Assembly (NCBI GenBank): GCA_964527715.1
Contig: CAZGOD010000004.1
Coordinates: forward strand, 11,355 to 75,354
Source: an uncultured Thermoplasmatales archaeon
GTDB lineage: Archaea; Thermoplasmatota; E2; DHVEG-1
Length of the DNA: 64,000 nucleotides
Direction of reading: 5' to 3'
The notes under the pieces are model-generated. The model was not told the origin of the DNA. It worked only from the letters and a program-made list of their open reading frames with translations, and did no database searches. Below are positions 1 to 64,000 of this stretch, piece after piece (the stretch's first letter is position 1; every line of letters starts with the position of its first letter). Made by a program: the position numbers and the translations under genes.

Positions 1-796
1 CAAGTATTCTCTCACTCATACCATATGTTGTCTGATGACAATAATTGTGTTTTCCATCCCCCGTTTCATATGAGATTTCATATGGTTTAGAAAAATTATC
101 ACGGTACTGGTGAATGGAACCAAGTTGAAGTGTTCTAAGCGATGGCATTAAAACATCTATACTAATCGTGTAAAAAGCACCAGCGAACTTATCCCATTCG
201 GGTCGTTTAGAAAGAATAAATGGTAAGCAGAGTTTTTCAAAAAGACGAGTTGCTATTTCTTTATCTTCCTTTATTTGTTTCTCTGCATCCTTAAAATCAA
301 CATGGCAGGTATGTGCTTCAAAGAAATGAATCTCTCGGACTCTTATGAATGCTCTTGTTTGTTTTGTTTCATATCTAAAAGTGTTAACGATCTGATATGT
401 TTTTAATGGTAAATCAGCATGTGATCGTACCCATAGCGAAAAAATTGGGTACATAGCTGTCTCAGAAGTTGGACGTAAGAGCCATCTTTCTTCTAGTTCG
501 TTTAAACCCGCGTGTGTTATCCAGTAGACTTCACTACCGAATCCTTCGATGTGTTCTTCTTCTTTTTTAAAAGCTGATTCAGGGATTAACATTGGGAAAT
601 ATACTTCTTGATGATTAGTCTGTGTCATCTCGTCTCTTATCAGGTTATCTACATAGCCCATTAGTTTCCAGCCATAAGGGCGCCAGACGTTCATACCTTT
701 GATGGGGTATCTTTTATCACATAGGTCTGCTAGTTCTACTATTTCATTGTACCATTCATTGAAATCATCGGTTTTTTTGTACTTTGTCTCTGGCAT
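1..796 (-). CDS. proS: Prolyl-tRNA synthetase, archaeal/eukaryotic type. Only the N-terminal part is in the window; the gene runs off the window start.
   Basis: Manual minus-strand translation from the ATG (complement of 794-796) gives [43 protein letters not shown]...[61 protein letters not shown]. This matches the class II ProRS catalytic core motifs. The ORF is absent from the track because it is open at the window edge. Confidence 0.8.
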
Positions 797-872
797 AATA
801 TGTTCAACCTGCAAATCAAAAAAGAAATGTTACTCTTAAATATGACGGTTCATAAGAAACAGTAATATTTGT

Positions 873-1022
873 TTATACTCCTCTTCCTTCTTTTGCTTTG
901 ATACGTAGTTCTTTTGATCTGCATCTCCTACATCTTTCAGCTTTTGGAGCATTTATGCAGCCGCATTTCATACATACTTTTTTGTTTAACAGTCGTTCTT
1001 CTGCTTCAGGGAATCTAGCCAT
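873..1022 (-). CDS. rpl40e: 50S ribosomal protein L40e, 49 aa, below the ORF-track length cutoff
   Basis: Manual translation gives [49 protein letters not shown]. This has the characteristic MARFPEAE N-terminus and the C4 zinc-ribbon of archaeal L40e. ATG start, TAA stop. Confidence 0.75.
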
Positions 1023-1157
1023 ATTGATAACCGCCTATATGGTGTATCGGAATAAAGAATTATTATTTAAATATAGTGCAGTGTTTTTCCTGGGTAATCA
1101 AAATTTATAGAAATATTCTTAATACAGTGATTATATCTCATCCATGGTGAGCACAAA

Positions 1158-1988
1158 GTGAAGGGGAGGACAAAATGTCCAAAATGCGAACATGATTTTG
1201 TATTGGACATGGAACCCGATGATAAAAAACATGAGGCAGTCTGCCCTAAATGTAAGACTAAATTTACCATAAAACCTACATGCCCACCATCAGACTCAGA
1301 TGAGGAATGCTACTGGGAGGAACATGGTGAGCCAAGGAAAACGATCTTATCATCCAAGAAAATAAAAACAAATAAACCTACAATAGCTGCTATCCTGCTT
1401 GTTTGTGTTTTTGCTATAGGAATAACAACCGCTGTTTTCTCTGAGACTTTTATAGAGACATCCCTTGATATAACCTCTGCTGTTGGAATGACTGGCACTA
1501 TAGAGATATATGTAAAAAATGAAACAAATGTCTCTCTACATGGTGTGTATGTAAAATATAATGGCGAAGTTGATATAACTGATGAAAAAGGATTTTCTTC
1601 TTTTGAAAAAGTCGAACCAGGTATTCAAACAATAGAAATAATTTTTTCAGGCTATAAAACAATTAAAAAAGAGATACTCGTCACTCCTTTTTTTACATCA
1701 TCTAATGATATAACTATGAACAAGAGTGACAAAACAGAAGAAGAAAACATACCATTTGATACTACGGGTTGCTCTCTTATCATATTGATTTTCTCAGTTT
1801 TTGCATTAATTGGTACCATCTCCTGTATAAACCGTAAAAATTTTGATGTAGCAATCGCAGGTAGTCTACTTGGAATGTTTTCTATTGGGTTTTTTATGAT
1901 AGGAGCAATATTGAGCATCGTTGCGTTTGCGGTTATTATGATGTCTAGAGATGAGTTTGGAGATGGAAAAAAGGGAAAATTCTTCTAA
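1158..1988 (+). CDS. Membrane protein with an N-terminal C4 zinc ribbon, a beta-sandwich ectodomain and C-terminal transmembrane helices
   Basis: CPKCEHDF...CPKCKTKF zinc ribbon, then a TM helix (IAAILLVCVFAIGITTAVF), an ectodomain with N-x-S/T sequons, and two C-terminal TM helices. Confidence 0.5.
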   Translation: MKGRTKCPKCEHDFVLDMEPDDKKHEAVCPKCKTKFTIKPTCPPSDSDEECYWEEHGEPRKTILSSKKIKTNKPTIAAILLVCVFAIGITTAVFSETFIETSLDITSAVGMTGTIEIYVKNETNVSLHGVYVKYNGEVDITDEKGFSSFEKVEPGIQTIEIIFSGYKTIKKEILVTPFFTSSNDITMNKSDKTEEENIPFDTTGCSLIILIFSVFALIGTISCINRKNFDVAIAGSLLGMFSIGFFMIGAILSIVAFAVIMMSRDEFGDGKKGKFF

Positions 1989-2511
1989 GAGGATAATACT
2001 CATCTTTTTTATATTATTTCTGATATGGATATTATTACAATTTTTGGCTCCTCTAGCACTATCAAGTGATAGTGTGAGGGATTTATCTGGTCTTACAGCA
2101 GTATCAAACAATGAAGATATCATATCTAAGATGTCTCAACCATGGAACCTAATATACTCTGCAGGGGATAGATTATGTCATCAAAAAATGGAACGGTCTT
2201 TTTTCATTAACGGGAATCAGATGCCCTTCTGTATCAGATGTACAGCAATATGGCTCGGCATAGCATTAGGGCTTGGCATGATGGTTTTTTACAAAATCAA
2301 ATTGGATAAAAAATTCTTAATATTAATCCTTGTTGGAATATTACCAATTGGTGCCGATGGAATAGGTCAGCTCTTAGGACTATGGGAGAGTTCAAATATT
2401 ATACGTTTAGTAACTGGGCTAACAATAGGTATAATCTGTGGAATGACTATTGGCATTATAATAGACGAACTAAGAGAAATTAGCATCAAAAGGGTTAAAA
2501 AGAGCAAATAA
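1960..2511 (+). CDS. DUF2085-family membrane protein
   Basis: The motif LCHQKMERSFFINGNQMPFCIRCTAIWLG matches the conserved CHQ...C.RCT(G/A)I signature of DUF2085, with multiple TM helices. The start is ambiguous: the track ORF begins at 1951, and an ATG at 1960 also works. The gene overlaps the upstream gene's end. Confidence 0.5.
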   Translation, partial: EMEKRENSSKRIILIFFILFLIWILLQFLAPLALSSDSVRDLSGLTAVSNNEDIISKMSQPWNLIYSAGDRLCHQKMERSFFINGNQMPFCIRCTAIWLGIALGLGMMVFYKIKLDKKFLILILVGILPIGADGIGQLLGLWESSNIIRLVTGLTIGIICGMTIGIIIDELREISIKRVKKSK

Positions 2512-2565
2512 TTTATAAACCAAGACACTATTTCCCACAGAAAAAATGGGGGATTTGATTAAAAT

Positions 2566-3210
2566 ATGAATCAAGAACAATATTATAATCAAAACCAGTA
2601 TATGACAACTATGGCACCAAGCTCTATGTCGCTTAGTGGCGATGAAAAAGTAGTATGGTATGGAAAAAGATGCTGGGAAAGCCTTTTAGGAAAAATGGTT
2701 ATTGGAATAGTTCTAATGGTACTTTGGGTAGTTTTCTCTGCTCTTGCGCTATTCAACGCAGGAATTGTTCTAATGTTATTTTTGTTTTTCTTCCTACCTG
2801 GCTTATGGTCAATAATTAGTGCGATTCTTTTACATATCGGATCAGAATACGTCATTACCAATCATAGAGTTTATATGAGATATGGTGTAATTAGAAGAGT
2901 TGTAGCAGAAGCAAAATTCGATAAAGTTACCGACACCAGATTTGAACAAAACATATGGGGAAGGCTTCTAACCTATGGTGCGGTTATGGTAAACACAGCC
3001 GGTACAGCCTGGCATGAAATCTTTTACTCAGGTGTTAAAAATCCTGAATACCTGAATAACATCCTGAGAGACAATTTGAAATACAGAGAAAAACACGATA
3101 AAAAACAGACAAGAATTGAACGAATGAGAGATAAATTCTACACTGGAGAAATTACAGAGGCACAGTTTAACGAAGCTGAGAAGAAAATATTATCAGAGGG
3201 GAACATATAG
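2566..3210 (+). CDS. Membrane protein with a bacterial PH (bPH_2/DUF304) domain and a C-terminal SHOCT-like motif
   Basis: Two TM helices followed by YVITNHRVYMRYGVIRR, which is the bPH_2 signature. The C-terminal ITEAQFNEAEKKIL resembles a SHOCT motif. Confidence 0.55.
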   Translation: MNQEQYYNQNQYMTTMAPSSMSLSGDEKVVWYGKRCWESLLGKMVIGIVLMVLWVVFSALALFNAGIVLMLFLFFFLPGLWSIISAILLHIGSEYVITNHRVYMRYGVIRRVVAEAKFDKVTDTRFEQNIWGRLLTYGAVMVNTAGTAWHEIFYSGVKNPEYLNNILRDNLKYREKHDKKQTRIERMRDKFYTGEITEAQFNEAEKKILSEGNI

Positions 3211-3211
3211 A

Positions 3212-3667
3212 CTAATCACTCTCTTTCTTATTTTTATTATAATCTTGACGACCTTGGGCTATAAAAATTACTCCTATTAGTGATAAAAAACCAAGGGGTA
3301 TACCAAGAATTATCGGTAACATAAGTATCATACCAATTGCAGCAATCATACCAAATACAATGGAAAATATCCACATTTTTCTTTTAATAGCTAACACACC
3401 ACTTAAAACTGGGAAAACACTAATAACAGAACCAAGTATCCCCTGAGTAACAATAATATCTTTAACCTCCGCATTAGTCATATTATAATATACTGACTCA
3501 TTATCTTCAAATAAATCAGGATAATTCTCCCTTATAAGCTGTACTGAGGATTCATCTGCTAACGCAGATGGAACAGAAAGAACAAGACCAATTATTCCAG
3601 CTATCAACAAGAGAAAACCAGCGATTTTAATCTTTGAAGTTTTAATAATCTCCACCTCAGTTTTCAA
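3212..3667 (-). CDS. Hypothetical multi-pass membrane protein
   Basis: 151 aa with a signal/TM segment, a short ectodomain and 3 further TM helices. No recognisable motif. Confidence 0.4.
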   Translation of the reverse strand: MKTEVEIIKTSKIKIAGFLLLIAGIIGLVLSVPSALADESSVQLIRENYPDLFEDNESVYYNMTNAEVKDIIVTQGILGSVISVFPVLSGVLAIKRKMWIFSIVFGMIAAIGMILMLPIILGIPLGFLSLIGVIFIAQGRQDYNKNKKESD

Positions 3668-3706
3668 ATCTAGTTTAATATTTTATTAATATTTAGTTAT
3701 ATTCAA

Positions 3707-4369
3707 TTATTTTTTACTTTTTTTTCTCTTTTTTAGGATATTTGGCATAATCTTAGTAACAACATACCAGAAAAGAATTGCACCGTAAACAACGAGCCCT
3801 ATTTGATAATATGTAAAGTATTGACTTTGATAAAATCTTGCAGCGTCAGCTAACGCGTTGAAAGGTAGCTGAAGTATGATCGCTATCATTAGATGTTTTA
3901 TCAGTTTACCTGAGTATAGTCCATAGCCAATATATGAGCCCGTGGCAGCATGAAATAATATAAATCCTATCGACCCAAACGCTATAAGAGAAATAAATGA
4001 AATATCACTTTGTATTTGACTTCCTGCTATAATCAATAATGGTGTGAATGATGAGCCGAATCCTAAACCCATTGACAATCCATAGATAGTGGTCTCTTTT
4101 TTTCTCTGAAGTCTACCTATATTGAGCACTACTGTTTTGATTAATTGTTCGAAAAATGCAAATAAAGCTATATATACTAATAGTAGAGCAGGAGGATTAA
4201 GATATGCTCTAACAAATGCTGCAATGACACCTAGAATGATACCTATTACAAATATTAAAAATATTGCTTTATCCTTATAGAGGCCCTCATATCCTTTCAA
4301 GCTTATATAGAGTAAAATTAGAGCAGGGATTATCCCTAAAAATAAAACTGCTTGAACTGGTACTGGCAT
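3707..4369 (-). CDS. Polytopic membrane protein, possibly a PrsW-like intramembrane protease
   Basis: Six or more TM helices. FEQLIK resembles the EExxK motif, ILFHAATGSYIGYG the FxxxH motif, and KHLMIAIILQLPFNALAD the H...N/D motif of the PrsW/CPBP family. The resemblance is weak. Confidence 0.35.
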   Translation of the reverse strand: MPVPVQAVLFLGIIPALILLYISLKGYEGLYKDKAIFLIFVIGIILGVIAAFVRAYLNPPALLLVYIALFAFFEQLIKTVVLNIGRLQRKKETTIYGLSMGLGFGSSFTPLLIIAGSQIQSDISFISLIAFGSIGFILFHAATGSYIGYGLYSGKLIKHLMIAIILQLPFNALADAARFYQSQYFTYYQIGLVVYGAILFWYVVTKIMPNILKKRKKSKK

Positions 4370-4440
4370 TTTAGTCGAGCAAGAATGGAGAAGAATATAT
4401 TAAAGGCCATCGATTACCCAATAACAATGAGTTTAAGGAG

Positions 4441-5121
4441 TTGAAAACTATGTTAAGAACACCAGTTATTGTTCTAAACGTGAAAACATATGCGGAAGCA
4501 ACAGGCGACAAAGCACTACAAATAGCTAGATTAATGGACAAAATAGTAGAAGAAACTGGTGCTAGTATGGCTATAGCAGTACAAGCCACTGATATAATGC
4601 TATGTACAAAAGAAGTATCTATCCCTGTTTTCGCTGAACATGTTGATCCGATAAAACCGGGTAGCAATACTGGTTGGACTCTGCCAGAGGCAGTTAAAGC
4701 AGCAGGGGCAATTGGCACTCTAATTAATCACAGCGAGCATAGGTTGAAACTCGCCGATGTTGATATTTGTATTACTCGTGCAAAAGAACTAGATTTAGAT
4801 CATATTGTTTGCTCAAATAATATTGCAACTTCAAAATCAATTGCAGCGTTCTCACCTAATTTCATAGCAGTGGAACCACCAGAGTTAATCGGAGGAGATA
4901 TCTCTGTTACCGCAACGGATCCTAATGTTGTCAGTGGGAGTGTAAACGCGGTTAAAACAGTTGATAAAAAAGTAAAAGTACTCTGTGGTGCGGGTGTAAA
5001 AAATGGTAAAGATGTGGCTAAAGCAATTGAATTAGGCGCAGATGGTGTACTACTTGCTAGTGGAATAGTAAAAGCCAAAGATAAAGAAAAAGTCATCAAG
5101 GATTTAGCATCAGGTTTATAA
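4441..5121 (+). CDS. tpiA: Triosephosphate isomerase, archaeal short form
   Basis: PVIVLNVKTYAEATG...LINHSEHRL...AVEPPELIGG...LCGAGV match archaeal TIM motifs. The track start is a TTG at 4441; an ATG at 4450 (MLRTPVIV) is an alternative. Confidence 0.85.
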   Translation: MKTMLRTPVIVLNVKTYAEATGDKALQIARLMDKIVEETGASMAIAVQATDIMLCTKEVSIPVFAEHVDPIKPGSNTGWTLPEAVKAAGAIGTLINHSEHRLKLADVDICITRAKELDLDHIVCSNNIATSKSIAAFSPNFIAVEPPELIGGDISVTATDPNVVSGSVNAVKTVDKKVKVLCGAGVKNGKDVAKAIELGADGVLLASGIVKAKDKEKVIKDLASGL

Positions 5122-5122
5122 T

Positions 5123-5278
5123 TTATCTGACTAGTTTTCTAATTTTAAACTCTCCAACACCCACTGGTATAATTTCTATTTCATCTCCATCGTTTATGTC
5201 ATGAGCCTCCGCTAATTGACTAGGAATAGTAAGTACGAGACTACTACCAACAATTCGGGCTTTCCTTGTTAGAGGCAT
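5123..5278 (-). CDS. AbrB/MazE (SpoVT-AbrB swapped-hairpin) family small DNA-binding protein, 51 aa, below the ORF-track cutoff
   Basis: Manual translation gives MPLTRKARIVGSSLVLTIPSQLAEAHDINDGDEIEIIPVGVGEFKIRKLVR. The RIVG.S..LTIP...A....I..GDE pattern is the classic AbrB-type signature. Confidence 0.55.
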   Translation of the reverse strand: MPLTRKARIVGSSLVLTIPSQLAEAHDINDGDEIEIIPVGVGEFKIRKLVR

Positions 5279-5460
5279 CTCCCATCCACCACAAGACTAC
5301 GTAATGTATACTTGAATATATATATGTTTTGATTTTTTCAAATATATCCAAATATATCTATCTCAATTAAAAATATATTAAACTCCAATTAAATTATCAA
5401 TAAAACCAAAAAGTTATGAATAAAAACATGATACCACCTCAATGAAAGGGGCGAGGCTTA

Positions 5461-6120
5461 ATGAAAATATTTATCGACACAGCAGACCTAAATGAAATAA
5501 AAGAACTAGCATCATGGGGAATAATAGACGGAGTAACAACTAACCCAACACTAGTAGCCAAAAGCGGAACATCATTTAATAAAATCATAGTAGAAATATT
5601 CAAAATCGTAGATGGACCAATCAGTCTAGAAGCAGTCAACGAAAAAGCAGATGACATAGTAAAAGAAGCAAAACAACTCGTATCAAAAGTCCCACAAAAA
5701 CACAGAAAAAACGTAACAATAAAAATACCAATGACACCTGAAGGCCTAAAAGCTGTAAAAAAACTCAGCAAAGAAGGAATCAAAACCAACGTAACACTTG
5801 TCTTCTCAGCAAACCAAGCACTACTAGCAGCAAAAGCCGGAGCAACCTTCGTCAGCCCATTCATAGGAAGACTCGATGACATCGGCCAAGAAGGAATGCA
5901 AATAATAGAAGAAATAATGGAAATATACACAAACTATGATATAAAAACAGAGCTAATCGTAGCAAGCATTAGACACCCAATACACGTGATACAAGCCGCA
6001 CGACTCGGAGCAAACATAGCAACAGTTCCACCAAATATTATAAGAAAAATGGTAAAACACTCATTAACCGATGTTGGAATTAAAAGATTCCTAGACGACT
6101 GGAAAAAAGTCAAAAAATAA
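5461..6120 (+). CDS. tal: Transaldolase / fructose-6-phosphate aldolase family (short Tal/FSA type)
   Basis: [15 protein letters not shown]...GVTTNPTL...TIKIP...[13 protein letters not shown]-barrel Schiff-base lysine context typical of ~220-aa archaeal transaldolases. Confidence 0.85.
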
Positions 6121-6122
6121 GT

Positions 6123-6410
6123 TTATCTTTTTAGTTTACCGAATTCTTTTTTTCTCTCTTTTGAAGTAAGCCCTGTAGCCTCAAGAAGAAACTCATTCCA
6201 CTTCTTAACGATACTATAATCGCTACAGACTTTCTTAGGAGGCTCAATGTCTACAATGAGGTAATTTTTATCCTGTTTCATATCAACTTTACCAATGCCC
6301 TCTACCTCAAATTTCATACCTTTCTCGATATCACCCTGTGCTCCAAAGTATCTTGACACAAGTGTTCCAATACCAGAGTCATGTCCTTTTTTAATCCTAT
6401 ATTCTCTCAT
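6123..6410 (-). CDS. Hypothetical lysine-rich small protein
   Basis: 95-aa ORF in the gap between tal and hppA. No motif recognised. Confidence 0.35.
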   Translation of the reverse strand: MREYRIKKGHDSGIGTLVSRYFGAQGDIEKGMKFEVEGIGKVDMKQDKNYLIVDIEPPKKVCSDYSIVKKWNEFLLEATGLTSKERKKEFGKLKR

Positions 6411-6474
6411 AGTAAATCACTTTTTGACATTAGAAATTGGAATATTAACCTTTGGATTTATCCAGGTCTATATC

Positions 6475-8529
6475 TTAGTGGAAATAAATAATCAAAGGTA
6501 AGAACACTAGTGATACAATTGACATAAGCTTAATGAGAATATTAAGCGAAGGACCAGAGGTATCCTTACATGGGTCACCAACTGTGTCACCTATAACAGT
6601 AGCCTTATGAGGACTTGATCCCTTTCCACCAAGATTACCTGATTCAATATATTTTTTCGCGTTATCCCAAGCACCACCAGCATTAGCCAAGAAAACAGCT
6701 AAAAGAAAACCTGTGGCAATAGAACCAATTAACAAGCCAGCAAGCCCAGTCGGCTTTAAAACAAGACCCACCGCAATTGGAGAAACAACGGCCATTAAAC
6801 TTGGGACAATCATCTCCTTCAAAGCTCTATCAGTACTAATTTTCACACATCTCTCATAATCAGGTTTATTCTTATTACTCTTCAGAAGATTAAATTTCTT
6901 AAACTGATATCTCACCTCTTCAACCATAGCATACGCTGCTTTGCCAACAGCTCCTAATGTAAGAGCAGAAAAAACAAAAGGAAGCATCGCACCAATGAAA
7001 ATACCGGAAATCAGATAGGGATCCTCTAAGGTAAGATTGATATTCGCGCCAAGACCTTTCGCAGTTATAATATAAGTAAAAATCAACGCAAGAGAAGTAA
7101 TCGCTGCACTCCCAATAGCAAAACCCTTACCCATAGCCGCAGTAGTATTACCAACGGCATCAAGCTGCTCAGTTCGCTCCCTAACTTCTTTACCCATACC
7201 TGCCATCTGAGATATACCCTGAGCATTATCCGCTACAGGACCATAACAATCCGTAGCAAGAGAAACACCAAGTATACTAAGCATACCAACAGCTGAAAGT
7301 GCCACACCATAAAAATCTGCTAACTCATGGGCAACAAGCATCGCAACAACCACAGCTATAACAGGTATAACAGTACTCAACATACCAACCTGCATACCCT
7401 GTATTATAACAGTCGCAGGACCTGTTTTAGCAGATTCAGCTATTTTCTTAACAGGTTTATTTTTCTCAGAAGTAAAGTACTCCGTACTAAGACCAATGAT
7501 GATACCAGCGATAAGCCCTGCGATCATAGCATAAAACGGTTCCATTTCTCCAATGATATACCACGTAGCTACACCGGCGAAGATAGCAGTTATTATAGTA
7601 CTAACAAAAAGCGAGTTACGCAATGCACCATAGATGTTCTTTCCTCTTCCAAGTATAACTACTAGAGTCCCAATAATCGAAGCAAATATACCCATTCCTG
7701 CTACAATCAAGGGTAGGAAAACAGCCATCTCTCCGTAACTCTTAATTGCGAATCCACCAGCAACTGCTCCAAGTGCCATAGTAGCGATAATCGAGTCAAC
7801 ATAGGATTCAAATAAATCTGCACCCATCCCAGCGACATCACCAACGTTGTCACCTACTTGATCAGCAATAACTGCGGGGTTACGAGGATCATCCTCAGGG
7901 ATACCTGCTTCTATTTTTCCAACTAGATCAGCGCCTACATCCGCTGATTTTGTATAGATACCCCCACCAACTCTTGCAAACAGAGCAATGGAAGAAGCAC
8001 CAAATCCAAACCCAAACAAGATACTAGTGGTGACATCAGTTCCACTTACTTGTACTACTTCACTGAATAGATAATACAACCCAGCAATTCCAAGTACACC
8101 CAGACCAACTACGCACATACCCATTACTGCCCCACTTGAAAAAGCAATAGATAGGCCTTTGCTCACATCCTTCTTTGAGCCCTCCGCAGTTCTCGCATTA
8201 GCCATTGTAGCTGTACGCAAACCAATGTTACCTGAAACAGCTGAAAAAATAGCGCCGACAATAAAAGCAACAGATAAACCCCAGTGCATATTAAACTCAG
8301 GGATTTTTGACGCAATGAACAACAATAAAGCAACAACTATTACAAAAATTACAAGGACTTTATATTCACTTTTTAGAAACGCCATAGCGCCTCTGCGAAT
8401 AGCGCTACTTAATTCTTTCATCTTCTCATTTCCAGCGCTTTGCCTTTTAACAGAGTAATAAAGAACTATAGCAAAAAGCAAAGCAGCTATCCCACCTAAA
8501 GGGGCAATTAACAACTCAACTGCAAACAT
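6475..8529 (-). CDS. hppA: Membrane-bound proton- or sodium-translocating pyrophosphatase (V-type PPase)
   Basis: 684 aa and polytopic. The [24 protein letters not shown] and [17 protein letters not shown] signatures are diagnostic of H+-PPases. Confidence 0.9.
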
Positions 8530-8697
8530 TTTAACAACTCACCCTCGTGATTCTGGTATCAATATAACTTATTTAATGATTATGTTTTAAGATTCAGGTA
8601 ATATTTGTAAAGATATAAATATAAATTATAAAGGATAATTAAATACTTAAAAAAACATGCCCTGACGCAAAAGATTCTACTAATAGAATGAGAAACC

Positions 8698-11600
8698 ATG
8701 TTAAAGAAACTAGGTAACATAATAGAAAAACGACCATGGCTGGTAATCTCAGTAATTTTACTCATAACACTTGGATTTGCAACCTTGATTCCCTCAATAG
8801 AAATGAAAACTGAATTCGAAGATTTCATGCCAGAAGATGAAACAGTAGAAGCAAATATGAGAATAATGGAATACTTCGGAGAAAGCCAACAACCAATGTT
8901 TTTATACGTAGAAAGCCAACAAGCAACACATACATTATCAATAGAAGCACTAAAAGAACAACACTACATAATAAACGAGCTCATTAAAATGCCAGAAATC
9001 GAAAGCGCAACAGATATCACATTTTTTATAGATCAAATATGTCAACTAGAATTCGGACAAAAATTTAGAGATTGCACAGATGAACAAATCAACATAGCAA
9101 TACAGGATTTATTAGAAGAACATAATTCTAAAACAATAAGAATACTCGACGTAGATGATTCAAATGAAAAAATAGAGTACAATAGATACCCTGGAATATC
9201 CAAAGGTAAATCAATTGATGAACTTGATATTAAAAACTTCGACATAGGCTATGATAAAAAAACAATTAATTTTTCTATAGAAGTTTACGATTTATCATCT
9301 TTTGAATCAAAAATCAAATCACCAATAAATCTTGTCAATGTGATTGAATGGTACCTAGATTTTGATAATCTTATAAAACCAGATGAAAGGCTAGATATAT
9401 CATATAAGATAGCAGCTCATATTGAACCAAAACATGCAGTATGGGGAGTGGGAGATGGGATATTAGACAACATTAAAAGAAATTTATTGAGTCTAAGAAA
9501 CCGGGAGTTATTCAACGTTTATGAAAAAAGCGTTATCCTATGGATTAAACCACCTGATCAGGATATGTATTTCCCTATAACATTGGAAACTGGAGAGATC
9601 AACTTTAACATCGAAGAGAATCAGATAGAAATTAGCGTTTCAAAAGATGATCTTGCCAATTATGGTGTAGCACCATGTTTCGGTGTTTATGAACTACCAG
9701 CGAAACTAAGTAATTTCAAAGCAGGTACTAGATTTTATCAGACTCCATTTATAAGATTACCATGGTTTAGAGTTGAATTTAACACTAGTTATCTAATAAA
9801 TAATCTAGAAAAAATTATAAATCGTCCTTTACTTGGTGGTATTGCTGGGAGGTTGCTCAATAGTTTTGCTGGTTTATCCTGGCAAGATTTCGATGAGTTT
9901 TTTGGAACAATCGATGAAAACATGCCTCTACCTGACAGAATCGCATTGAAAGATATTGAAAGCTCCTGGATAGATGTTGATGTGGCACCTAATTCAGATT
10001 TTGCTTCAAACGTTTTGTTTATTAAACCATCGTTGTATGATGATTTACAATTAGGTGCAAAAGGTTTCCTTTCTAAGGATTATACTAGACCCGTAGCTAG
10101 CCTAATAATTTTAAATCTTAATTTAACTGGATCTTATGAAGAAACACTAGAATCCACTAGGGAGATTTTGAAAAGCTTAGAAAAAATCGATTCAACTAAT
10201 AACTTTATATCTGTAGAAGCAACTGGTGATAGTGTTATCTCTGTTCAAATCGATGAGGTTACAACAGAGGCAAATATGATTATTATGCCAATGATTTTTA
10301 TTGTTATAATCACAATTCTATTTGTTTTTTTCAGGAGACCATCTTATATTGCTCTACCACTACTCGCATTGGTAGTCTCAACTATTTGGCTTTTTGGAAC
10401 AATGGTCTTACTTGATAAACCATTTACCACAATCGCCGTAGCACTTGTACCAATCATCATGGGATTAGGTGTCGACTATTCAGTTCATCTTTCACATAAC
10501 TATAGAACAGAGCTTTCCAAAGGGCGAACACCAGGTGAAGCTATTAAAAAATCTGTCCTTGAAATTGGAACAGCTATGTTCCTAGCTATGCTAACAACAG
10601 TTATTGCTTTTCTATCATTCCTAAGCGCTAGTCTACCACCAATAAGAGATTTTGGATTACTACTAGCCCTTGGAATATTTTACACATTCATCACTGCTAT
10701 AACATTTCAAGCAGCTATCCGATATGTAGTTGATAGGAAGAAAAAAGAATACAAAACTGGGAAAAAGAAATCCATTAAATTAGATGTGTTAATGGGTAAA
10801 CTTTCAAAAATTATTTTATGTCATCAGAAAAAAATTCTGGCATTAATCCTTTTGATAACACTTGTTAGCGCGATAGGGGCTTCCCAGATTAAAACAGGTT
10901 TTGATTTTGAATCATTTGTCCCTGAAGATAACCCAGCTATAGAACTCTTTGGAAAAATCGAAGAGAACTTTCCCTTCTCTGGCCAGAATCAAGAATATAT
11001 CCTACTCGAAGGTAGCGTCGCAACAGTTGATTCTTTAGAGGGTATTATAAGGACTCATGATAACCTTGAAGATGATACGTATGTAGGTAGAAACGTCGAT
11101 GGCTCAGCAAAGACCAGCAGTATGTATACGATAATTAATCAAGCAGTAAAAAACAATGCTACCCTTATCGATGAATTTAACCTGGATAGAACTACAGGCA
11201 TACCAAGGACTGATCAAGATGTAGAACATTTATTCGATTACCTATATGAAAGCGAAGAATATGGCATACTAGTTAGAAATACTCTCCATAGGACAAACGG
11301 TGAATACGATGCGTGCCTGATTAGAATATTCATCGACATGGCCGCTGAGAACATAGAAACAGAGGATTTAGGAGAAGACCTAGAGCTCTTAACTGAAGAA
11401 TTCACTGACGACATTGAAAACTATGGGGATGTAGAAGCAATAGTAACCGGACAGTTTGTAATAACTCATAGAATCACTAATTCATTAACTGAAAGTCAGA
11501 TAATTTCAACAGCTATCTCACTTGTTTTAGCAACTATAGTGCTTATCATAGCATATAGAAAACCAACACTTGGGCTCATTGTGATTATACCTGTGATGAT

Positions 11601-12060
11601 TTCAATGGTTTGGATTCTTGGAACAATGTACTTCGCAGGATATAGTTTAAACATGCTCACAATAACAGTTACAAGTCTCACAGTAGGTATCGGAATTGAT
11701 TATGCTATCCATGCTACGGAAAGATTCAAATTAGTAGCTGATAAAACTGGAGATATCGAGTTAGCAGTATGTGAGACTATATCTCAAACAGGTGGTGCAC
11801 TTCTTATCGCAGCATTGACAACAACACTTGGTTTCGCTGTTTTAATCTTCGCGCCAATACCCCCACAAGTACAGTTTGGGGTGATCTTAGCTATGACTAT
11901 AACCTATTCATTCATAACATCAGTACTGCTTTTACCATTGATTCTTGCAAAATGGGCTAAATGGAGGAAAAAAAGAAAAGGATTCATAATATCGCCAACC
12001 CGTGCAAAAAAAGAGGAACTAGAGGATTTTGATAATTGCAAATGTGAAGTTGAAAAATAA
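8698..12060 (+). CDS. MMPL/RND-superfamily exporter (two-repeat sterol-sensing-like transporter)
   Basis: 1120 aa with two 6-TM bundles, each preceded by a large ectodomain. The GLGVDYSVHL and GIGIDYAIH motifs are typical of MMPL/RND transmembrane domains. Confidence 0.75.
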   Translation: MLKKLGNIIEKRPWLVISVILLITLGFATLIPSIEMKTEFEDFMPEDETVEANMRIMEYFGESQQPMFLYVESQQATHTLSIEALKEQHYIINELIKMPEIESATDITFFIDQICQLEFGQKFRDCTDEQINIAIQDLLEEHNSKTIRILDVDDSNEKIEYNRYPGISKGKSIDELDIKNFDIGYDKKTINFSIEVYDLSSFESKIKSPINLVNVIEWYLDFDNLIKPDERLDISYKIAAHIEPKHAVWGVGDGILDNIKRNLLSLRNRELFNVYEKSVILWIKPPDQDMYFPITLETGEINFNIEENQIEISVSKDDLANYGVAPCFGVYELPAKLSNFKAGTRFYQTPFIRLPWFRVEFNTSYLINNLEKIINRPLLGGIAGRLLNSFAGLSWQDFDEFFGTIDENMPLPDRIALKDIESSWIDVDVAPNSDFASNVLFIKPSLYDDLQLGAKGFLSKDYTRPVASLIILNLNLTGSYEETLESTREILKSLEKIDSTNNFISVEATGDSVISVQIDEVTTEANMIIMPMIFIVIITILFVFFRRPSYIALPLLALVVSTIWLFGTMVLLDKPFTTIAVALVPIIMGLGVDYSVHLSHNYRTELSKGRTPGEAIKKSVLEIGTAMFLAMLTTVIAFLSFLSASLPPIRDFGLLLALGIFYTFITAITFQAAIRYVVDRKKKEYKTGKKKSIKLDVLMGKLSKIILCHQKKILALILLITLVSAIGASQIKTGFDFESFVPEDNPAIELFGKIEENFPFSGQNQEYILLEGSVATVDSLEGIIRTHDNLEDDTYVGRNVDGSAKTSSMYTIINQAVKNNATLIDEFNLDRTTGIPRTDQDVEHLFDYLYESEEYGILVRNTLHRTNGEYDACLIRIFIDMAAENIETEDLGEDLELLTEEFTDDIENYGDVEAIVTGQFVITHRITNSLTESQIISTAISLVLATIVLIIAYRKPTLGLIVIIPVMISMVWILGTMYFAGYSLNMLTITVTSLTVGIGIDYAIHATERFKLVADKTGDIELAVCETISQTGGALLIAALTTTLGFAVLIFAPIPPQVQFGVILAMTITYSFITSVLLLPLILAKWAKWRKKRKGFIISPTRAKKEELEDFDNCKCEVEK

Positions 12061-12166
12061 AAACAAGTTTTCCTCATTAATTTTCTATTAACAAGTGTAT
12101 AGTTAGCATACCAAATATTTATTTATTATATCTTAATTCGGGTTACGTACCCCGAGGGGTGTTTAA

Positions 12167-15721
<3,555 letters not shown>

Positions 15722-15806
15722 TCAACCTGCTTTTCTTTCTTTATAATCTTTTTGCATAAGACTATTTTTACCTAAATGTATTACCAGTTATTGTGGTGCA
15801 TTTTTA

Positions 15807-17183
15807 GTGTTAAAACGAGCGAAAGAGATAGGCAGTTTAATTAAAAATTCTAAACAAGTCCATATAGTTACACATATCGATGCAGATGGTATCACCGCAG
15901 GTTCTATAGCACATCTAACATTAAAACGATTAGGAATAGAGCGCTCTATAGAGTTTGTCAAACAGCTTGATAAAAAGGTTTTAGAAAGATTAGAAAATGA
16001 AAACCATGAGCTTGTATGGTTCACAGATCTTGGCAGTAGCATAAGTGTAGACCATCCTAAAATAAACAAAGTGATCACAGACCATCATTCATGCCCAGAT
16101 AACTCTGATAAATCTTTTCATTTAAACCCGCATCTTTTTGGTTTAGACGGTGGCGTTCAGATAAGTGGAGCAGGTGCAACTTATCTGGTTTCAAAATCCA
16201 TTGATAAAAATAACATGGACTTATCTCATCTAGCTATTGTTGGTGCTTGTGGGGATTTACAGGATAAAAAATATGGTAAACTCTTTGGCATGAATAGAAT
16301 ACTTATCAATGATGGGGAAAAAAGTGGTGTTATCAGAGCAATAATTGATATTCGTTATTTTGGTAGAGAAACAAGACCTGTTTACAAGTTGTTACAATAT
16401 TCAAGTGATCCACTATTACCCGGTTTAAGTGGACGTGAAACAGCATGTATCACGTTTCTACAAGAACTAGGTATAAAAATGAAAGATGGAGATAATTGGA
16501 GGAAATGGATAGATCTTAACAAAGATGAGAGAACTAAGATTATATCAAACATCGCACAGTTGCTACTAATGAAAGGCTTTGGCCATAGTTTAACTCGGAG
16601 AATAGTTGGGGAAGTATATTTCTTAGAAAGAGAAAAAATAGGAACTGAACTACACGATGCTAAAGAATATGCGACTCTTTTGAATTCTACTGCCCGGTAT
16701 GGTCAACATGAAGCAGGGCTTAAAGTCTGCCTTGGTGATCGGGATAAATGGTTAAAGAAAGCTCAAAACCTGTTAAGAGGGCATAGGCATAACTTAGTGG
16801 AAGGATTACAATTTGCGAGGGAAGAAGGCATAGTTGAAAGAGGATATTTACAGTTTTTCCACGCGAAAGATGGCATAAGAGATACAATTGTTGGAATCGT
16901 GGCAAACATGTTACTTAACTCTGAAGATACAAGTAATGATTTACCATTAATAGGTTTCGCTAACAAAGCAGAGGGGGAGGTTAAAGCATCTGCTCGTGGA
17001 ACACAGGAACTAGTGGAAAAAGGATTAAATTTATCTATGGCAATGAGGAAAGCTGCTTCTGCTCTTGATGGCATAGGTGGTGGTCATAACATTGCAGCTG
17101 GTGCCACTATTCCAAAGGGGAAAGAAGAAGAATTTTTAGAACTACTAGAAAAAGAAATTAAAAGCCAGCTTTCACCAGCTTAA
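15807..17183 (+). CDS. DHH/DHHA1 phosphoesterase, archaeal RecJ/Cdc45-like (GAN-type) nuclease
   Basis: HIVTHIDADGITAGSIA is DHH motif I, DHH is motif III, and GGGHNIAAGATIP is the DHHA1 motif. The apparent start codon is GTG. Confidence 0.75.
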   Translation: MLKRAKEIGSLIKNSKQVHIVTHIDADGITAGSIAHLTLKRLGIERSIEFVKQLDKKVLERLENENHELVWFTDLGSSISVDHPKINKVITDHHSCPDNSDKSFHLNPHLFGLDGGVQISGAGATYLVSKSIDKNNMDLSHLAIVGACGDLQDKKYGKLFGMNRILINDGEKSGVIRAIIDIRYFGRETRPVYKLLQYSSDPLLPGLSGRETACITFLQELGIKMKDGDNWRKWIDLNKDERTKIISNIAQLLLMKGFGHSLTRRIVGEVYFLEREKIGTELHDAKEYATLLNSTARYGQHEAGLKVCLGDRDKWLKKAQNLLRGHRHNLVEGLQFAREEGIVERGYLQFFHAKDGIRDTIVGIVANMLLNSEDTSNDLPLIGFANKAEGEVKASARGTQELVEKGLNLSMAMRKAASALDGIGGGHNIAAGATIPKGKEEEFLELLEKEIKSQLSPA

Positions 17184-18580
17184 GACGTCTTAAGAATTTC
17201 TACAATCTCTACTTCAAAAATCAATGATTCTCCAGCTAGTTCATGTATGCTAAGACCCTGTTTATCAAGATCCGGACTAAGAAGTAACTGCTGATACTGA
17301 ATAGTGTCATATTCCGAGGGTATATCCCTATAGATTCTAGGCATAGTAAAAGATCTATTGAAAGATATCGTCCTATTGAATTCCATGTAGAAAACCTGAC
17401 CATAATATTCATATGACATGTTTATGTGAGTTTCAGTAACATCATAAACAACATATGTCAAATTGAAACCAAGATACGTTGGATACTCATATTGTGATCC
17501 AATCGCTGGATCGCTTGTTAAAGTTATCAATGTCTCATTCCATTCAGCAGTTGTTGCATCTGGTAATATAACTCCATTTCGATTTCCTAAAGTGAAGGGG
17601 TAGAATTCTTCATATAGATTTTCACTTTTTGTAGGAGTAGTAAACACTGTTACTTCTTCATCTGAAATGGTAGTTATTTGTGTAGAGTTTTCCCATATGT
17701 AACAAACAGGTGGATAGATAGCTACCTCCTCAGGATCAGTGCTTCTGAGATCGTTTACAATATACAGAGGCATAGTGAAGTTACCAAAATCTTCTAAGTT
17801 TATCCATTTTAATGTAAGGTTTTCATCTGTGTATTCTAATACTTCTACTGTTTGATTCAGACCACCTGCTAGGCCAGTTGCCCAAAAGATGTCACCCACC
17901 TCAAGTTTAGTTCCATATGCCTTCTCAGGAGGTATCGGTCCAATAGTTCTCCTCTGCTTTTGTTCCAATCCAAGGAGTCCCTCTACAAAGCCAGTAATAC
18001 CTGTTACGTAACCAGATGGTGGCTCTGCGTTTTCATCAAGACTAACATAGATCGAAACAGGTGTTCCACCAGTTTTGTTTTCTACATCAGAATAAGAGGA
18101 TTCGTAAAACGTTTTATTGTTGTCACCTTCATAGATGTAGAGAATATAATGTACATCAACGCTGTCTCCCAGTTCTATCATTTTTCCCTCTACAGTGATA
18201 TAAACCCGGGCGCTTGAAGTCCTGTTATGTTCATCTATTATACTATAAACAAAGGAATCAGAACCTGTAAAGTTAACATCAGGTGCATAACTAATTGTAC
18301 TTCCCTCAAATGAAACGGTACCATGCGATGGCTGTGTCACATCATATATCATAATATAATCGGCACTTGGCCATATATCATTTGATAAAACATTTACAAC
18401 ATTAAATGAGGAATTCTTGTAATACACAAAGGTATCATCTTTCGCTAAAAACTCTCCAAGAGCATCCTCGTCATTAAGAATATCAAGAATATCATCACCA
18501 TATGTTACCCATAAATAAACTGATAACGTTCCAGCAATTATAAGCGCTAAACCTATTGCAGCTATTTTTTCGTTTTTCAT
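17180..18580 (-). CDS. Secreted/anchored surface protein with an N-terminal cadherin-like (Big_9-type) domain, an FKBP-like PPIase domain and many N-glycosylation sequons
   Basis: N-terminal TM anchor. VVNVLSNDIWPSADYIMIYDVTQPSHGTVSFEGSTISYAPDVNFTGSDSFVYSIIDEHN is the cadherin-like repeat signature. GITGFVEGLLGLEQKQRRTIGPIPPEKAYGT is the FKBP signature. At least 14 N-x-S/T sequons. Confidence 0.55.
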   Translation of the reverse strand: MKNEKIAAIGLALIIAGTLSVYLWVTYGDDILDILNDEDALGEFLAKDDTFVYYKNSSFNVVNVLSNDIWPSADYIMIYDVTQPSHGTVSFEGSTISYAPDVNFTGSDSFVYSIIDEHNRTSSARVYITVEGKMIELGDSVDVHYILYIYEGDNNKTFYESSYSDVENKTGGTPVSIYVSLDENAEPPSGYVTGITGFVEGLLGLEQKQRRTIGPIPPEKAYGTKLEVGDIFWATGLAGGLNQTVEVLEYTDENLTLKWINLEDFGNFTMPLYIVNDLRSTDPEEVAIYPPVCYIWENSTQITTISDEEVTVFTTPTKSENLYEEFYPFTLGNRNGVILPDATTAEWNETLITLTSDPAIGSQYEYPTYLGFNLTYVVYDVTETHINMSYEYYGQVFYMEFNRTISFNRSFTMPRIYRDIPSEYDTIQYQQLLLSPDLDKQGLSIHELAGESLIFEVEIVEILKTS

Positions 18581-18632
18581 ATGAGGGAGCTGAATGGGAT
18601 AGTAATATATTAACCTAATCTTATTGTTCTAA

Positions 18633-19481
18633 TCATACTTCGCCTATTAGATGTCTGATAATTTTAGCAGCTAAAATCGCTGTTTCACCATGGTCATATG
18701 GTGGACATACTTCAACAAGATCAAATCCAACTAGTTGAGAAGAAAAGTTTTCTATTACTTCGATGACATCAAATGGGGTAAGCCCAAAAGGCTCTGGCGT
18801 GCTTACAGCAGGTGCATATGCTAAGTCCAAGACGTCCATATCTAATGAGAGATAAATTTTTTTGTTTTTTAAACGTGTTTTTATCTCTTTTATCGTCTTT
18901 TTAATACCGTCGTCCTTAACATTGAAAGAATCGATATAGAAAAGCCCCTTGTTTTTTGCATCTTCAAATTCTTCTTTTTCTGCTGATCTAACACCTAAAA
19001 CGGTTATGTTATCTATGTCGATTATATCTGATATTCGTTTTACAACACAAGCATGGTTATATGGTTCATTTTCGTATTCATTTCTAAAATCCATATGAGC
19101 ATCAAGTAATAAAACAGCAATATCACCTGGGAATGCTCTGATAACCCCAGGGGTTATGGAATGTTCACCACCAACCGCTATAGGAAACTTGTTTTTTTCA
19201 ATTAAAGAAGAAACAAACTCGTGTACTTTTTCAACCATTACTTTAGGCGAATCATTTAACACATCCAAATCACCATAATCATGGAATTTGATGTCTCTTA
19301 GATCAACTCCATTTTTTATGTTAAATGTTTCAAAATTCCAACTGGCCATACGGATCTCTTTAGGACCTTTAGATGCACCAGGTCTAAACGACGAGGTTTT
19401 ATCATATGGTACGCCAAATATTACAAAATCTGAATCTTCAAGACGGCTTTCTGCATCAGCAAAATAATTTGGGAATTTCAT
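18633..19481 (-). CDS. speB: Agmatinase (ureohydrolase/arginase family)
   Basis: GGEHSITPG, LLLDAHMDFR and SLDMDVLD are the Mn-binding motifs of the arginase/agmatinase fold. 282 aa. Confidence 0.8.
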   Translation of the reverse strand: MKFPNYFADAESRLEDSDFVIFGVPYDKTSSFRPGASKGPKEIRMASWNFETFNIKNGVDLRDIKFHDYGDLDVLNDSPKVMVEKVHEFVSSLIEKNKFPIAVGGEHSITPGVIRAFPGDIAVLLLDAHMDFRNEYENEPYNHACVVKRISDIIDIDNITVLGVRSAEKEEFEDAKNKGLFYIDSFNVKDDGIKKTIKEIKTRLKNKKIYLSLDMDVLDLAYAPAVSTPEPFGLTPFDVIEVIENFSSQLVGFDLVEVCPPYDHGETAILAAKIIRHLIGEV

Positions 19482-19610
19482 ATAGACAAGGAGTTATAAC
19501 AGGAAGAGTTTTATTTCTTTCTATATTAAGAGAAGAGTTAACATGATTTTCACTAATGTTAAAAAAACAAAATATAAGTCTTAGCATATACTATAGATTA
19601 TTGAAAAAAT

Positions 19611-20582
19611 ATGATACGCGAAAAACATCGGAACACGTTTGATTTATCTATATTTAGACGGAAGATCTATGAGTATATACGGACTTCCAGATTATCAGCA
19701 TGGTTAATGGCCTCAATTCCTTTTCTTTTAGGAGAATGGTTTTCTATCGGAAAATTTCCATTGTATACCTCGATTATAACATTAATTGCTATTGGATGCC
19801 TTCAATCAGCTGGATCATGGTTGAATTTTGTATTTGACCGTGAATTAGATAAACTTGCAGGAGACGACATAAGCTTTTTTGATTATATTTCTCCTCAAGA
19901 GATGGCTCTTTCGTCATTTATTCTTTCTATTATTGGTTTAGTAATAATGGTCTACATAGGACTAACTATGTTGCTACTAGGCTTATTAATTTTTATGTTC
20001 TGGGTTCTATATGTCACTCCACCCGTTAGGTTAAAAACAAGACCACCGTTTGATAGTATTTTTAATGCATTTGTATTTGCGCTTCTACCTTTTTGGATGG
20101 GCTGGACCATTACAGATCAGCTATTAACACCACTTGCTATTATTTATGGACTTACATTTGGCTTGATAGTTGTATCCTATTATATTCTACTTAGTAGCTT
20201 AGATATTGAAACGGATAAAAAATATGGAATTGAAACCTCATGTACTAAGCTAGGGTTTAAAGGTTCCATCAACATGAGTATAATCCTATACCTATTATCT
20301 CTGTTGCTTGCTTTATATTTATTTGGTATGGATTCGTTTGTTACTATTTCTTTTTTGATTTGTTTACCTTTATTTTTAGTTACAAGAATCAAATATGATA
20401 AAGCTACTCTGGGAATATTGATAGCTAGCATTTCTTTTGTTCTGATGGAATCTCTACTTATATCTATGTTTGTTATCTCTTTATCAATAACTCCTTTTGT
20501 TTTATTTATATTGAATCTATTAGTTACATTGTATTTCATTTTTGTTTATATAAAAATAATTAGGGATGGGTTACAGTTATAG
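19611..20582 (+). CDS. UbiA-family prenyltransferase (digeranylgeranylglyceryl-phosphate synthase-like)
   Basis: Polytopic, with a NFVFDRELDKLAGDD Asp-rich motif (N/DxxxDxxxD) and a second D-rich loop. Confidence 0.7.
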   Translation: MIREKHRNTFDLSIFRRKIYEYIRTSRLSAWLMASIPFLLGEWFSIGKFPLYTSIITLIAIGCLQSAGSWLNFVFDRELDKLAGDDISFFDYISPQEMALSSFILSIIGLVIMVYIGLTMLLLGLLIFMFWVLYVTPPVRLKTRPPFDSIFNAFVFALLPFWMGWTITDQLLTPLAIIYGLTFGLIVVSYYILLSSLDIETDKKYGIETSCTKLGFKGSINMSIILYLLSLLLALYLFGMDSFVTISFLICLPLFLVTRIKYDKATLGILIASISFVLMESLLISMFVISLSITPFVLFILNLLVTLYFIFVYIKIIRDGLQL

Positions 20583-21010
20583 ATCAAGAATTAATAATTT
20601 AACAAAAAAAATGAAGGGAGTATAACCCAACATGCCTCCGGCTAGGTAAATCGTTCTATGCGAGCTACTTCTTTTTCTTTTTAGATGCTGACTCTACTAC
20701 AAGGCCAACAGTCCAAGGGCAAACGGTCTTCATTAGCAAAACCGTACTTAGGATTGCATATGATTTCATCATTTTATTTATCACCAAGTATTTTTATTGG
20801 AATTCATATAATATTAATCTTGTGTTATTTTTCTCACAAAAATCTGCCAACATTTGTTATAATAATAACAGAGCGCTATTATTTCTCACATTTATTAAAA
20901 ATATGACAAATTATAACAGAAAATTAAAAAAATGAGTAAATAGATAAATTTTTATTTGAATTATTAACTATTTTTATATACCGAAAAACACATCAGCAAC
21001 TTCAACCACG

Positions 21011-22813
21011 ATGATACTAAAATCCTCCCCAAAAATTTACAACAACTATAAATGTAACTTTCCAGAAAACACTATAGATATAATCGGAAATGGCTTCAAA
21101 AAAATTGGGTTAAGTCTAAATTACAAACAACAAGAAATAAAAACGGAAAAATATTCGAGTTACTCTGGGGTATTACTAGAAGAAAATATGGGATTTTCAA
21201 CATTTGGTAAAGGTCTTTCCCCTATTTTATCCAAAGCCAGCGCCTATGCTGAAATGGCTGAAAGATTTTCCACCGGATTTTTTACTCTCCATCATTACGA
21301 TGACCTTAAAAACATAGACCGATACAATGAATTACTAAAAGACGTTGTTGAAAGAAAATTTCTGAGAGGGTGGAAAAAGAATAGAAATTCTGATTTAACA
21401 AATTTCACAAATATTAGCCGATATTTTCAAAACAAGATATCAAAAGATGAATACAGCATGTGGAAAAATCAGGGATTATTTGACACTCTAGTAGACAGCT
21501 ATTCATTAGTTAAAAAAAACTATTTGAAATTACCAATAAAATTTCTTGACATTGTAAGTGGCTCCACGGGTCTTGCTTCAGGCAATACCCTCGAAGAGGC
21601 TATAACTCAAGGTACATGTGAGATATTTGAAAGATCTGCAGCCTCTAAGATCGTATTTGAAAAAATTGAATGTCCCACCATTGAGATAACTACTATCAGA
21701 GATGATAGAATTCAAAAATTTGTTGAAATGTTTAACTCCATGAATTTCGATGTGATAATAAAGGATTTCACATTAAATAATACATTACCAGTTGTAGCCG
21801 TTTTATTTATTAATCACAACATAGAGGATGATGATAACCAGTTCAAAATAGATCGCTATTACAAGATGATAGATGTTGGATCACATATAAATTTAAACGA
21901 GGCAGTACTAAGATGTTTCGTTGAACGTTTACAAGAATTAACTAAAGAAGAATTCATGCATCGAAAGAAAGCAGATACATTATACAATTTTTGGACAAAA
22001 GAATTAAGTAAACAATACAAAAAAAACGAAGAAGCAACTTTAGATATTTTTGCAAATTATGATTATGCTGGAGATCTCTCATTTTTAGAAGAAGGAAAAA
22101 TGATCCCTTTCAATGAATTAGTAAGTGTAAATAGTTCGGATAATCTTGATGATTGTAAAACATTAACGGATATATGTAAAAGAAATAACTGGGATTTACA
22201 AATTATAGATTTTACTCATAAAATTTTGAAATTTCCTACAGTCAGAGTTGTTATCCCACGGCTTTCAACAGATTATGAACCACTGATGAGGAAATTATTA
22301 AGAATAAAAAATCATGAAGAAAAGTTCAATTTTTTCTACAGAATCAAAGATTTCTATAAGTATATAGCTGACGATAACTGGATTAATAACAAAGAAAAGA
22401 TAAGCACATTAATTAACAACATAGAAGAATCATTATCAATGGATTTATACGCTTTTCATTTTTGTTTAATGAGAGGAAATTTTCAACAGTTTGTTAATTT
22501 ATTCAATATTTTAGCTTTTTCGAATATGGCAATTGAAAAATACGAAAATGCAAAAAAATATTTCAAAATTATGCTAGAACTGAAATATATCCCTGCATTT
22601 TTTTCAACTTATTTTAACAAATTACTTAACCCGGGATACAACCCCTCGCTTCATTCAGATTACATAAAAAATATAGATACTGGATTGGAAAATAATAATA
22701 TGCCAAGGTTTAATTACAAATGTAACCCCTTTAAACCAGAATTATACTTGGAGGGCTTAGAACAAAAATTTGTTAATTTGCTGAAGAATATCAATAAAAG
22801 TTTTCTAAATTAA
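21011..22813 (+). CDS. ycaO: YcaO-domain protein, stand-alone E. coli-type with a C-terminal helical/TPR-like extension
   Basis: FGKGLSPILSKASAYAEMAERFST, STGLASGNTLEEAITQGTCEIFERSA (ATP-binding) and FPTVRVVIPRLS are the canonical YcaO motifs. About 200 aa of C-terminal extension. No TfuA or cyclodehydratase partner adjacent. Confidence 0.8.
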   Translation: MILKSSPKIYNNYKCNFPENTIDIIGNGFKKIGLSLNYKQQEIKTEKYSSYSGVLLEENMGFSTFGKGLSPILSKASAYAEMAERFSTGFFTLHHYDDLKNIDRYNELLKDVVERKFLRGWKKNRNSDLTNFTNISRYFQNKISKDEYSMWKNQGLFDTLVDSYSLVKKNYLKLPIKFLDIVSGSTGLASGNTLEEAITQGTCEIFERSAASKIVFEKIECPTIEITTIRDDRIQKFVEMFNSMNFDVIIKDFTLNNTLPVVAVLFINHNIEDDDNQFKIDRYYKMIDVGSHINLNEAVLRCFVERLQELTKEEFMHRKKADTLYNFWTKELSKQYKKNEEATLDIFANYDYAGDLSFLEEGKMIPFNELVSVNSSDNLDDCKTLTDICKRNNWDLQIIDFTHKILKFPTVRVVIPRLSTDYEPLMRKLLRIKNHEEKFNFFYRIKDFYKYIADDNWINNKEKISTLINNIEESLSMDLYAFHFCLMRGNFQQFVNLFNILAFSNMAIEKYENAKKYFKIMLELKYIPAFFSTYFNKLLNPGYNPSLHSDYIKNIDTGLENNNMPRFNYKCNPFKPELYLEGLEQKFVNLLKNINKSFLN

Positions 22814-22842
22814 AGAAAAAAACAATCATTAGGAAAATTAGT

Positions 22843-24156
22843 TTAACTTTGATATCTTAATAGCCTCAGATATAGATTCTGTGATGCTGTTTCCGTAGTA
22901 GGACGAAATCCTAGTCTTATACTTTTTGTAATTCTTCTAATGCTTTTTGAGGTGCTATGTAACTTTTTATAAAGTTCTCTAGTTTTTGTTAATAAATCAT
23001 CTGGTGTCATATGTTTGGGTTTGAACACTACATTTTCATAATTATATTTGTTCCAATCTCTAGTTAAAATTCTATCTTCTTTGTCCAATCTGTCAAATAA
23101 AGGTGTACCCGGATGAGGTGTTAATATCATAGCATCAGGAGCATCTATGTCGCTCATTTCTACAAATTTATATGTTGTCTCGAAGATATCTTTTGTATCA
23201 CCATCGAAACCAAAAACAAATGAGCCTAGTATTATCATTCCATGATCATGTATTTTTTTTACTGAGGAGAGATATGTTCGTACTTTGTTTGTTTTTTTAC
23301 CGATCATGTCAAGTGATTCCTGAGACATTGACTCAAAGCCTATTAGCCACCCTACGCAACCTGCCTCACTAGCTAATTTTAAAAATTCTTCATCATTGCC
23401 TAGGACGTTGATATTTCCAAATGCATAGAATTTTTTACCTATCTCTTTCATCTCTTTGAACAGTTTTTTTGAATAGTCTGGGTTGATTGTCATAGAGTTA
23501 TCATGGAAATTAAAGACTTTACCAGGTACTTCTTTGATTTCTTTAATTACTTCATCAATTGGTCTCATTCTGAAAATATTTCTAAATTTCATGTTTGTAA
23601 TCGCGCAGAATTCGCAGCCATATGGACATCCTCGGGTGGCTTGTACTCCAAGAAGCGGGCCTTTAGGATATAAGTTAAGTGGATGAGGTATAAATTTTGG
23701 ATCTACAGATCTTGTTGGATAATAAAATGGTTTAGGTTTACTCATTTCTACATCTTTTAATAGTTGTGGCCATATCTCTTCAGCTTCTCCTATAACTACG
23801 CTGTTTGCATGTTGTTTTGCTTCTTCAGGTAGAGCAGATGGATGCCAACCTCCAAGAACAACGAATTGACCTCGACGTCTGAATTCATCTGCTATTTCAT
23901 ATGCCCATAACGCATAGCGGGTATGGACGGTTATGCCAACTAAGTCATATTTTTCATCAAAATTGATATCTCCAGCGCCACCTTCTATCATTTCTACAGA
24001 ATGCTCTTTAGGTGTTAACGCTGCTAATATTGGAAGAGTCAAAGGCTTAGGATATGAAAAGAATTTTGATAAAAATCTATGTAAAGTACTTCTATCTGGA
24101 TCATATTCCTCAAAAGTTAAATTTGGTGGTCGAGGCCAGATCAATAGTATTCTCAT
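22843..24156 (-). CDS. B12-binding-domain radical SAM enzyme (class B rSAM)
   Basis: N-terminal cobalamin-binding fold (DLVGITVHTRYALWAYEIADEFRRRGQFVVLGGWHPSALPEEA) followed by a QATRGCPYGCEFCA CxxxCxxC rSAM cluster. Confidence 0.8.
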   Translation of the reverse strand: MRILLIWPRPPNLTFEEYDPDRSTLHRFLSKFFSYPKPLTLPILAALTPKEHSVEMIEGGAGDINFDEKYDLVGITVHTRYALWAYEIADEFRRRGQFVVLGGWHPSALPEEAKQHANSVVIGEAEEIWPQLLKDVEMSKPKPFYYPTRSVDPKFIPHPLNLYPKGPLLGVQATRGCPYGCEFCAITNMKFRNIFRMRPIDEVIKEIKEVPGKVFNFHDNSMTINPDYSKKLFKEMKEIGKKFYAFGNINVLGNDEEFLKLASEAGCVGWLIGFESMSQESLDMIGKKTNKVRTYLSSVKKIHDHGMIILGSFVFGFDGDTKDIFETTYKFVEMSDIDAPDAMILTPHPGTPLFDRLDKEDRILTRDWNKYNYENVVFKPKHMTPDDLLTKTRELYKKLHSTSKSIRRITKSIRLGFRPTTETASQNLYLRLLRYQS

Positions 24157-24252
24157 ATAGCATAGTGTTAATCAAACTATTATATAAGTCTTTTTGAAAA
24201 AATAAAAAAAATTTAGCAGCAATGTTAATAACTCAATTAGGAATTAAACAAT

Positions 24253-24858
24253 ATGCTTTCCTATAATATTAGAGAAGCAAGGGAAGAAGACATAAATGAA
24301 ATTGTTGAGTTAGTTTTGATTTGTTTCTCAAAAAAATTCAAAGTAATTTTTAGTTCAAAAATTAATAAGGGAAGACTTGCATTAATTGAAGATTTTAAAA
24401 ATAGAAAAATCATAGAAGGCACATTTGTTGCAGTTAACAACGGAAAAATCATAGGTGCTTTTTCTTTTTTTATCAAAGAATTACAATATGACTGGTTTTC
24501 CACGATGCAGACTTACATTAAATACTTCGGAGTATATCGAGGTATGAAATCTATCATAATAGGTGGTTTGCTCCCATTTAACATTAAAAATGAAGCATGT
24601 TTCATGGATTATATAGGCGTTCTACCTGAATTTCGCGGGCATGGGGTAGCTAAGAAATTAATTAAACATGGAGAAAAACTTTTAGCTGAAAAAGATAAGA
24701 AATACCTTTTTGGTTTCGTCAGCTCGTTGAATCATGCATCGAGAAAACTATTTGTTGAGCTTGATTACACAGAGAAAAAAGCAAGAAAAAGCATTACTGG
24801 TAGACTTTTCTTTAAAGATCCTAACTGGATACGCCTTGAAAAAAATATAAATCAATAA
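24253..24858 (+). CDS. GNAT-family N-acetyltransferase
   Basis: IREAREEDINEIVEL start, and an acetyl-CoA binding region around GVLPEFRGHGVAKKLIKHGEKL (Q/RxxGxG/A motif). Confidence 0.65.
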   Translation: MLSYNIREAREEDINEIVELVLICFSKKFKVIFSSKINKGRLALIEDFKNRKIIEGTFVAVNNGKIIGAFSFFIKELQYDWFSTMQTYIKYFGVYRGMKSIIIGGLLPFNIKNEACFMDYIGVLPEFRGHGVAKKLIKHGEKLLAEKDKKYLFGFVSSLNHASRKLFVELDYTEKKARKSITGRLFFKDPNWIRLEKNINQ

Positions 24859-24955
24859 TTCCCCCTATACTAAATTATAAGATATAGAAATATTAGCAAA
24901 TTATTAGTAAATTATATATATAATAAAGCCGAATAATGTAACCAACTGGGTTGAT

Positions 24956-26443
24956 ATGAAAAGAAAGACAAGTAAGATGCCTAAGAAAACCTTAGCTTTT
25001 GTTCTATTTATTTTAATGTTTACCTTAACTATTAGCTCAAGTATCGCTGCGCGATTTTTGGATCAGAATATATCTGAGATAAAAAATGAAAATAGTGTAT
25101 TTACTGACAGCACACAATACGATCTATTAATAATAGCCCCCGGCAGATACTCAAAACAACTTCAACCATTAATAAAACATAAAAACCAAATAGGAATCAC
25201 AACAAAGCTTGTAACACTCGCGCAAGTATACAAACAAACATTCTGGGAAGGAAGAGATCAACCAGAAAAAATCAAATACTTCATCAAAAACGCAATAGAA
25301 CACTGGAATATAACATACGTACTACTCATAGGAGACTACAGACAACTACCCGTAAGATACTGCTATAATGATTTTGAAGATGATCTTTTTACAGAACCGA
25401 GATTTATTTCTGATCTATATTACGCAGATATCTACGACAAACAAGGAAACTTCTCAAGCTGGGACACTAACAACAATGGAATATACGGAGAATGGAAAGG
25501 AGAAGAAGCACAAGATAAAAACATCGATCTATACCCTGATGTCTATTTAGGGAGATTAGCCTGCAAAAATAGACTGGAAGTAAAAACAGTAGTTAATAAA
25601 ATAATCACATATGAAACAAGTACATACAACCAATCATGGTTTAAAAACATGGTCGCAGTAGCAGGAGACACCTATCCGCATATAAATAATATATCTGAGG
25701 GGGAAGAAGCTACTCAGCAGGCAATAGATTACATGGATGGTTTTAACCCTATAAAACTCTGGGCATCCAATGGGGAGCTAATTACAATGGGTGGCCTGAA
25801 AATACTAAAAACAATCAATAAAGGATGCGGGTTCATCTACTTCGCAGGACATGGTAACCCACCTTTCTGGATTACAAATCCTCATAACGAAAGCGAAGGT
25901 GAAGGCATTGGTTTTTTTTCAATACTCCATATAAGATTTTTAACTAATGGGTATAAACTACCAGTTTGTATAGCACCTGGATGTGGAAATAGCATGATAG
26001 ATGTATCTCCACTAAATATATTCAAATCTGATGATTACTGGTATATCAGACTAAATAAATGGAATTATATTTCCGAATGCTGGAGCTGGCAAATGGTACG
26101 CAAACCTGGCGGAGGAGCAATAGCAACTATAGGCAGCACTGGGATAGGATGTTTAAAAGAGGATGAAAATGCTGGTGGGACTGGTGCATGGAGCTATCTA
26201 GCCACTCAATTTTTCTGGGAATATAGTGTAAACAGTAAAGATATACTGGGTGAAATGTGGGCAAAAACAACTAGTGATCATCTCAATGAATTCCCAATTA
26301 ATTGGAGTACACCCTCAATGAATCAAAATAGACCTGGGTCTGAGCCTGACGCTGTCAATGCTAGAACTGTTCAACAATGTCTACTGCTAGGCGATCCGAG
26401 CTTAAAAATAGGTGGATACAACATTAAAGAAGAAAAAGGTTAA
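24956..26443 (+). CDS. Secreted clan-CD cysteine peptidase, gingipain-like (family C25)
   Basis: Signal peptide. DLLIIAPGRYSKQLQPLIKHKNQIGITTKLVTLAQVY and YVLLIGD match the C25 N-terminal region. FAGHGNP is the His dyad, CIAPGCG the candidate catalytic Cys, and the C-terminal LLGDPSL matches C25. Confidence 0.6.
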   Translation: MKRKTSKMPKKTLAFVLFILMFTLTISSSIAARFLDQNISEIKNENSVFTDSTQYDLLIIAPGRYSKQLQPLIKHKNQIGITTKLVTLAQVYKQTFWEGRDQPEKIKYFIKNAIEHWNITYVLLIGDYRQLPVRYCYNDFEDDLFTEPRFISDLYYADIYDKQGNFSSWDTNNNGIYGEWKGEEAQDKNIDLYPDVYLGRLACKNRLEVKTVVNKIITYETSTYNQSWFKNMVAVAGDTYPHINNISEGEEATQQAIDYMDGFNPIKLWASNGELITMGGLKILKTINKGCGFIYFAGHGNPPFWITNPHNESEGEGIGFFSILHIRFLTNGYKLPVCIAPGCGNSMIDVSPLNIFKSDDYWYIRLNKWNYISECWSWQMVRKPGGGAIATIGSTGIGCLKEDENAGGTGAWSYLATQFFWEYSVNSKDILGEMWAKTTSDHLNEFPINWSTPSMNQNRPGSEPDAVNARTVQQCLLLGDPSLKIGGYNIKEEKG

Positions 26444-26453
26444 AATATAGTGA

Positions 26454-26837
26454 TTAGGCACGAGTGATTTTTTTTCTACCAAGTGCCTCTAGATATGATA
26501 TCTCTTTACCAGGTTGTAATTGATTTTTGAATTCATTAGGTACTGGCATTTCAAAAGTGTCATAGGTTTCCAAATCCATGAGTTGAACATTACTGCCCAT
26601 CAGAGCAAGAACCTGTGCAGTTCTTTTGTCAATAATTGGGACATGAACTTTATGTTTAACAGGGTGAACAACACTACGTTTCTGTCCATCGAAGACACCT
26701 ATTGCTTCAATTCTAGCTTTTGCTTCACCATGTTTCCCAGGTTTAGATGTAGAAATACTCATAATTTTACATGGCTCATCATCAATAATCATATAACGGT
26801 TTACTCGTAATGTTCTTACTTCTGCTAGTTGTTTCAT
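26454..26837 (-). CDS. eif5a: Translation initiation factor 5A (aIF5A)
   Basis: [23 protein letters not shown] contains the hypusine-loop lysine context. 127 aa. Confidence 0.85.
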
Positions 26838-26840
26838 ATT

Positions 26841-27116
26841 TTATTCCTCAGGTACTTTGTATACAACGTCGTGCTCTCTAACCCTGTCTTTGACTTTGAT
26901 GCCAACTGCATCACCGGCTTTAACAACCTGTACAGAGTTCCCGTCGATTTCCATACTATCAATTTTTTGTTTAAAATCGGTATGAGCACCTACGATGTGA
27001 ATAGTATCACCTACTTTTAGTTCTCCATCTGTTATTTTTATTGCAGCTACACTAATATGTGTAAAGAAATGCTCGACTAAACCAATTTTTTCCTCTACCA
27101 TATAATATGTCACCAA
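26841..27116 (-). CDS. Stand-alone EF-Tu domain-2-like beta-barrel protein
   Basis: KVGDTIHIVGAHTDFKQKIDSMEIDGNSVQVVKAGDAVGIKV follows the VGD..HIVG...T.....SME.....V..A.AGD.VGI pattern of GTP_EFTU_D2. 91 aa, with no GTPase domain. Confidence 0.45.
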   Translation of the reverse strand: MVTYYMVEEKIGLVEHFFTHISVAAIKITDGELKVGDTIHIVGAHTDFKQKIDSMEIDGNSVQVVKAGDAVGIKVKDRVREHDVVYKVPEE

Positions 27117-27152
27117 CCATTAATATAACAAGTCATACTTAAAAGGACACCA

Positions 27153-27527
27153 TTAATCACTTTCAACTATTTCATAGATAGCTTTTTTCCCATGCTTCAT
27201 GCAGATGAAAGCGTCCCATTTGGAATCCCAGTTCATAGGATTTCCACATTCAGGACACGCAAGATGATCAATTACTTGCCGGTGCTGTTTTATCCGAGTT
27301 TTTAAAACCTCTGCTTTAAATTTTTTAGTTGGATTAAGGGAATCCATTACGTAAACGTTGCCACTAGGGGGTAAAAATGGTGTACTGTCTTGTATCATTC
27401 TTTTTTTCCTATATGCTTTCATTTGCTGCTTGTATTTTTCCATCATTGTTTGTCTTCGTCCCATGATATCACCTAGGAATTGTTTTGAACCTGAATAAGG
27501 CTTTTGTTTTATAACCTCTTTCCTCAT
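27153..27527 (-). CDS. Hypothetical basic protein with a C-terminal zinc ribbon
   Basis: Lys/Arg-rich N-terminus; C-terminal CPECGNPMNWDSKWDAFICMKHG. Divergently transcribed from hel308. Confidence 0.4.
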   Translation of the reverse strand: MRKEVIKQKPYSGSKQFLGDIMGRRQTMMEKYKQQMKAYRKKRMIQDSTPFLPPSGNVYVMDSLNPTKKFKAEVLKTRIKQHRQVIDHLACPECGNPMNWDSKWDAFICMKHGKKAIYEIVESD

Positions 27528-27540
27528 ACAGAAAACGCAA

Positions 27541-29721
27541 ATGAAGTTGGATAAACTACCAGTTGATAAAGAAATAATTGAAATTCTAAAGGAACATGGA
27601 ATATCAGAGTTTTATCCTCCTCAGGCAAAAGCTTTACCATATGCATTGGATGGAAAAAACTTGGTTCTTTCTATTCCCACTGCTAGTGGTAAGAGTCTTG
27701 TTGCATATATTGCTATAGTGCATAGGTTACTTAAACAGGGCGGTAAAGCTCTTTATGTTGTTCCTTTGAAGGCACTTGCACGTGAAAAATATGAGGAACT
27801 AAAGCTTTTTGAAAAACTTGGACTAAAGGTAGGTATTTCAACTGGTGATCTTGATGATTCTGATCCTCGGCTTATTCGTTTTGATATAATTGTTTGTACT
27901 TCTGAGAAGGCGGATTCTCTTTTGCGGCATAAGATTACTTGGGTTGATAAGGTTAGGGTTCTTGTTGTTGATGAGATTCATTTGATTCATGATCCAAGTC
28001 GTGGTCCTACTTTAGAGGTTATTATTTCTCGTTTTAAAGCTTTGAATCCTGAGACGCAGATTATCGCTCTTTCTGCTACGATTAAGAATGCTACTGAGCT
28101 TTCTATTTGGTTAGATGGTAAGCTTATTGAGTCTGATTGGAGACCTGTTCCCCTTAGAGAGGGTGTATGTCTTAAAGATGAGATAAAATTTGATGATGGT
28201 AAAACTGAGAAGGTTGATGGTTCTGAGAAGAAATCTCTTGAAAGACTTGTTGAGAATTCAATTGTGAATGGTGGTCAGGTTCTTGTTTTTGTTAATACTC
28301 GTAGGTCAACGGTTTCTCTTGCAAGTAAATTAGGAGTTTTACTGGAAAAAAATCTATCGGGGGAAGATAAGAAAGGTTTGAAAAAACTTCTTACTTCAAC
28401 CAAGAGGGAGTTATCTGAGATAACATCTATTGATAGGAACTTGTTTTCCTGTATTGAACGGGGTGTCTCTTTTCATAATGCCGGTTTGTCTAGTATTCAA
28501 CGTAGGACTGTTGAACAGGGTTTCAAGGATCGTGTGATTAAGTGTATTGTTGCTACTCCTACGCTCGCTGCTGGTGTGAATATTCCTGCCCAGCGTGTTA
28601 TTATTCGTGATCTATGGCGTTATGATCCTAATTTTGGTATGCATCCTATTCCTATTTTTGAGTACAAGCAGCAGGCGGGTCGTGCTGGTCGTCCTCGTTA
28701 TGATAAGTTTGGTGAAGCTATTACTATTGCTAAGAATGATGAGCAGAAGGAGAAAATTTTCAATGAATATGTTCTTGGGGATATGGAATCAATTTTTTCT
28801 AAGCTTGGTAGTCAATCTGCGCTTCGTACACATTTGTTAGCAGCTATTGCTACTAATTTTGTAGATGATATGGATGGGATTTATAGGTTTATTGATAGTA
28901 CTTTTTATGCTTATCAATCTGATGTTTTTACTTTGAAAGACGAGATTGATATCGCTATTGATTTTTTGATTAGTAATGGTTTCATAGAACGGATCAATGA
29001 TGATAGGTTTATGTCAACCTTGTTTGGTAATAGAACTTCATCGTTGTATATTGATCCGCTTTCTGCTTTACAGCTTAAAAAAGCTCTTGAGGAATCCTGT
29101 AAAAAAGAACCTTCGACTTTGTCTTTTATTCATGCAGTTTGTTCAACTCCTGATGTTACCTCTCTTTATCTTAGACGTAGTGATACTTGGATAGAGGATA
29201 AAGCAGAAAAAAAACGAGGAGAGTTTTTACTTGAACCACCAGTTTTATCCAGTGATGAATACGAATGGTTTTTAAGTGATTTGAAAACAGCTTCATTAAT
29301 TGAGGATTGGGTTGAGGAATTACCTGAGGATAGAATTGTTACCAAATACAATGTTGGACCTGGTGATATACATGCACTTGTTGAAAAATCACAATGGCTT
29401 CTTCATGCTACAAGAGAGTTTGCCCGTATGTATAACTTTGATTACGTCTCAGATATAAGTGATCTATTAATCCGTGTTCAATATGGTTGTAAAAAGGAAC
29501 TACTTAATCTTGTATCTCTAAAAGGAATTGGACGAGTTAGAGCAAGAGCTTTATTCAACGAAGGATTTAAAACAGTTGGTGATTTACGTGGCATACCCCT
29601 GGGGAGACTTGCTCAGGTTAAAACAATAGGGGAAGGAGTTGCTAAAAGCATTAAAAGCCAAATAGGAGAAAGCGTTAAAGGAGAAGAAAAGGAACTATCA
29701 GAATTTGTTAGGAAGAAATAG
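27541..29721 (+). CDS. hel308: Hel308/Hjm-type Ski2-like DNA helicase
   Basis: YPPQAKA Q-motif, PTASGKS Walker A, DEIH motif II, SAT motif III, QQAGRAGRP motif VI, and a C-terminal winged-helix/HhH domain. 726 aa. Confidence 0.85.
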   Translation: MKLDKLPVDKEIIEILKEHGISEFYPPQAKALPYALDGKNLVLSIPTASGKSLVAYIAIVHRLLKQGGKALYVVPLKALAREKYEELKLFEKLGLKVGISTGDLDDSDPRLIRFDIIVCTSEKADSLLRHKITWVDKVRVLVVDEIHLIHDPSRGPTLEVIISRFKALNPETQIIALSATIKNATELSIWLDGKLIESDWRPVPLREGVCLKDEIKFDDGKTEKVDGSEKKSLERLVENSIVNGGQVLVFVNTRRSTVSLASKLGVLLEKNLSGEDKKGLKKLLTSTKRELSEITSIDRNLFSCIERGVSFHNAGLSSIQRRTVEQGFKDRVIKCIVATPTLAAGVNIPAQRVIIRDLWRYDPNFGMHPIPIFEYKQQAGRAGRPRYDKFGEAITIAKNDEQKEKIFNEYVLGDMESIFSKLGSQSALRTHLLAAIATNFVDDMDGIYRFIDSTFYAYQSDVFTLKDEIDIAIDFLISNGFIERINDDRFMSTLFGNRTSSLYIDPLSALQLKKALEESCKKEPSTLSFIHAVCSTPDVTSLYLRRSDTWIEDKAEKKRGEFLLEPPVLSSDEYEWFLSDLKTASLIEDWVEELPEDRIVTKYNVGPGDIHALVEKSQWLLHATREFARMYNFDYVSDISDLLIRVQYGCKKELLNLVSLKGIGRVRARALFNEGFKTVGDLRGIPLGRLAQVKTIGEGVAKSIKSQIGESVKGEEKELSEFVRKK

Positions 29722-29735
29722 TAGAAGGATAAAAT

Positions 29736-30257
29736 ATGATCAAGATAGCTGGTGCAGAGGGAGACATACAGAACGTTGATAGTTTTTTAAAAAACATTGA
29801 GAGTTTTGAGAAAGATCATGATGTTGTGATTCAAGCTTTTAACGCGAATCTAATATTTGGAGAAAAACATCTTATCTCTGCAGTAGAACATGCTATTAGA
29901 GCAATTAAGAGAAAAACTAATACCACTAAGTCTCTAGGTATGGAAATTTTGTTATACGCATCTGGGGAACGACAGTTAAAACTCGCCATCCCAAAGATGG
30001 GAGTTAAAAAAGGTAAAAACAGTGTTGCTTTTACTTTAGTAAATAGAATCGGAGAAAATGACGTAAAGATATCTGACAATCTAATTACTGAGTTGTTGAA
30101 AGGTTTATCTCTTAAGAGAAATGATAAAGTCTTGGAAGGTAGTAGTAAGACTCTTAAAAAATTTGGAATAAGTGATGATGAAGTTGGGACTGTGACGAAA
30201 GATAAATATGGTAATATTATTTTGGAAAAAGTCGCAATGGTCGACATCATTAAATAA
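29736..30257 (+). CDS. cgi121: Putative KEOPS subunit Cgi121
   Basis: VIQAFNANLIFGEKHLISAVEHAIRAIKRKTNTTKSLGMEILLYASGERQLKLAI resembles the conserved core of archaeal Cgi121. The size (173 aa) is in range. Confidence 0.5.
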   Translation: MIKIAGAEGDIQNVDSFLKNIESFEKDHDVVIQAFNANLIFGEKHLISAVEHAIRAIKRKTNTTKSLGMEILLYASGERQLKLAIPKMGVKKGKNSVAFTLVNRIGENDVKISDNLITELLKGLSLKRNDKVLEGSSKTLKKFGISDDEVGTVTKDKYGNIILEKVAMVDIIK

Positions 30258-30331
30258 GCCCGCATGAGGTAGTTTGGATATCCTGAAGGCTTGCGGAGCC
30301 TTCTACTCGGGTTCGAATCCCGATGCGGGCG
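30258..30331 (+). tRNA. tRNA-Arg (anticodon GCG)
   Basis: 7-bp acceptor stem GCCCGCA/UGCGGGC. Anticodon stem AAGGC/GCCUU with loop UUGCGGA (U33, G37). T-arm UCGGG-UUCGAAU-CCCGA. Discriminator G. No encoded CCA. The D-arm is less canonical: 3-bp AGG/CCU with an internal GGATATCC palindrome. Confidence 0.85.
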
Positions 30332-30341
30332 TAAAAAACAC

Positions 30342-31073
30342 TCAATTTTTTTTGTTAAATATGTAAAATAGAATTGCAATTAATGCTATATGATATGCAA
30401 ATCCTATCCCTAAATGGACAATGTCGAGTGTCCCATTTTGGAGTACAGAGTCAAGCGACATAATTGTCCAAAAGTTTGGAATTGGGCTAAATATGTATTT
30501 AAGATTACCAAGGTTGAGGAAAAAGGCAAATAATGGAAGTATAAATACTGTTCCAGAAATTTTGAAAATAGCGAAAGCTTGTACTTTATTTGATGCAAAT
30601 GAACTTACCAATAACGCAAGAAATGGTGTAAAAAGCGCAAACAATATAGCAACTGGAATATACGCAGAGTATGAAAATTGTGTGCCATCTACAAGTCCTG
30701 AGAGCGGAGGAAATATTAGCAACACAATAAAGGCAAAAAGTGACATAAAAAACATACGATATACTAGATAGCTATTTCTTGATATAGGCATAACTCGTAG
30801 AACTGTTAGTAAATGCTCATCTCTTTCATCTAGTATTAAAAATCCAACAATGAAACTGAAAATCATTGGAATCGCTATCGAAAAAAACATAAAAAGTAAT
30901 GGAAAATTTGCTGCAAGAGGAAACACATTTTCAATTCTTGGCGCGATCAAATGTACAATTATTCTTGAAAATACAATTAACATAACTGGATAAAGAAACA
31001 ATAAAAAAACAAGGAGACGATCCCGTATAACGTTTCTTAAGTCATTAACTGCAAGTTTGAGGATATATACCAT
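30342..31073 (-). CDS. ABC-2 type transporter permease
   Basis: 243 aa with 6 TM helices, in an operon with an ABC ATPase. Confidence 0.55.
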   Translation of the reverse strand: MVYILKLAVNDLRNVIRDRLLVFLLFLYPVMLIVFSRIIVHLIAPRIENVFPLAANFPLLFMFFSIAIPMIFSFIVGFLILDERDEHLLTVLRVMPISRNSYLVYRMFFMSLFAFIVLLIFPPLSGLVDGTQFSYSAYIPVAILFALFTPFLALLVSSFASNKVQAFAIFKISGTVFILPLFAFFLNLGNLKYIFSPIPNFWTIMSLDSVLQNGTLDIVHLGIGFAYHIALIAILFYIFNKKN

Positions 31074-31078
31074 TTTTC

Positions 31079-31795
31079 TTATCCTCCTTTCAATACTATA
31101 TGCTTATAAAATGCCTTTTTTGCTAGGAAATAAAGCAGTCCGATCCATAATACTTGATAACCAATTCCATATGCTATCTCCCACAACTCCAGGCTAGCGG
31201 CATTAAAAACACCGGTAAAGAGAGTAAATGATGCTTGTGTAGGCCATAAGTAGAATATCACGTTTTCATATAGTCCAGATAAATGTAGCATTGGAGGAAA
31301 AAGTAGTCCTAGAAATGCGATCAACATGGCAAGTAAGTATTCATTAATGCTGTTTACACGAGAGACTAGGATAAATCCCAGAAGAATAAGCATAACCGAT
31401 GTAAGAATGATTCCTAATGCTAGAAATAATATGTTAAAATCAATACCGCTAAAAATATTCAACAGAGTCACGAATATTGCTGCGGATATAATTGATAGGA
31501 TTGTAAGTGATAGTATCTTTGATAAAAGATAATCATCTACTTTCATAGGGGTTATTACTAAAGCTTGAAGTACGTTTTCTGATTTTTCAAACAACACCAA
31601 TGCGCCTACAAACATTATGCCAATTATTGCCGGGTCAAAAAATAACAGCATTGTATGAAAAATTGGTCGGTTCATATCCTCTATAGCTTGAGTTGTAAGA
31701 AAATATAAAATTACACTTAGAATCGAAAGGTGAATAATCTTATATCTAGACAAAAGGACGAATTCCCATTTGAGCATATTTTTCAGATTACTCAT
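31079..31795 (-). CDS. ABC-2 type transporter permease
   Basis: 238 aa with 6 TM helices. 4-nt overlap with the upstream ATPase gene. Confidence 0.55.
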   Translation of the reverse strand: MSNLKNMLKWEFVLLSRYKIIHLSILSVILYFLTTQAIEDMNRPIFHTMLLFFDPAIIGIMFVGALVLFEKSENVLQALVITPMKVDDYLLSKILSLTILSIISAAIFVTLLNIFSGIDFNILFLALGIILTSVMLILLGFILVSRVNSINEYLLAMLIAFLGLLFPPMLHLSGLYENVIFYLWPTQASFTLFTGVFNAASLELWEIAYGIGYQVLWIGLLYFLAKKAFYKHIVLKGG

Positions 31796-32646
31796 TTCAA
31801 CTGCCTACCTGTGGCTTTAATAAATATATCATCCAGAGTTGCTTCTGCTGTATGAATTGTCTGAACATTTCCACTTCTCAAAAGATTCAAAAAACTGCCG
31901 TTATCTGCAATATTCTTGAGATCAAACTCTTTACTTTTCAACTCATCATTTTTTAGATATTCCACTTTAACAACTTTTTTACCGTGTCTAATTTTTAGTT
32001 CTCTGGGGCTTTCAATTAAAACCAATTTTCCATCAACAATAAAACCTACTTGATCACAGAGCTCATCAGCATCATTCATGTTATGAGTTGTGAGAAAAAT
32101 TGCTTTGCCTTCTTTCCTTTTTTGTTTAATTATGTTTTTAATTAATCGTGAGTTAATTGGGTCAAGACCTGTAGTAGGTTCATCGAGGAAAAGAACTTCA
32201 GGATTATTTAGTAAGGATCTTGCAAAGTTAAGTTTTGATTTCATTCCTTTTGAAAAGGTTCCAACTCGCTGGTTTGCATCTTCTTCAAGTTCTACCATTT
32301 TTAAAAGTTGCATAGGTGGAATTGTTCTTCGACGGTAAAATGATGCGAAAAGTTCAAGGTTTTCTAAGGCTGTAAGTTTTTGATAATGATTAGGAAGTTC
32401 AAAACCAACTCCAATTCTATTATAAAGATCTGTTTTCCAACTTTGAAGGTTTTTACCAATGATTTCCACATTTCCTCCATATCCTCTTAAAAGTCCGATT
32501 ATTACTTTTTGTGTTGTGGTTTTACCTGCACCATTTGGACCAAGAAAACCAAATATTTCTCCTTTTTTAATCCCAAATGAAACACCATTTACTGCTTTTT
32601 TATTTGATTTTGGGTAAGTAAATTCTAGGTTTTGTACCTTTAACAT
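31792..32646 (-). CDS. ABC transporter ATP-binding protein
   Basis: GPNGAGKTT Walker A, FSKGMKSKLNFA signature-like motif, LFLDEPTTGLD Walker B, H-loop TTH. Confidence 0.85.
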   Translation of the reverse strand: MLKVQNLEFTYPKSNKKAVNGVSFGIKKGEIFGFLGPNGAGKTTTQKVIIGLLRGYGGNVEIIGKNLQSWKTDLYNRIGVGFELPNHYQKLTALENLELFASFYRRRTIPPMQLLKMVELEEDANQRVGTFSKGMKSKLNFARSLLNNPEVLFLDEPTTGLDPINSRLIKNIIKQKRKEGKAIFLTTHNMNDADELCDQVGFIVDGKLVLIESPRELKIRHGKKVVKVEYLKNDELKSKEFDLKNIADNGSFLNLLRSGNVQTIHTAEATLDDIFIKATGRQLK

Positions 32647-32831
32647 TTCATATCACATCCTCAGAATGATAGGCGTTTTATCCAATCATTCCTGCTCCAA
32701 AAACAGTGCTATATATACTTAGCATACATAATTAAATTGTGCAATACATGTATGATAGTTTATATTTATCTTCCGTTATTTCTGTAGTAAAAACTCTGAA
32801 AAATGATCTTTTACTTGTTTAAAAGTTATTT

Positions 32832-33257
32832 TTATAACTTTCCCGCGAACTCATCGAGCTTCGATTCCCAGCCCTTCATAAGACCATTTCCGGTTTGAGA
32901 ACCATCCCCGACCTGGAAATCCACACCCGCTATTTTCACCATGTTCTTCTTGCAGAGGAGCTTATCCATCTTGTAAAGCCAGTTCTTTTTCATTCCATGG
33001 GTGTTAATTATGCCATACTTTTTTTCTCCCATCCCCTCTAGCTTCTTCATGAACGTCCTCATGTTCTTTTGAATGTTGAATGCCTCCGTTGGAGCGGAGA
33101 AAACATAAAAATCTGCCTTAGGCATGGCAGCTGGATCTGCTTCATCAGTCTTGAAAATCTGCGTCTCAGCCCCTTTCTGCTTCAGCTTTTTCGCCAGATG
33201 ATCAACAACCTTCTTACCATTACCATATCTTGACCAATAAACAATGACGTAATTCAT
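32832..33257 (-). CDS. Flavodoxin-like fold protein
   Basis: MNYVIVYWSRYGNGKKVVDHLAKKL matches the flavodoxin N-terminal phosphate-binding loop. 141 aa. The coding sequence is visibly GC-richer than the surrounding genes. Confidence 0.6.
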   Translation of the reverse strand: MNYVIVYWSRYGNGKKVVDHLAKKLKQKGAETQIFKTDEADPAAMPKADFYVFSAPTEAFNIQKNMRTFMKKLEGMGEKKYGIINTHGMKKNWLYKMDKLLCKKNMVKIAGVDFQVGDGSQTGNGLMKGWESKLDEFAGKL

Positions 33258-33365
33258 AAGTTCACCAAAAGGAGATTTAGGTTCTCTTATAAAAATGTAA
33301 TATAAATATTCTATATATTTAACACATATTTTATTATAGGCACAAACTAGTAAAAATAAATATCA

Positions 33366-33392
33366 AGGCTCGAATCCACAGATGCGGGGACG
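33366..33392 (+). other. tRNA 3'-end-like fragment (T-loop plus acceptor 3' strand motif), possibly an att-site remnant
   Basis: AGGCTCGAATCCACAGATGCGGGGACG shares TCGAATCC and GATGCGGG with the 3' end of the tRNA-Arg at 30310-30331. No complete tRNA can be folded here. Same orientation as the tRNA. Confidence 0.3.
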
Positions 33393-33735
33393 ATATCTTT
33401 TTTTGCCCTTACTCTTTTTGTTTTATCATTTTATTAAAACATGGGAAGAAATTTTCTATAGACTCTAGCTTCCACATTAAAATACCAAAGTCATCCTCCC
33501 CGATACCATCTACATTGCTTTCTAAAATGTTTTCCATTTTACTTTACCAAGAAAATGTTTCTAGTTCATAGTATTTATAATTTTCCCTGTCAATTTCAAA
33601 AAAACATATTTTATGAAACATTTTTTAAAAAATAACTTTCTTAAGAGTAAATATGTTACAAAGATGCTTTAGAAAGGTTTAATAGCATGGGCATAATGAA
33701 TAACTGTAGTAAGGTTTAAAGTCATTGGAGAGGAA

Positions 33736-33972
33736 ATGAGGAAATGTTATAATTGTGGGCGGATCGTTACATTTAGCGACAGAGCATGCCCATACTGTGG
33801 AACAGATCTAAAAACCTTTGAATTCTGCCCAAAATGTAAATCCAAAATAGAGGGAAAACCTGATTTTTGTAGTAACTGCGGAGAAAAACTCTACACAGTT
33901 TGCAAAAACTGTAAAAAAAAGATATTAGGAAAACCAAAGTTTTGTCCAAATTGTGGAGCAATACTAGGCTGA
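33736..33972 (+). CDS. Double/multiple zinc-ribbon (DZR-like) small protein
   Basis: Six CxxC pairs in 78 aa (CYNCG, CPYCG, CPKCK, CSNCG, CKNCK, CPNCG). Confidence 0.55.
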   Translation: MRKCYNCGRIVTFSDRACPYCGTDLKTFEFCPKCKSKIEGKPDFCSNCGEKLYTVCKNCKKKILGKPKFCPNCGAILG

Positions 33973-34003
33973 AAACAAATAGAATAACTTCTCAACAAGA
34001 CAT

Positions 34004-35017
34004 TCATAGTTTTCTTTTAAGAAGGAAAACTAACCATATAGCAATAAATATCAATATTATTTCAAAACCAGGAATTTTGATTTTTGGAGGAGAAGATTTT
34101 TCTCCGATGTCCTGTCCATTATCTAAAAAATAGTTATCCTGAGAGATTATATTGTCATCGGAATCACTCAGATAAATCCCGTATCTAGTATTATTTTCAA
34201 TTAAATTCCCTGTGATATTGTTTTTATTAGAACTATCCATAAGGATACCTTGAACATTATTAGATATAACGTTACTTTGAATAATATTCTGAAATGAGTA
34301 CCCTATAGAAATGCCAATTCTATCATTATTTGTTATATTATTTTTTGATATAATGTTATTATTAGACCATCTTTTTAAAAAAATACCCCTAGAGTTACCA
34401 GTGATATTATTACCAGATATGATGTTGTTATCAGATGTTTCCCATAGGATTATGCCGGATGCAGCGTTGTACTCAATAGTGTTATTTGTAACACTGTTAT
34501 TAGATGAATTATAAAGATGGATCCCCTCAGCATTATTATTAATCATATTTTTAGAAATCACGTTTTCATATGAGGAGCTCTGTAAATATATCCCATTAAT
34601 GTTATCTTTGAGGATATTCCACTGTATAGTGTTTTTAGATAAAATGTTAGATCCACTGATAAATAGACCGATAACACCATTTTGAATTGTGAACCCACTT
34701 ATGCTAACCTTAGAACTATTTATTATAACAGTATACAAGCCATCATTTCCATCGATAACTGTTGCATCCTTATTCTGGCCTACTATTTCTATAGATTTAT
34801 TTATTACCAGATTCTCATAGTATATTCCATTGTAAACAAAGACTATGTCACCAGAATGAGCGAAATCTATAGCTTCTTGAATGCTGCTATAATTTCCATT
34901 TCCAGTTCCACCAACATAAAAGATGCTCTCATTTGTTTCTTCACATGATCCAATATTAACAAAAACACTTGTTATTAGAATGAAAATTAATGTTGATATG
35001 AGTGTTTTATGTTTCAT
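34004..35017 (-). CDS. Secreted right-handed parallel beta-helix (NosD/pectin-lyase-like) repeat protein with a PGF-CTERM archaeal sorting signal
   Basis: Signal peptide, then repeated NNIISGNNITGNSRGI / NNIISKNNITNNDRIGI beta-helix repeats. The C-terminus ...PPKIKIPGFEIILIFIAIWLVFLLKRKL is a PGF motif plus TM helix plus basic tail. Confidence 0.6.
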   Translation of the reverse strand: MKHKTLISTLIFILITSVFVNIGSCEETNESIFYVGGTGNGNYSSIQEAIDFAHSGDIVFVYNGIYYENLVINKSIEIVGQNKDATVIDGNDGLYTVIINSSKVSISGFTIQNGVIGLFISGSNILSKNTIQWNILKDNINGIYLQSSSYENVISKNMINNNAEGIHLYNSSNNSVTNNTIEYNAASGIILWETSDNNIISGNNITGNSRGIFLKRWSNNNIISKNNITNNDRIGISIGYSFQNIIQSNVISNNVQGILMDSSNKNNITGNLIENNTRYGIYLSDSDDNIISQDNYFLDNGQDIGEKSSPPKIKIPGFEIILIFIAIWLVFLLKRKL

Positions 35018-35100
35018 AATGTTTCTATCCTAGTTTGACAAAATGAATTAATGAGCGTGACTTATATTTTTCTTATTTATGAAAAAAAGATGAAGGAGTA

Positions 35101-35127
35101 TTGCAGGGTTCAACTTTTCTCCTGCAA
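35101..35127 (-). terminator. Hairpin (7-bp stem TTGCAGG/CCTGCAA, 13-nt loop) followed on the minus strand by a T-rich tract, downstream of the PKD gene
   Basis: Inverted repeat read directly from the sequence. On the minus strand it is followed by TACTCCTTCATCTTTTTTTC. Confidence 0.3.
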
Positions 35128-35147
35128 TAATCTGTTATGTTATTTTT

Positions 35148-35783
35148 TTAAGCTGCTACTGTTATTTCTTCTGTGTATTCATCGGTTAAACCATAATCAT
35201 CTGTAGCAGTTAGCGTAACATTATAATCCCCTGCTGCAGCATATTCGTATGTTAGGCTTTGTTCTGTAGATGTGTTTCCATCACCAAAGTCCCATGACCA
35301 AGTTAATGTATCACCAGTATTTGGATCAGTGGAAGCATCTGTAAAGTTAACCGAGAGATTAGTTTTTACATAGGTAAAACTTGCTTCTGGTGCAACATTA
35401 CCAACAATTATAGTTTGTGGAGCTGTAGTATAAGAATCCTCATCATCAGATACAGTTAATGTAACAATATACGACCCGTTCTCTGCATAAGTATGAATCG
35501 GGTCATCAAGAGTAGATGAGTTACCATCACCGAATTCCCAGGCATAAGTTATGTTATCATCATCTTCGTCAGCAGCTGTACTATTAAAACTCACAGTCAT
35601 ATTAACAACATCAAAGTTGAATGTAGCAGTTGGAGCATTGTTAGATATCGTAGTTTTCTTCTTTTTTTCTGTTTCGATACATCCGCTTAACATTCCCACT
35701 AGCAAAGCCATACTTACCAGTAAGACTAATATTTTCTTCAAATTTCTTTCCTCCCACAAATGTCTATATACCTCTATATACAC
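35148..35783 (-). CDS. Lipoprotein-like surface protein with two PKD domains
   Basis: N-terminal TM helix with an LSGC lipobox-like motif. Two repeats with the WEFGDGNSS...HTY and WDFGDGNTS...YEY PKD signatures. Confidence 0.65.
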   Translation of the reverse strand: MYIEVYRHLWEERNLKKILVLLVSMALLVGMLSGCIETEKKKKTTISNNAPTATFNFDVVNMTVSFNSTAADEDDDNITYAWEFGDGNSSTLDDPIHTYAENGSYIVTLTVSDDEDSYTTAPQTIIVGNVAPEASFTYVKTNLSVNFTDASTDPNTGDTLTWSWDFGDGNTSTEQSLTYEYAAAGDYNVTLTATDDYGLTDEYTEEITVAA

Positions 35784-35934
35784 TATATAGATGGTAAATT
35801 TGGGATTAATAATGCAGTATATATCTCTTTCGAATTTCTGAATAAAAATGGATTTAGAATGAATAATTTTATAATTACCCTTTCTATTACATTACCTGGG
35901 TGCATAGTTTCTCCCATTTTAGGAGGGCGGAGTT

Positions 35935-37872
35935 TTGACTAAACTAACCGCACATGACTTAGCTAAGAAACAAAAAGAAATATCTGTAGCAGAATTCTTC
36001 GAACGAAATAAACACATACTTGGGTTTGGGAACGCTACAAGAGCACTTGTTACAAGTATCAAAGAAGGAGTAGATAACAGCCTTGACTCATGCGAAGAAG
36101 TAAACATTCTACCAGAGATTTATGTTGAAATAAAAAACCATGAAGATGGGGAATGTAAAATCATAGTTGAGGATAACGGCCCAGGTATTGTAACAAAACA
36201 GATCCCTCATATTTTTGGAAGACTACTATATGGTTCCAGGTTTCATGCAATAAGACAAAGCAGGGGGCAACAAGGAATAGGAATCTCAGCAGTAATATTA
36301 TATGGTCAACTGACAACTGGCAAACATGCAAAAATTATATCAAAAGTACAACAAGATCGACCAGCGGTGGTAATGGAACTAGCCATTGATACAAACAAGA
36401 ACCGTGCTGAGGTTATAAACCGTGAAACAGTTCATTGGGATAAACCCTCAGGTACTAGGGTTGAAATAAGTATCATAGCGGATTACAAACGTGGTAAACG
36501 TTTCGTCTACGATTACCTACAAAGTACCTCCATTGTCAACCCTCATGCACAAATAACATACAAAGATGCAGAGGGTGAGGAGTACCTTTTTGAAAGAACC
36601 GCAGAGGCTACGCCTAAAAAATCCTGTGAAATAAAACCCCACCCATATGGTGTCGAACTTGGGACACTCATTAAAATGGCTAAAAATACTAAAGCACGGA
36701 AGCTTTCAACGTTTCTGAAAACAGAGTTCAGCAGCATGGGGGATAGAACTACTAATGCGGTTTGTGAAAAAGCAGATTTAGACAGAAATGCTAATCCAAA
36801 AGAGATGAAACGTGAAGAGTTCCTTGCGTTACATCGGGCGTTTAAAAAAGTAAAAATCATGGCCCCGTCAACTGATTGTCTATCACCTATTAGTGAAACC
36901 CTGATTAGACGTAGTTTAAAACATGAGACAAAAGAGATTTCACCTGAGTTCATAATCACCGCGTCAAGACCAGCTTCGGTATACTCAGGAAACCCATTTC
37001 AGACTGAAGTAGGTCTTGTTTATGGAGGTACGTTACCCAGGGATAAACCTGTGCAGCTTATGCGTTTTGCTAACCGTGTACCCTTACTGTACCAGCAGGG
37101 CGGCTGTGTAATTACTTCTGCTATTTCTTCCATTGATTGGAGACGATACGGGTTTGAACAACCATCAGGTAAAGGTATGCCCTCAGGTCCTGCGATTTTT
37201 TTAACTCATGTCTCCTCAACTCAGATTCCCTTTACATCTGAGAGTAAAGAAGCAATTGCTGATATCCCTGAGATTGAGAATGAAATTAAACTTGCTTTCC
37301 GTGAATGTGCTAGGAAGGTTCAACATCATATTCATAAAAAGGTTAGACGTAAAAAAACCCGTGAAAAATTTGATCTCATCACTAAGATTCTACCTGAGAT
37401 CGCCAAGAAATCTGCAAATATGATTGATAAACCTATCCCATCATTGGATGCTGTTATCACGAAGATTATGGACATAGTATGGATTGAGGATTTAATAGAA
37501 TACGAAAAGGTTTCAAGACAACCCGTTCAAACAACTATCATTCCAGATAAAGAAAGTGATAATACCCGTAGTGAAGGTACCATAACTAAGAGCAAGATTA
37601 TGGTGGTGAACTATAAACATAACTCTCAAAAATTCAACCTTTATGCTCTGATACCTAAGGATGCCGTAGTTGGCTCTGTTGAGCCTAAACCCGCTAAAAT
37701 CGCTAATAACTACATTAAATGGAATCTTGGTACGATTCCACCTGCAAACAAAGTCGATGTATCTTTTGAACTCGCAGGTCTTGAAAAAGGAGATTTTGAT
37801 GAAAACGATCTATATGTTGAAAATATCAACCCAGCGTTTGTTATAGGAGCTGACAAATGGGAGGGTGACTAA
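35935..37872 (+). CDS. top6B: DNA topoisomerase VI subunit B
   Basis: Bergerat ATPase fold: [19 protein letters not shown]-terminus, [29 protein letters not shown] start preceded by an AGGAGGGCGGAG Shine-Dalgarno-like sequence. Confidence 0.9.
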
Positions 37873-37876
37873 AAAT

Positions 37877-38977
37877 ATGATTAATAAAGATTACAGCCAT
37901 GTAATTAACAAGATCGATTCTCTCGCTGCTAAAATATATAATGATTTCCAAAAAACAGATGTACCATTTCTCCAGCTACCAACTCGTAGTAAATCCAATA
38001 TAAAATTTGATGGAAAACTAAATGTTTGGAAATACGGTGAAAACACTATAGAAAGATCTGCGAAATCACTTGATGGAGCATATATGCTCCTGCGTACTAT
38101 GTACCTGGCTGATTTCATAAAAGAAATGATAAAAGTAAACAAATCCTCAACACTTAGAGAGATGTATTATATCTCTGAAGGATGGGACCTCGCAAAGTTT
38201 CACTCTCAAAATGAATCAAACCTTCTAGCAGAGGACCTGGAGGTTATCACAAGCTGTATGAGAGAAGATTTCAAACTACGACCAGAGGAAGACGGCGCGA
38301 GAGTTATCGGTAACGTTACCATTGAAGAGATGACTAGGAATAACACTAAGAAAAAAATTCATTGCCAAGACGACGTAGGCGACGCTGGTTACTCCATACC
38401 ATATAATGTCGAACCTGAGAAAATAACATTCAAAGGTACAGATGCAGATTTCATAGTAGCCATTGAGACGGGTGGTATGTTCGACCGACTTGCAGAGAAC
38501 GGTTTTGACACATCTAACCGAGCAATTCTTGTTCACTTAAAAGGTCAACCAGCTAGGTCTACGAGAAGATTCATCAAGAGGCTTAGCGATGAAAACAACC
38601 TACCAGTCATTGTGTTTACTGATTGTGACCCTTGGAGTTACCGTATCTATGCCAGTGTAGCATATGGTGCTATTAAAACTGCTCACATCTCTGAGTATCT
38701 TGCCACACCAGCGGCTCAATATCTTGGTGTCACTCCTTCAGATATTGAAAACTATGAACTACCCACAGATGATCTCACAAAGGAAGATATCAACGCTCTT
38801 AAGAGCGAGCTCACTGATCCACGTTTCCAGGACTCATTTTGGAAAGGTGAAATTAAACTTCAGCTTAAACTCGGGAAGAAATCAGAGCAACAGGCACTTG
38901 CAAAATATGGTCTCGACTACGTTACTGATACTTATTTACCTGAGAAACTAGCGGAAATGGGAATAACCAGGAAATAA
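37877..38977 (+). CDS. top6A: DNA topoisomerase VI subunit A (Spo11-like)
   Basis: Toprim domain ([26 protein letters not shown]) and winged-helix 5Y-CAP region. A GGAGGGTGA Shine-Dalgarno-like sequence precedes the ATG at 37877; the track's GTG at 37865 is an alternative start. Overlaps the top6B stop. Confidence 0.9.
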
Positions 38978-38983
38978 AAAGTT

Positions 38984-39331
38984 TTATTGTTTTCTAAAAA
39001 CCCAAGTATTATACGTGTCTTGATCTGACAGAGTAAGTTTCTGATTATTATTACCGAACTGATATCTATACGTGTATGTTTTAGAAGGATTTTTTTGATG
39101 AACTATTAGATATCCATCATCTGTAACAGTATATGTTCCATCTAAACCATATGTTTTGAGTAAACAAGTTCCATTTGAGTAAAAAACGAATTGTTCAATT
39201 TCTGAATCCTCAGTAGTCCATTTTCCTACGAATTTTTCTGATTCTGTTTTCTCTTCATCTTCAAAACAACCATTAAAAATGATAATTAGGAAAAACATAA
39301 TTGTAATAATTACGAGTAGTTTTTTCTTCAT
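38984..39331 (-). CDS. Small secreted lipoprotein-like protein (lipocalin-like beta-barrel?)
   Basis: Signal peptide ending in an FNGC lipobox-like motif. 115 aa, beta-rich composition. Confidence 0.45.
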   Translation of the reverse strand: MKKKLLVIITIMFFLIIIFNGCFEDEEKTESEKFVGKWTTEDSEIEQFVFYSNGTCLLKTYGLDGTYTVTDDGYLIVHQKNPSKTYTYRYQFGNNNQKLTLSDQDTYNTWVFRKQ

Positions 39332-39527
39332 CTCTCCTCAGATATAAATTAACAATTAATTCTTTATAAAATCTATGTAGAGAAAAGTTATGGTAGAGAA
39401 GCCTGGAGAAAAGAAGGAATGGGATGGGATGCGCCCACAGAATCCTTATCCAGACTCCCCCATATATAAAACCGGTTTTTTGTATATAAAACTTTTTTCC
39501 ATTACTAAAAGAAAACATAGTAAAAAA

Positions 39528-40088
39528 CTATTTTTTGAGATAACTAATCAATTTCTGTAAAGATTTACCTCTATGCGAGAACCAGTTTTTTTCATCTACG
39601 CTCATCTGAGCAAATGTTTTACTAGAACCATCAGGTATGAAAATAGGATCATACCCAAAACCATCTTCTCCTAACTCGTTCTTAGATATTTTACCAAGGC
39701 ATTCACCCACAAAGAGAACAGGTTTCCTACCGGGCACTGAGTAGGCATAAACCGACCGGAAACAAGCTTTTCTACCGTTTTCATCAATTCTCTCCATCAA
39801 TCTCAAAATACCTTTACAACCGATTGTATGAAAAACATAAGAAGAAAACACACCAGGAAAACCCTCCATGGCATCTATGAAGAGACCTGCATCCTCCAGA
39901 ATAAAAGGTTGATCAAACTTTTCCCGAATTTGTTCCACACCATAACGAGCGACATCCTCCAAAGCATCTGTTTGTATCTCAGGATAACCTAGATTTTTCT
40001 GAACTATTTCCAAGTCAACTTTTGAAAACTTGTTTTTTGCCTCTAAAACTTTACCCTTATTACTAGTAATAAAATACAAAGTTTTCAT
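39528..40088 (-). CDS. Non-canonical purine NTP pyrophosphatase (Ham1/RdgB/ITPase)
   Basis: MKTLYFITSNKGKVLEAK...PEIQTD...FILEDAGLFIDAMEGFPGVFSSY...GFGYDPIF: Ham1 family motifs. Confidence 0.8.
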   Translation of the reverse strand: MKTLYFITSNKGKVLEAKNKFSKVDLEIVQKNLGYPEIQTDALEDVARYGVEQIREKFDQPFILEDAGLFIDAMEGFPGVFSSYVFHTIGCKGILRLMERIDENGRKACFRSVYAYSVPGRKPVLFVGECLGKISKNELGEDGFGYDPIFIPDGSSKTFAQMSVDEKNWFSHRGKSLQKLISYLKK

Positions 40089-40711
40089 CTATACCGTCCT
40101 CTTTTAACAATATCCTGAATCTTTTTTATAACAAGGTTTGCATCATCTTTTAACGCGTTTTTATAACCTTCCAGTACATATTCAAAACAATTAGAATACT
40201 TCGAATGCGTTGACTCTATAGCCTCCATGAGAACATGTAAATCAACACCCTTTGCTTCAATTTCACCATTTTTTTCACCAAGTCCAAAATCAATAAAATG
40301 AACACGATCATCCAAGAGTATCATATTAGACGTTGTAATATCACCATGTATTATGTCATTGTTATGGAACTTTGCAATACTTTCACCGATTTTCCTACAA
40401 AGATCTTGACGTTCCTTTTCACTCAAATCATTCAGTATGTCCTTTACCCGTTTACCCTTTAGATATTCCATAGTGATGACCGCATCATCGAGATCTACAT
40501 CATAGATTATTGGTACTGATACACCATATAGACGTGCCTCAGTAATAAGCTTAGATTCTTCTTTAGTACGCATAGATATCAAACGATTATCAATATGTTT
40601 TATCCGATAAGATTTAGGTATCCTCCTTTTTTCAATTACATCAAAACCCATGTAATCTGAGACATATATCTCTGCCTCAGCCCCCTTGTAAATTATTTTT
40701 TTATTACCCAC
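40085..40711 (-). CDS. bud32: KEOPS kinase Bud32 (RIO-type atypical kinase)
   Basis: GAEAEIY...IIHGDITTSNMIL...FIDFGLG are the kinase motifs. Overlaps kae1 by 8 nt in the typical kae1-bud32 arrangement. Confidence 0.8.
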   Translation of the reverse strand: MGNKKIIYKGAEAEIYVSDYMGFDVIEKRRIPKSYRIKHIDNRLISMRTKEESKLITEARLYGVSVPIIYDVDLDDAVITMEYLKGKRVKDILNDLSEKERQDLCRKIGESIAKFHNNDIIHGDITTSNMILLDDRVHFIDFGLGEKNGEIEAKGVDLHVLMEAIESTHSKYSNCFEYVLEGYKNALKDDANLVIKKIQDIVKRGRYR

Positions 40712-41699
40712 GCCAAGTCACATCCACCATATCAGTTCTGAAACGCTGATCAATAAAGCTATTCTCAACTTTCATCCTAATGCCACTATTATACATTAGA
40801 ACACCAAGCCATGCTATCATAGCACCATTATCAATGCATAAATCCTTACTTGGAACATAAAAAGATGCACCACGTTCATATGCCATTATTTTAACCATAT
40901 CCTGCAAACGCTTATTACTAGCAACACCCCCGCCAAGCAATACCTCATCTTTCTCCATATGAGCCATAGCCCGCTCAGTAACCTCAGTAAGAGCAGCAAA
41001 AGTAGTTTCCTGAATAGAATAACAAATATCCTCCAACTTTTCATCATTCTTATAGTACTGCTCCGCCGCAGTGAGAAGCCCTGAAAAAGCAATATCCATA
41101 CCTTTAATCGAGTAGGGGAGCTCCAAATAACCATCACCCTTTTTCGCTAGTTCCTCAATCTTTGGACCACAAGGAAAATCAAGACCCACTGTCCTACCAA
41201 ACTTATCAAGACAGTTTCCAATGCCAATATCAAGTGTTTCACCAAAAACACGATAACGTCCCTCAGCAAACGCGATAACCTGAGTATTAGCACCAGAGGT
41301 ATACAAAAGTACAGGATCCCTGCAGCCATCAAGTGTCCCACTACCAATCTCAAGATGAGCAACACAGTGATTCACACCCATAATAGGTTTATCAAGAGAA
41401 AGAGAAAGAGCACGCGCCGCTGTAGCAGCAGTCCTAAGACAAGGACCCAGACCAGGGCCCCTGGAAAAAGATACAAGATCAACATCAGCAAAATCAACCT
41501 GTGATTTTTCAACAGATTCCTTAATCACATCAGCAATAATACCAGCATGATGGTTCGCTGCTTCACGGGGATGAATACCACCTGTTTCAGGTCTATAACT
41601 CTTAATAACATTAGAAAGAACCTTGCATTTATGGTTAACCTCTTCTACAATACCAACACCAATCGAATGAGCTGTTCCCTCTATACCAAGACAAATCAT
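40704..41699 (-). CDS. kae1: tRNA N6-adenosine threonylcarbamoyltransferase Kae1
   Basis: MICLGIEGTAHSIGVGIV...HCVAHLEIG...GGGVASNKRL: ASKHA-fold Kae1/TsaD motifs, including the metal-binding His pair. Confidence 0.9.
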   Translation of the reverse strand: MICLGIEGTAHSIGVGIVEEVNHKCKVLSNVIKSYRPETGGIHPREAANHHAGIIADVIKESVEKSQVDFADVDLVSFSRGPGLGPCLRTAATAARALSLSLDKPIMGVNHCVAHLEIGSGTLDGCRDPVLLYTSGANTQVIAFAEGRYRVFGETLDIGIGNCLDKFGRTVGLDFPCGPKIEELAKKGDGYLELPYSIKGMDIAFSGLLTAAEQYYKNDEKLEDICYSIQETTFAALTEVTERAMAHMEKDEVLLGGGVASNKRLQDMVKIMAYERGASFYVPSKDLCIDNGAMIAWLGVLMYNSGIRMKVENSFIDQRFRTDMVDVTWRG

Positions 41700-41759
41700 A
41701 ATTCAAAAGGGCCATAAACAAGTAGTATAAAATAAGTTTGGTTCAAAAAAAAGTTTTAT

Positions 41760-42278
41760 TTATTTTTTAGCGTAACCAACTGGAATAACCGCCACAGGTT
41801 TCAATGATTTGGGAAGATCCAATACATCATTTAAAAAACCCATTTCCATAGGAGTATAAGTAAGTGTCGCCAGACCCTCATTCTCCGCAGCAAGAATGAC
41901 ATATGCTATAGAAATCCAAGTGGACTCCAGCCAGTACGGTTTATCAGTTTCACTGGCTATAACTAATAGGAGAGGTGCATCAACTAGAAAATCTTTCTTA
42001 AGAGAAACATCCTTGTTTTTCATCCATTGTTTAAACCAAGCTGGACTAGACTTGTAATATTTTTTATCAGCTTGTTCACAAAAATTTTTGATTTTTTCTT
42101 TTAAATTAGCATCATCAACTATAATATAAACAAAAGGTTTCTGATCAGCCCCGGAGGGTGATAGCTGCCCAGCTTTCAAAATTAATTGCAGTTTTTCCAC
42201 GGGTACTTTTTTAGTTAAAAAACCTCTGGTGCTCCTCCGATTTTCCATCAACTTGTAAAGATCCATAGTTATCTTCAA
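41760..42278 (-). CDS. Nitroreductase-family flavoprotein
   Basis: RRSTRGFLTKKVPVEKLQLILKAGQLSPSGADQKPFVYIIV is the nitroreductase N-terminal FMN-binding signature. Confidence 0.7.
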   Translation of the reverse strand: MKITMDLYKLMENRRSTRGFLTKKVPVEKLQLILKAGQLSPSGADQKPFVYIIVDDANLKEKIKNFCEQADKKYYKSSPAWFKQWMKNKDVSLKKDFLVDAPLLLVIASETDKPYWLESTWISIAYVILAAENEGLATLTYTPMEMGFLNDVLDLPKSLKPVAVIPVGYAKK

Positions 42279-42290
42279 AAAAACACTGTA

Positions 42291-45200
42291 TTATTTTTTT
42301 ATTCCAATCTCTGCATGAATCTGATCAATGTCCCATTTTTTAACAAGTTTACCAACTGGTTTATCCACGTAACTAATTTCTTTGGACCGAGTTTCGTTTT
42401 TAATGTAACTGCCCCATTTTTCTAGGGCTTTCTTTTTATCAGAACCGATTTTGATTTCTGTAATGATTTTATCTTCAACATCAAGATCTAGTTCTTTTCT
42501 CATTGACTGTATTCGCCTGACAATTTCTCTTGCGAAACCCTCTGCTTCTAGTTCAGATGTTAGATGAGTATCAAGCAGTAGAGTTACTTTATCTGTGGAT
42601 GTACGAGCTATGTGTTCTTTTTCTGTTTCAACTATTTCAAAATCATCCTTGTTAAGTATGATTTTTTCGCCATCAACGTTGATTATAATTTTTTTGTTCT
42701 TATTGATCTCATTGTAAAGCTGGTTCTTATCCATTTCATCAATTTTACTTAGAACAAGTTTTGCTTTTTCTTTTAATCTTTTACCAAGATTAGAATGATT
42801 TGGTTTCAATGATTTTATCATAAATTTAGATGTATCTCTCTCAAAGGAAACATTTTTTACATTAATTTCTTCATTAAGCAGGTCTAGTAGGTTTTTTATT
42901 GAATCCTCAGTTTTTTTATCACATACAAGGGTCGCGCTACTAAGTGGGTATCTTACTTTAATTCCAATTTTTGATCTTAGAGATCTTCCTACTTCTACGA
43001 GTTCTCGTATTTGTTCCATTCCTTGTTCTAGTTCTTTGTTAATCTGGTTTTTATCTGCTTTAAGGTAATCACATAGGTGCACACTTTCAGACATTTTATC
43101 TGTTTTAAGATTTTGATATATTTCCTCAGTGATAAATGGTATGAATGGTGCTAGTAGTTTTGATAAACCTAAAAAAACATCGTACATCGTGGAGTACCCT
43201 GAGAGTTTATCATCTGTTTTTTCCTCCACCCATAACCGTTTCCTAGAGCGACGTAAGTACCAGTTGCTGAAATCCTCGATAACAAAATTTTCTATAAATC
43301 TTGCAGCTTTATGAACCTCAAAACTCTTAAAATATGATCTGGTCTCTTTTATGGTTTTATTGAATCTACTTAGAATCCATTTGTCTATTAGCTGCCTTTT
43401 TCCTATAGGGAGCATGTCTTTTTTTGGGTCGAATTTATCAAGAGCAGCATATGTTGTGAAAAAGTTATATGAATTCCAAAATGTTAAAATAAACTTACCC
43501 AACATGTCTTTTACTGCTTGTTCATAGAATCTTGTCGACGTCCAAGGTGCATTCGCGGATATAAGGTACCATCTGAGTGCATCAGCCCCCTCATTATCTA
43601 GGATTATATCTGGGTCGACATAGTTACGTTTGCTTTTACTCATTTTTTGATTATTTTCATCTAGTACAAGTCCTAGTGTGAGCACGTTTTTATATGAGCG
43701 TTCATCAAATAGGAAAGTTGATATTGCTAGGAGTGAATAAAACCAGCCACGTGTCTGATCAAGTGCCTCAGATATAAAATCAACTGGGAAGTTTTTCTTG
43801 AATTCTTCCTGGTTTTCAAATGGATAATGCCATTGAGCAAAAAATGCTGAGCCAGAGTCGTACCAGCAGTCAATTACTTCTTCCTCACGTTTCATAGGTG
43901 ATTTACATTTAGGGCATTTTACAACTAACTCGTCTACTAGTGGTTTATGTAAATCATAATCATCTGGGAATGATTCACTTAGTTCTCTGAGTTCTTTAAC
44001 ACTTCCAATGCATATTTCATGTTTGCATTTTTTATCTGTACAAGTCCATATCGGAAGTGGTGTACCCCAGTATCGTTTACGGGATAGAGCCCAGTCTTTT
44101 ACTTCACGTATGAAATCCCCGAAACGTCCTTGTTGAAGGTGCTCTGGGTACCAGTTGATATTGTTGTTATTCTTAACTAGGGAGTCTTGTACTTTTGTCA
44201 TGGCAATAAACCAGGACTCCATAGCATAGTACAATAGTGGTGATTCACATCGCCAGCAAAATGGATACTCATGTTTGTATTGATGTACCCCCTCAATTAG
44301 CCCACGTTCCTCAAGGTTTTCAATTATACTCGGATCTGCATCTTTTACAAATTGTCCTTTCCAGAGTTCAACCTCAGGTGGAAAGGTTCCATCTAGTTTT
44401 ACAAGTTGAACAACTGGTAGGTCACATTTCCTACCAATATCGTAGTCATCTTCACCAAAAGCTGGAGCAATATGAACAATTCCAGTTCCATCTTCCATTG
44501 TTACAAAATCAGCTAGAACAACATACCACGCTTTCTTATCAGGTTTAGCATAATCAAAAAGTGGTTCGTACTCAATCCCCTCTAATTCTTTACCTTTATA
44601 GCCATCAAGTAGCTCAAAGTTTTGACCTTTTAATAACACGTTTGCACGTTCTTCAGCTAGAATTAAAACTTGATTGTTATAGCGTATTTTAACATATAAA
44701 TCCTTAGGATTTACAGCTAAAGCTACATTTGAAATAAGTGTCCATGGTGTGGTAGTCCATGCCAGGAAATAGGCATCCTCTTTTTTCAATTTGAATTTAA
44801 CAAAAACTGATGGCTCCTCAACAGTTTTATAACCCTGCGATATCTCATGAGCTGAAAGCGCTGTGCCACAACGCGGGCAATATGGTACAACCTTATGACC
44901 CTTGTAAAGAAGCTTCTTTTCCCATGCCTGCTTAAGAGACCACCAAACAGATTCTATGTAATCATTTTTCAAAGTAATATATGGATCATCCATATCAAGC
45001 CAAAAAGCAATACGCTTAGTCATCTCAACCCATACATTTTCATATTTGAAAACACATTTCTTACATGCCTCATTGAAATCTTTTATACCGTATTCCTCAA
45101 CGCCTTGTTTATCCTCAAGTCCTAGTTCCTTTTCAACCTCAATCTCAACTGGTAAACCATGCGTATCCCATCCTGCTTTACGGAGTATATAATGACCATT

Positions 45201-45434
45201 CATCGCCTGATATCTTAGAACTAAGTCTTTCATGACACGAGTGAGAACATGACCGGGATGGGGTAACCCATTAGCAGTAGGGGGACCTTCTAAAAAAATA
45301 TAAGGCTTACATCCTTTTCTTTGATCTATCGATTTTTGAAATATACTGTTATCTTCCCAGAATTTCAGAATTTTTTTCTCAACTTGATTTGGATTGTATT
45401 TTTGCGGTGGTGATTTTATCATCGTTTTTTTCAC
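42291..45434 (-). CDS. ileS: Isoleucyl-tRNA synthetase
   Basis: PHPGH (HIGH) motif, KMSKS motif (QKMSKSKRN), CP1 editing domain, C-terminal zinc-binding Cys pairs. 1047 aa. Confidence 0.9.
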   Translation of the reverse strand: MKKTMIKSPPQKYNPNQVEKKILKFWEDNSIFQKSIDQRKGCKPYIFLEGPPTANGLPHPGHVLTRVMKDLVLRYQAMNGHYILRKAGWDTHGLPVEIEVEKELGLEDKQGVEEYGIKDFNEACKKCVFKYENVWVEMTKRIAFWLDMDDPYITLKNDYIESVWWSLKQAWEKKLLYKGHKVVPYCPRCGTALSAHEISQGYKTVEEPSVFVKFKLKKEDAYFLAWTTTPWTLISNVALAVNPKDLYVKIRYNNQVLILAEERANVLLKGQNFELLDGYKGKELEGIEYEPLFDYAKPDKKAWYVVLADFVTMEDGTGIVHIAPAFGEDDYDIGRKCDLPVVQLVKLDGTFPPEVELWKGQFVKDADPSIIENLEERGLIEGVHQYKHEYPFCWRCESPLLYYAMESWFIAMTKVQDSLVKNNNNINWYPEHLQQGRFGDFIREVKDWALSRKRYWGTPLPIWTCTDKKCKHEICIGSVKELRELSESFPDDYDLHKPLVDELVVKCPKCKSPMKREEEVIDCWYDSGSAFFAQWHYPFENQEEFKKNFPVDFISEALDQTRGWFYSLLAISTFLFDERSYKNVLTLGLVLDENNQKMSKSKRNYVDPDIILDNEGADALRWYLISANAPWTSTRFYEQAVKDMLGKFILTFWNSYNFFTTYAALDKFDPKKDMLPIGKRQLIDKWILSRFNKTIKETRSYFKSFEVHKAARFIENFVIEDFSNWYLRRSRKRLWVEEKTDDKLSGYSTMYDVFLGLSKLLAPFIPFITEEIYQNLKTDKMSESVHLCDYLKADKNQINKELEQGMEQIRELVEVGRSLRSKIGIKVRYPLSSATLVCDKKTEDSIKNLLDLLNEEINVKNVSFERDTSKFMIKSLKPNHSNLGKRLKEKAKLVLSKIDEMDKNQLYNEINKNKKIIINVDGEKIILNKDDFEIVETEKEHIARTSTDKVTLLLDTHLTSELEAEGFAREIVRRIQSMRKELDLDVEDKIITEIKIGSDKKKALEKWGSYIKNETRSKEISYVDKPVGKLVKKWDIDQIHAEIGIKK

Positions 45435-45496
45435 CAGTTATAGATGAACACCCTAATGACAAAAGACCGTTAAAACGGTTTCCATCATAACAGAAT

Positions 45497-46807
45497 CTAA
45501 TAATTTTTAATGTCATTTGTTTTCATAAACTCTCTTAGAAGCGATGTCGCATAGCATCCCTTGCTAAGTTCAAATTTCAAAACTAACGCAGATCTATTAC
45601 CAGTTAACTCATTATCAACTAGTTTAAAATCAAAGTTTTTTGCATGAGCAACTATAGGACGTCTGGAACCCTTACTAGAAATCCTTGGTATATCAGGTAT
45701 TATAAAATCCCGAGGATCAATTTTTTCTTTATCAATAACCCTATGTTCTATTTCACCTATCTCACCATCAGAGAAAACCGTATCACTACCAAATAAAATA
45801 CCACTAACCGCAGCTTTACCCCTTAAGATTTGTTTATTCACTTTTTTGACATTATTTCTCCTGATAGGGATTCCAGTTTCTTCAACAATGTTTTTTCTAA
45901 TTGGGAGAACAACATCACCAACAACTGCCTCATTCAAAGGAAAACCCTGTTTTATACGTTCACTTAAAATCCTATTAAAAAGAAATGATTGATACGCATA
46001 AACAAACATTGTTAAAAGATTCCTAGGGAGTTCTTTTAGAGCGCCAATAAAATCTTCAGAGTCAGTAACCAACTTATTAAGAATAGCTTTTTCAAAACCT
46101 AGGTGAATAGGATAAGATTTCAAAGCCTTAGGAAAATCACGAGTTTCTTCCAACTCGCTACGAACACTGTAGCTTTCTTCATCTTCGCCTTTAACAGGAT
46201 TTCCGATATAACTCATAACTGCTTTTTCAAACTCATCCTTCACAATAAATTTACCAACAACATGTGTGATAGGTCTAATAACTCCAAAACGTTGAATACC
46301 ATAAAAATTCGGGAAACCACCTGCTTCAACAACATAGGAATAAATATCCTTTATCCTCTTAGGCTCTATCCCATTCTCAAGGTTTCTAACGACAATCTCA
46401 AATCTATTGCCAATAAGACCACCTATTTTAACAGAGCGATTAGAGTAGTAAATATTTTCAATATCAACATCTTTGATTTTCATCCTAGACAGATTTTCAA
46501 TAGATATACCATCAAAGGACATTAATCGCGTAGTCTTCGCTCTTTTATCCTTAGTCCCCCCAAAACCAACTCTATTACGAGAAACATGTAAACGATTAGA
46601 TAGCTCTCTGACAAGGAGGTTTGTCTCCCAGTTAGTTGATGTAACCTCTGCAATTGTAAATCTACCATCTTTAGTTTTTGATGGATAAGAAGAGATTTCT
46701 TTTACAGTAAAATCCTTGGGTATTGTACGAAGTTTTCCACCTATCCCCCCAAAAGGTGTAAAAAAAACTTCTACTCCTACACTTTTTTCAGATTCTAAGA
46801 CTTTCAT
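45497..46807 (-). CDS. truD: tRNA pseudouridine synthase TruD/Pus7 family
   Basis: GFGGTKDKRAKTTRLMS (catalytic Asp motif) and GGFPNFYGIQRFG (TruD signature). Confidence 0.8.
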   Translation of the reverse strand: MKVLESEKSVGVEVFFTPFGGIGGKLRTIPKDFTVKEISSYPSKTKDGRFTIAEVTSTNWETNLLVRELSNRLHVSRNRVGFGGTKDKRAKTTRLMSFDGISIENLSRMKIKDVDIENIYYSNRSVKIGGLIGNRFEIVVRNLENGIEPKRIKDIYSYVVEAGGFPNFYGIQRFGVIRPITHVVGKFIVKDEFEKAVMSYIGNPVKGEDEESYSVRSELEETRDFPKALKSYPIHLGFEKAILNKLVTDSEDFIGALKELPRNLLTMFVYAYQSFLFNRILSERIKQGFPLNEAVVGDVVLPIRKNIVEETGIPIRRNNVKKVNKQILRGKAAVSGILFGSDTVFSDGEIGEIEHRVIDKEKIDPRDFIIPDIPRISSKGSRRPIVAHAKNFDFKLVDNELTGNRSALVLKFELSKGCYATSLLREFMKTNDIKNY

Positions 46808-47092
46808 CTACTTTTTGCCTTTAGATTTTCCTTCAAAATTTTTACTAAAACTTTTTACTTCATCTTCTAGTTGTTTAACAGCTTGTTTAAGTATCTCCTC
46901 AGGTTTACCTTTTTTCACCCTGATATATAAACGTCTTCTATCTGCTTCTGGATGATCAGACATATATGACGCGTAATCCACGTCCTCATGTTGAAGTAAA
47001 ACCTCTGTGATAGGGTTCAATATAGTCTCATTTTCCCCAATAACTTCTAACTCAAGTTCTTTAGCTGATTTTTTGATTTTTTTAAGCTCCAT
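46808..47092 (-). CDS. rpoL: DNA-directed RNA polymerase subunit L (Rpb11 homolog)
   Basis: KELELEVIGENETILNPITEVLLQHEDVDYASYMSDHPEADRRRLYIRVKKG matches the RpoL pattern. Adjacent to csl4, as in many archaea. Confidence 0.75.
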   Translation of the reverse strand: MELKKIKKSAKELELEVIGENETILNPITEVLLQHEDVDYASYMSDHPEADRRRLYIRVKKGKPEEILKQAVKQLEDEVKSFSKNFEGKSKGKK

Positions 47093-47129
47093 AAGTTATC
47101 ACACCTTCCTCCATATCAGATAATTTCTC

Positions 47130-47702
47130 TTAAAGTTTATTTAAATCATATGTTCCATAATCAATTGCGGTTCTTCTTCTTTCTTTGTTACCACAATTAT
47201 TACATTCAAGCATGTCTCCTTTGCTATATAGTGGATGTCTACATTTCCTACAAAGTGCTTTTATCACACCAAGGTCTTTATCTTTTGTCGCTAACTGTAT
47301 ACTTGGTTTCACCTGGGTAACTTTTGCTCTTATAATATCACTCGCAGAGTATTCAGTGGAGGGATCTTTTACATAGCCGTTTGATATCTCAGATACACGT
47401 AAAGTACCATTTGTATCACCAGATATAGCTCTTTTTTTACCTATAACATGTATAACATCAGCTATAACCATATTTGATCTTACTGAGCCGACTTGTGCGA
47501 GAACTATATCGCCTTTTTTTAATAAAACTGGGACACTTGTAAGAGGTTCCACCACGGCTTTTCTATGTTTTTCATCTACTACATATTTACCAACTATCGC
47601 TGCTCTGATTATTCCGTCTTCTTCAAATGTTCCATCACCAGGTAACAATTCCTCCGAAGTAGATACTTGTTCCCCAGGTAATACTATTTTATCTTCAGTC
47701 AT
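47130..47702 (-). CDS. csl4: Exosome complex RNA-binding subunit Csl4
   Basis: N-terminal domain plus S1 domain (GDIVLAQVGSVRSNMVIADVIHV) plus C-terminal zinc ribbon (CRKCRHPL...CNNCG). Confidence 0.8.
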   Translation of the reverse strand: MTEDKIVLPGEQVSTSEELLPGDGTFEEDGIIRAAIVGKYVVDEKHRKAVVEPLTSVPVLLKKGDIVLAQVGSVRSNMVIADVIHVIGKKRAISGDTNGTLRVSEISNGYVKDPSTEYSASDIIRAKVTQVKPSIQLATKDKDLGVIKALCRKCRHPLYSKGDMLECNNCGNKERRRTAIDYGTYDLNKL

Positions 47703-47923
47703 TATTTACACCTTAAATCTATTTATTGATAACTTTAGGCAATCCTGTACCCATTTTAAAGGTTATGGTATCATGTTCTATGTTAAAGAGTAATATAAAA
47801 ATTTAATTGAAGATAAGAAATTTTGCACAATAATTTATGTAAAATATTTTGCTGGTCGAGAAGATGCTGTTTCTGGTTGGTTGGACAAACACTTTAAAAA
47901 TGGAAAACTTCCAATAGAATCAT

Positions 47924-48106
47924 CTAACAGGGACTACCATCCTCTATCCAATTTATTAGTTTCTTTCTACATTTAATACAAAGATGCCATTCATACGGTT
48001 TACCTTTACCCGGTTCAGAATAATCACAACGCACTAATGTATCAAACATATCCTTGTATACATTTTGACATTTAGAACATTCTATTTCCATTATCTTCAA
48101 CCTCAC
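47924..48106 (-). CDS. Small Cys-rich (putative zinc-binding) protein
   Basis: 60 aa with CSKC and CIKC pairs plus 2 further Cys residues. No family recognised. Confidence 0.35.
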   Translation of the reverse strand: MRLKIMEIECSKCQNVYKDMFDTLVRCDYSEPGKGKPYEWHLCIKCRKKLINWIEDGSPC

Positions 48107-48126
48107 AATTCTGTAATCTGTTGAAT

Positions 48127-49254
48127 TTATTCAATCTTCACAAGTTCTTTCCCATGAAGCTGTTTCAACCTATTTTTTATAATGCGTATCGATACATATT
48201 CTGGAGCAATGGAAAACGTCATTGCTGGTGAGAGATACGTATTTTTTATCGCACCTATGCAGGTTGGAAACTGTTGATCCAATTTTTCTTGCCATTCTAA
48301 GTGATCTTCTATTTTATAAAACGTGCTTAATACCACTAAGTTGTATCCGCCTCTGCCAAGGACTGCTTTGATTATCCAGGTTACATGTGGATCGGTTTTT
48401 AACGACTTCAATATTTTATCCTGCTGTTTTTTAATTTGAAACAGGGATTTCACTAAAATGTACTCAGGTGGGACAATCAATCTAGGAAACCGACAGACAG
48501 GTCTGCTTATGATTCCTCCTTTTAGGAGGGTGTCTATTCGTCGTTCAATTGTCTTTCTGTGAATATTAAGTTTTTTTGCTAAAAAATTCTCGTTCGTCCG
48601 TATACCTACGCCTTGTAATATCTTTTTTAATATTTCAAAAGACAACTCGTCTAATTCAAAGCCTCGTATCGATTTTTGCCGTCCTTCCTTAATATTTTGT
48701 TCAATTACTTTGACTGAGATTGAGGGGTTGTATTTTTCAAAACATCCAGTTCCTAAGTGAAGTACTTGTGAGGAATATCCTTCTTCCCTATAGGGGATAA
48801 TCTCTTCTTTTATTATCTTTTCATGCCATTGCTGGTGAGTACAGACATTTTTATGAAAAGATATCATCATGGTGTTATGTTCTTCTTCCTTGAAGAAAAA
48901 TGCAGCAAAGATAGGGTCATTATATTCGATAAAATGTTTTGTTTTTTCATCTCTCAAAAAATTGTCCCTTGAAATAATCATGAGTGGTAATTCTTTGAAT
49001 AACCATGGAAACGGATATTGTGGTTTGTTTATTATTTTATGTTCAAGTAGTTGATTTATTCTGTCTTTAATGGTATTCCGATGTTTACTAAGGTTTTTTG
49101 AGAGTTCACTGATATTGATTTCTACTCCTTCTCCCGAGACAAGGTATTTCAGTAATTTTAGGTTTAATTCATTATTTAGCAAATCAGTCATAAAACATGG
49201 TATACAATGTTGATTTTTATACTTTTTTCCCATTATTAATATCATTTTTAACAA
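48127..49254 (-). CDS. Transcriptional regulator with two tandem Lrp/AsnC-like winged-HTH modules
   Basis: Two HTH regions (ISELSKNLSKHRNTIKDRINQLLEHKII and ENFLAKKLNIHRKTIERRIDTLLKGGII), each followed by an effector-like domain of about 100 aa. Confidence 0.5.
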   Translation of the reverse strand: MLKMILIMGKKYKNQHCIPCFMTDLLNNELNLKLLKYLVSGEGVEINISELSKNLSKHRNTIKDRINQLLEHKIINKPQYPFPWLFKELPLMIISRDNFLRDEKTKHFIEYNDPIFAAFFFKEEEHNTMMISFHKNVCTHQQWHEKIIKEEIIPYREEGYSSQVLHLGTGCFEKYNPSISVKVIEQNIKEGRQKSIRGFELDELSFEILKKILQGVGIRTNENFLAKKLNIHRKTIERRIDTLLKGGIISRPVCRFPRLIVPPEYILVKSLFQIKKQQDKILKSLKTDPHVTWIIKAVLGRGGYNLVVLSTFYKIEDHLEWQEKLDQQFPTCIGAIKNTYLSPAMTFSIAPEYVSIRIIKNRLKQLHGKELVKIE

Positions 49255-49538
49255 TGTGTTATAGATAGATTGTCATCGGTAATAGCCAATATACAGTAGA
49301 TTAATAACAATCATTATCCAAAGTAAGCATCGATCATTAGCATCTTTAGCATAATCCTCGTCTTTTTATGTATATATAGTTTATTAAGAAGTTCGAAATA
49401 TATATAGTATTAAAGATGACATAAATTATGGAAAAAATATCATTATTGTTCAAAAGGAGAACAAAAAAATGAGCTCTGAACAGGAGGTTAAAGAATAATA
49501 CCAAATGGGACTGATGAAAGAGAAAAAAGGAGTGAAAA

Positions 49539-50087
49539 ATGAAGATAAGTGCAAGAGAAATATTGAAAGAAAATGAAATAAAGAATAAAATCAAAGAATG
49601 TTTTAAAAAATGTGCCGCGGGTAGACAACAACTAAGGGTTTGCATTTCAAATTCGATGGATATAGGGTTATCAAAAGAAGAAGTTCTAGCAATCATCAAC
49701 GAAATGGGCACTGATGTTGGTCAGGACGAGGCATCTATGTGTTCTATAGTGGCTATAGGTCAAGCGATGCGATATGAAGAAAAACATGCAAATAGAAAAA
49801 CAGTTACATCATCAAATAATGGAAAAAAATCTGCAAAAATTAAGATTCAAAAATGTATTCGAAAGTGTGGTTCAGCTAAAGGGCTATTGAAAAAATGTAT
49901 TACAGATGCAGTGGATGCTGGATTATCCAAAGAAGAAATTTTAGCTTTTACAGATGAAATAGTCGGTGGAGTAGGCAAGGACGATGTATCTCTGTGTGGT
50001 ATAATAGCTGCAGATCAAGTGTTAAGATACGAAGAAAACGTAAGGGCCAAGCCAATTGATATTATTAAAGAGCGAGAAATGGAATAG
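49539..50087 (+). CDS. Protein built from two copies of an unrecognised ~65-aa four-Cys repeat (CxxxC-x9-C...C)
   Basis: Internal duplication: KIKECFKKCAAGRQQLRVCISNSMDIGLSKEEVLAIINEMGTDVGQDEASMCSIVAIGQAMRYEE and KIQKCIRKCGSAKGLLKKCITDAVDAGLSKEEILAFTDEIVGGVGKDDVSLCGIIAADQVLRYEE. Confidence 0.6.
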   Translation: MKISAREILKENEIKNKIKECFKKCAAGRQQLRVCISNSMDIGLSKEEVLAIINEMGTDVGQDEASMCSIVAIGQAMRYEEKHANRKTVTSSNNGKKSAKIKIQKCIRKCGSAKGLLKKCITDAVDAGLSKEEILAFTDEIVGGVGKDDVSLCGIIAADQVLRYEENVRAKPIDIIKEREME

Positions 50088-50095
50088 GGAGCTGG

Positions 50096-50197
50096 TTGAA
50101 TCCCTTCTGCCCTGATTGTGGAGCAAGGATGCGGCATCTGATAAATCCAATGGGATACCGGTGTCCTAAGTGTGGTAAAATAATCAAAGATAAATAA
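50096..50197 (+). CDS. Candidate mini zinc-ribbon ORF (33 aa, TTG start) between the two Cys-repeat paralogs
   Basis: Manual translation gives LNPFCPDCGARMRHLINPMGYRCPKCGKIIKDK, i.e. CPxCG...CPxCG. The only in-frame ATG (50129) would cut off the first CxxC, so the start is uncertain. Confidence 0.3.
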   Translation: MNPFCPDCGARMRHLINPMGYRCPKCGKIIKDK

Positions 50198-50299
50198 TGA
50201 TTTATGAAAATTGAAGGAAAACGAGCACAACTTGTTCAAAGGGGATTTCCTCAGATATGTCTTCCAATTAATTAGACAAGATTATTGGTGAAAGACCTT

Positions 50300-50836
50300 A
50301 TGAATAAAAAAGACATAAGAAACAGGCTCAGAGAATGCTTTAAAAAGTGTGCTTCAGGAAGAACACAACTTAGAAATTGTGTCATCGATATTATGGACGC
50401 AGGATTAACCAAGCAAGATGTGCTAGATGTTGCCGACGAGATGGCCACAGGAGAGTGGAAGGACGAAGCGTATCTTTGTGCTGTAACCGCAATTGGTCAA
50501 GCGCTTCGATACGAAGAAAAACACAAAAGAACCAGACCAGTTTTGATGGAGGAAGAGACAAAAGAGCTAATAAAGGACAAATTGAAACAATGCTTTAAAA
50601 AATGTGGTCTCGCTAGGAGACAACTCAGAAAACGCGTGGTAAATGCACTGAATGCTGGAATGACAAGGGAAGAAATCTTAGCTATCACAGATGACATAGT
50701 TGGTGGTTTTGGAAAAGACGAAGTCTCAGTGTGCGCTATTATTGCAGTAGAGCAAGTTTTAATACATAACGAGACTGAAAAGTTGAAAAAAATTGTCAAA
50801 ATGTATGCGCCGTATATGGAATTTCCTGATGAATAA
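50300..50836 (+). CDS. Paralog of the 49539-50087 protein; two copies of the same Cys repeat, the second copy lacking the third Cys
   Basis: RLRECFKKCASGRTQLRNCVIDIMDAGLTKQDVLDVADEMATGEWKDEAYLCAVTAIGQALRYEE and KLKQCFKKCGLARRQLRKRVVNALNAGMTREEILAITDDIVGGFGKDEVSVCAIIAVEQVL. The track ORF starts at a TTG at 50285; ATG at 50300 is preferred by analogy with the paralog. Confidence 0.6.
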   Translation: MNKKDIRNRLRECFKKCASGRTQLRNCVIDIMDAGLTKQDVLDVADEMATGEWKDEAYLCAVTAIGQALRYEEKHKRTRPVLMEEETKELIKDKLKQCFKKCGLARRQLRKRVVNALNAGMTREEILAITDDIVGGFGKDEVSVCAIIAVEQVLIHNETEKLKKIVKMYAPYMEFPDE

Positions 50837-50905
50837 CTCGTATGGCAATTTTTTAAAAAGATAAACACGATATAAAACTATGACTTTATTGGAGAAAGAA
50901 TAAAC

Positions 50906-52558
50906 ATGAAACAGACAGCATCGTTGAGACCAACATTGCAGAAGAAAGATAGATATGATGTAATGTATAAGAATTTTAAATGGAATGTTCCAGAGTATTA
51001 TAATTTTGGTTTTGATGTGGTAGATCAATGGGCTGAAGACAGAACCAAACTTGCTTTGATTTCAATTGATAGAAGTGGTAAAAGAGACCGTTATCATACA
51101 TTCTATGATCTTAAGGTTCAATCAAATCAGTTTGTCAATGTTCTTAGAAAAATAGGTGTAAAGAAAGGTGATAGAGTTCTAGTAATTCTACAAAGCGTTC
51201 CAGAATGGTATGTGGCTCTTATTGGTATGTTTAAACTTGGTGTTGTTCCCATGCCCGGTACTGTTCTTTTAACTTCTAAAGATGTTAAGTATAGGGTTAA
51301 TCGTGCCGAGGCATGTATGGTTATTACTGATATGGATCATGTCGATAATGTTGAAGTAGTCGAAAATAAATGTCCCACATTAAAACATTTTATGCTTGTT
51401 GATGGTAAAAGAAAAGGATGGATGAATTTCAATGAGGAAATGAACAAAGTATCTCGTGATCTTTCTCAAAAAGAGATCGGTAGAACATCTTCAGATGATC
51501 CTATGCTTATTTATTTCACTTCAGGTACTACTGGTCATCCTAAGATGGTTCTTCATACCCATAGTTATCCTCTTGGTCACGAGGTTACTGCACGTTTTGC
51601 TCAGGCGCTTACAAAATGTGATCTTCATTGGGCCATATCTGAAACGGGATGGGCAAAAGCAGCGTGGGGTAAATTATTTGGTCAGATGATTGTAGGTGCT
51701 GCTGTTATCCAGTGGGAGACACCTGGTCGTTTTGATGCCAATGGGTTGTTACAAGCTATGGAAAAATACGGTGTTACCACGTTTTGTGCTCCTCCTACTG
51801 TGTATCGTATGCTTATTCAGCTTGATCTTTCAAAATATAACCTTAAACTTCGTCATTGTATGAGTGCAGGTGAACCTCTGAATCCTGAGGTTATTAAGGT
51901 TTGGAAGGAAACGTTTGGTTTGGAGATTTATGATTTCTATGGTCAGACTGAAACAGTATGTGTTCTATCTAACTTCCAATTTATGCCTATCAGGTTTGGC
52001 TCTGTTGGCAAGCCAACTCCGGGTCATGACGTGCGAATTGTTGATGATAATGGAAAAGAGCTTAAATATAATGAAGAGGGCAACATTGCACTTTATCTCA
52101 GTGATGAGCATCCGCCAGGTCTTTTCAAGGAATATTGGAAAGATGAAGAGATCATGAAAAAGTCATTCCGTGGTGACTATTATTATACTGGCGATCGGGG
52201 CTATAAGGATGAAGATGGGTATTTCTGGTTTGTTGGAAGAGATGATGATGTTATAAAATCATCAGGTTATCGTATTGGACCATTTGAAGTCGAATCTGCT
52301 CTGATGGAACATGATGCAGTGGCTGAATGCGCAGTCGTCGGTTCTCCAGATCCTACAGGTGTGAGAGGAATTGTAGTAAAGGCATTTGTAGTACTTGCAA
52401 AAGGATATAGCCCCTCAGAGGTGCTTACGAAAGAGTTGCAAGAACATGTAAAGAACGTTACAGCTCCTTACAAGTACCCGCGTATTATTGAATATACGAA
52501 AGAGCTTCCGAAGACAATCTCTGGGAAGATACTCCGACGTGAACTTAGAAGAAAGTAA
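50906..52558 (+). CDS. AMP-forming acyl-CoA synthetase/ligase (ANL superfamily)
   Basis: YFTSGTTGHPKMV (AMP-binding P-loop), YGQTE, YYYTGDRGYKDEDGYFWFVGRDDDVIKSSGYRIGPFEVESAL, PKTISGKILRREL (A10 lysine). Confidence 0.85.
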   Translation: MKQTASLRPTLQKKDRYDVMYKNFKWNVPEYYNFGFDVVDQWAEDRTKLALISIDRSGKRDRYHTFYDLKVQSNQFVNVLRKIGVKKGDRVLVILQSVPEWYVALIGMFKLGVVPMPGTVLLTSKDVKYRVNRAEACMVITDMDHVDNVEVVENKCPTLKHFMLVDGKRKGWMNFNEEMNKVSRDLSQKEIGRTSSDDPMLIYFTSGTTGHPKMVLHTHSYPLGHEVTARFAQALTKCDLHWAISETGWAKAAWGKLFGQMIVGAAVIQWETPGRFDANGLLQAMEKYGVTTFCAPPTVYRMLIQLDLSKYNLKLRHCMSAGEPLNPEVIKVWKETFGLEIYDFYGQTETVCVLSNFQFMPIRFGSVGKPTPGHDVRIVDDNGKELKYNEEGNIALYLSDEHPPGLFKEYWKDEEIMKKSFRGDYYYTGDRGYKDEDGYFWFVGRDDDVIKSSGYRIGPFEVESALMEHDAVAECAVVGSPDPTGVRGIVVKAFVVLAKGYSPSEVLTKELQEHVKNVTAPYKYPRIIEYTKELPKTISGKILRRELRRK

Positions 52559-52897
52559 GGTATAGCTGTAACAGTCAATGAAATTTAGATTTTTTAGTAA
52601 AACTATCATTTATTTTGTTATTTTTTAGCGTTTTTAGTATTTTTATATTGGTTTTTAGCCCATTTATACCAAAAATTTACCAATATAATACCATTGTATA
52701 TTGGATAATTACCAATAATTATAAATATGGAGAGCACTATATAGTATACTATGAAAACTGCATACATTGAAAAGAGAGACAATGAATTTTATTGGCATAT
52801 GAAAGGTGAAGTGCTCAGCGGCTCAATTATGGTTTTGGCTATTCCGACTGCTTTGTATTTTGTGGGAAGATATGATTAAAACTCAGAAAAAAGAGGA

Positions 52898-53692
52898 ATG
52901 CAAATGATTGAGCTTTTTGGTGTAGAAATATTAGGCATTCAAATATTTTTAGTAATGATAATCTTAGCTTTTTTCTGTGAACTTCTCGATTCGAGTTTGG
53001 GCATGGGATATGGGACAACATTGACACCTGTATTGATGCTATTTGGTTTTGCTCCACTTGCTATAATACCATGTGTATTATTATCTGAGTTAATAACTGG
53101 TATAACCGCAGGGCTTGCTCATCATAAAGCAGGTAATGTCAATTTCAATCGAGGATCAATACATCTTAAAATTGCTCTAGTTCTTGCGGTATGTAGTATT
53201 ATCGGGGCGACTATTGCAGTATTTGTAGCAATCAATATTCCTAAATTGTGGTTGAAGACATACATTGGTGTGCTTGTTTTAGGAATGGGAATAATTATAC
53301 TTCTGACACTGAATAAAGATTACAAATTCTCGTGGAAAAAGATTATTGGGCTTGGCTCAATTGCTTCATTTAATAAAGGGATGAGTGGTGGTGGATATGG
53401 CCCTGTTGTCACTGGGGGTCAGATTCTCTCTGGAGTGAATGGTAACAATGCTGTTGGAATTACTTCCCTAGCGGAGGGACTTACTTGTGTTGTTGGTGTA
53501 GTTGTCTTTGTAGCTTCCCCCGAGATCATTAATTGGAGTCTTGCCCCATCATTAATCATTGGAGCATTATTTTCTGTACCGTTTTCTGCATTTATCGTCA
53601 AAAAACTTCCAACGAGAACGTTGAAGATTGCTATAGGTGCATTAACATTCACACTTGGGTTAGTAACATTAATCAAAGTTTTTTGTTTCTAA
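52898..53692 (+). CDS. TSUP (TauE/SafE, DUF81) family membrane transporter
   Basis: 264 aa with 7-8 TM helices, the LLDSSLGMGYGTTLTPVLMLFG motif, and a duplicated 4-TM architecture. Confidence 0.7.
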   Translation: MQMIELFGVEILGIQIFLVMIILAFFCELLDSSLGMGYGTTLTPVLMLFGFAPLAIIPCVLLSELITGITAGLAHHKAGNVNFNRGSIHLKIALVLAVCSIIGATIAVFVAINIPKLWLKTYIGVLVLGMGIIILLTLNKDYKFSWKKIIGLGSIASFNKGMSGGGYGPVVTGGQILSGVNGNNAVGITSLAEGLTCVVGVVVFVASPEIINWSLAPSLIIGALFSVPFSAFIVKKLPTRTLKIAIGALTFTLGLVTLIKVFCF

Positions 53693-53798
53693 AACTAGTT
53701 AAATAAAAGATAAACGGAATTATTGGATATATAACAAAAAATATTGTTAAAAGAACAAATTATTTATAAAGACTATTGTTTTTGAAATTGGTTTTACT

Positions 53799-53981
53799 AT
53801 GAAAGTCGAATTGGAAGATGTAAAATGTATAACAGATACAGCATTGACAATTAGAGGATCAAGAAGAAGAATAACAGTGCCTTCTGAAGTAGTGGAAGTT
53901 CTCAAACTTAGAAATGGTGACAAGCTACGATGGATCATTTTTAACAATGGAAACATACAACTTCATAAGGTAAAAAAATAA
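53799..53981 (+). CDS. AbrB/SpoVT-type swapped-hairpin small DNA-binding protein
   Basis: RRITVPSEVVEVLKLRNGDKLRWIIFNNGNIQL fits the AbrB-family ..ItIP...r..l.l..GD.l pattern. 60 aa. Confidence 0.5.
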   Translation: MKVELEDVKCITDTALTIRGSRRRITVPSEVVEVLKLRNGDKLRWIIFNNGNIQLHKVKK

Positions 53982-54277
53982 ACTTCTTTACATAATAATA
54001 TTTTTATCTCTGCTAACTGAAATATTTCAAAAAGGGCATCCTATATTTTAATTTAACTTTTTGTAGGTTTTACAACAGCAGTACGTTCATCGTCTTTTAT
54101 CTCCATTTCCCATGCAAGGGTATCACCGATTTAATTCTGTAGAAGCACATTAGTATTAGATTTTAATCCAAAATAGTCATTTCAAAGTCTACCTTCGGAA
54201 CTACTGTCGATGTAAAAAGAGTTATAAATACCATACCTATTTCGATTTTCCTACCAACAGAATGAATAGGTATAAAA

Positions 54278-64000: not shown

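Follow-up and report, generated by a model that had tools for sequence, protein, structure and literature searches.

A candidate RiPP-like peptide-maturation cassette, with a stand-alone YcaO and a gingipain-like peptidase, in uncultured sediment Thermoplasmata

The locus described here lies in a 64,000-nucleotide stretch of archaeal DNA (the window) and is probably a RiPP-like peptide-maturation cassette of uncultured sediment Thermoplasmata, serving a peptide with a C-terminal 'follower' tail. The likely substrate, as judged from sequence, is the product of a mini-gene in the 430-bp spacer upstream of ycaO, a candidate for a new family of ribosomally made, modified archaeal peptides. A candidate precursor is encoded beside presumed modifying enzymes, the arrangement by which RiPP clusters are recognised. 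The four genes named in a first-pass annotation of the sequence (YcaO, B12-dependent radical SAM, GNAT and C25 peptidase) match open reading frames exactly; the UbiA gene lies outside the region which that annotation covered. The features are as follows.

19611-20582, + strand: divergent UbiA-family membrane prenyltransferase (profile match)
20665-20772, - strand: candidate precursor peptide mini-gene (Shine-Dalgarno-preceded ORF in the 430-bp spacer)
21011-22813, + strand: ycaO, 600 aa (PF02624, E=8e-43, 147 bits against a GA of 25.7, 325/325 profile positions)
22843-24156, - strand: class-B (cobalamin-binding) radical SAM enzyme (rSAM), 'type a' (Radical_SAM, B12-binding and DUF4070)
24253-24858, + strand: GNAT acetyltransferase (PF00583, E=1e-10)
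24956-26443, + strand: C25 peptidase, gingipain-like, clan CD (PF01364, E=4e-56, 191 bits against a GA of 23)
30258-30331: tRNA-Arg, the sole tRNA of the window, outside the cluster

Since ycaO and the rSAM gene lie on opposite strands with their stop codons 29 bp apart, they are convergent, as had been described. The reported lack of a TfuA or E1-like partner was also borne out: TfuA had no match in any gene of the window between 17 and 35 kb, nor among the genes called at related loci, and no neighbouring gene matched E1/ThiF-like proteins. No exporter was found within the cluster, though the C25 peptidase of the window looks secreted. Genes for aIF5A and other translation functions lie nearby. 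An Rfam scan of 18-28 kb placed no structured RNA in the spacer and gave a sub-threshold snoRNA-like match within ycaO, while a scan for sigma-70 promoters and terminators, using a model unsuited to an archaeon, returned counts equal to those of shuffled sequence.

The first-pass annotation had suggested scanning the spacer (20583-21010) for conserved small ORFs, and the mini-gene, with homologues at related loci, is what such a scan finds. It encodes (MMKSYAILSTVLL)MKTVCPWTVGLVVESASKKKKK and has two possible starts. The 35-residue form, MMKSYAILSTVLLMKTVCPWTVGLVVESASKKKKK, begins at an ATG 8 nt after GGTGAT; an internal ATG would yield a 22-residue form (20665-20733), a length like that of the homologues. 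A hydrophobic N-terminal head containing CPWTVGLVV is followed by a C-terminal tail of five Lys residues, and an oligo-T run occurs about 55 nt past the stop codon. The mini-gene is one of only two intergenic small ORFs in the 64 kb having both a Shine-Dalgarno (SD) site and an ATG. It is also the window's top match to the peptide of related locus L004 (phmmer E=0.016, the next being 0.8, among 2967 six-frame segments). The homologues at L176 (MTMATICPYAFGLLAVDSKKKK) and L004 (MAMVS[IV]SPY[TA]FGLLVVDEKKKK) lie between UbiA and YcaO genes, in the same position and on the same strand as in the window, and within the window's own subclade the Cys/Ser of a [CS]-P-[WY] motif is conserved. A profile HMM built from all 18 peptides, of all types, did not retrieve the window peptide, whereas a search with its closest subgroup did; family membership is therefore based on subgroup similarity and position. 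An overlapping plus-strand ORF of 73 aa (20685-20906) was rejected as a gene, having no family match and being absent among the cross-locus clusters listed.

Homologous peptides of 18-29 aa were found in about 20 related Thermoplasmata metagenome loci, in every case beside a YcaO of this clade, 41-56% identical to that of the window. These peptides share a hydrophobic head bearing [WY]-(xx)-G and a poly-Lys or poly-Glu tail. Nearly all of their genes have an SD-like GGTGA or GGAGG 5-10 nt upstream. Both orientations relative to ycaO and various positions in the cluster are seen, and the genes are duplicated in L004, L005, L013, L093 and L096. Summed over all locus pairs, which are not independent, codon differences were 131 synonymous to 22 non-synonymous in the SYGK[FI]LS[LI] core and 43 to 14 in the [HP]WGP[FL]LK core, a pattern indicating that the cores are under purifying selection. 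Database-wide statistics are out of reach for peptides of this length. The SD sites, the synonymous excess, the occurrence on either strand and the duplications mark their genes as real. One locus, L016, has no recognisable peptide, and none was seen near nine more distant YcaO proteins (no more than 35% identical), in a scan that took in Methanotrichaceae, Heimdallarchaeota and CPR bacteria and left Desulfobacterales loci aside.

Neighbour-joining (NJ) trees point to co-diversification, peptide type co-varying with YcaO clade, rSAM subtype and peptidase type. Clade A YcaOs accompany [PH][WY](xx)G/poly-Lys peptides, type a rSAMs and C25 peptidases. Clade B YcaOs accompany SYGKFLS/poly-Glu peptides, type b rSAMs, which share 26% identity with type a, and a transglutaminase-like Cys protease of the cytoplasm that carries the conserved Cys/His motifs of its family. 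The YcaO partners of Glu-tailed peptides are all net positive; those of Lys-tailed peptides range in net charge from -21 to +18.

Many independent contigs again group YcaO, rSAM and C25, though in differing gene orders, which argues that their adjacency is not due to chance. The first-pass annotation had staked its reading on the recurrence of the ycaO and rSAM pair in other genomes, and the pair is indeed kept in most relatives: a B12-rSAM adjoins YcaO in the window and in L004, L005, L010, L013, L015-L018, L093, L096, L097, L099, L173, L174 and L176. The order UbiA, peptide (minus strand), YcaO, rSAM is identical in the window, L004 and L176/L177. The UbiA proteins of the window and L004 are 45% identical, and a further copy is present in a related JGI contig of 24 kb. 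No named NCBIfam prenyltransferase model was matched (best 62.8 bits against a cut-off of 269). On gene context, UbiA is a neighbour conserved across the window's subclade and a putative accessory member of a cassette, YcaO + B12-rSAM + C25 + UbiA, that comparison of loci identifies as conserved among sediment Thermoplasmata. A nitroreductase-family gene was seen in one related contig only. The GNAT gene, although embedded in the cluster just as had been described, had no BLAST match outside the window and L001/L002, loci of the same organism; given this lack of conservation, it probably does not belong to the system. The cassette lies between the agmatinase and aIF5A genes in the window and after Ham1 in L173, while the block TruD-IleRS-Kae1-Bud32-Ham1 is itself conserved. 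By its distribution, then, the cassette behaves as a mobile module.

The canonical ATP-binding motifs attributed to the YcaO are confirmed, the ATP/Mg motifs S-x3-E-x2-E-R and E-x2-E-R being invariant in 28 homologues (E81, E84, R85, E196, E204, E207 and R208). The long C-terminal helical extension is likewise evident in the AF2 model (pLDDT 89.9) as an extra, mostly helical domain of about 180 residues; the N-terminal alpha-beta3 unit gave only weak dsRBD-like matches. From sequence and model, the YcaO is a predicted two-domain, ATP-dependent enzyme that activates backbone amides. Its earlier description as being of the E. coli type holds for the two-domain fold, full-length E. coli YcaO (4Q84-86, TM about 0.55) providing the top PDB fold matches, but not for the sequence: the corresponding model NF040716 gave 64 bits against a cut-off of 700, and the pI of 7.51 (net charge +1) differs from the value of 4.4 for uL16-modifying YcaO enzymes, whose acidity has been used to recognise them (PMC13063428). 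The top PDB sequence match was M. jannaschii YcaO (6PE3/6PEU, E=2e-11). Models for McrA-glycine thioamidation (TIGR03266, 73.9 bits against 365) and for azoline-forming TOMM cyclodehydratases of SagD type (TIGR03604, 83.4 against 219) also remained below cut-off, and the adjacent or fused tfuA that marks the TfuA-dependent thioamide type is lacking. No Pfam match to RRE/PqqD was obtained in the cluster.

The rSAM enzyme contains a CPYGCEFC (Cx3Cx2C) motif and has the domains that define class B (PF02310, 33.3 bits against a GA of 32.1; PF04055, 81 bits). It is 53-69% identical to the YcaO-adjacent rSAMs of L004, L013 and L015 and reaches no NCBIfam equivalog, the best being BchE with 114 against 481 bits. 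From its sequence it is presumed to be a C-methyltransferase acting on the peptide.

In the C25 peptidase His298 and Cys343 align with H211 and C244 of the gingipain RgpB, and the catalytic His and Cys are conserved in all orthologues. The column of RgpB Asp163 contains Asp in most orthologues; in that of the S1 Asp the window protein has GEEA, as against GE[LMI]D in most orthologues. Its recurrence as a partner of YcaO and rSAM in relatives upholds the earlier inclusion of the peptidase in the cluster. The description of it as secreted fits the window copy, whose N-terminus (MKRKTSKMPKKTLAFVLFILMFTLTISSSIAA) resembles a signal peptide, but not most YcaO-linked orthologues, which have neither a signal peptide nor room for one. 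The YcaO-linked C25 is presumably a dedicated tail-trimming peptidase. Larger C25s of 940-967 aa near YcaO in L004 and L011 were considered as partners but not counted, since they are unrelated to the window's C25 type.

In the pathway that we propose, the hydrophobic head of the peptide would be the core, and the charged tail a C-terminal follower or solubilising pro-sequence. Poly-Lys and poly-Glu tails are unusual as recognition elements; this weighs against the proposal, as do the lack of an exporter in the cluster, the GEEA of the window's C25, the absence of a recognisable peptide in L016 and of a Pfam match to RRE/PqqD, and the two possible starts of the window peptide. The YcaO would phosphorylate a core backbone amide at the expense of ATP, and sulfide attack would then give a thioamide, with no need of TfuA, at the near-invariant Gly following an aromatic residue or at a residue adjoining it. 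The thioamide is our favoured product, at a little under an even chance. We lean towards it because the nearest solved relatives, the M. jannaschii and E. coli YcaOs, make thioamides in organisms lacking TfuA (PMC5589413, PMC13063428), and because thioGly465 of McrA is flanked by aromatic residues (PMC5589413). The main alternative is an azoline on the Cys/Ser of [CS]-P-[WY], for which the conservation of that motif in the window's subclade and the nitroreductase-family gene of the related contig both speak; we hold it to be possible but rather unlikely, and leave what probability remains to an amidine or another product. The core would be C-methylated by the rSAM at an unactivated carbon. UbiA might, more speculatively, lipidate Trp/Tyr of the peptide. 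The C25 peptidase would cleave after Lys and so take off the tail, a step that would fall in the cytoplasm of most relatives but, for the window's enzyme, at the membrane or extracellularly. Gingipain-type clan CD enzymes are Arg/Lys-specific.

Other explanations of the locus were weighed against a peptide-maturation cassette. The first-pass annotation had left the target open between a ribosomal or other protein and a peptide encoded in the spacer, and the mini-gene with its homologues favours the latter. It is unlikely that YcaO and rSAM instead place thioamide and methyl marks on a full-length protein, in the manner of McrA or uL16, the mini-ORFs being unrelated. The closest characterised stand-alone thioamide YcaOs do both act on proteins (PMC13063428, PMC5589413), the two-domain fold resembles that of the E. 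coli enzyme, and translation genes including aIF5A lie near the cluster of the window. However, a ribosomal or MCR-like target is left unsupported by the McrA-type and E. coli-type scores far below cut-off, by a pI of 7.5 rather than the acidic 4.4 of uL16 modifiers (PMC13063428) and by the lack of mcr genes in view. Moreover, the housekeeping neighbours differ between loci, but the mini-ORF is a constant feature that varies in step with the enzymes. That co-variation bears also on the quite improbable reading of the peptides as real but not substrates, being instead toxins, small peptides (membrane or tail-anchored) or translated leaders that regulate the neighbouring genes. The 35-residue form, in which some 20 hydrophobic residues precede KKKKK, does resemble a positive-inside membrane peptide, and poly-Lys tracts can stall ribosomes. 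Yet most family peptides are hydrophobic over only 10-15 residues, too few for a membrane span, and some tails are poly-Glu; peptide type follows enzyme subtype rather than promoter arrangement, and genes found on either strand at varied positions are not consistently upstream leaders.

Finally, the C25 might be an ordinary secreted degrading peptidase amid unrelated housekeeping or orphan genes, a coincidence of neighbours that we regard as very improbable. Its family is a very large one, with at least 5958 matches at E<=1e-20, and 101 of the 120 top matches have signal-like N-termini; members without YcaO adjoin oligopeptide transporters, a serpin or amino-acid catabolism genes; and the 940-967 aa proteins of L004 and L011 belong to a type unrelated to the window's. 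Against this, an NJ tree of 126 C25 homologues places the YcaO-linked C25s in one clade, apart from the secreted majority, which includes two without YcaO nearby; the C25 labelled P0346, whose link to YcaO is tentative, falls in the secreted clade. The closest homologue of the window's C25 (65% identical) is again in a C25-UbiA-peptide-YcaO-rSAM cluster, of different gene order, and in YcaO flanks of up to 10 kb per side and locus the short-type C25 occurs only beside YcaO, save for one copy 6 kb off.

The locus offers a concrete system: substrates of 22-35 aa, a soluble YcaO with a confident model, an rSAM and a candidate processing peptidase. As a peptide-maturation cassette, it would bring leaderless cores with poly-charged tails within the reach of YcaO chemistry, and one clade of the gingipain-like peptidases abundant in sediment Thermoplasmata would gain a role other than nutrition; the locus also illustrates how conserved mini-genes can hide in 'empty' spacers of archaeal MAGs. 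The product is a candidate signal, antimicrobial or cofactor-like compound. A bolder reading, which we consider doubtful, is of an archaeal RiPP class in which an E. coli-like two-domain YcaO acts on leaderless precursors of about 20 aa with poly-charged tails, a gingipain-family enzyme removes the tail, and UbiA, ICMT/PEMT-like and MiaB/RimO-like proteins are lineage-dependent partners, the products being thioamidated or methylated. If so, this would be the founding example of a class assembled from parts new to RiPP pathways; its products, possibly lipidated, might leave the cell and serve in anoxic sediments as signals or antimicrobials, a functional analogue of ComX or a-factor maturation.

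Among characterised YcaO systems, E. coli YcaO provides the best structural match over both domains and is likewise stand-alone, without TfuA, although identity is only 15% and the window enzyme has a neutral pI. The E. coli-type enzyme thioamidates uL16 at Met82, and a lack of adjacent small ORFs was used to argue for its protein substrate (PMC13063428); here, in contrast, small ORFs adjoin YcaO. The McrA thioglycine YcaO (methanogenesis marker 1, MJ1094) is similarly paired with a B12-rSAM, and the aromatic flanks of its target Gly recall the [WY]-G of the present peptides. For M. jannaschii and M. kandleri, TfuA is not a requirement (PMC5589413). Differences are the low TIGR03266 score, the extra C-terminal domain and the substrate, a 570-aa enzyme as against a presumed peptide of about 20 aa. 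The streptamidine-type families, whose stand-alone YcaOs were found with RiPPER (PMC8442711), also have unannotated short peptides near YcaO, with motifs mapping onto YcaO sub-clades; they are, however, actinobacterial, with leader, core and follower and amidine chemistry, and partner enzymes differ here.

As to the peptidases, the C25s match gingipain/PorU (clan CD) in their catalytic His/Cys dyad and in fold family, while the clade B partners recall, through their Cys/His motifs, the transglutaminase-like B-type leader peptidases of lasso peptides; both comparators remove C-terminal signals or leaders. Unlike gingipains, most YcaO-linked C25s are cytoplasmic and lack Ig-like and CTD domains. 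Among the papers searched, none named both YcaO and gingipain.

In bottromycin biosynthesis, stand-alone YcaOs (BotC/BotCD) and class-B rSAM C-methyltransferases act on a precursor with a C-terminal follower. The present family resembles it in combining an N-terminal core with a C-terminal extension in a short precursor, a YcaO lacking an E1/ThiF partner, a cobalamin rSAM in the cluster and a separate hydrolase for follower removal, here the candidate C25. It differs in being archaeal, with a single YcaO in the window that has an extra C-terminal domain; in its tail, 4-15 residues of low-complexity poly-Lys or poly-Glu rather than a structured follower of about 35 aa; and in its peptidase, C25 or transglutaminase-like rather than an amidohydrolase or M17 enzyme. 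The precursor sequences are unrelated, and the comparison draws on established knowledge of bottromycin.

The four genes recognised in the first-pass annotation (YcaO, class-B radical SAM, GNAT and C25 peptidase) were all borne out in position by an ORF check, and a short peptide gene lies in the spacer beside ycaO.

Window 20665-20772, - strand: peptide gene, product MMKSYAILSTVLLMKTVCPWTVGLVVESASKKKKK; GGTGAT 8 nt before ATGATG
Window 21011-22813, + strand: YcaO, whole YcaO domain matched (PF02624, E=8e-43)
Window 22843-24156, - strand: class-B radical SAM with B12-binding, Radical_SAM and DUF4070 domains and a Cx3Cx2C motif
Window 24253-24858: GNAT acetyltransferase, next after the radical SAM gene along the window
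Window 24956-26443: C25 peptidase with gingipain His/Cys dyad and signal-like N-terminus

The radical SAM gene is convergent with ycaO. The ATP/Mg motifs of YcaO are kept in the window protein and invariant in 28 homologues, and family-model searches of the neighbouring genes found no TfuA or E1-like gene in the cluster neighbourhood. Flanking genes (agmatinase, aIF5A, Hel308, topoisomerase VI, Kae1/Bud32) show the host to be archaeal. Inside ycaO (22276-22330, + strand) Rfam gives a C/D-box snoRNA-like match, SNORD112, whose 28 bits fall short of the gathering score, 58 (E=0.029); it is most likely due to chance.

The YcaO family is compact, with about 80 full-length (~600 aa) homologues at 41-56% identity to the window protein; a full-library search gave full-length matches in roughly 45-50 clusters (50% identity), and the named close relatives are all from Thermoplasmata or Thermoplasmatales MAGs. 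An AlphaFold2 model built on the 28 homologues (mean pLDDT 89.9, pTM 0.91) consists of the YcaO core and a mostly helical C-terminal domain of ~180 residues. Among solved structures the model comes nearest to the entries for the complete E. coli YcaO (TM about 0.55, 15% identity); LynD and the enzymes of M. jannaschii and M. kandleri rank lower, and a sequence search of the PDB puts M. jannaschii MJ1094 first. None of the family reaches the curated cut-offs of named YcaO subfamilies. The window protein belongs to the YcaO superfamily, yet scores below the cut-offs of the McrA, E. coli/uL16 and TOMM subfamily models and, unlike the uL16-modifying YcaOs, is not acidic.

Clustering of the small ORFs of all loci, together with reading of the spacers, uncovered short, conserved, unannotated genes beside ycaO in related loci (L-numbers, mostly Thermoplasmata metagenome contigs with YcaO relatives). 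The pattern shared by their products is a hydrophobic head that contains [WYL]-(xx)-Gly and, behind it, a tail of poly-Lys or poly-Glu.

L176: MTMATICPYAFGLLAVDSKKKK, among the closest homologues of the window peptide
L004: MAMVS[IV]SPY[TA]FGLLVVDEKKKK, two copies, likewise among the closest homologues of the window peptide
L013, L014, L015, L100, L173: M..IPWGPFLKLRKKKK-type peptides
L005, L010, L017, L093, L096, L099: MP.FTASYGKFLSLNKE(D/E)n-type peptides, in many cases two at one locus
L018, L097: divergent forms
L008, L011 (a cassette variant with ICMT/PEMT-like methyltransferases): M[AI]DSVLPLGPVSLLKLL..., adjoining a methylthiotransferase gene

The L176 and L004 genes occupy the same slot and strand as that of the window, between UbiA and YcaO. 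Read from its internal ATG the window peptide would have 22 residues, equal in length to its closest homologues; behind the stop codon of its gene lies an oligo-T run. At L013 the peptide gene occurs twice in identical form, each copy with its upstream region, owing to a tandem duplication of ~252 bp (13198-13696). In L013 (13532-13606) and L015 (13315-13389) the nominal start codon (ATG/TTG) coincides in part with the GGTGAT used elsewhere as Shine-Dalgarno (SD) sequence. Translation from an ATA 7 nt further on, in the same frame, would yield MPDA(I/T)..HWGPF.., which fits the 'MP...' beginning and the length of head seen in other members of the family; these genes may start at a non-canonical codon. 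One motif-scan candidate proved a false positive: it is one of the 37-aa hydrophobic ORFs, which look like small subunits, following each of three tandem SNF-family transporters at L011 (4433-9543).

Several observations bear on whether these short genes are real. Almost every copy is preceded, at 5-10 nt, by an SD-like motif (GGTGA or GGAGG), and within the conserved cores synonymous codon changes greatly exceed the others (131 synonymous against 22 non-synonymous, and 43 against 14, summed over non-independent locus pairs). That the genes lie now on one strand, now on the other with respect to ycaO, and are frequently duplicated, argues against a cis-acting DNA or RNA element; an Rfam search of the spacer found nothing. 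Only two intergenic ORFs of 14-70 aa with SD and ATG occur in the 64-kb window, one being the peptide gene, and a search with the L004 peptide over all 2967 six-frame segments ranks that gene's product first at E=0.016, the runner-up having E=0.8. One profile of all peptide types together did not detect the window copy. Nine loci with more distant YcaOs carry no mini-ORFs of this kind. The other SD-preceded ORF (47924-48091, - strand) encodes an unannotated 55-aa product, MEIECSKCQ...CIKCRKK..., with two CxxC pairs, Zn-ribbon-like.

About 25 loci were annotated by BLAST against the window proteins and their neighbours. The B12-radical SAM gene adjoins ycaO in most, in varying order and orientation, and a C25 gene of ~440-495 aa is adjacent in the window, L005, L093, L096, L174, L013, L015, L100, L173, L176/L177 and a 24-kb JGI contig. 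UbiA, missed in the first-pass annotation, is a repeated neighbour within the subclade of the window (L004, L176/L177, JGI contig). In the variant at L008 (10001-18423) and L011 (10001-18526), YcaO is followed by three or four ICMT/PEMT-like membrane methyltransferases in place of the B12-radical SAM; this cassette also holds an ABC-2 exporter, a methylthiotransferase of MiaB/RimO-like type with no equivalog assigned, and the gene of a 21-aa peptide. The JGI 3300042731 contig (24,272 bp) joins both variants in the order YcaO-C25-B12 radical SAM-nitroreductase-UbiA-YcaO-32 aa ORF-PEMT/ICMT-methylthiotransferase; its YcaOs are paralogous and its nitroreductase-family gene is a possible azoline dehydrogenase. 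In the window, an ABC-2 type exporter of two permeases and a DrrA-like ATPase (30342-32646, - strand) lies 4 kb past C25; the ATPase is 36% identical to that of the variant cassette, and the exporter could serve the peptide or be unrelated.

A TruD-IleRS-Kae1/TsaD-Bud32-like kinase-Ham1 block is syntenic between the window (39528-46807, - strand) and L173 (1-5583). Only in L173 does the cassette follow Ham1, that of the window lying between agmatinase and aIF5A. This different placement, together with a fall in G+C to 0.30-0.32 over 20-26 kb of the window (adjoining 2-kb bins 0.34 and 0.37), suggests that the cassette relocates as one unit. Some housekeeping genes of the related Thermoplasmata contigs contain inteins (gyrase A; SRP54 with a LAGLIDADG intein; L011 18615-21830, L176 12230-14800, L179 623-3724).

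Peptides and enzymes co-vary. A neighbour-joining tree of YcaO, drawn without support values, as was that of C25, has two clades: one, including the window, goes with [PH][WY](xx)G/poly-K peptides and radical SAM type a, the other with SYGKFLS peptides, a radical SAM of type b that shares only 26% identity with type a, and a transglutaminase-like, cytoplasmic Cys protease. Such matching of peptide to YcaO clade is the argument by which the streptamidine family was defined (PMC8442711).

The C25 family counts at least 5958 matches, a very large number, and is mostly secreted, 101 of the best 120 having signal-like N-termini. Two secreted members without a YcaO nearby lie beside oligopeptide transporter or amino-acid catabolism genes: that of L178 neighbours a serpin, PKD-domain proteins and an Opp-type oligopeptide ABC importer, that of L179 urocanase, histidine ammonia-lyase and an M28 peptidase. 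Such surroundings agree with most of the family degrading protein for nutrition. In a neighbour-joining tree of 126 sequences the confirmed YcaO-linked peptidases all fall in one clade, apart from the secreted majority, and most members of that clade have neither a signal peptide nor room for one. The closest homologue of the window peptidase (65% identity) again sits in a C25-UbiA-peptide-YcaO-radical SAM cluster. Both points argue that C25 is probably a dedicated partner of the cassette.

The earlier proposals of a functional cluster and of a peptide encoded in the spacer stand, while a protein target is not supported, nor is membership of the GNAT, which among the loci compared occurs only in the window organism; any role for it is speculative. 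The sequences establish the gene content, the peptide family and its co-variation with the enzymes. There is a good likelihood that the cassette is a maturation system acting on the mini-ORF product. The N-terminal head would be the core and the charged tail a follower or pro-sequence, with YcaO activating a backbone amide. Gingipains are Arg/Lys-specific, and an acidic residue is conserved in the S1 column of most C25 orthologues; by analogy, C25 may trim the Lys-rich tail, or could cut at the Lys preceding many poly-Glu tails. The radical SAM, which reaches no equivalog model, most plausibly C-methylates, and lipidation of Trp/Tyr by UbiA is speculative.

Any single chemistry has less than an even chance. 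For the family as a whole we favour thioamidation, since no Cys, Ser or Thr is conserved at a fixed position and the sole residue that hardly varies is a Gly preceded by an aromatic, recalling McrA thioGly465, which is flanked by aromatic residues (PMC5589413). Characterised YcaOs closest to this one in sequence and in fold also form thioamides without TfuA (PMC5589413, PMC13063428), and sulfide would be on hand if, as contig and sample labels suggest, the source sediments are anoxic and sulfidic. Azol(in)e formation is a serious alternative, given the [CS]-P-[WY] conserved in peptides of the window's subclade and the nitroreductase-family gene in a related contig.

An archaeal survey reported YcaO/radical SAM RiPP clusters only generically, from an antiSMASH run, and attempted activation failed (10.1101/2024.10.07.616454). 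Our literature search, incomplete in coverage, found nothing naming YcaO together with gingipain and nothing on this Thermoplasmata YcaO family. Among known systems, bottromycin is nearest in logic to the proposed arrangement of head as core and tail as follower. RiPP-like pathways with YcaO and radical SAM are a known kind; the proposed precursor is unusual in its architecture, and the peptidase would be a partner of a type new to them.

Follow-up and report, generated by a model that had tools for sequence, protein, structure and literature searches.

What do two adjacent, paralogous genes encode when their cysteine-containing products resemble no named protein family, and with what are those products likely to work? 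The question is raised by a 64-kb window (the whole stretch of DNA analysed here) of a sediment archaeon, from which an earlier, sequence-only reading singled out a gene pair, a mini-ORF between the two genes, an upstream regulator and a downstream ligase. Below, we follow up that reading with homology searches, structure prediction, residue conservation and a survey of gene neighbourhoods.

Genes A and B encode internally duplicated helical proteins

The ORF calls and alignments agree with the original description of two same-strand genes, each encoding ~180 aa in two modules: gene A (49539–50087, + strand) encodes a 182-aa all-helical Cys protein, and gene B (50300–50836, + strand) its 178-aa paralogue. 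Gene B starts at the ATG at 50300, as do its orthologues; the alternative start is a TTG at 50285. The two proteins share 48% identity across 165 aa (E 2e-59), and module 1 of A aligns with module 2 of B at 39% identity (E 1e-20), placing the internal repeat far above chance.

In gene A, module 1 (49551–49796, + strand; approximately residues 5–86) consists of a helix bearing the first three Cys, a short 'GLSKEE' helix, and a helix bearing the fourth Cys. Module 2 (49806–50051, + strand; approximately residues 90–171) is followed by a conserved, low-confidence tail. Hence, the proposed duplication within and between genes holds, while the proposed module length of ~65 aa does not: with the full first helix included, the module measures ~75–85 aa. 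Residues C21, K24, C25, L32, G43, L50, D63, C68, A72, Q75 and E81 are invariant in the four-module alignment.

The C-termini differ in type; gene A ends in a 'tail A' sequence (...RAKPIDIIKEREME) and gene B in a 'tail B' sequence (...EKLKKIVKMYAPYMEFPDE), and these conserved tails are predicted to be disordered and docking-peptide-like. A protein identical to A is found on three metagenome contigs. The A+B pair occurs repeatedly, in either gene order, and where both genes are present their products probably act as a hetero-oligomer.

The module defines a small orphan family under purifying selection

In a set of 5.8 billion proteins, homologues of A and B fall into 134 clusters; a set of 1.84 billion yields 34 representatives. 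Nearly all come from sediment Thermoplasmatota (Thermoprofundales/MBG-D and relatives), and overall identity within the family drops to ~35–50%. Nearly all are stand-alone proteins of 69–219 aa, the exception in length being one 235-aa entry (P0128); they include single-module relatives of 69–107 aa. Values of dN/dS are 0.09–0.32 for gene A and 0.07–0.09 for gene B (orthologues in loci L010, L016, L005 and L020). Both genes are under purifying selection, and the view of them as conserved, genuine ORFs is borne out by the number of homologue clusters together with these ratios.

The suspicion that the module matches no characterised family was also correct. Neither A nor B gives anything above threshold in Pfam, NCBIfam, PADLOC or PHROGs; searches of PDB sequences, whether with the single protein or with the family profile, return no significant match; Foldseek finds no match in the PDB at E <0.15; and Rfam has no match in the locus. 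No source searched offers a functional name. A and B thus belong to a small orphan family whose proteins are soluble and all-helical and whose module is absent from any database description.

The Pfam scan was extended to 63 homologues, and the only curated family with any member above its cut-off (23.4 bits) is Arc_PepC (PF06819), to which P0091, P0097, P0084 and P0079 score 29.6, 25.6, 25.3 and 25.1 bits, respectively. Forty of the 63 match it at E<=10; in the window, gene A gives no match, and gene B scores 16.7 bits against the gathering threshold of 23.4. The match spans helices 1–2 of the family module, but covers only model positions 53–107 of 110, the C-terminal half. Arc_PepC is found at the C-terminus of certain archaeal prepilin-type peptidases (A24), whereas the family proteins have no peptidase domain: an exhaustive HMMER search returned no protein longer than 235 aa, so that there is no peptidase-sized relative, and P0128 itself contains no peptidase-sized region. 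Since Arc_PepC is itself uncharacterised (our literature search on it found no papers), the match says nothing about function.

A second candidate kinship is with AhpD/CMD-type thiol enzymes (alkylhydroperoxidase or disulfide reductase-like), from which A and B could have diverged while keeping two fold repeats, as in M. tuberculosis AhpD. In hmmscan against CMD (PF02627), the window proteins have no match and seven of the 63 homologues match weakly (best E 0.041); the PDB profile search yields 2af7 at E 0.83 only. Alignment by hhalign with a 126-sequence CMD profile (PDB-derived seeds plus 120 database homologues) gives P 0.05–0.08 and a probability of ~1%, by which CMD homology is rejected. 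The residues disagree as well. CMD enzymes open the core helix with a catalytic C-x-x-C and then a His (C-x-x-C-x-x-x-H), a motif that the family lacks; in the register set by offset from the common 'A-xxx-G' motif, G28 and Q31 fall at the CxxC sites and C35 at the catalytic His, and the Cys that the family does have precede G43 by 18 and 22 residues, unlike the CMD CxxC. The Cys pattern is C-x3-C-x9-C...C, and the two-module arrangement is unlike any solved AhpD. A divergent CMD-type enzyme seems to us quite unlikely.

Cysteine conservation suggests centres shared between modules

The Cys residues of gene A lie at positions 21/25/35/68 and 106/110/120/153, that is, C-x3-C-x9-C-x32-C in both modules, as the CxxxC-x9-C...C spacing noted previously had implied. 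The one departure noted in the downstream protein is also present: in module 2 of gene B the third Cys is replaced by Arg ('LRKRVVNAL'), the sole Arg in that column among 135 family members.

It had been suggested that the four Cys of each module form a metal or redox site. The AlphaFold model of gene A (pLDDT 83, pTM 0.76) has helices at residues 5–41, 46–57, 62–82, 93–126, 131–143 and 150–170, so that each protein is a three-helix module duplicated internally. Cys 1–3 of each module sit at i, i+4 and i+14 on one continuous helix (pLDDT >90 there), spread ~21 Å end to end from Cys 1 to Cys 3. Residues I14, L18, C21, C25, G28, L32 and C35 form the a/d seam of this long helix; the fourth Cys lies on the third helix. 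Since Cys 1–3 share one continuous helix in the model, a single four-Cys site in each module is unlikely.

Among the 135 two-module members used for Cys statistics, C25, C68 and C110 are retained in 135/135 and C153 in 134/135; the second and fourth Cys of both modules are therefore invariant or nearly so, with burial predicted for the invariant ones. Retention elsewhere is 123/135 for C21, 131/135 for C35, 130/135 for C106 and 126/135 for C120, with Tyr, Phe, Ser or Gly taking the place of the first or third Cys in ~17% of members. These losses are partly joint. The first Cys of module 1 and the third of module 2 are both lost in four sequences (Fisher p 0.0037, kinship ignored), as are the third of module 1 and the first of module 2 in two (p 0.0064, kinship likewise ignored); among the same 135 members, co-loss is not significant for the remaining four Cys pairings. 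Joint loss across modules therefore suggests that Cys centres are shared between modules rather than one per module. It fits an antiparallel packing of the two long helices, which would cross at G28/A113 and so pair C21 with C120 and C35 with C106 across the modules.

Proteins of anaerobes can carry core Cys whose role is purely structural. Were that so here, A and B could function in some way unrelated to redox chemistry or metals, for example as a helical scaffold or chaperone-like protein; the placement of the Cys at a/d core positions beside Gly, Ala and Leu, the replaceability of the first and third, and chaperone genes near some loci (see below) are all in keeping with this. Against it, four Cys persist in 134–135 of 135 members despite identities of ~35–50%, cross-module co-loss implies paired function, and in single-module relatives that same face of the helix bears still more Cys. 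We consider purely structural Cys improbable.

A zinc-ribbon mini-gene is linked to gene A

The 33-aa zinc-ribbon ORF proposed in the spacer (50096–50197, + strand; CPDCG-x13-CPKCG, TTG start, GGGAG motif upstream) proves to be a real, linked gene. It has two CxxC knuckles and matches the Pfam models Zn_ribbon_TiaS (33.6 bits, cut-off 27.3) and Zn_ribbon_NUD (26.6 bits, cut-off 24.8), making its product a predicted metal binder of zinc-ribbon type. The counterpart in locus L010 is 62% identical, and its TTG overlaps the stop of gene A (TTGA); pN is 0.23 versus a pS of 0.77. Moreover, P0035 carries the zinc ribbon fused in frame to A, and P0153 a different Zn ribbon fused to a family protein. 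The ORF was detected in 15 of 79 locus groups, and is decayed in L005, L013, L014 and L016. On these comparisons the mini-protein may be an accessory partner of gene A. The locus as a whole is rich in mini Zn proteins.

Neighbouring genes point, with low confidence, to thiol or sulfur redox chemistry

Upstream and divergent from gene A lies a tandem Lrp/AsnC-like protein (48127–49254, − strand), whose proposed fold agrees with our analysis: it consists of two wHTH + RAM-like units, each wHTH being followed by a RAM (beta-alpha-beta-beta-alpha-beta) domain. The divergent intergenic region (49255–49538) contains AT-rich boxes conserved in alignment with L010, L027 and L014, which are candidate archaeal TATA elements. 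A scan for bacterial promoters and terminators was uninformative, its 7 promoter-like sites being no more than the 7.2 expected from shuffled sequence. Positions 49495–49542 retain a fragment, lacking the start, of a small basic ORF whose intact versions lie upstream in L004, L007 and L010. Downstream of gene B, all on the + strand, lie an AMP-forming acyl-CoA synthetase (50906–52558; nearest to the MbcS and acetate-CoA ligase models, below both cut-offs), a TauE/SafE (TSUP) anion permease (52898–53692; Pfam 2.6e-30) and a 60-aa AbrB/MazE-like (SpoVT-AbrB) protein (53799–53981; precomputed PF04014 on orthologues, and tblastn).

How typical is this company? The neighbourhood survey took in 79 non-redundant locus groups, with denominators of 39 or 49 for the flanking genes; for P0123, P0138 and P0137, which represent the most divergent homologues and those with a single module, the contigs are too short for a neighbourhood. 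The commonest neighbour is the AbrB-like gene (24/39 locus groups), followed by TauE (17/39), HdrC (14/39), HdrB (12/39), the acyl-CoA ligase (8/39) and an LplA-like gene (7/39), while the Lrp/AsnC-like regulator is present, divergently, in 16/49. Thus, the synteny expected in related genomes is found in part: regulator and ligase are partly conserved, but the AbrB-like gene, TauE and HdrC/HdrB are commoner than the ligase. With the ligase at 8/39 and the regulator at 16/49, the unit of regulator, pair and ligase that the layout had suggested is not the conserved one. The regulator is a frequent neighbour that is not specific to A/B, its family also occurring in Bathyarchaeota and Hodarchaeales, where it adjoins glutamate dehydrogenase.

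HdrCBA-type operons lie near family genes with or without the LplA-like ligase, in two distinct Hdr arrangements, and the gaps to the LplA/Hdr genes measure 180–290 bp. In L020, a family gene adjoins a gene combining Pyr_redox_2, rhodanese and TusA (a CoADR-type disulfide reductase); in L056, a Pyr_redox_2-only relative lies ~4.7 kb upstream. Within the 64-kb window there are no Hdr, LplA or CoADR genes. HSP20 and thermosome genes occur near family genes in some loci.

TauE forms part of persulfide-responsive cst operons (PMC5480029), and Hdr-like clusters for sulfur oxidation come with LplA-like ligases, TusA and rhodanese (PMC6067878). The recurrent neighbours (TauE with the AbrB-like gene, HdrCBA-type operons and the CoADR-type reductase) accordingly hint at a role in thiol or sulfur redox metabolism; given that the loci are nearly all from one archaeal order, a conserved neighbourhood may mean common descent rather than function.

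The same neighbourhoods bear on three other proposals. Firstly, A and B might be regulatory adaptors or anti-repressors that bind the AbrB-like protein, the Lrp-like protein or the zinc ribbon, their Cys serving as a redox or metal switch. The frequency of the AbrB-like and divergent Lrp-like genes, the abundance of mini Zn proteins and the docking-peptide character of the tails speak for this, as do weak matches to the 'helical hook' of the anti-repressor SinI (SinI/SinR, PF08671) on the helix-cap motif 'GLSKEEIL' in 58 of the 63 members. However, these matches are no evidence of homology, since the window proteins score 24.5 and 14.7 against a gathering threshold of 31.4 bits and the likeness is limited to a 12–17-residue motif, one that is common in helical hairpins. 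In addition, the Lrp-like family is broader than the Cys family and follows glutamate dehydrogenase, and the AbrB-like gene always comes after a transporter (TauE or Pst), never adjoining A or B. Overall, we regard an adaptor role as unlikely.

Secondly, A and B might be RiPP precursors, in which a Cys-containing core would follow a Nif11-like leader and its GG cleavage site ('IVGG'). There is a weak Nif11 match (E 0.19), 'VGG' precedes the fourth Cys of module 2, and the genes are tandem paralogues. Yet the full length is conserved and predicted to be folded, dN/dS is low (0.07–0.3) across the would-be core, and across the 79 locus groups there is neither a modifying enzyme nor a C39 transporter nor a hypervariable core; we consider this identity, on conservation, dN/dS and the absence of modification and export neighbours, refuted and scarcely credible. 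Thirdly, a defence or phage-gene origin was rejected, with PADLOC, PHROGs and the 79-locus-group neighbourhood giving no support.

A candidate redox carrier or sensor

The explanation that we favour, tentatively, is that A and B are small Cys-based redox carriers (of electrons or sulfur) or sensors, with Cys centres shared between modules. The antiparallel long helices would bury centres common to both modules, which might be dithiol/disulfide pairs or else Cys-ligated metal or Fe-S, and tail A (RAKPIDIVKER.LERGD) and the zinc-ribbon mini-protein could act as docking elements.

In marine sediments, Thermoprofundales (MBG-D) rank with the most widespread archaea, and no member has, to our knowledge, been brought into culture. 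In common with many non-methanogens, they have heterodisulfide-reductase (HdrABC-type) genes of unknown substrate. By its position beside two types of Hdr operon, the TauE permease and sulfur-transferase fusions, the family is a concrete, easily expressed candidate for the missing redox or sulfur partner. Even if the Hdr link fails, the Cys-helix module is undescribed and merits a Pfam entry, and the family displays duplication within the protein, a gene duplication that gave two tail types, and recurrent gain, fusion and decay of a zinc ribbon. If the Cys are only structural, the family simply adds to the lineage-specific domains of unknown function.

Comparison with known systems

A structural parallel can be drawn with CHCH proteins (Cox17, Cmc1, small Tims), whose antiparallel helices likewise carry Cys on their facing sides, in a symmetric 'twin' pattern. 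In twin-CX9C/CX3C proteins, such Cys serve disulfides or Cu/Zn binding. The likeness does not extend to membership: the family has C-x3-C-x9-C on one helix, and its twin C-x13-C pairing (C21..C120, C35..C106) is deduced from co-loss. The Pfam matches to CX9C (31 members), Cmc1 (23) and zf-Tim10_DDP (6), at E 0.01 or worse, are far below threshold and are caused by Cys spacing. CHCH proteins are, furthermore, eukaryotic residents of the mitochondrial intermembrane space, and much smaller than A and B.

A bolder proposal is that A, B and their single-module relatives constitute an unrecognised, all-helical, Cys-centred redox class that serves as the physiological electron or sulfur partner of HdrCBA-type complexes in non-methanogenic sediment archaea. 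Such a class, which we think very unlikely, would operate through a protein dithiol/disulfide couple, or as a 'helical ferredoxin' with Cys4 centres across the pseudo-symmetric modules. 

Hdr-type CCG enzymes have known protein carriers of thiol or sulfur: DsrC serves DsrK, and LbpA/TusA/DsrE serve the sHdr complex. The family shares their genomic company, namely HdrC/HdrB (CCG), LplA-like, rhodanese-TusA and TauE-type genes, but has no kinship with these carriers in sequence or fold. DsrC carries two Cys on a flexible C-terminal arm; in our family, helices bear the invariant Cys, the conserved tail is Cys-free, and the predicted burial of the invariant Cys disfavours a DsrC-like substrate arm. 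LbpA, in turn, carries a lipoyl-lysine on a beta fold, whereas the family proteins are all-helical and carry Cys.

Genes A and B encode a duplicated, Cys-bearing protein family

The proteins of interest are encoded by two adjacent forward-strand genes: gene A (49539–50087; 182 aa) and gene B (50300–50836; 178 aa). The two are 48% identical (E 2e-59), and module 1 of gene A aligns with module 2 of gene B (39% identity, E 1e-20), indicating that each gene is an internal duplication. The four-module repeat proposed from the sequence-only reading is thus borne out, as is a Cys-to-Arg swap at the third Cys of gene B module 2, the sole Arg in that column among 135 family members. The four-module alignment has invariant columns at C21, K24, C25, L32, G43, L50, D63, C68, A72, Q75 and E81, and the spacing C-x3-C-x9-C-x32-C is common to modules 1 and 2.

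Shine-Dalgarno-like motifs lie 5–11 nt upstream of all four forward-strand genes from gene A through the ligase. Identical copies of the gene A protein occur on three independent metagenome contigs with unchanged neighbours, and dN/dS against orthologues from other loci is 0.09–0.32 for gene A and 0.07–0.09 for gene B. The divergent promoter region contains conserved AT-rich boxes common to the window and three other lineages. The family is real, under selection, lineage-restricted, internally duplicated, helical and Cys-bearing, with two C-terminal tail types (tails A and B, typical of the respective genes) and single-module relatives.

Predicted fold and arrangement of the Cys residues

An AlphaFold model of the gene A product, with a 63-sequence alignment as input, is all-helical and confident (pLDDT 83, pTM 0.76), with helices at 5–41, 46–57, 62–82, 93–126, 131–143 and 150–170 and a low-confidence tail. 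In each module, Cys 1–3 are placed at i, i+4 and i+14 of one continuous high-confidence helix. They share a helix face and span ~21 Å; the a/d stripe reads I14-L18-C21-C25-G28-L32-C35-A/S39-A42. The sequence-only reading took the arrangement to suggest a metal site or redox-active Cys, and asked whether the four Cys of a module converge on one site. The model does not bear such convergence out: given the ~21 Å span, a single mononuclear site shared with Cys 4 cannot form if the modelled helix is straight, a verdict that would change were the helix kinked at the invariant G28.

Conservation was counted in 135 two-module members. The second and fourth Cys are retained in 135/135 (C25, C68 and C110) or 134/135 (C153), the first in 123/135 (C21) and 130/135 (C106), and the third in 131/135 (C35) and 126/135 (C120). 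C21 and C120 are lost together in four sequences (Fisher p 0.0037, kinship ignored) that are 50–71% identical to one another, and C35 and C106 in two (p 0.0064, kinship likewise ignored); co-loss in the remaining four pairings is not significant. Since both couplings are compatible with one antiparallel register (i + j = 141, the long helices crossing at G28/A113), we infer cross-module pairs C21..C120 and C35..C106, which would sit beside the invariant C25/C68 and C110/C153. Cys centres would then be common to both modules. Where both genes occur, A and B probably form hetero-oligomers. In single-module relatives (P0138, P0144), up to six Cys occupy the same helix face. That the Cys serve structure alone is, in our judgement, improbable.

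Neighbourhood across related loci

Exact-protein look-ups, a GTDB scan and one metagenome scan yielded 102 loci, which collapse into 79 groups when clustered at 95% nucleotide identity. For 39 of these groups, 3 kb or more of downstream sequence is available; the neighbours there are AbrB-like (24 groups; window 53799–53981), TauE (17; 52898–53692), HdrC (14), HdrB (12), acyl-CoA ligase (8; 50906–52558), LplA-like (7) and PstS (6). Among the 49 with at least 1.5 kb upstream, they are the Lrp-like gene (16; 48127–49254, reverse strand) and glutamate dehydrogenase (12).

Two Hdr layouts were found: (i) B-A-LplA-like-HdrC-HdrB-giant HdrA-like, at eight or more loci whose opposite flanks vary, and (ii) A-(Zn)-B-(ligase)-TauE-AbrB-HdrC-HdrB-HdrA (657 aa), at loci L035, L056 and L091, and at L084 as far as HdrC, where L084 ends. 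Genes for Hdr, LplA and CoADR are absent from the 64-kb window. At L020, a divergent Pyr_redox_2 + rhodanese + TusA fusion adjoins the family gene; L056 has a Pyr_redox_2-only relative ~4.7 kb upstream. In S. aureus, tauE belongs to the CstR-controlled persulfide-response operon (PMC5480029), and Hdr-like sulfur-oxidation clusters are accompanied by LplA-like ligases, TusA and rhodaneses (PMC6067878).

These neighbours suggest a thiol/sulfur-redox role, and we tentatively read the gene A and B proteins as small redox proteins that use their Cys to carry electrons or sulfur, or to act as sensors. The narrower proposal, that Hdr-type complexes of non-methanogenic sediment archaea have in this family their missing redox-partner protein, is considerably more doubtful. 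Nearly every locus belongs to a single archaeal order, and this is the chief reservation: the conserved synteny may reflect inheritance rather than function.

The sequence-only reading also placed an Lrp/AsnC-like regulator upstream. Its tandem Lrp/AsnC fold is confidently supported, but a specific partnership with the pair is not: the Lrp-like family reaches Bathyarchaeota and Hodarchaeales, and there, as in some MBG-D loci, it lies beside glutamate dehydrogenase. That the Cys proteins act as a regulatory adaptor seems unlikely, if less so than a purely structural role for their Cys.

Small genes, including the zinc ribbon

The zinc-ribbon mini-ORF reported in the A–B spacer (50096–50197, forward strand; 33 aa, TTG start) is genuine: it exceeds zinc-ribbon model thresholds, is 62% identical to its L010 counterpart, and shows pN 0.23 vs a saturated pS of 0.77. 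In L010, its TTG overlaps the gene A stop (TTGA, 6558–6561); in protein P0035, zinc ribbon and gene A are fused in frame. In the window, a TAG replaces a conserved Arg codon of the gene A tail (...KERxLE-R-GDx*), 11 nt early (50085–50099). The ancestral TGA, 11 nt past the TAG, still overlaps the zinc-ribbon TTG (TTGA), as in L010; hence, in the window's sub-lineage, the gene A protein is shorter by its final four residues and the stop/start overlap is gone. The zinc ribbon was detected in 15/79 groups and is decayed after gene A in L005 (5733–5819, with an in-frame stop), L013, L014 and L016; the decay comprises this stop and Cys-to-Tyr changes. Judging from these sequences, it is dispensable and repeatedly lost: a facultative partner of the Cys family.

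In other lineages, the spacer holds an unrelated Cys/His mini-protein. This second family (..C.(L/I)D..TG.F.CK.C...V..DW.....(F/Y)C..) occurs in 19/79 groups, in the A–B spacer or behind the Lrp-like gene (L027 7564–7815; L025 2097–2288 and 2553–2744), and has no Pfam match. Upstream of gene A, many loci carry one or both of two genes: a small basic ORF overlapping the A start and a degenerate 74-aa gene with a single module. The basic ORF is intact in L010, L004 and L007; the window retains a start-less remnant (49495–49542; IIPNGTDEREKRSEK*) whose stop overlaps the gene A ATG. Relative to L010, the window lacks ~300 bp, comprising the rest of this ORF and the 74-aa gene. A 60-aa Cys-rich mini-protein (C-x2-C ... 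C-x2-C; 47924–48106, reverse strand) is 78% identical in L016 and has no match in Pfam, PADLOC or PHROGs.

A 26-aa TrmO relic (47836–47913; 81% identical) adjoins the regulator, a sign of local rearrangement; TrmO is intact in the related L056 (1379–1858). In some lineages (L025/L056), a divergent gene pair is inserted by gene A, between it and the regulator-side small genes: a Pat-like protein acetyltransferase (~890–920 aa; ADP-forming acyl-CoA synthetase + GNAT) and a histone-deacetylase-family gene.

Elsewhere in the window, positions 58276–63247 may constitute a peptide-maturation cluster. A PAD_porph-type deiminase (58276–59415) is followed by tandem paralogues, 49% identical and with hydrophobic N-termini (59516–60835, which passes the Peptidase_C39_2 threshold, and 60907–62217, a weak match), and a convergent reverse-strand radical-SAM/SPASM gene (62210–63247). 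It is extremely unlikely that the gene A and B proteins are RiPP precursors. A forward-strand tRNA gene (30258–30331; Rfam, 53.7 bits) is crossed by a long reverse-strand ORF (29831–30379) that is probably spurious.

Family distribution and relation to known proteins

Among 5.8 billion proteins searched by word index, 134 clusters were found (~160–220 aa, 50–100% identical); profiling 1.84 billion representatives exhaustively with HMMER gave just 34. The latter include fragments and the divergent two-module proteins P0122 and P0123. Genuine single-module proteins (P0134, P0137, P0138, P0144, P0150 and P0151; 69–107 aa) resemble module 2 plus tail A, and P0153 is a module-plus-tail fragment fused to an unrelated zinc ribbon. 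A GTDB scan, one genome per species, found nine loci, in Thermoplasmatales/Thermoplasmatota MAGs (including SG8-52-3), one Promethearchaeota-labelled genome and one short bacterium-binned contig. On this distribution the window, at 35% G+C, is assigned to an archaeon of Thermoprofundales/MBG-D type.

Family genes also occur on short contigs binned as Aegiribacteria and Aminicenantes (L013, JAUVUL010000070.1; MCK4429754.1), probably through binning contamination. On the Promethearchaeota-labelled chromosome (L018, CP070831.1), the neighbouring LplA-like protein closely resembles, by eye, its counterpart in Thermoplasmata archaeon M9B1D (L017).

The sequence-only reading did not recognise the module as any named family, and the searches agree: genes A and B have no above-threshold match in Pfam or NCBIfam and none in PADLOC or PHROGs, and family proteins match no PDB sequence significantly. 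The family is undescribed, with neither its own Pfam model nor a functional name in any source; its proteins are called 'hypothetical protein' or carry evidently spurious automatic labels. Individual scans gave weak matches to SinI (58/63 members, on 'GLSKEEIL') and Arc_PepC (PF06819; 40/63). In four homologues the Arc_PepC match passes the gathering threshold (25.1–29.6 vs 23.4 bits) and is confined to model positions 53–107 of 110; gene B scores 16.7 bits, below that cutoff, and the Pfam scan gave no Arc_PepC match for gene A. Arc_PepC in turn is a domain of unknown function (DUF), on which a literature search turned up nothing.

The module's C35-xxx-A-xxx-G-x-S-x-E-E-V parallels the CMD motif H-xxx-A-xxx-G-x-T-x-E-E-I. 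With hhalign, the module profile gave P 0.009 against six CMD seeds, and P 0.05–0.08 (probability ~1%) against a full profile of real CMD sequences from PDB alignments plus 120 homologues. CMD membership is unsupported, and the module lacks the catalytic CxxC-xxx-H of CMD proteins. A divergent AhpD-type enzyme is improbable, about as much so as purely structural Cys; the module's fold may resemble the AhpD-like fold. For this family of small helical Cys proteins, the nearest relations are a possible fold-level likeness to AhpD/CMD and a borderline DUF link.
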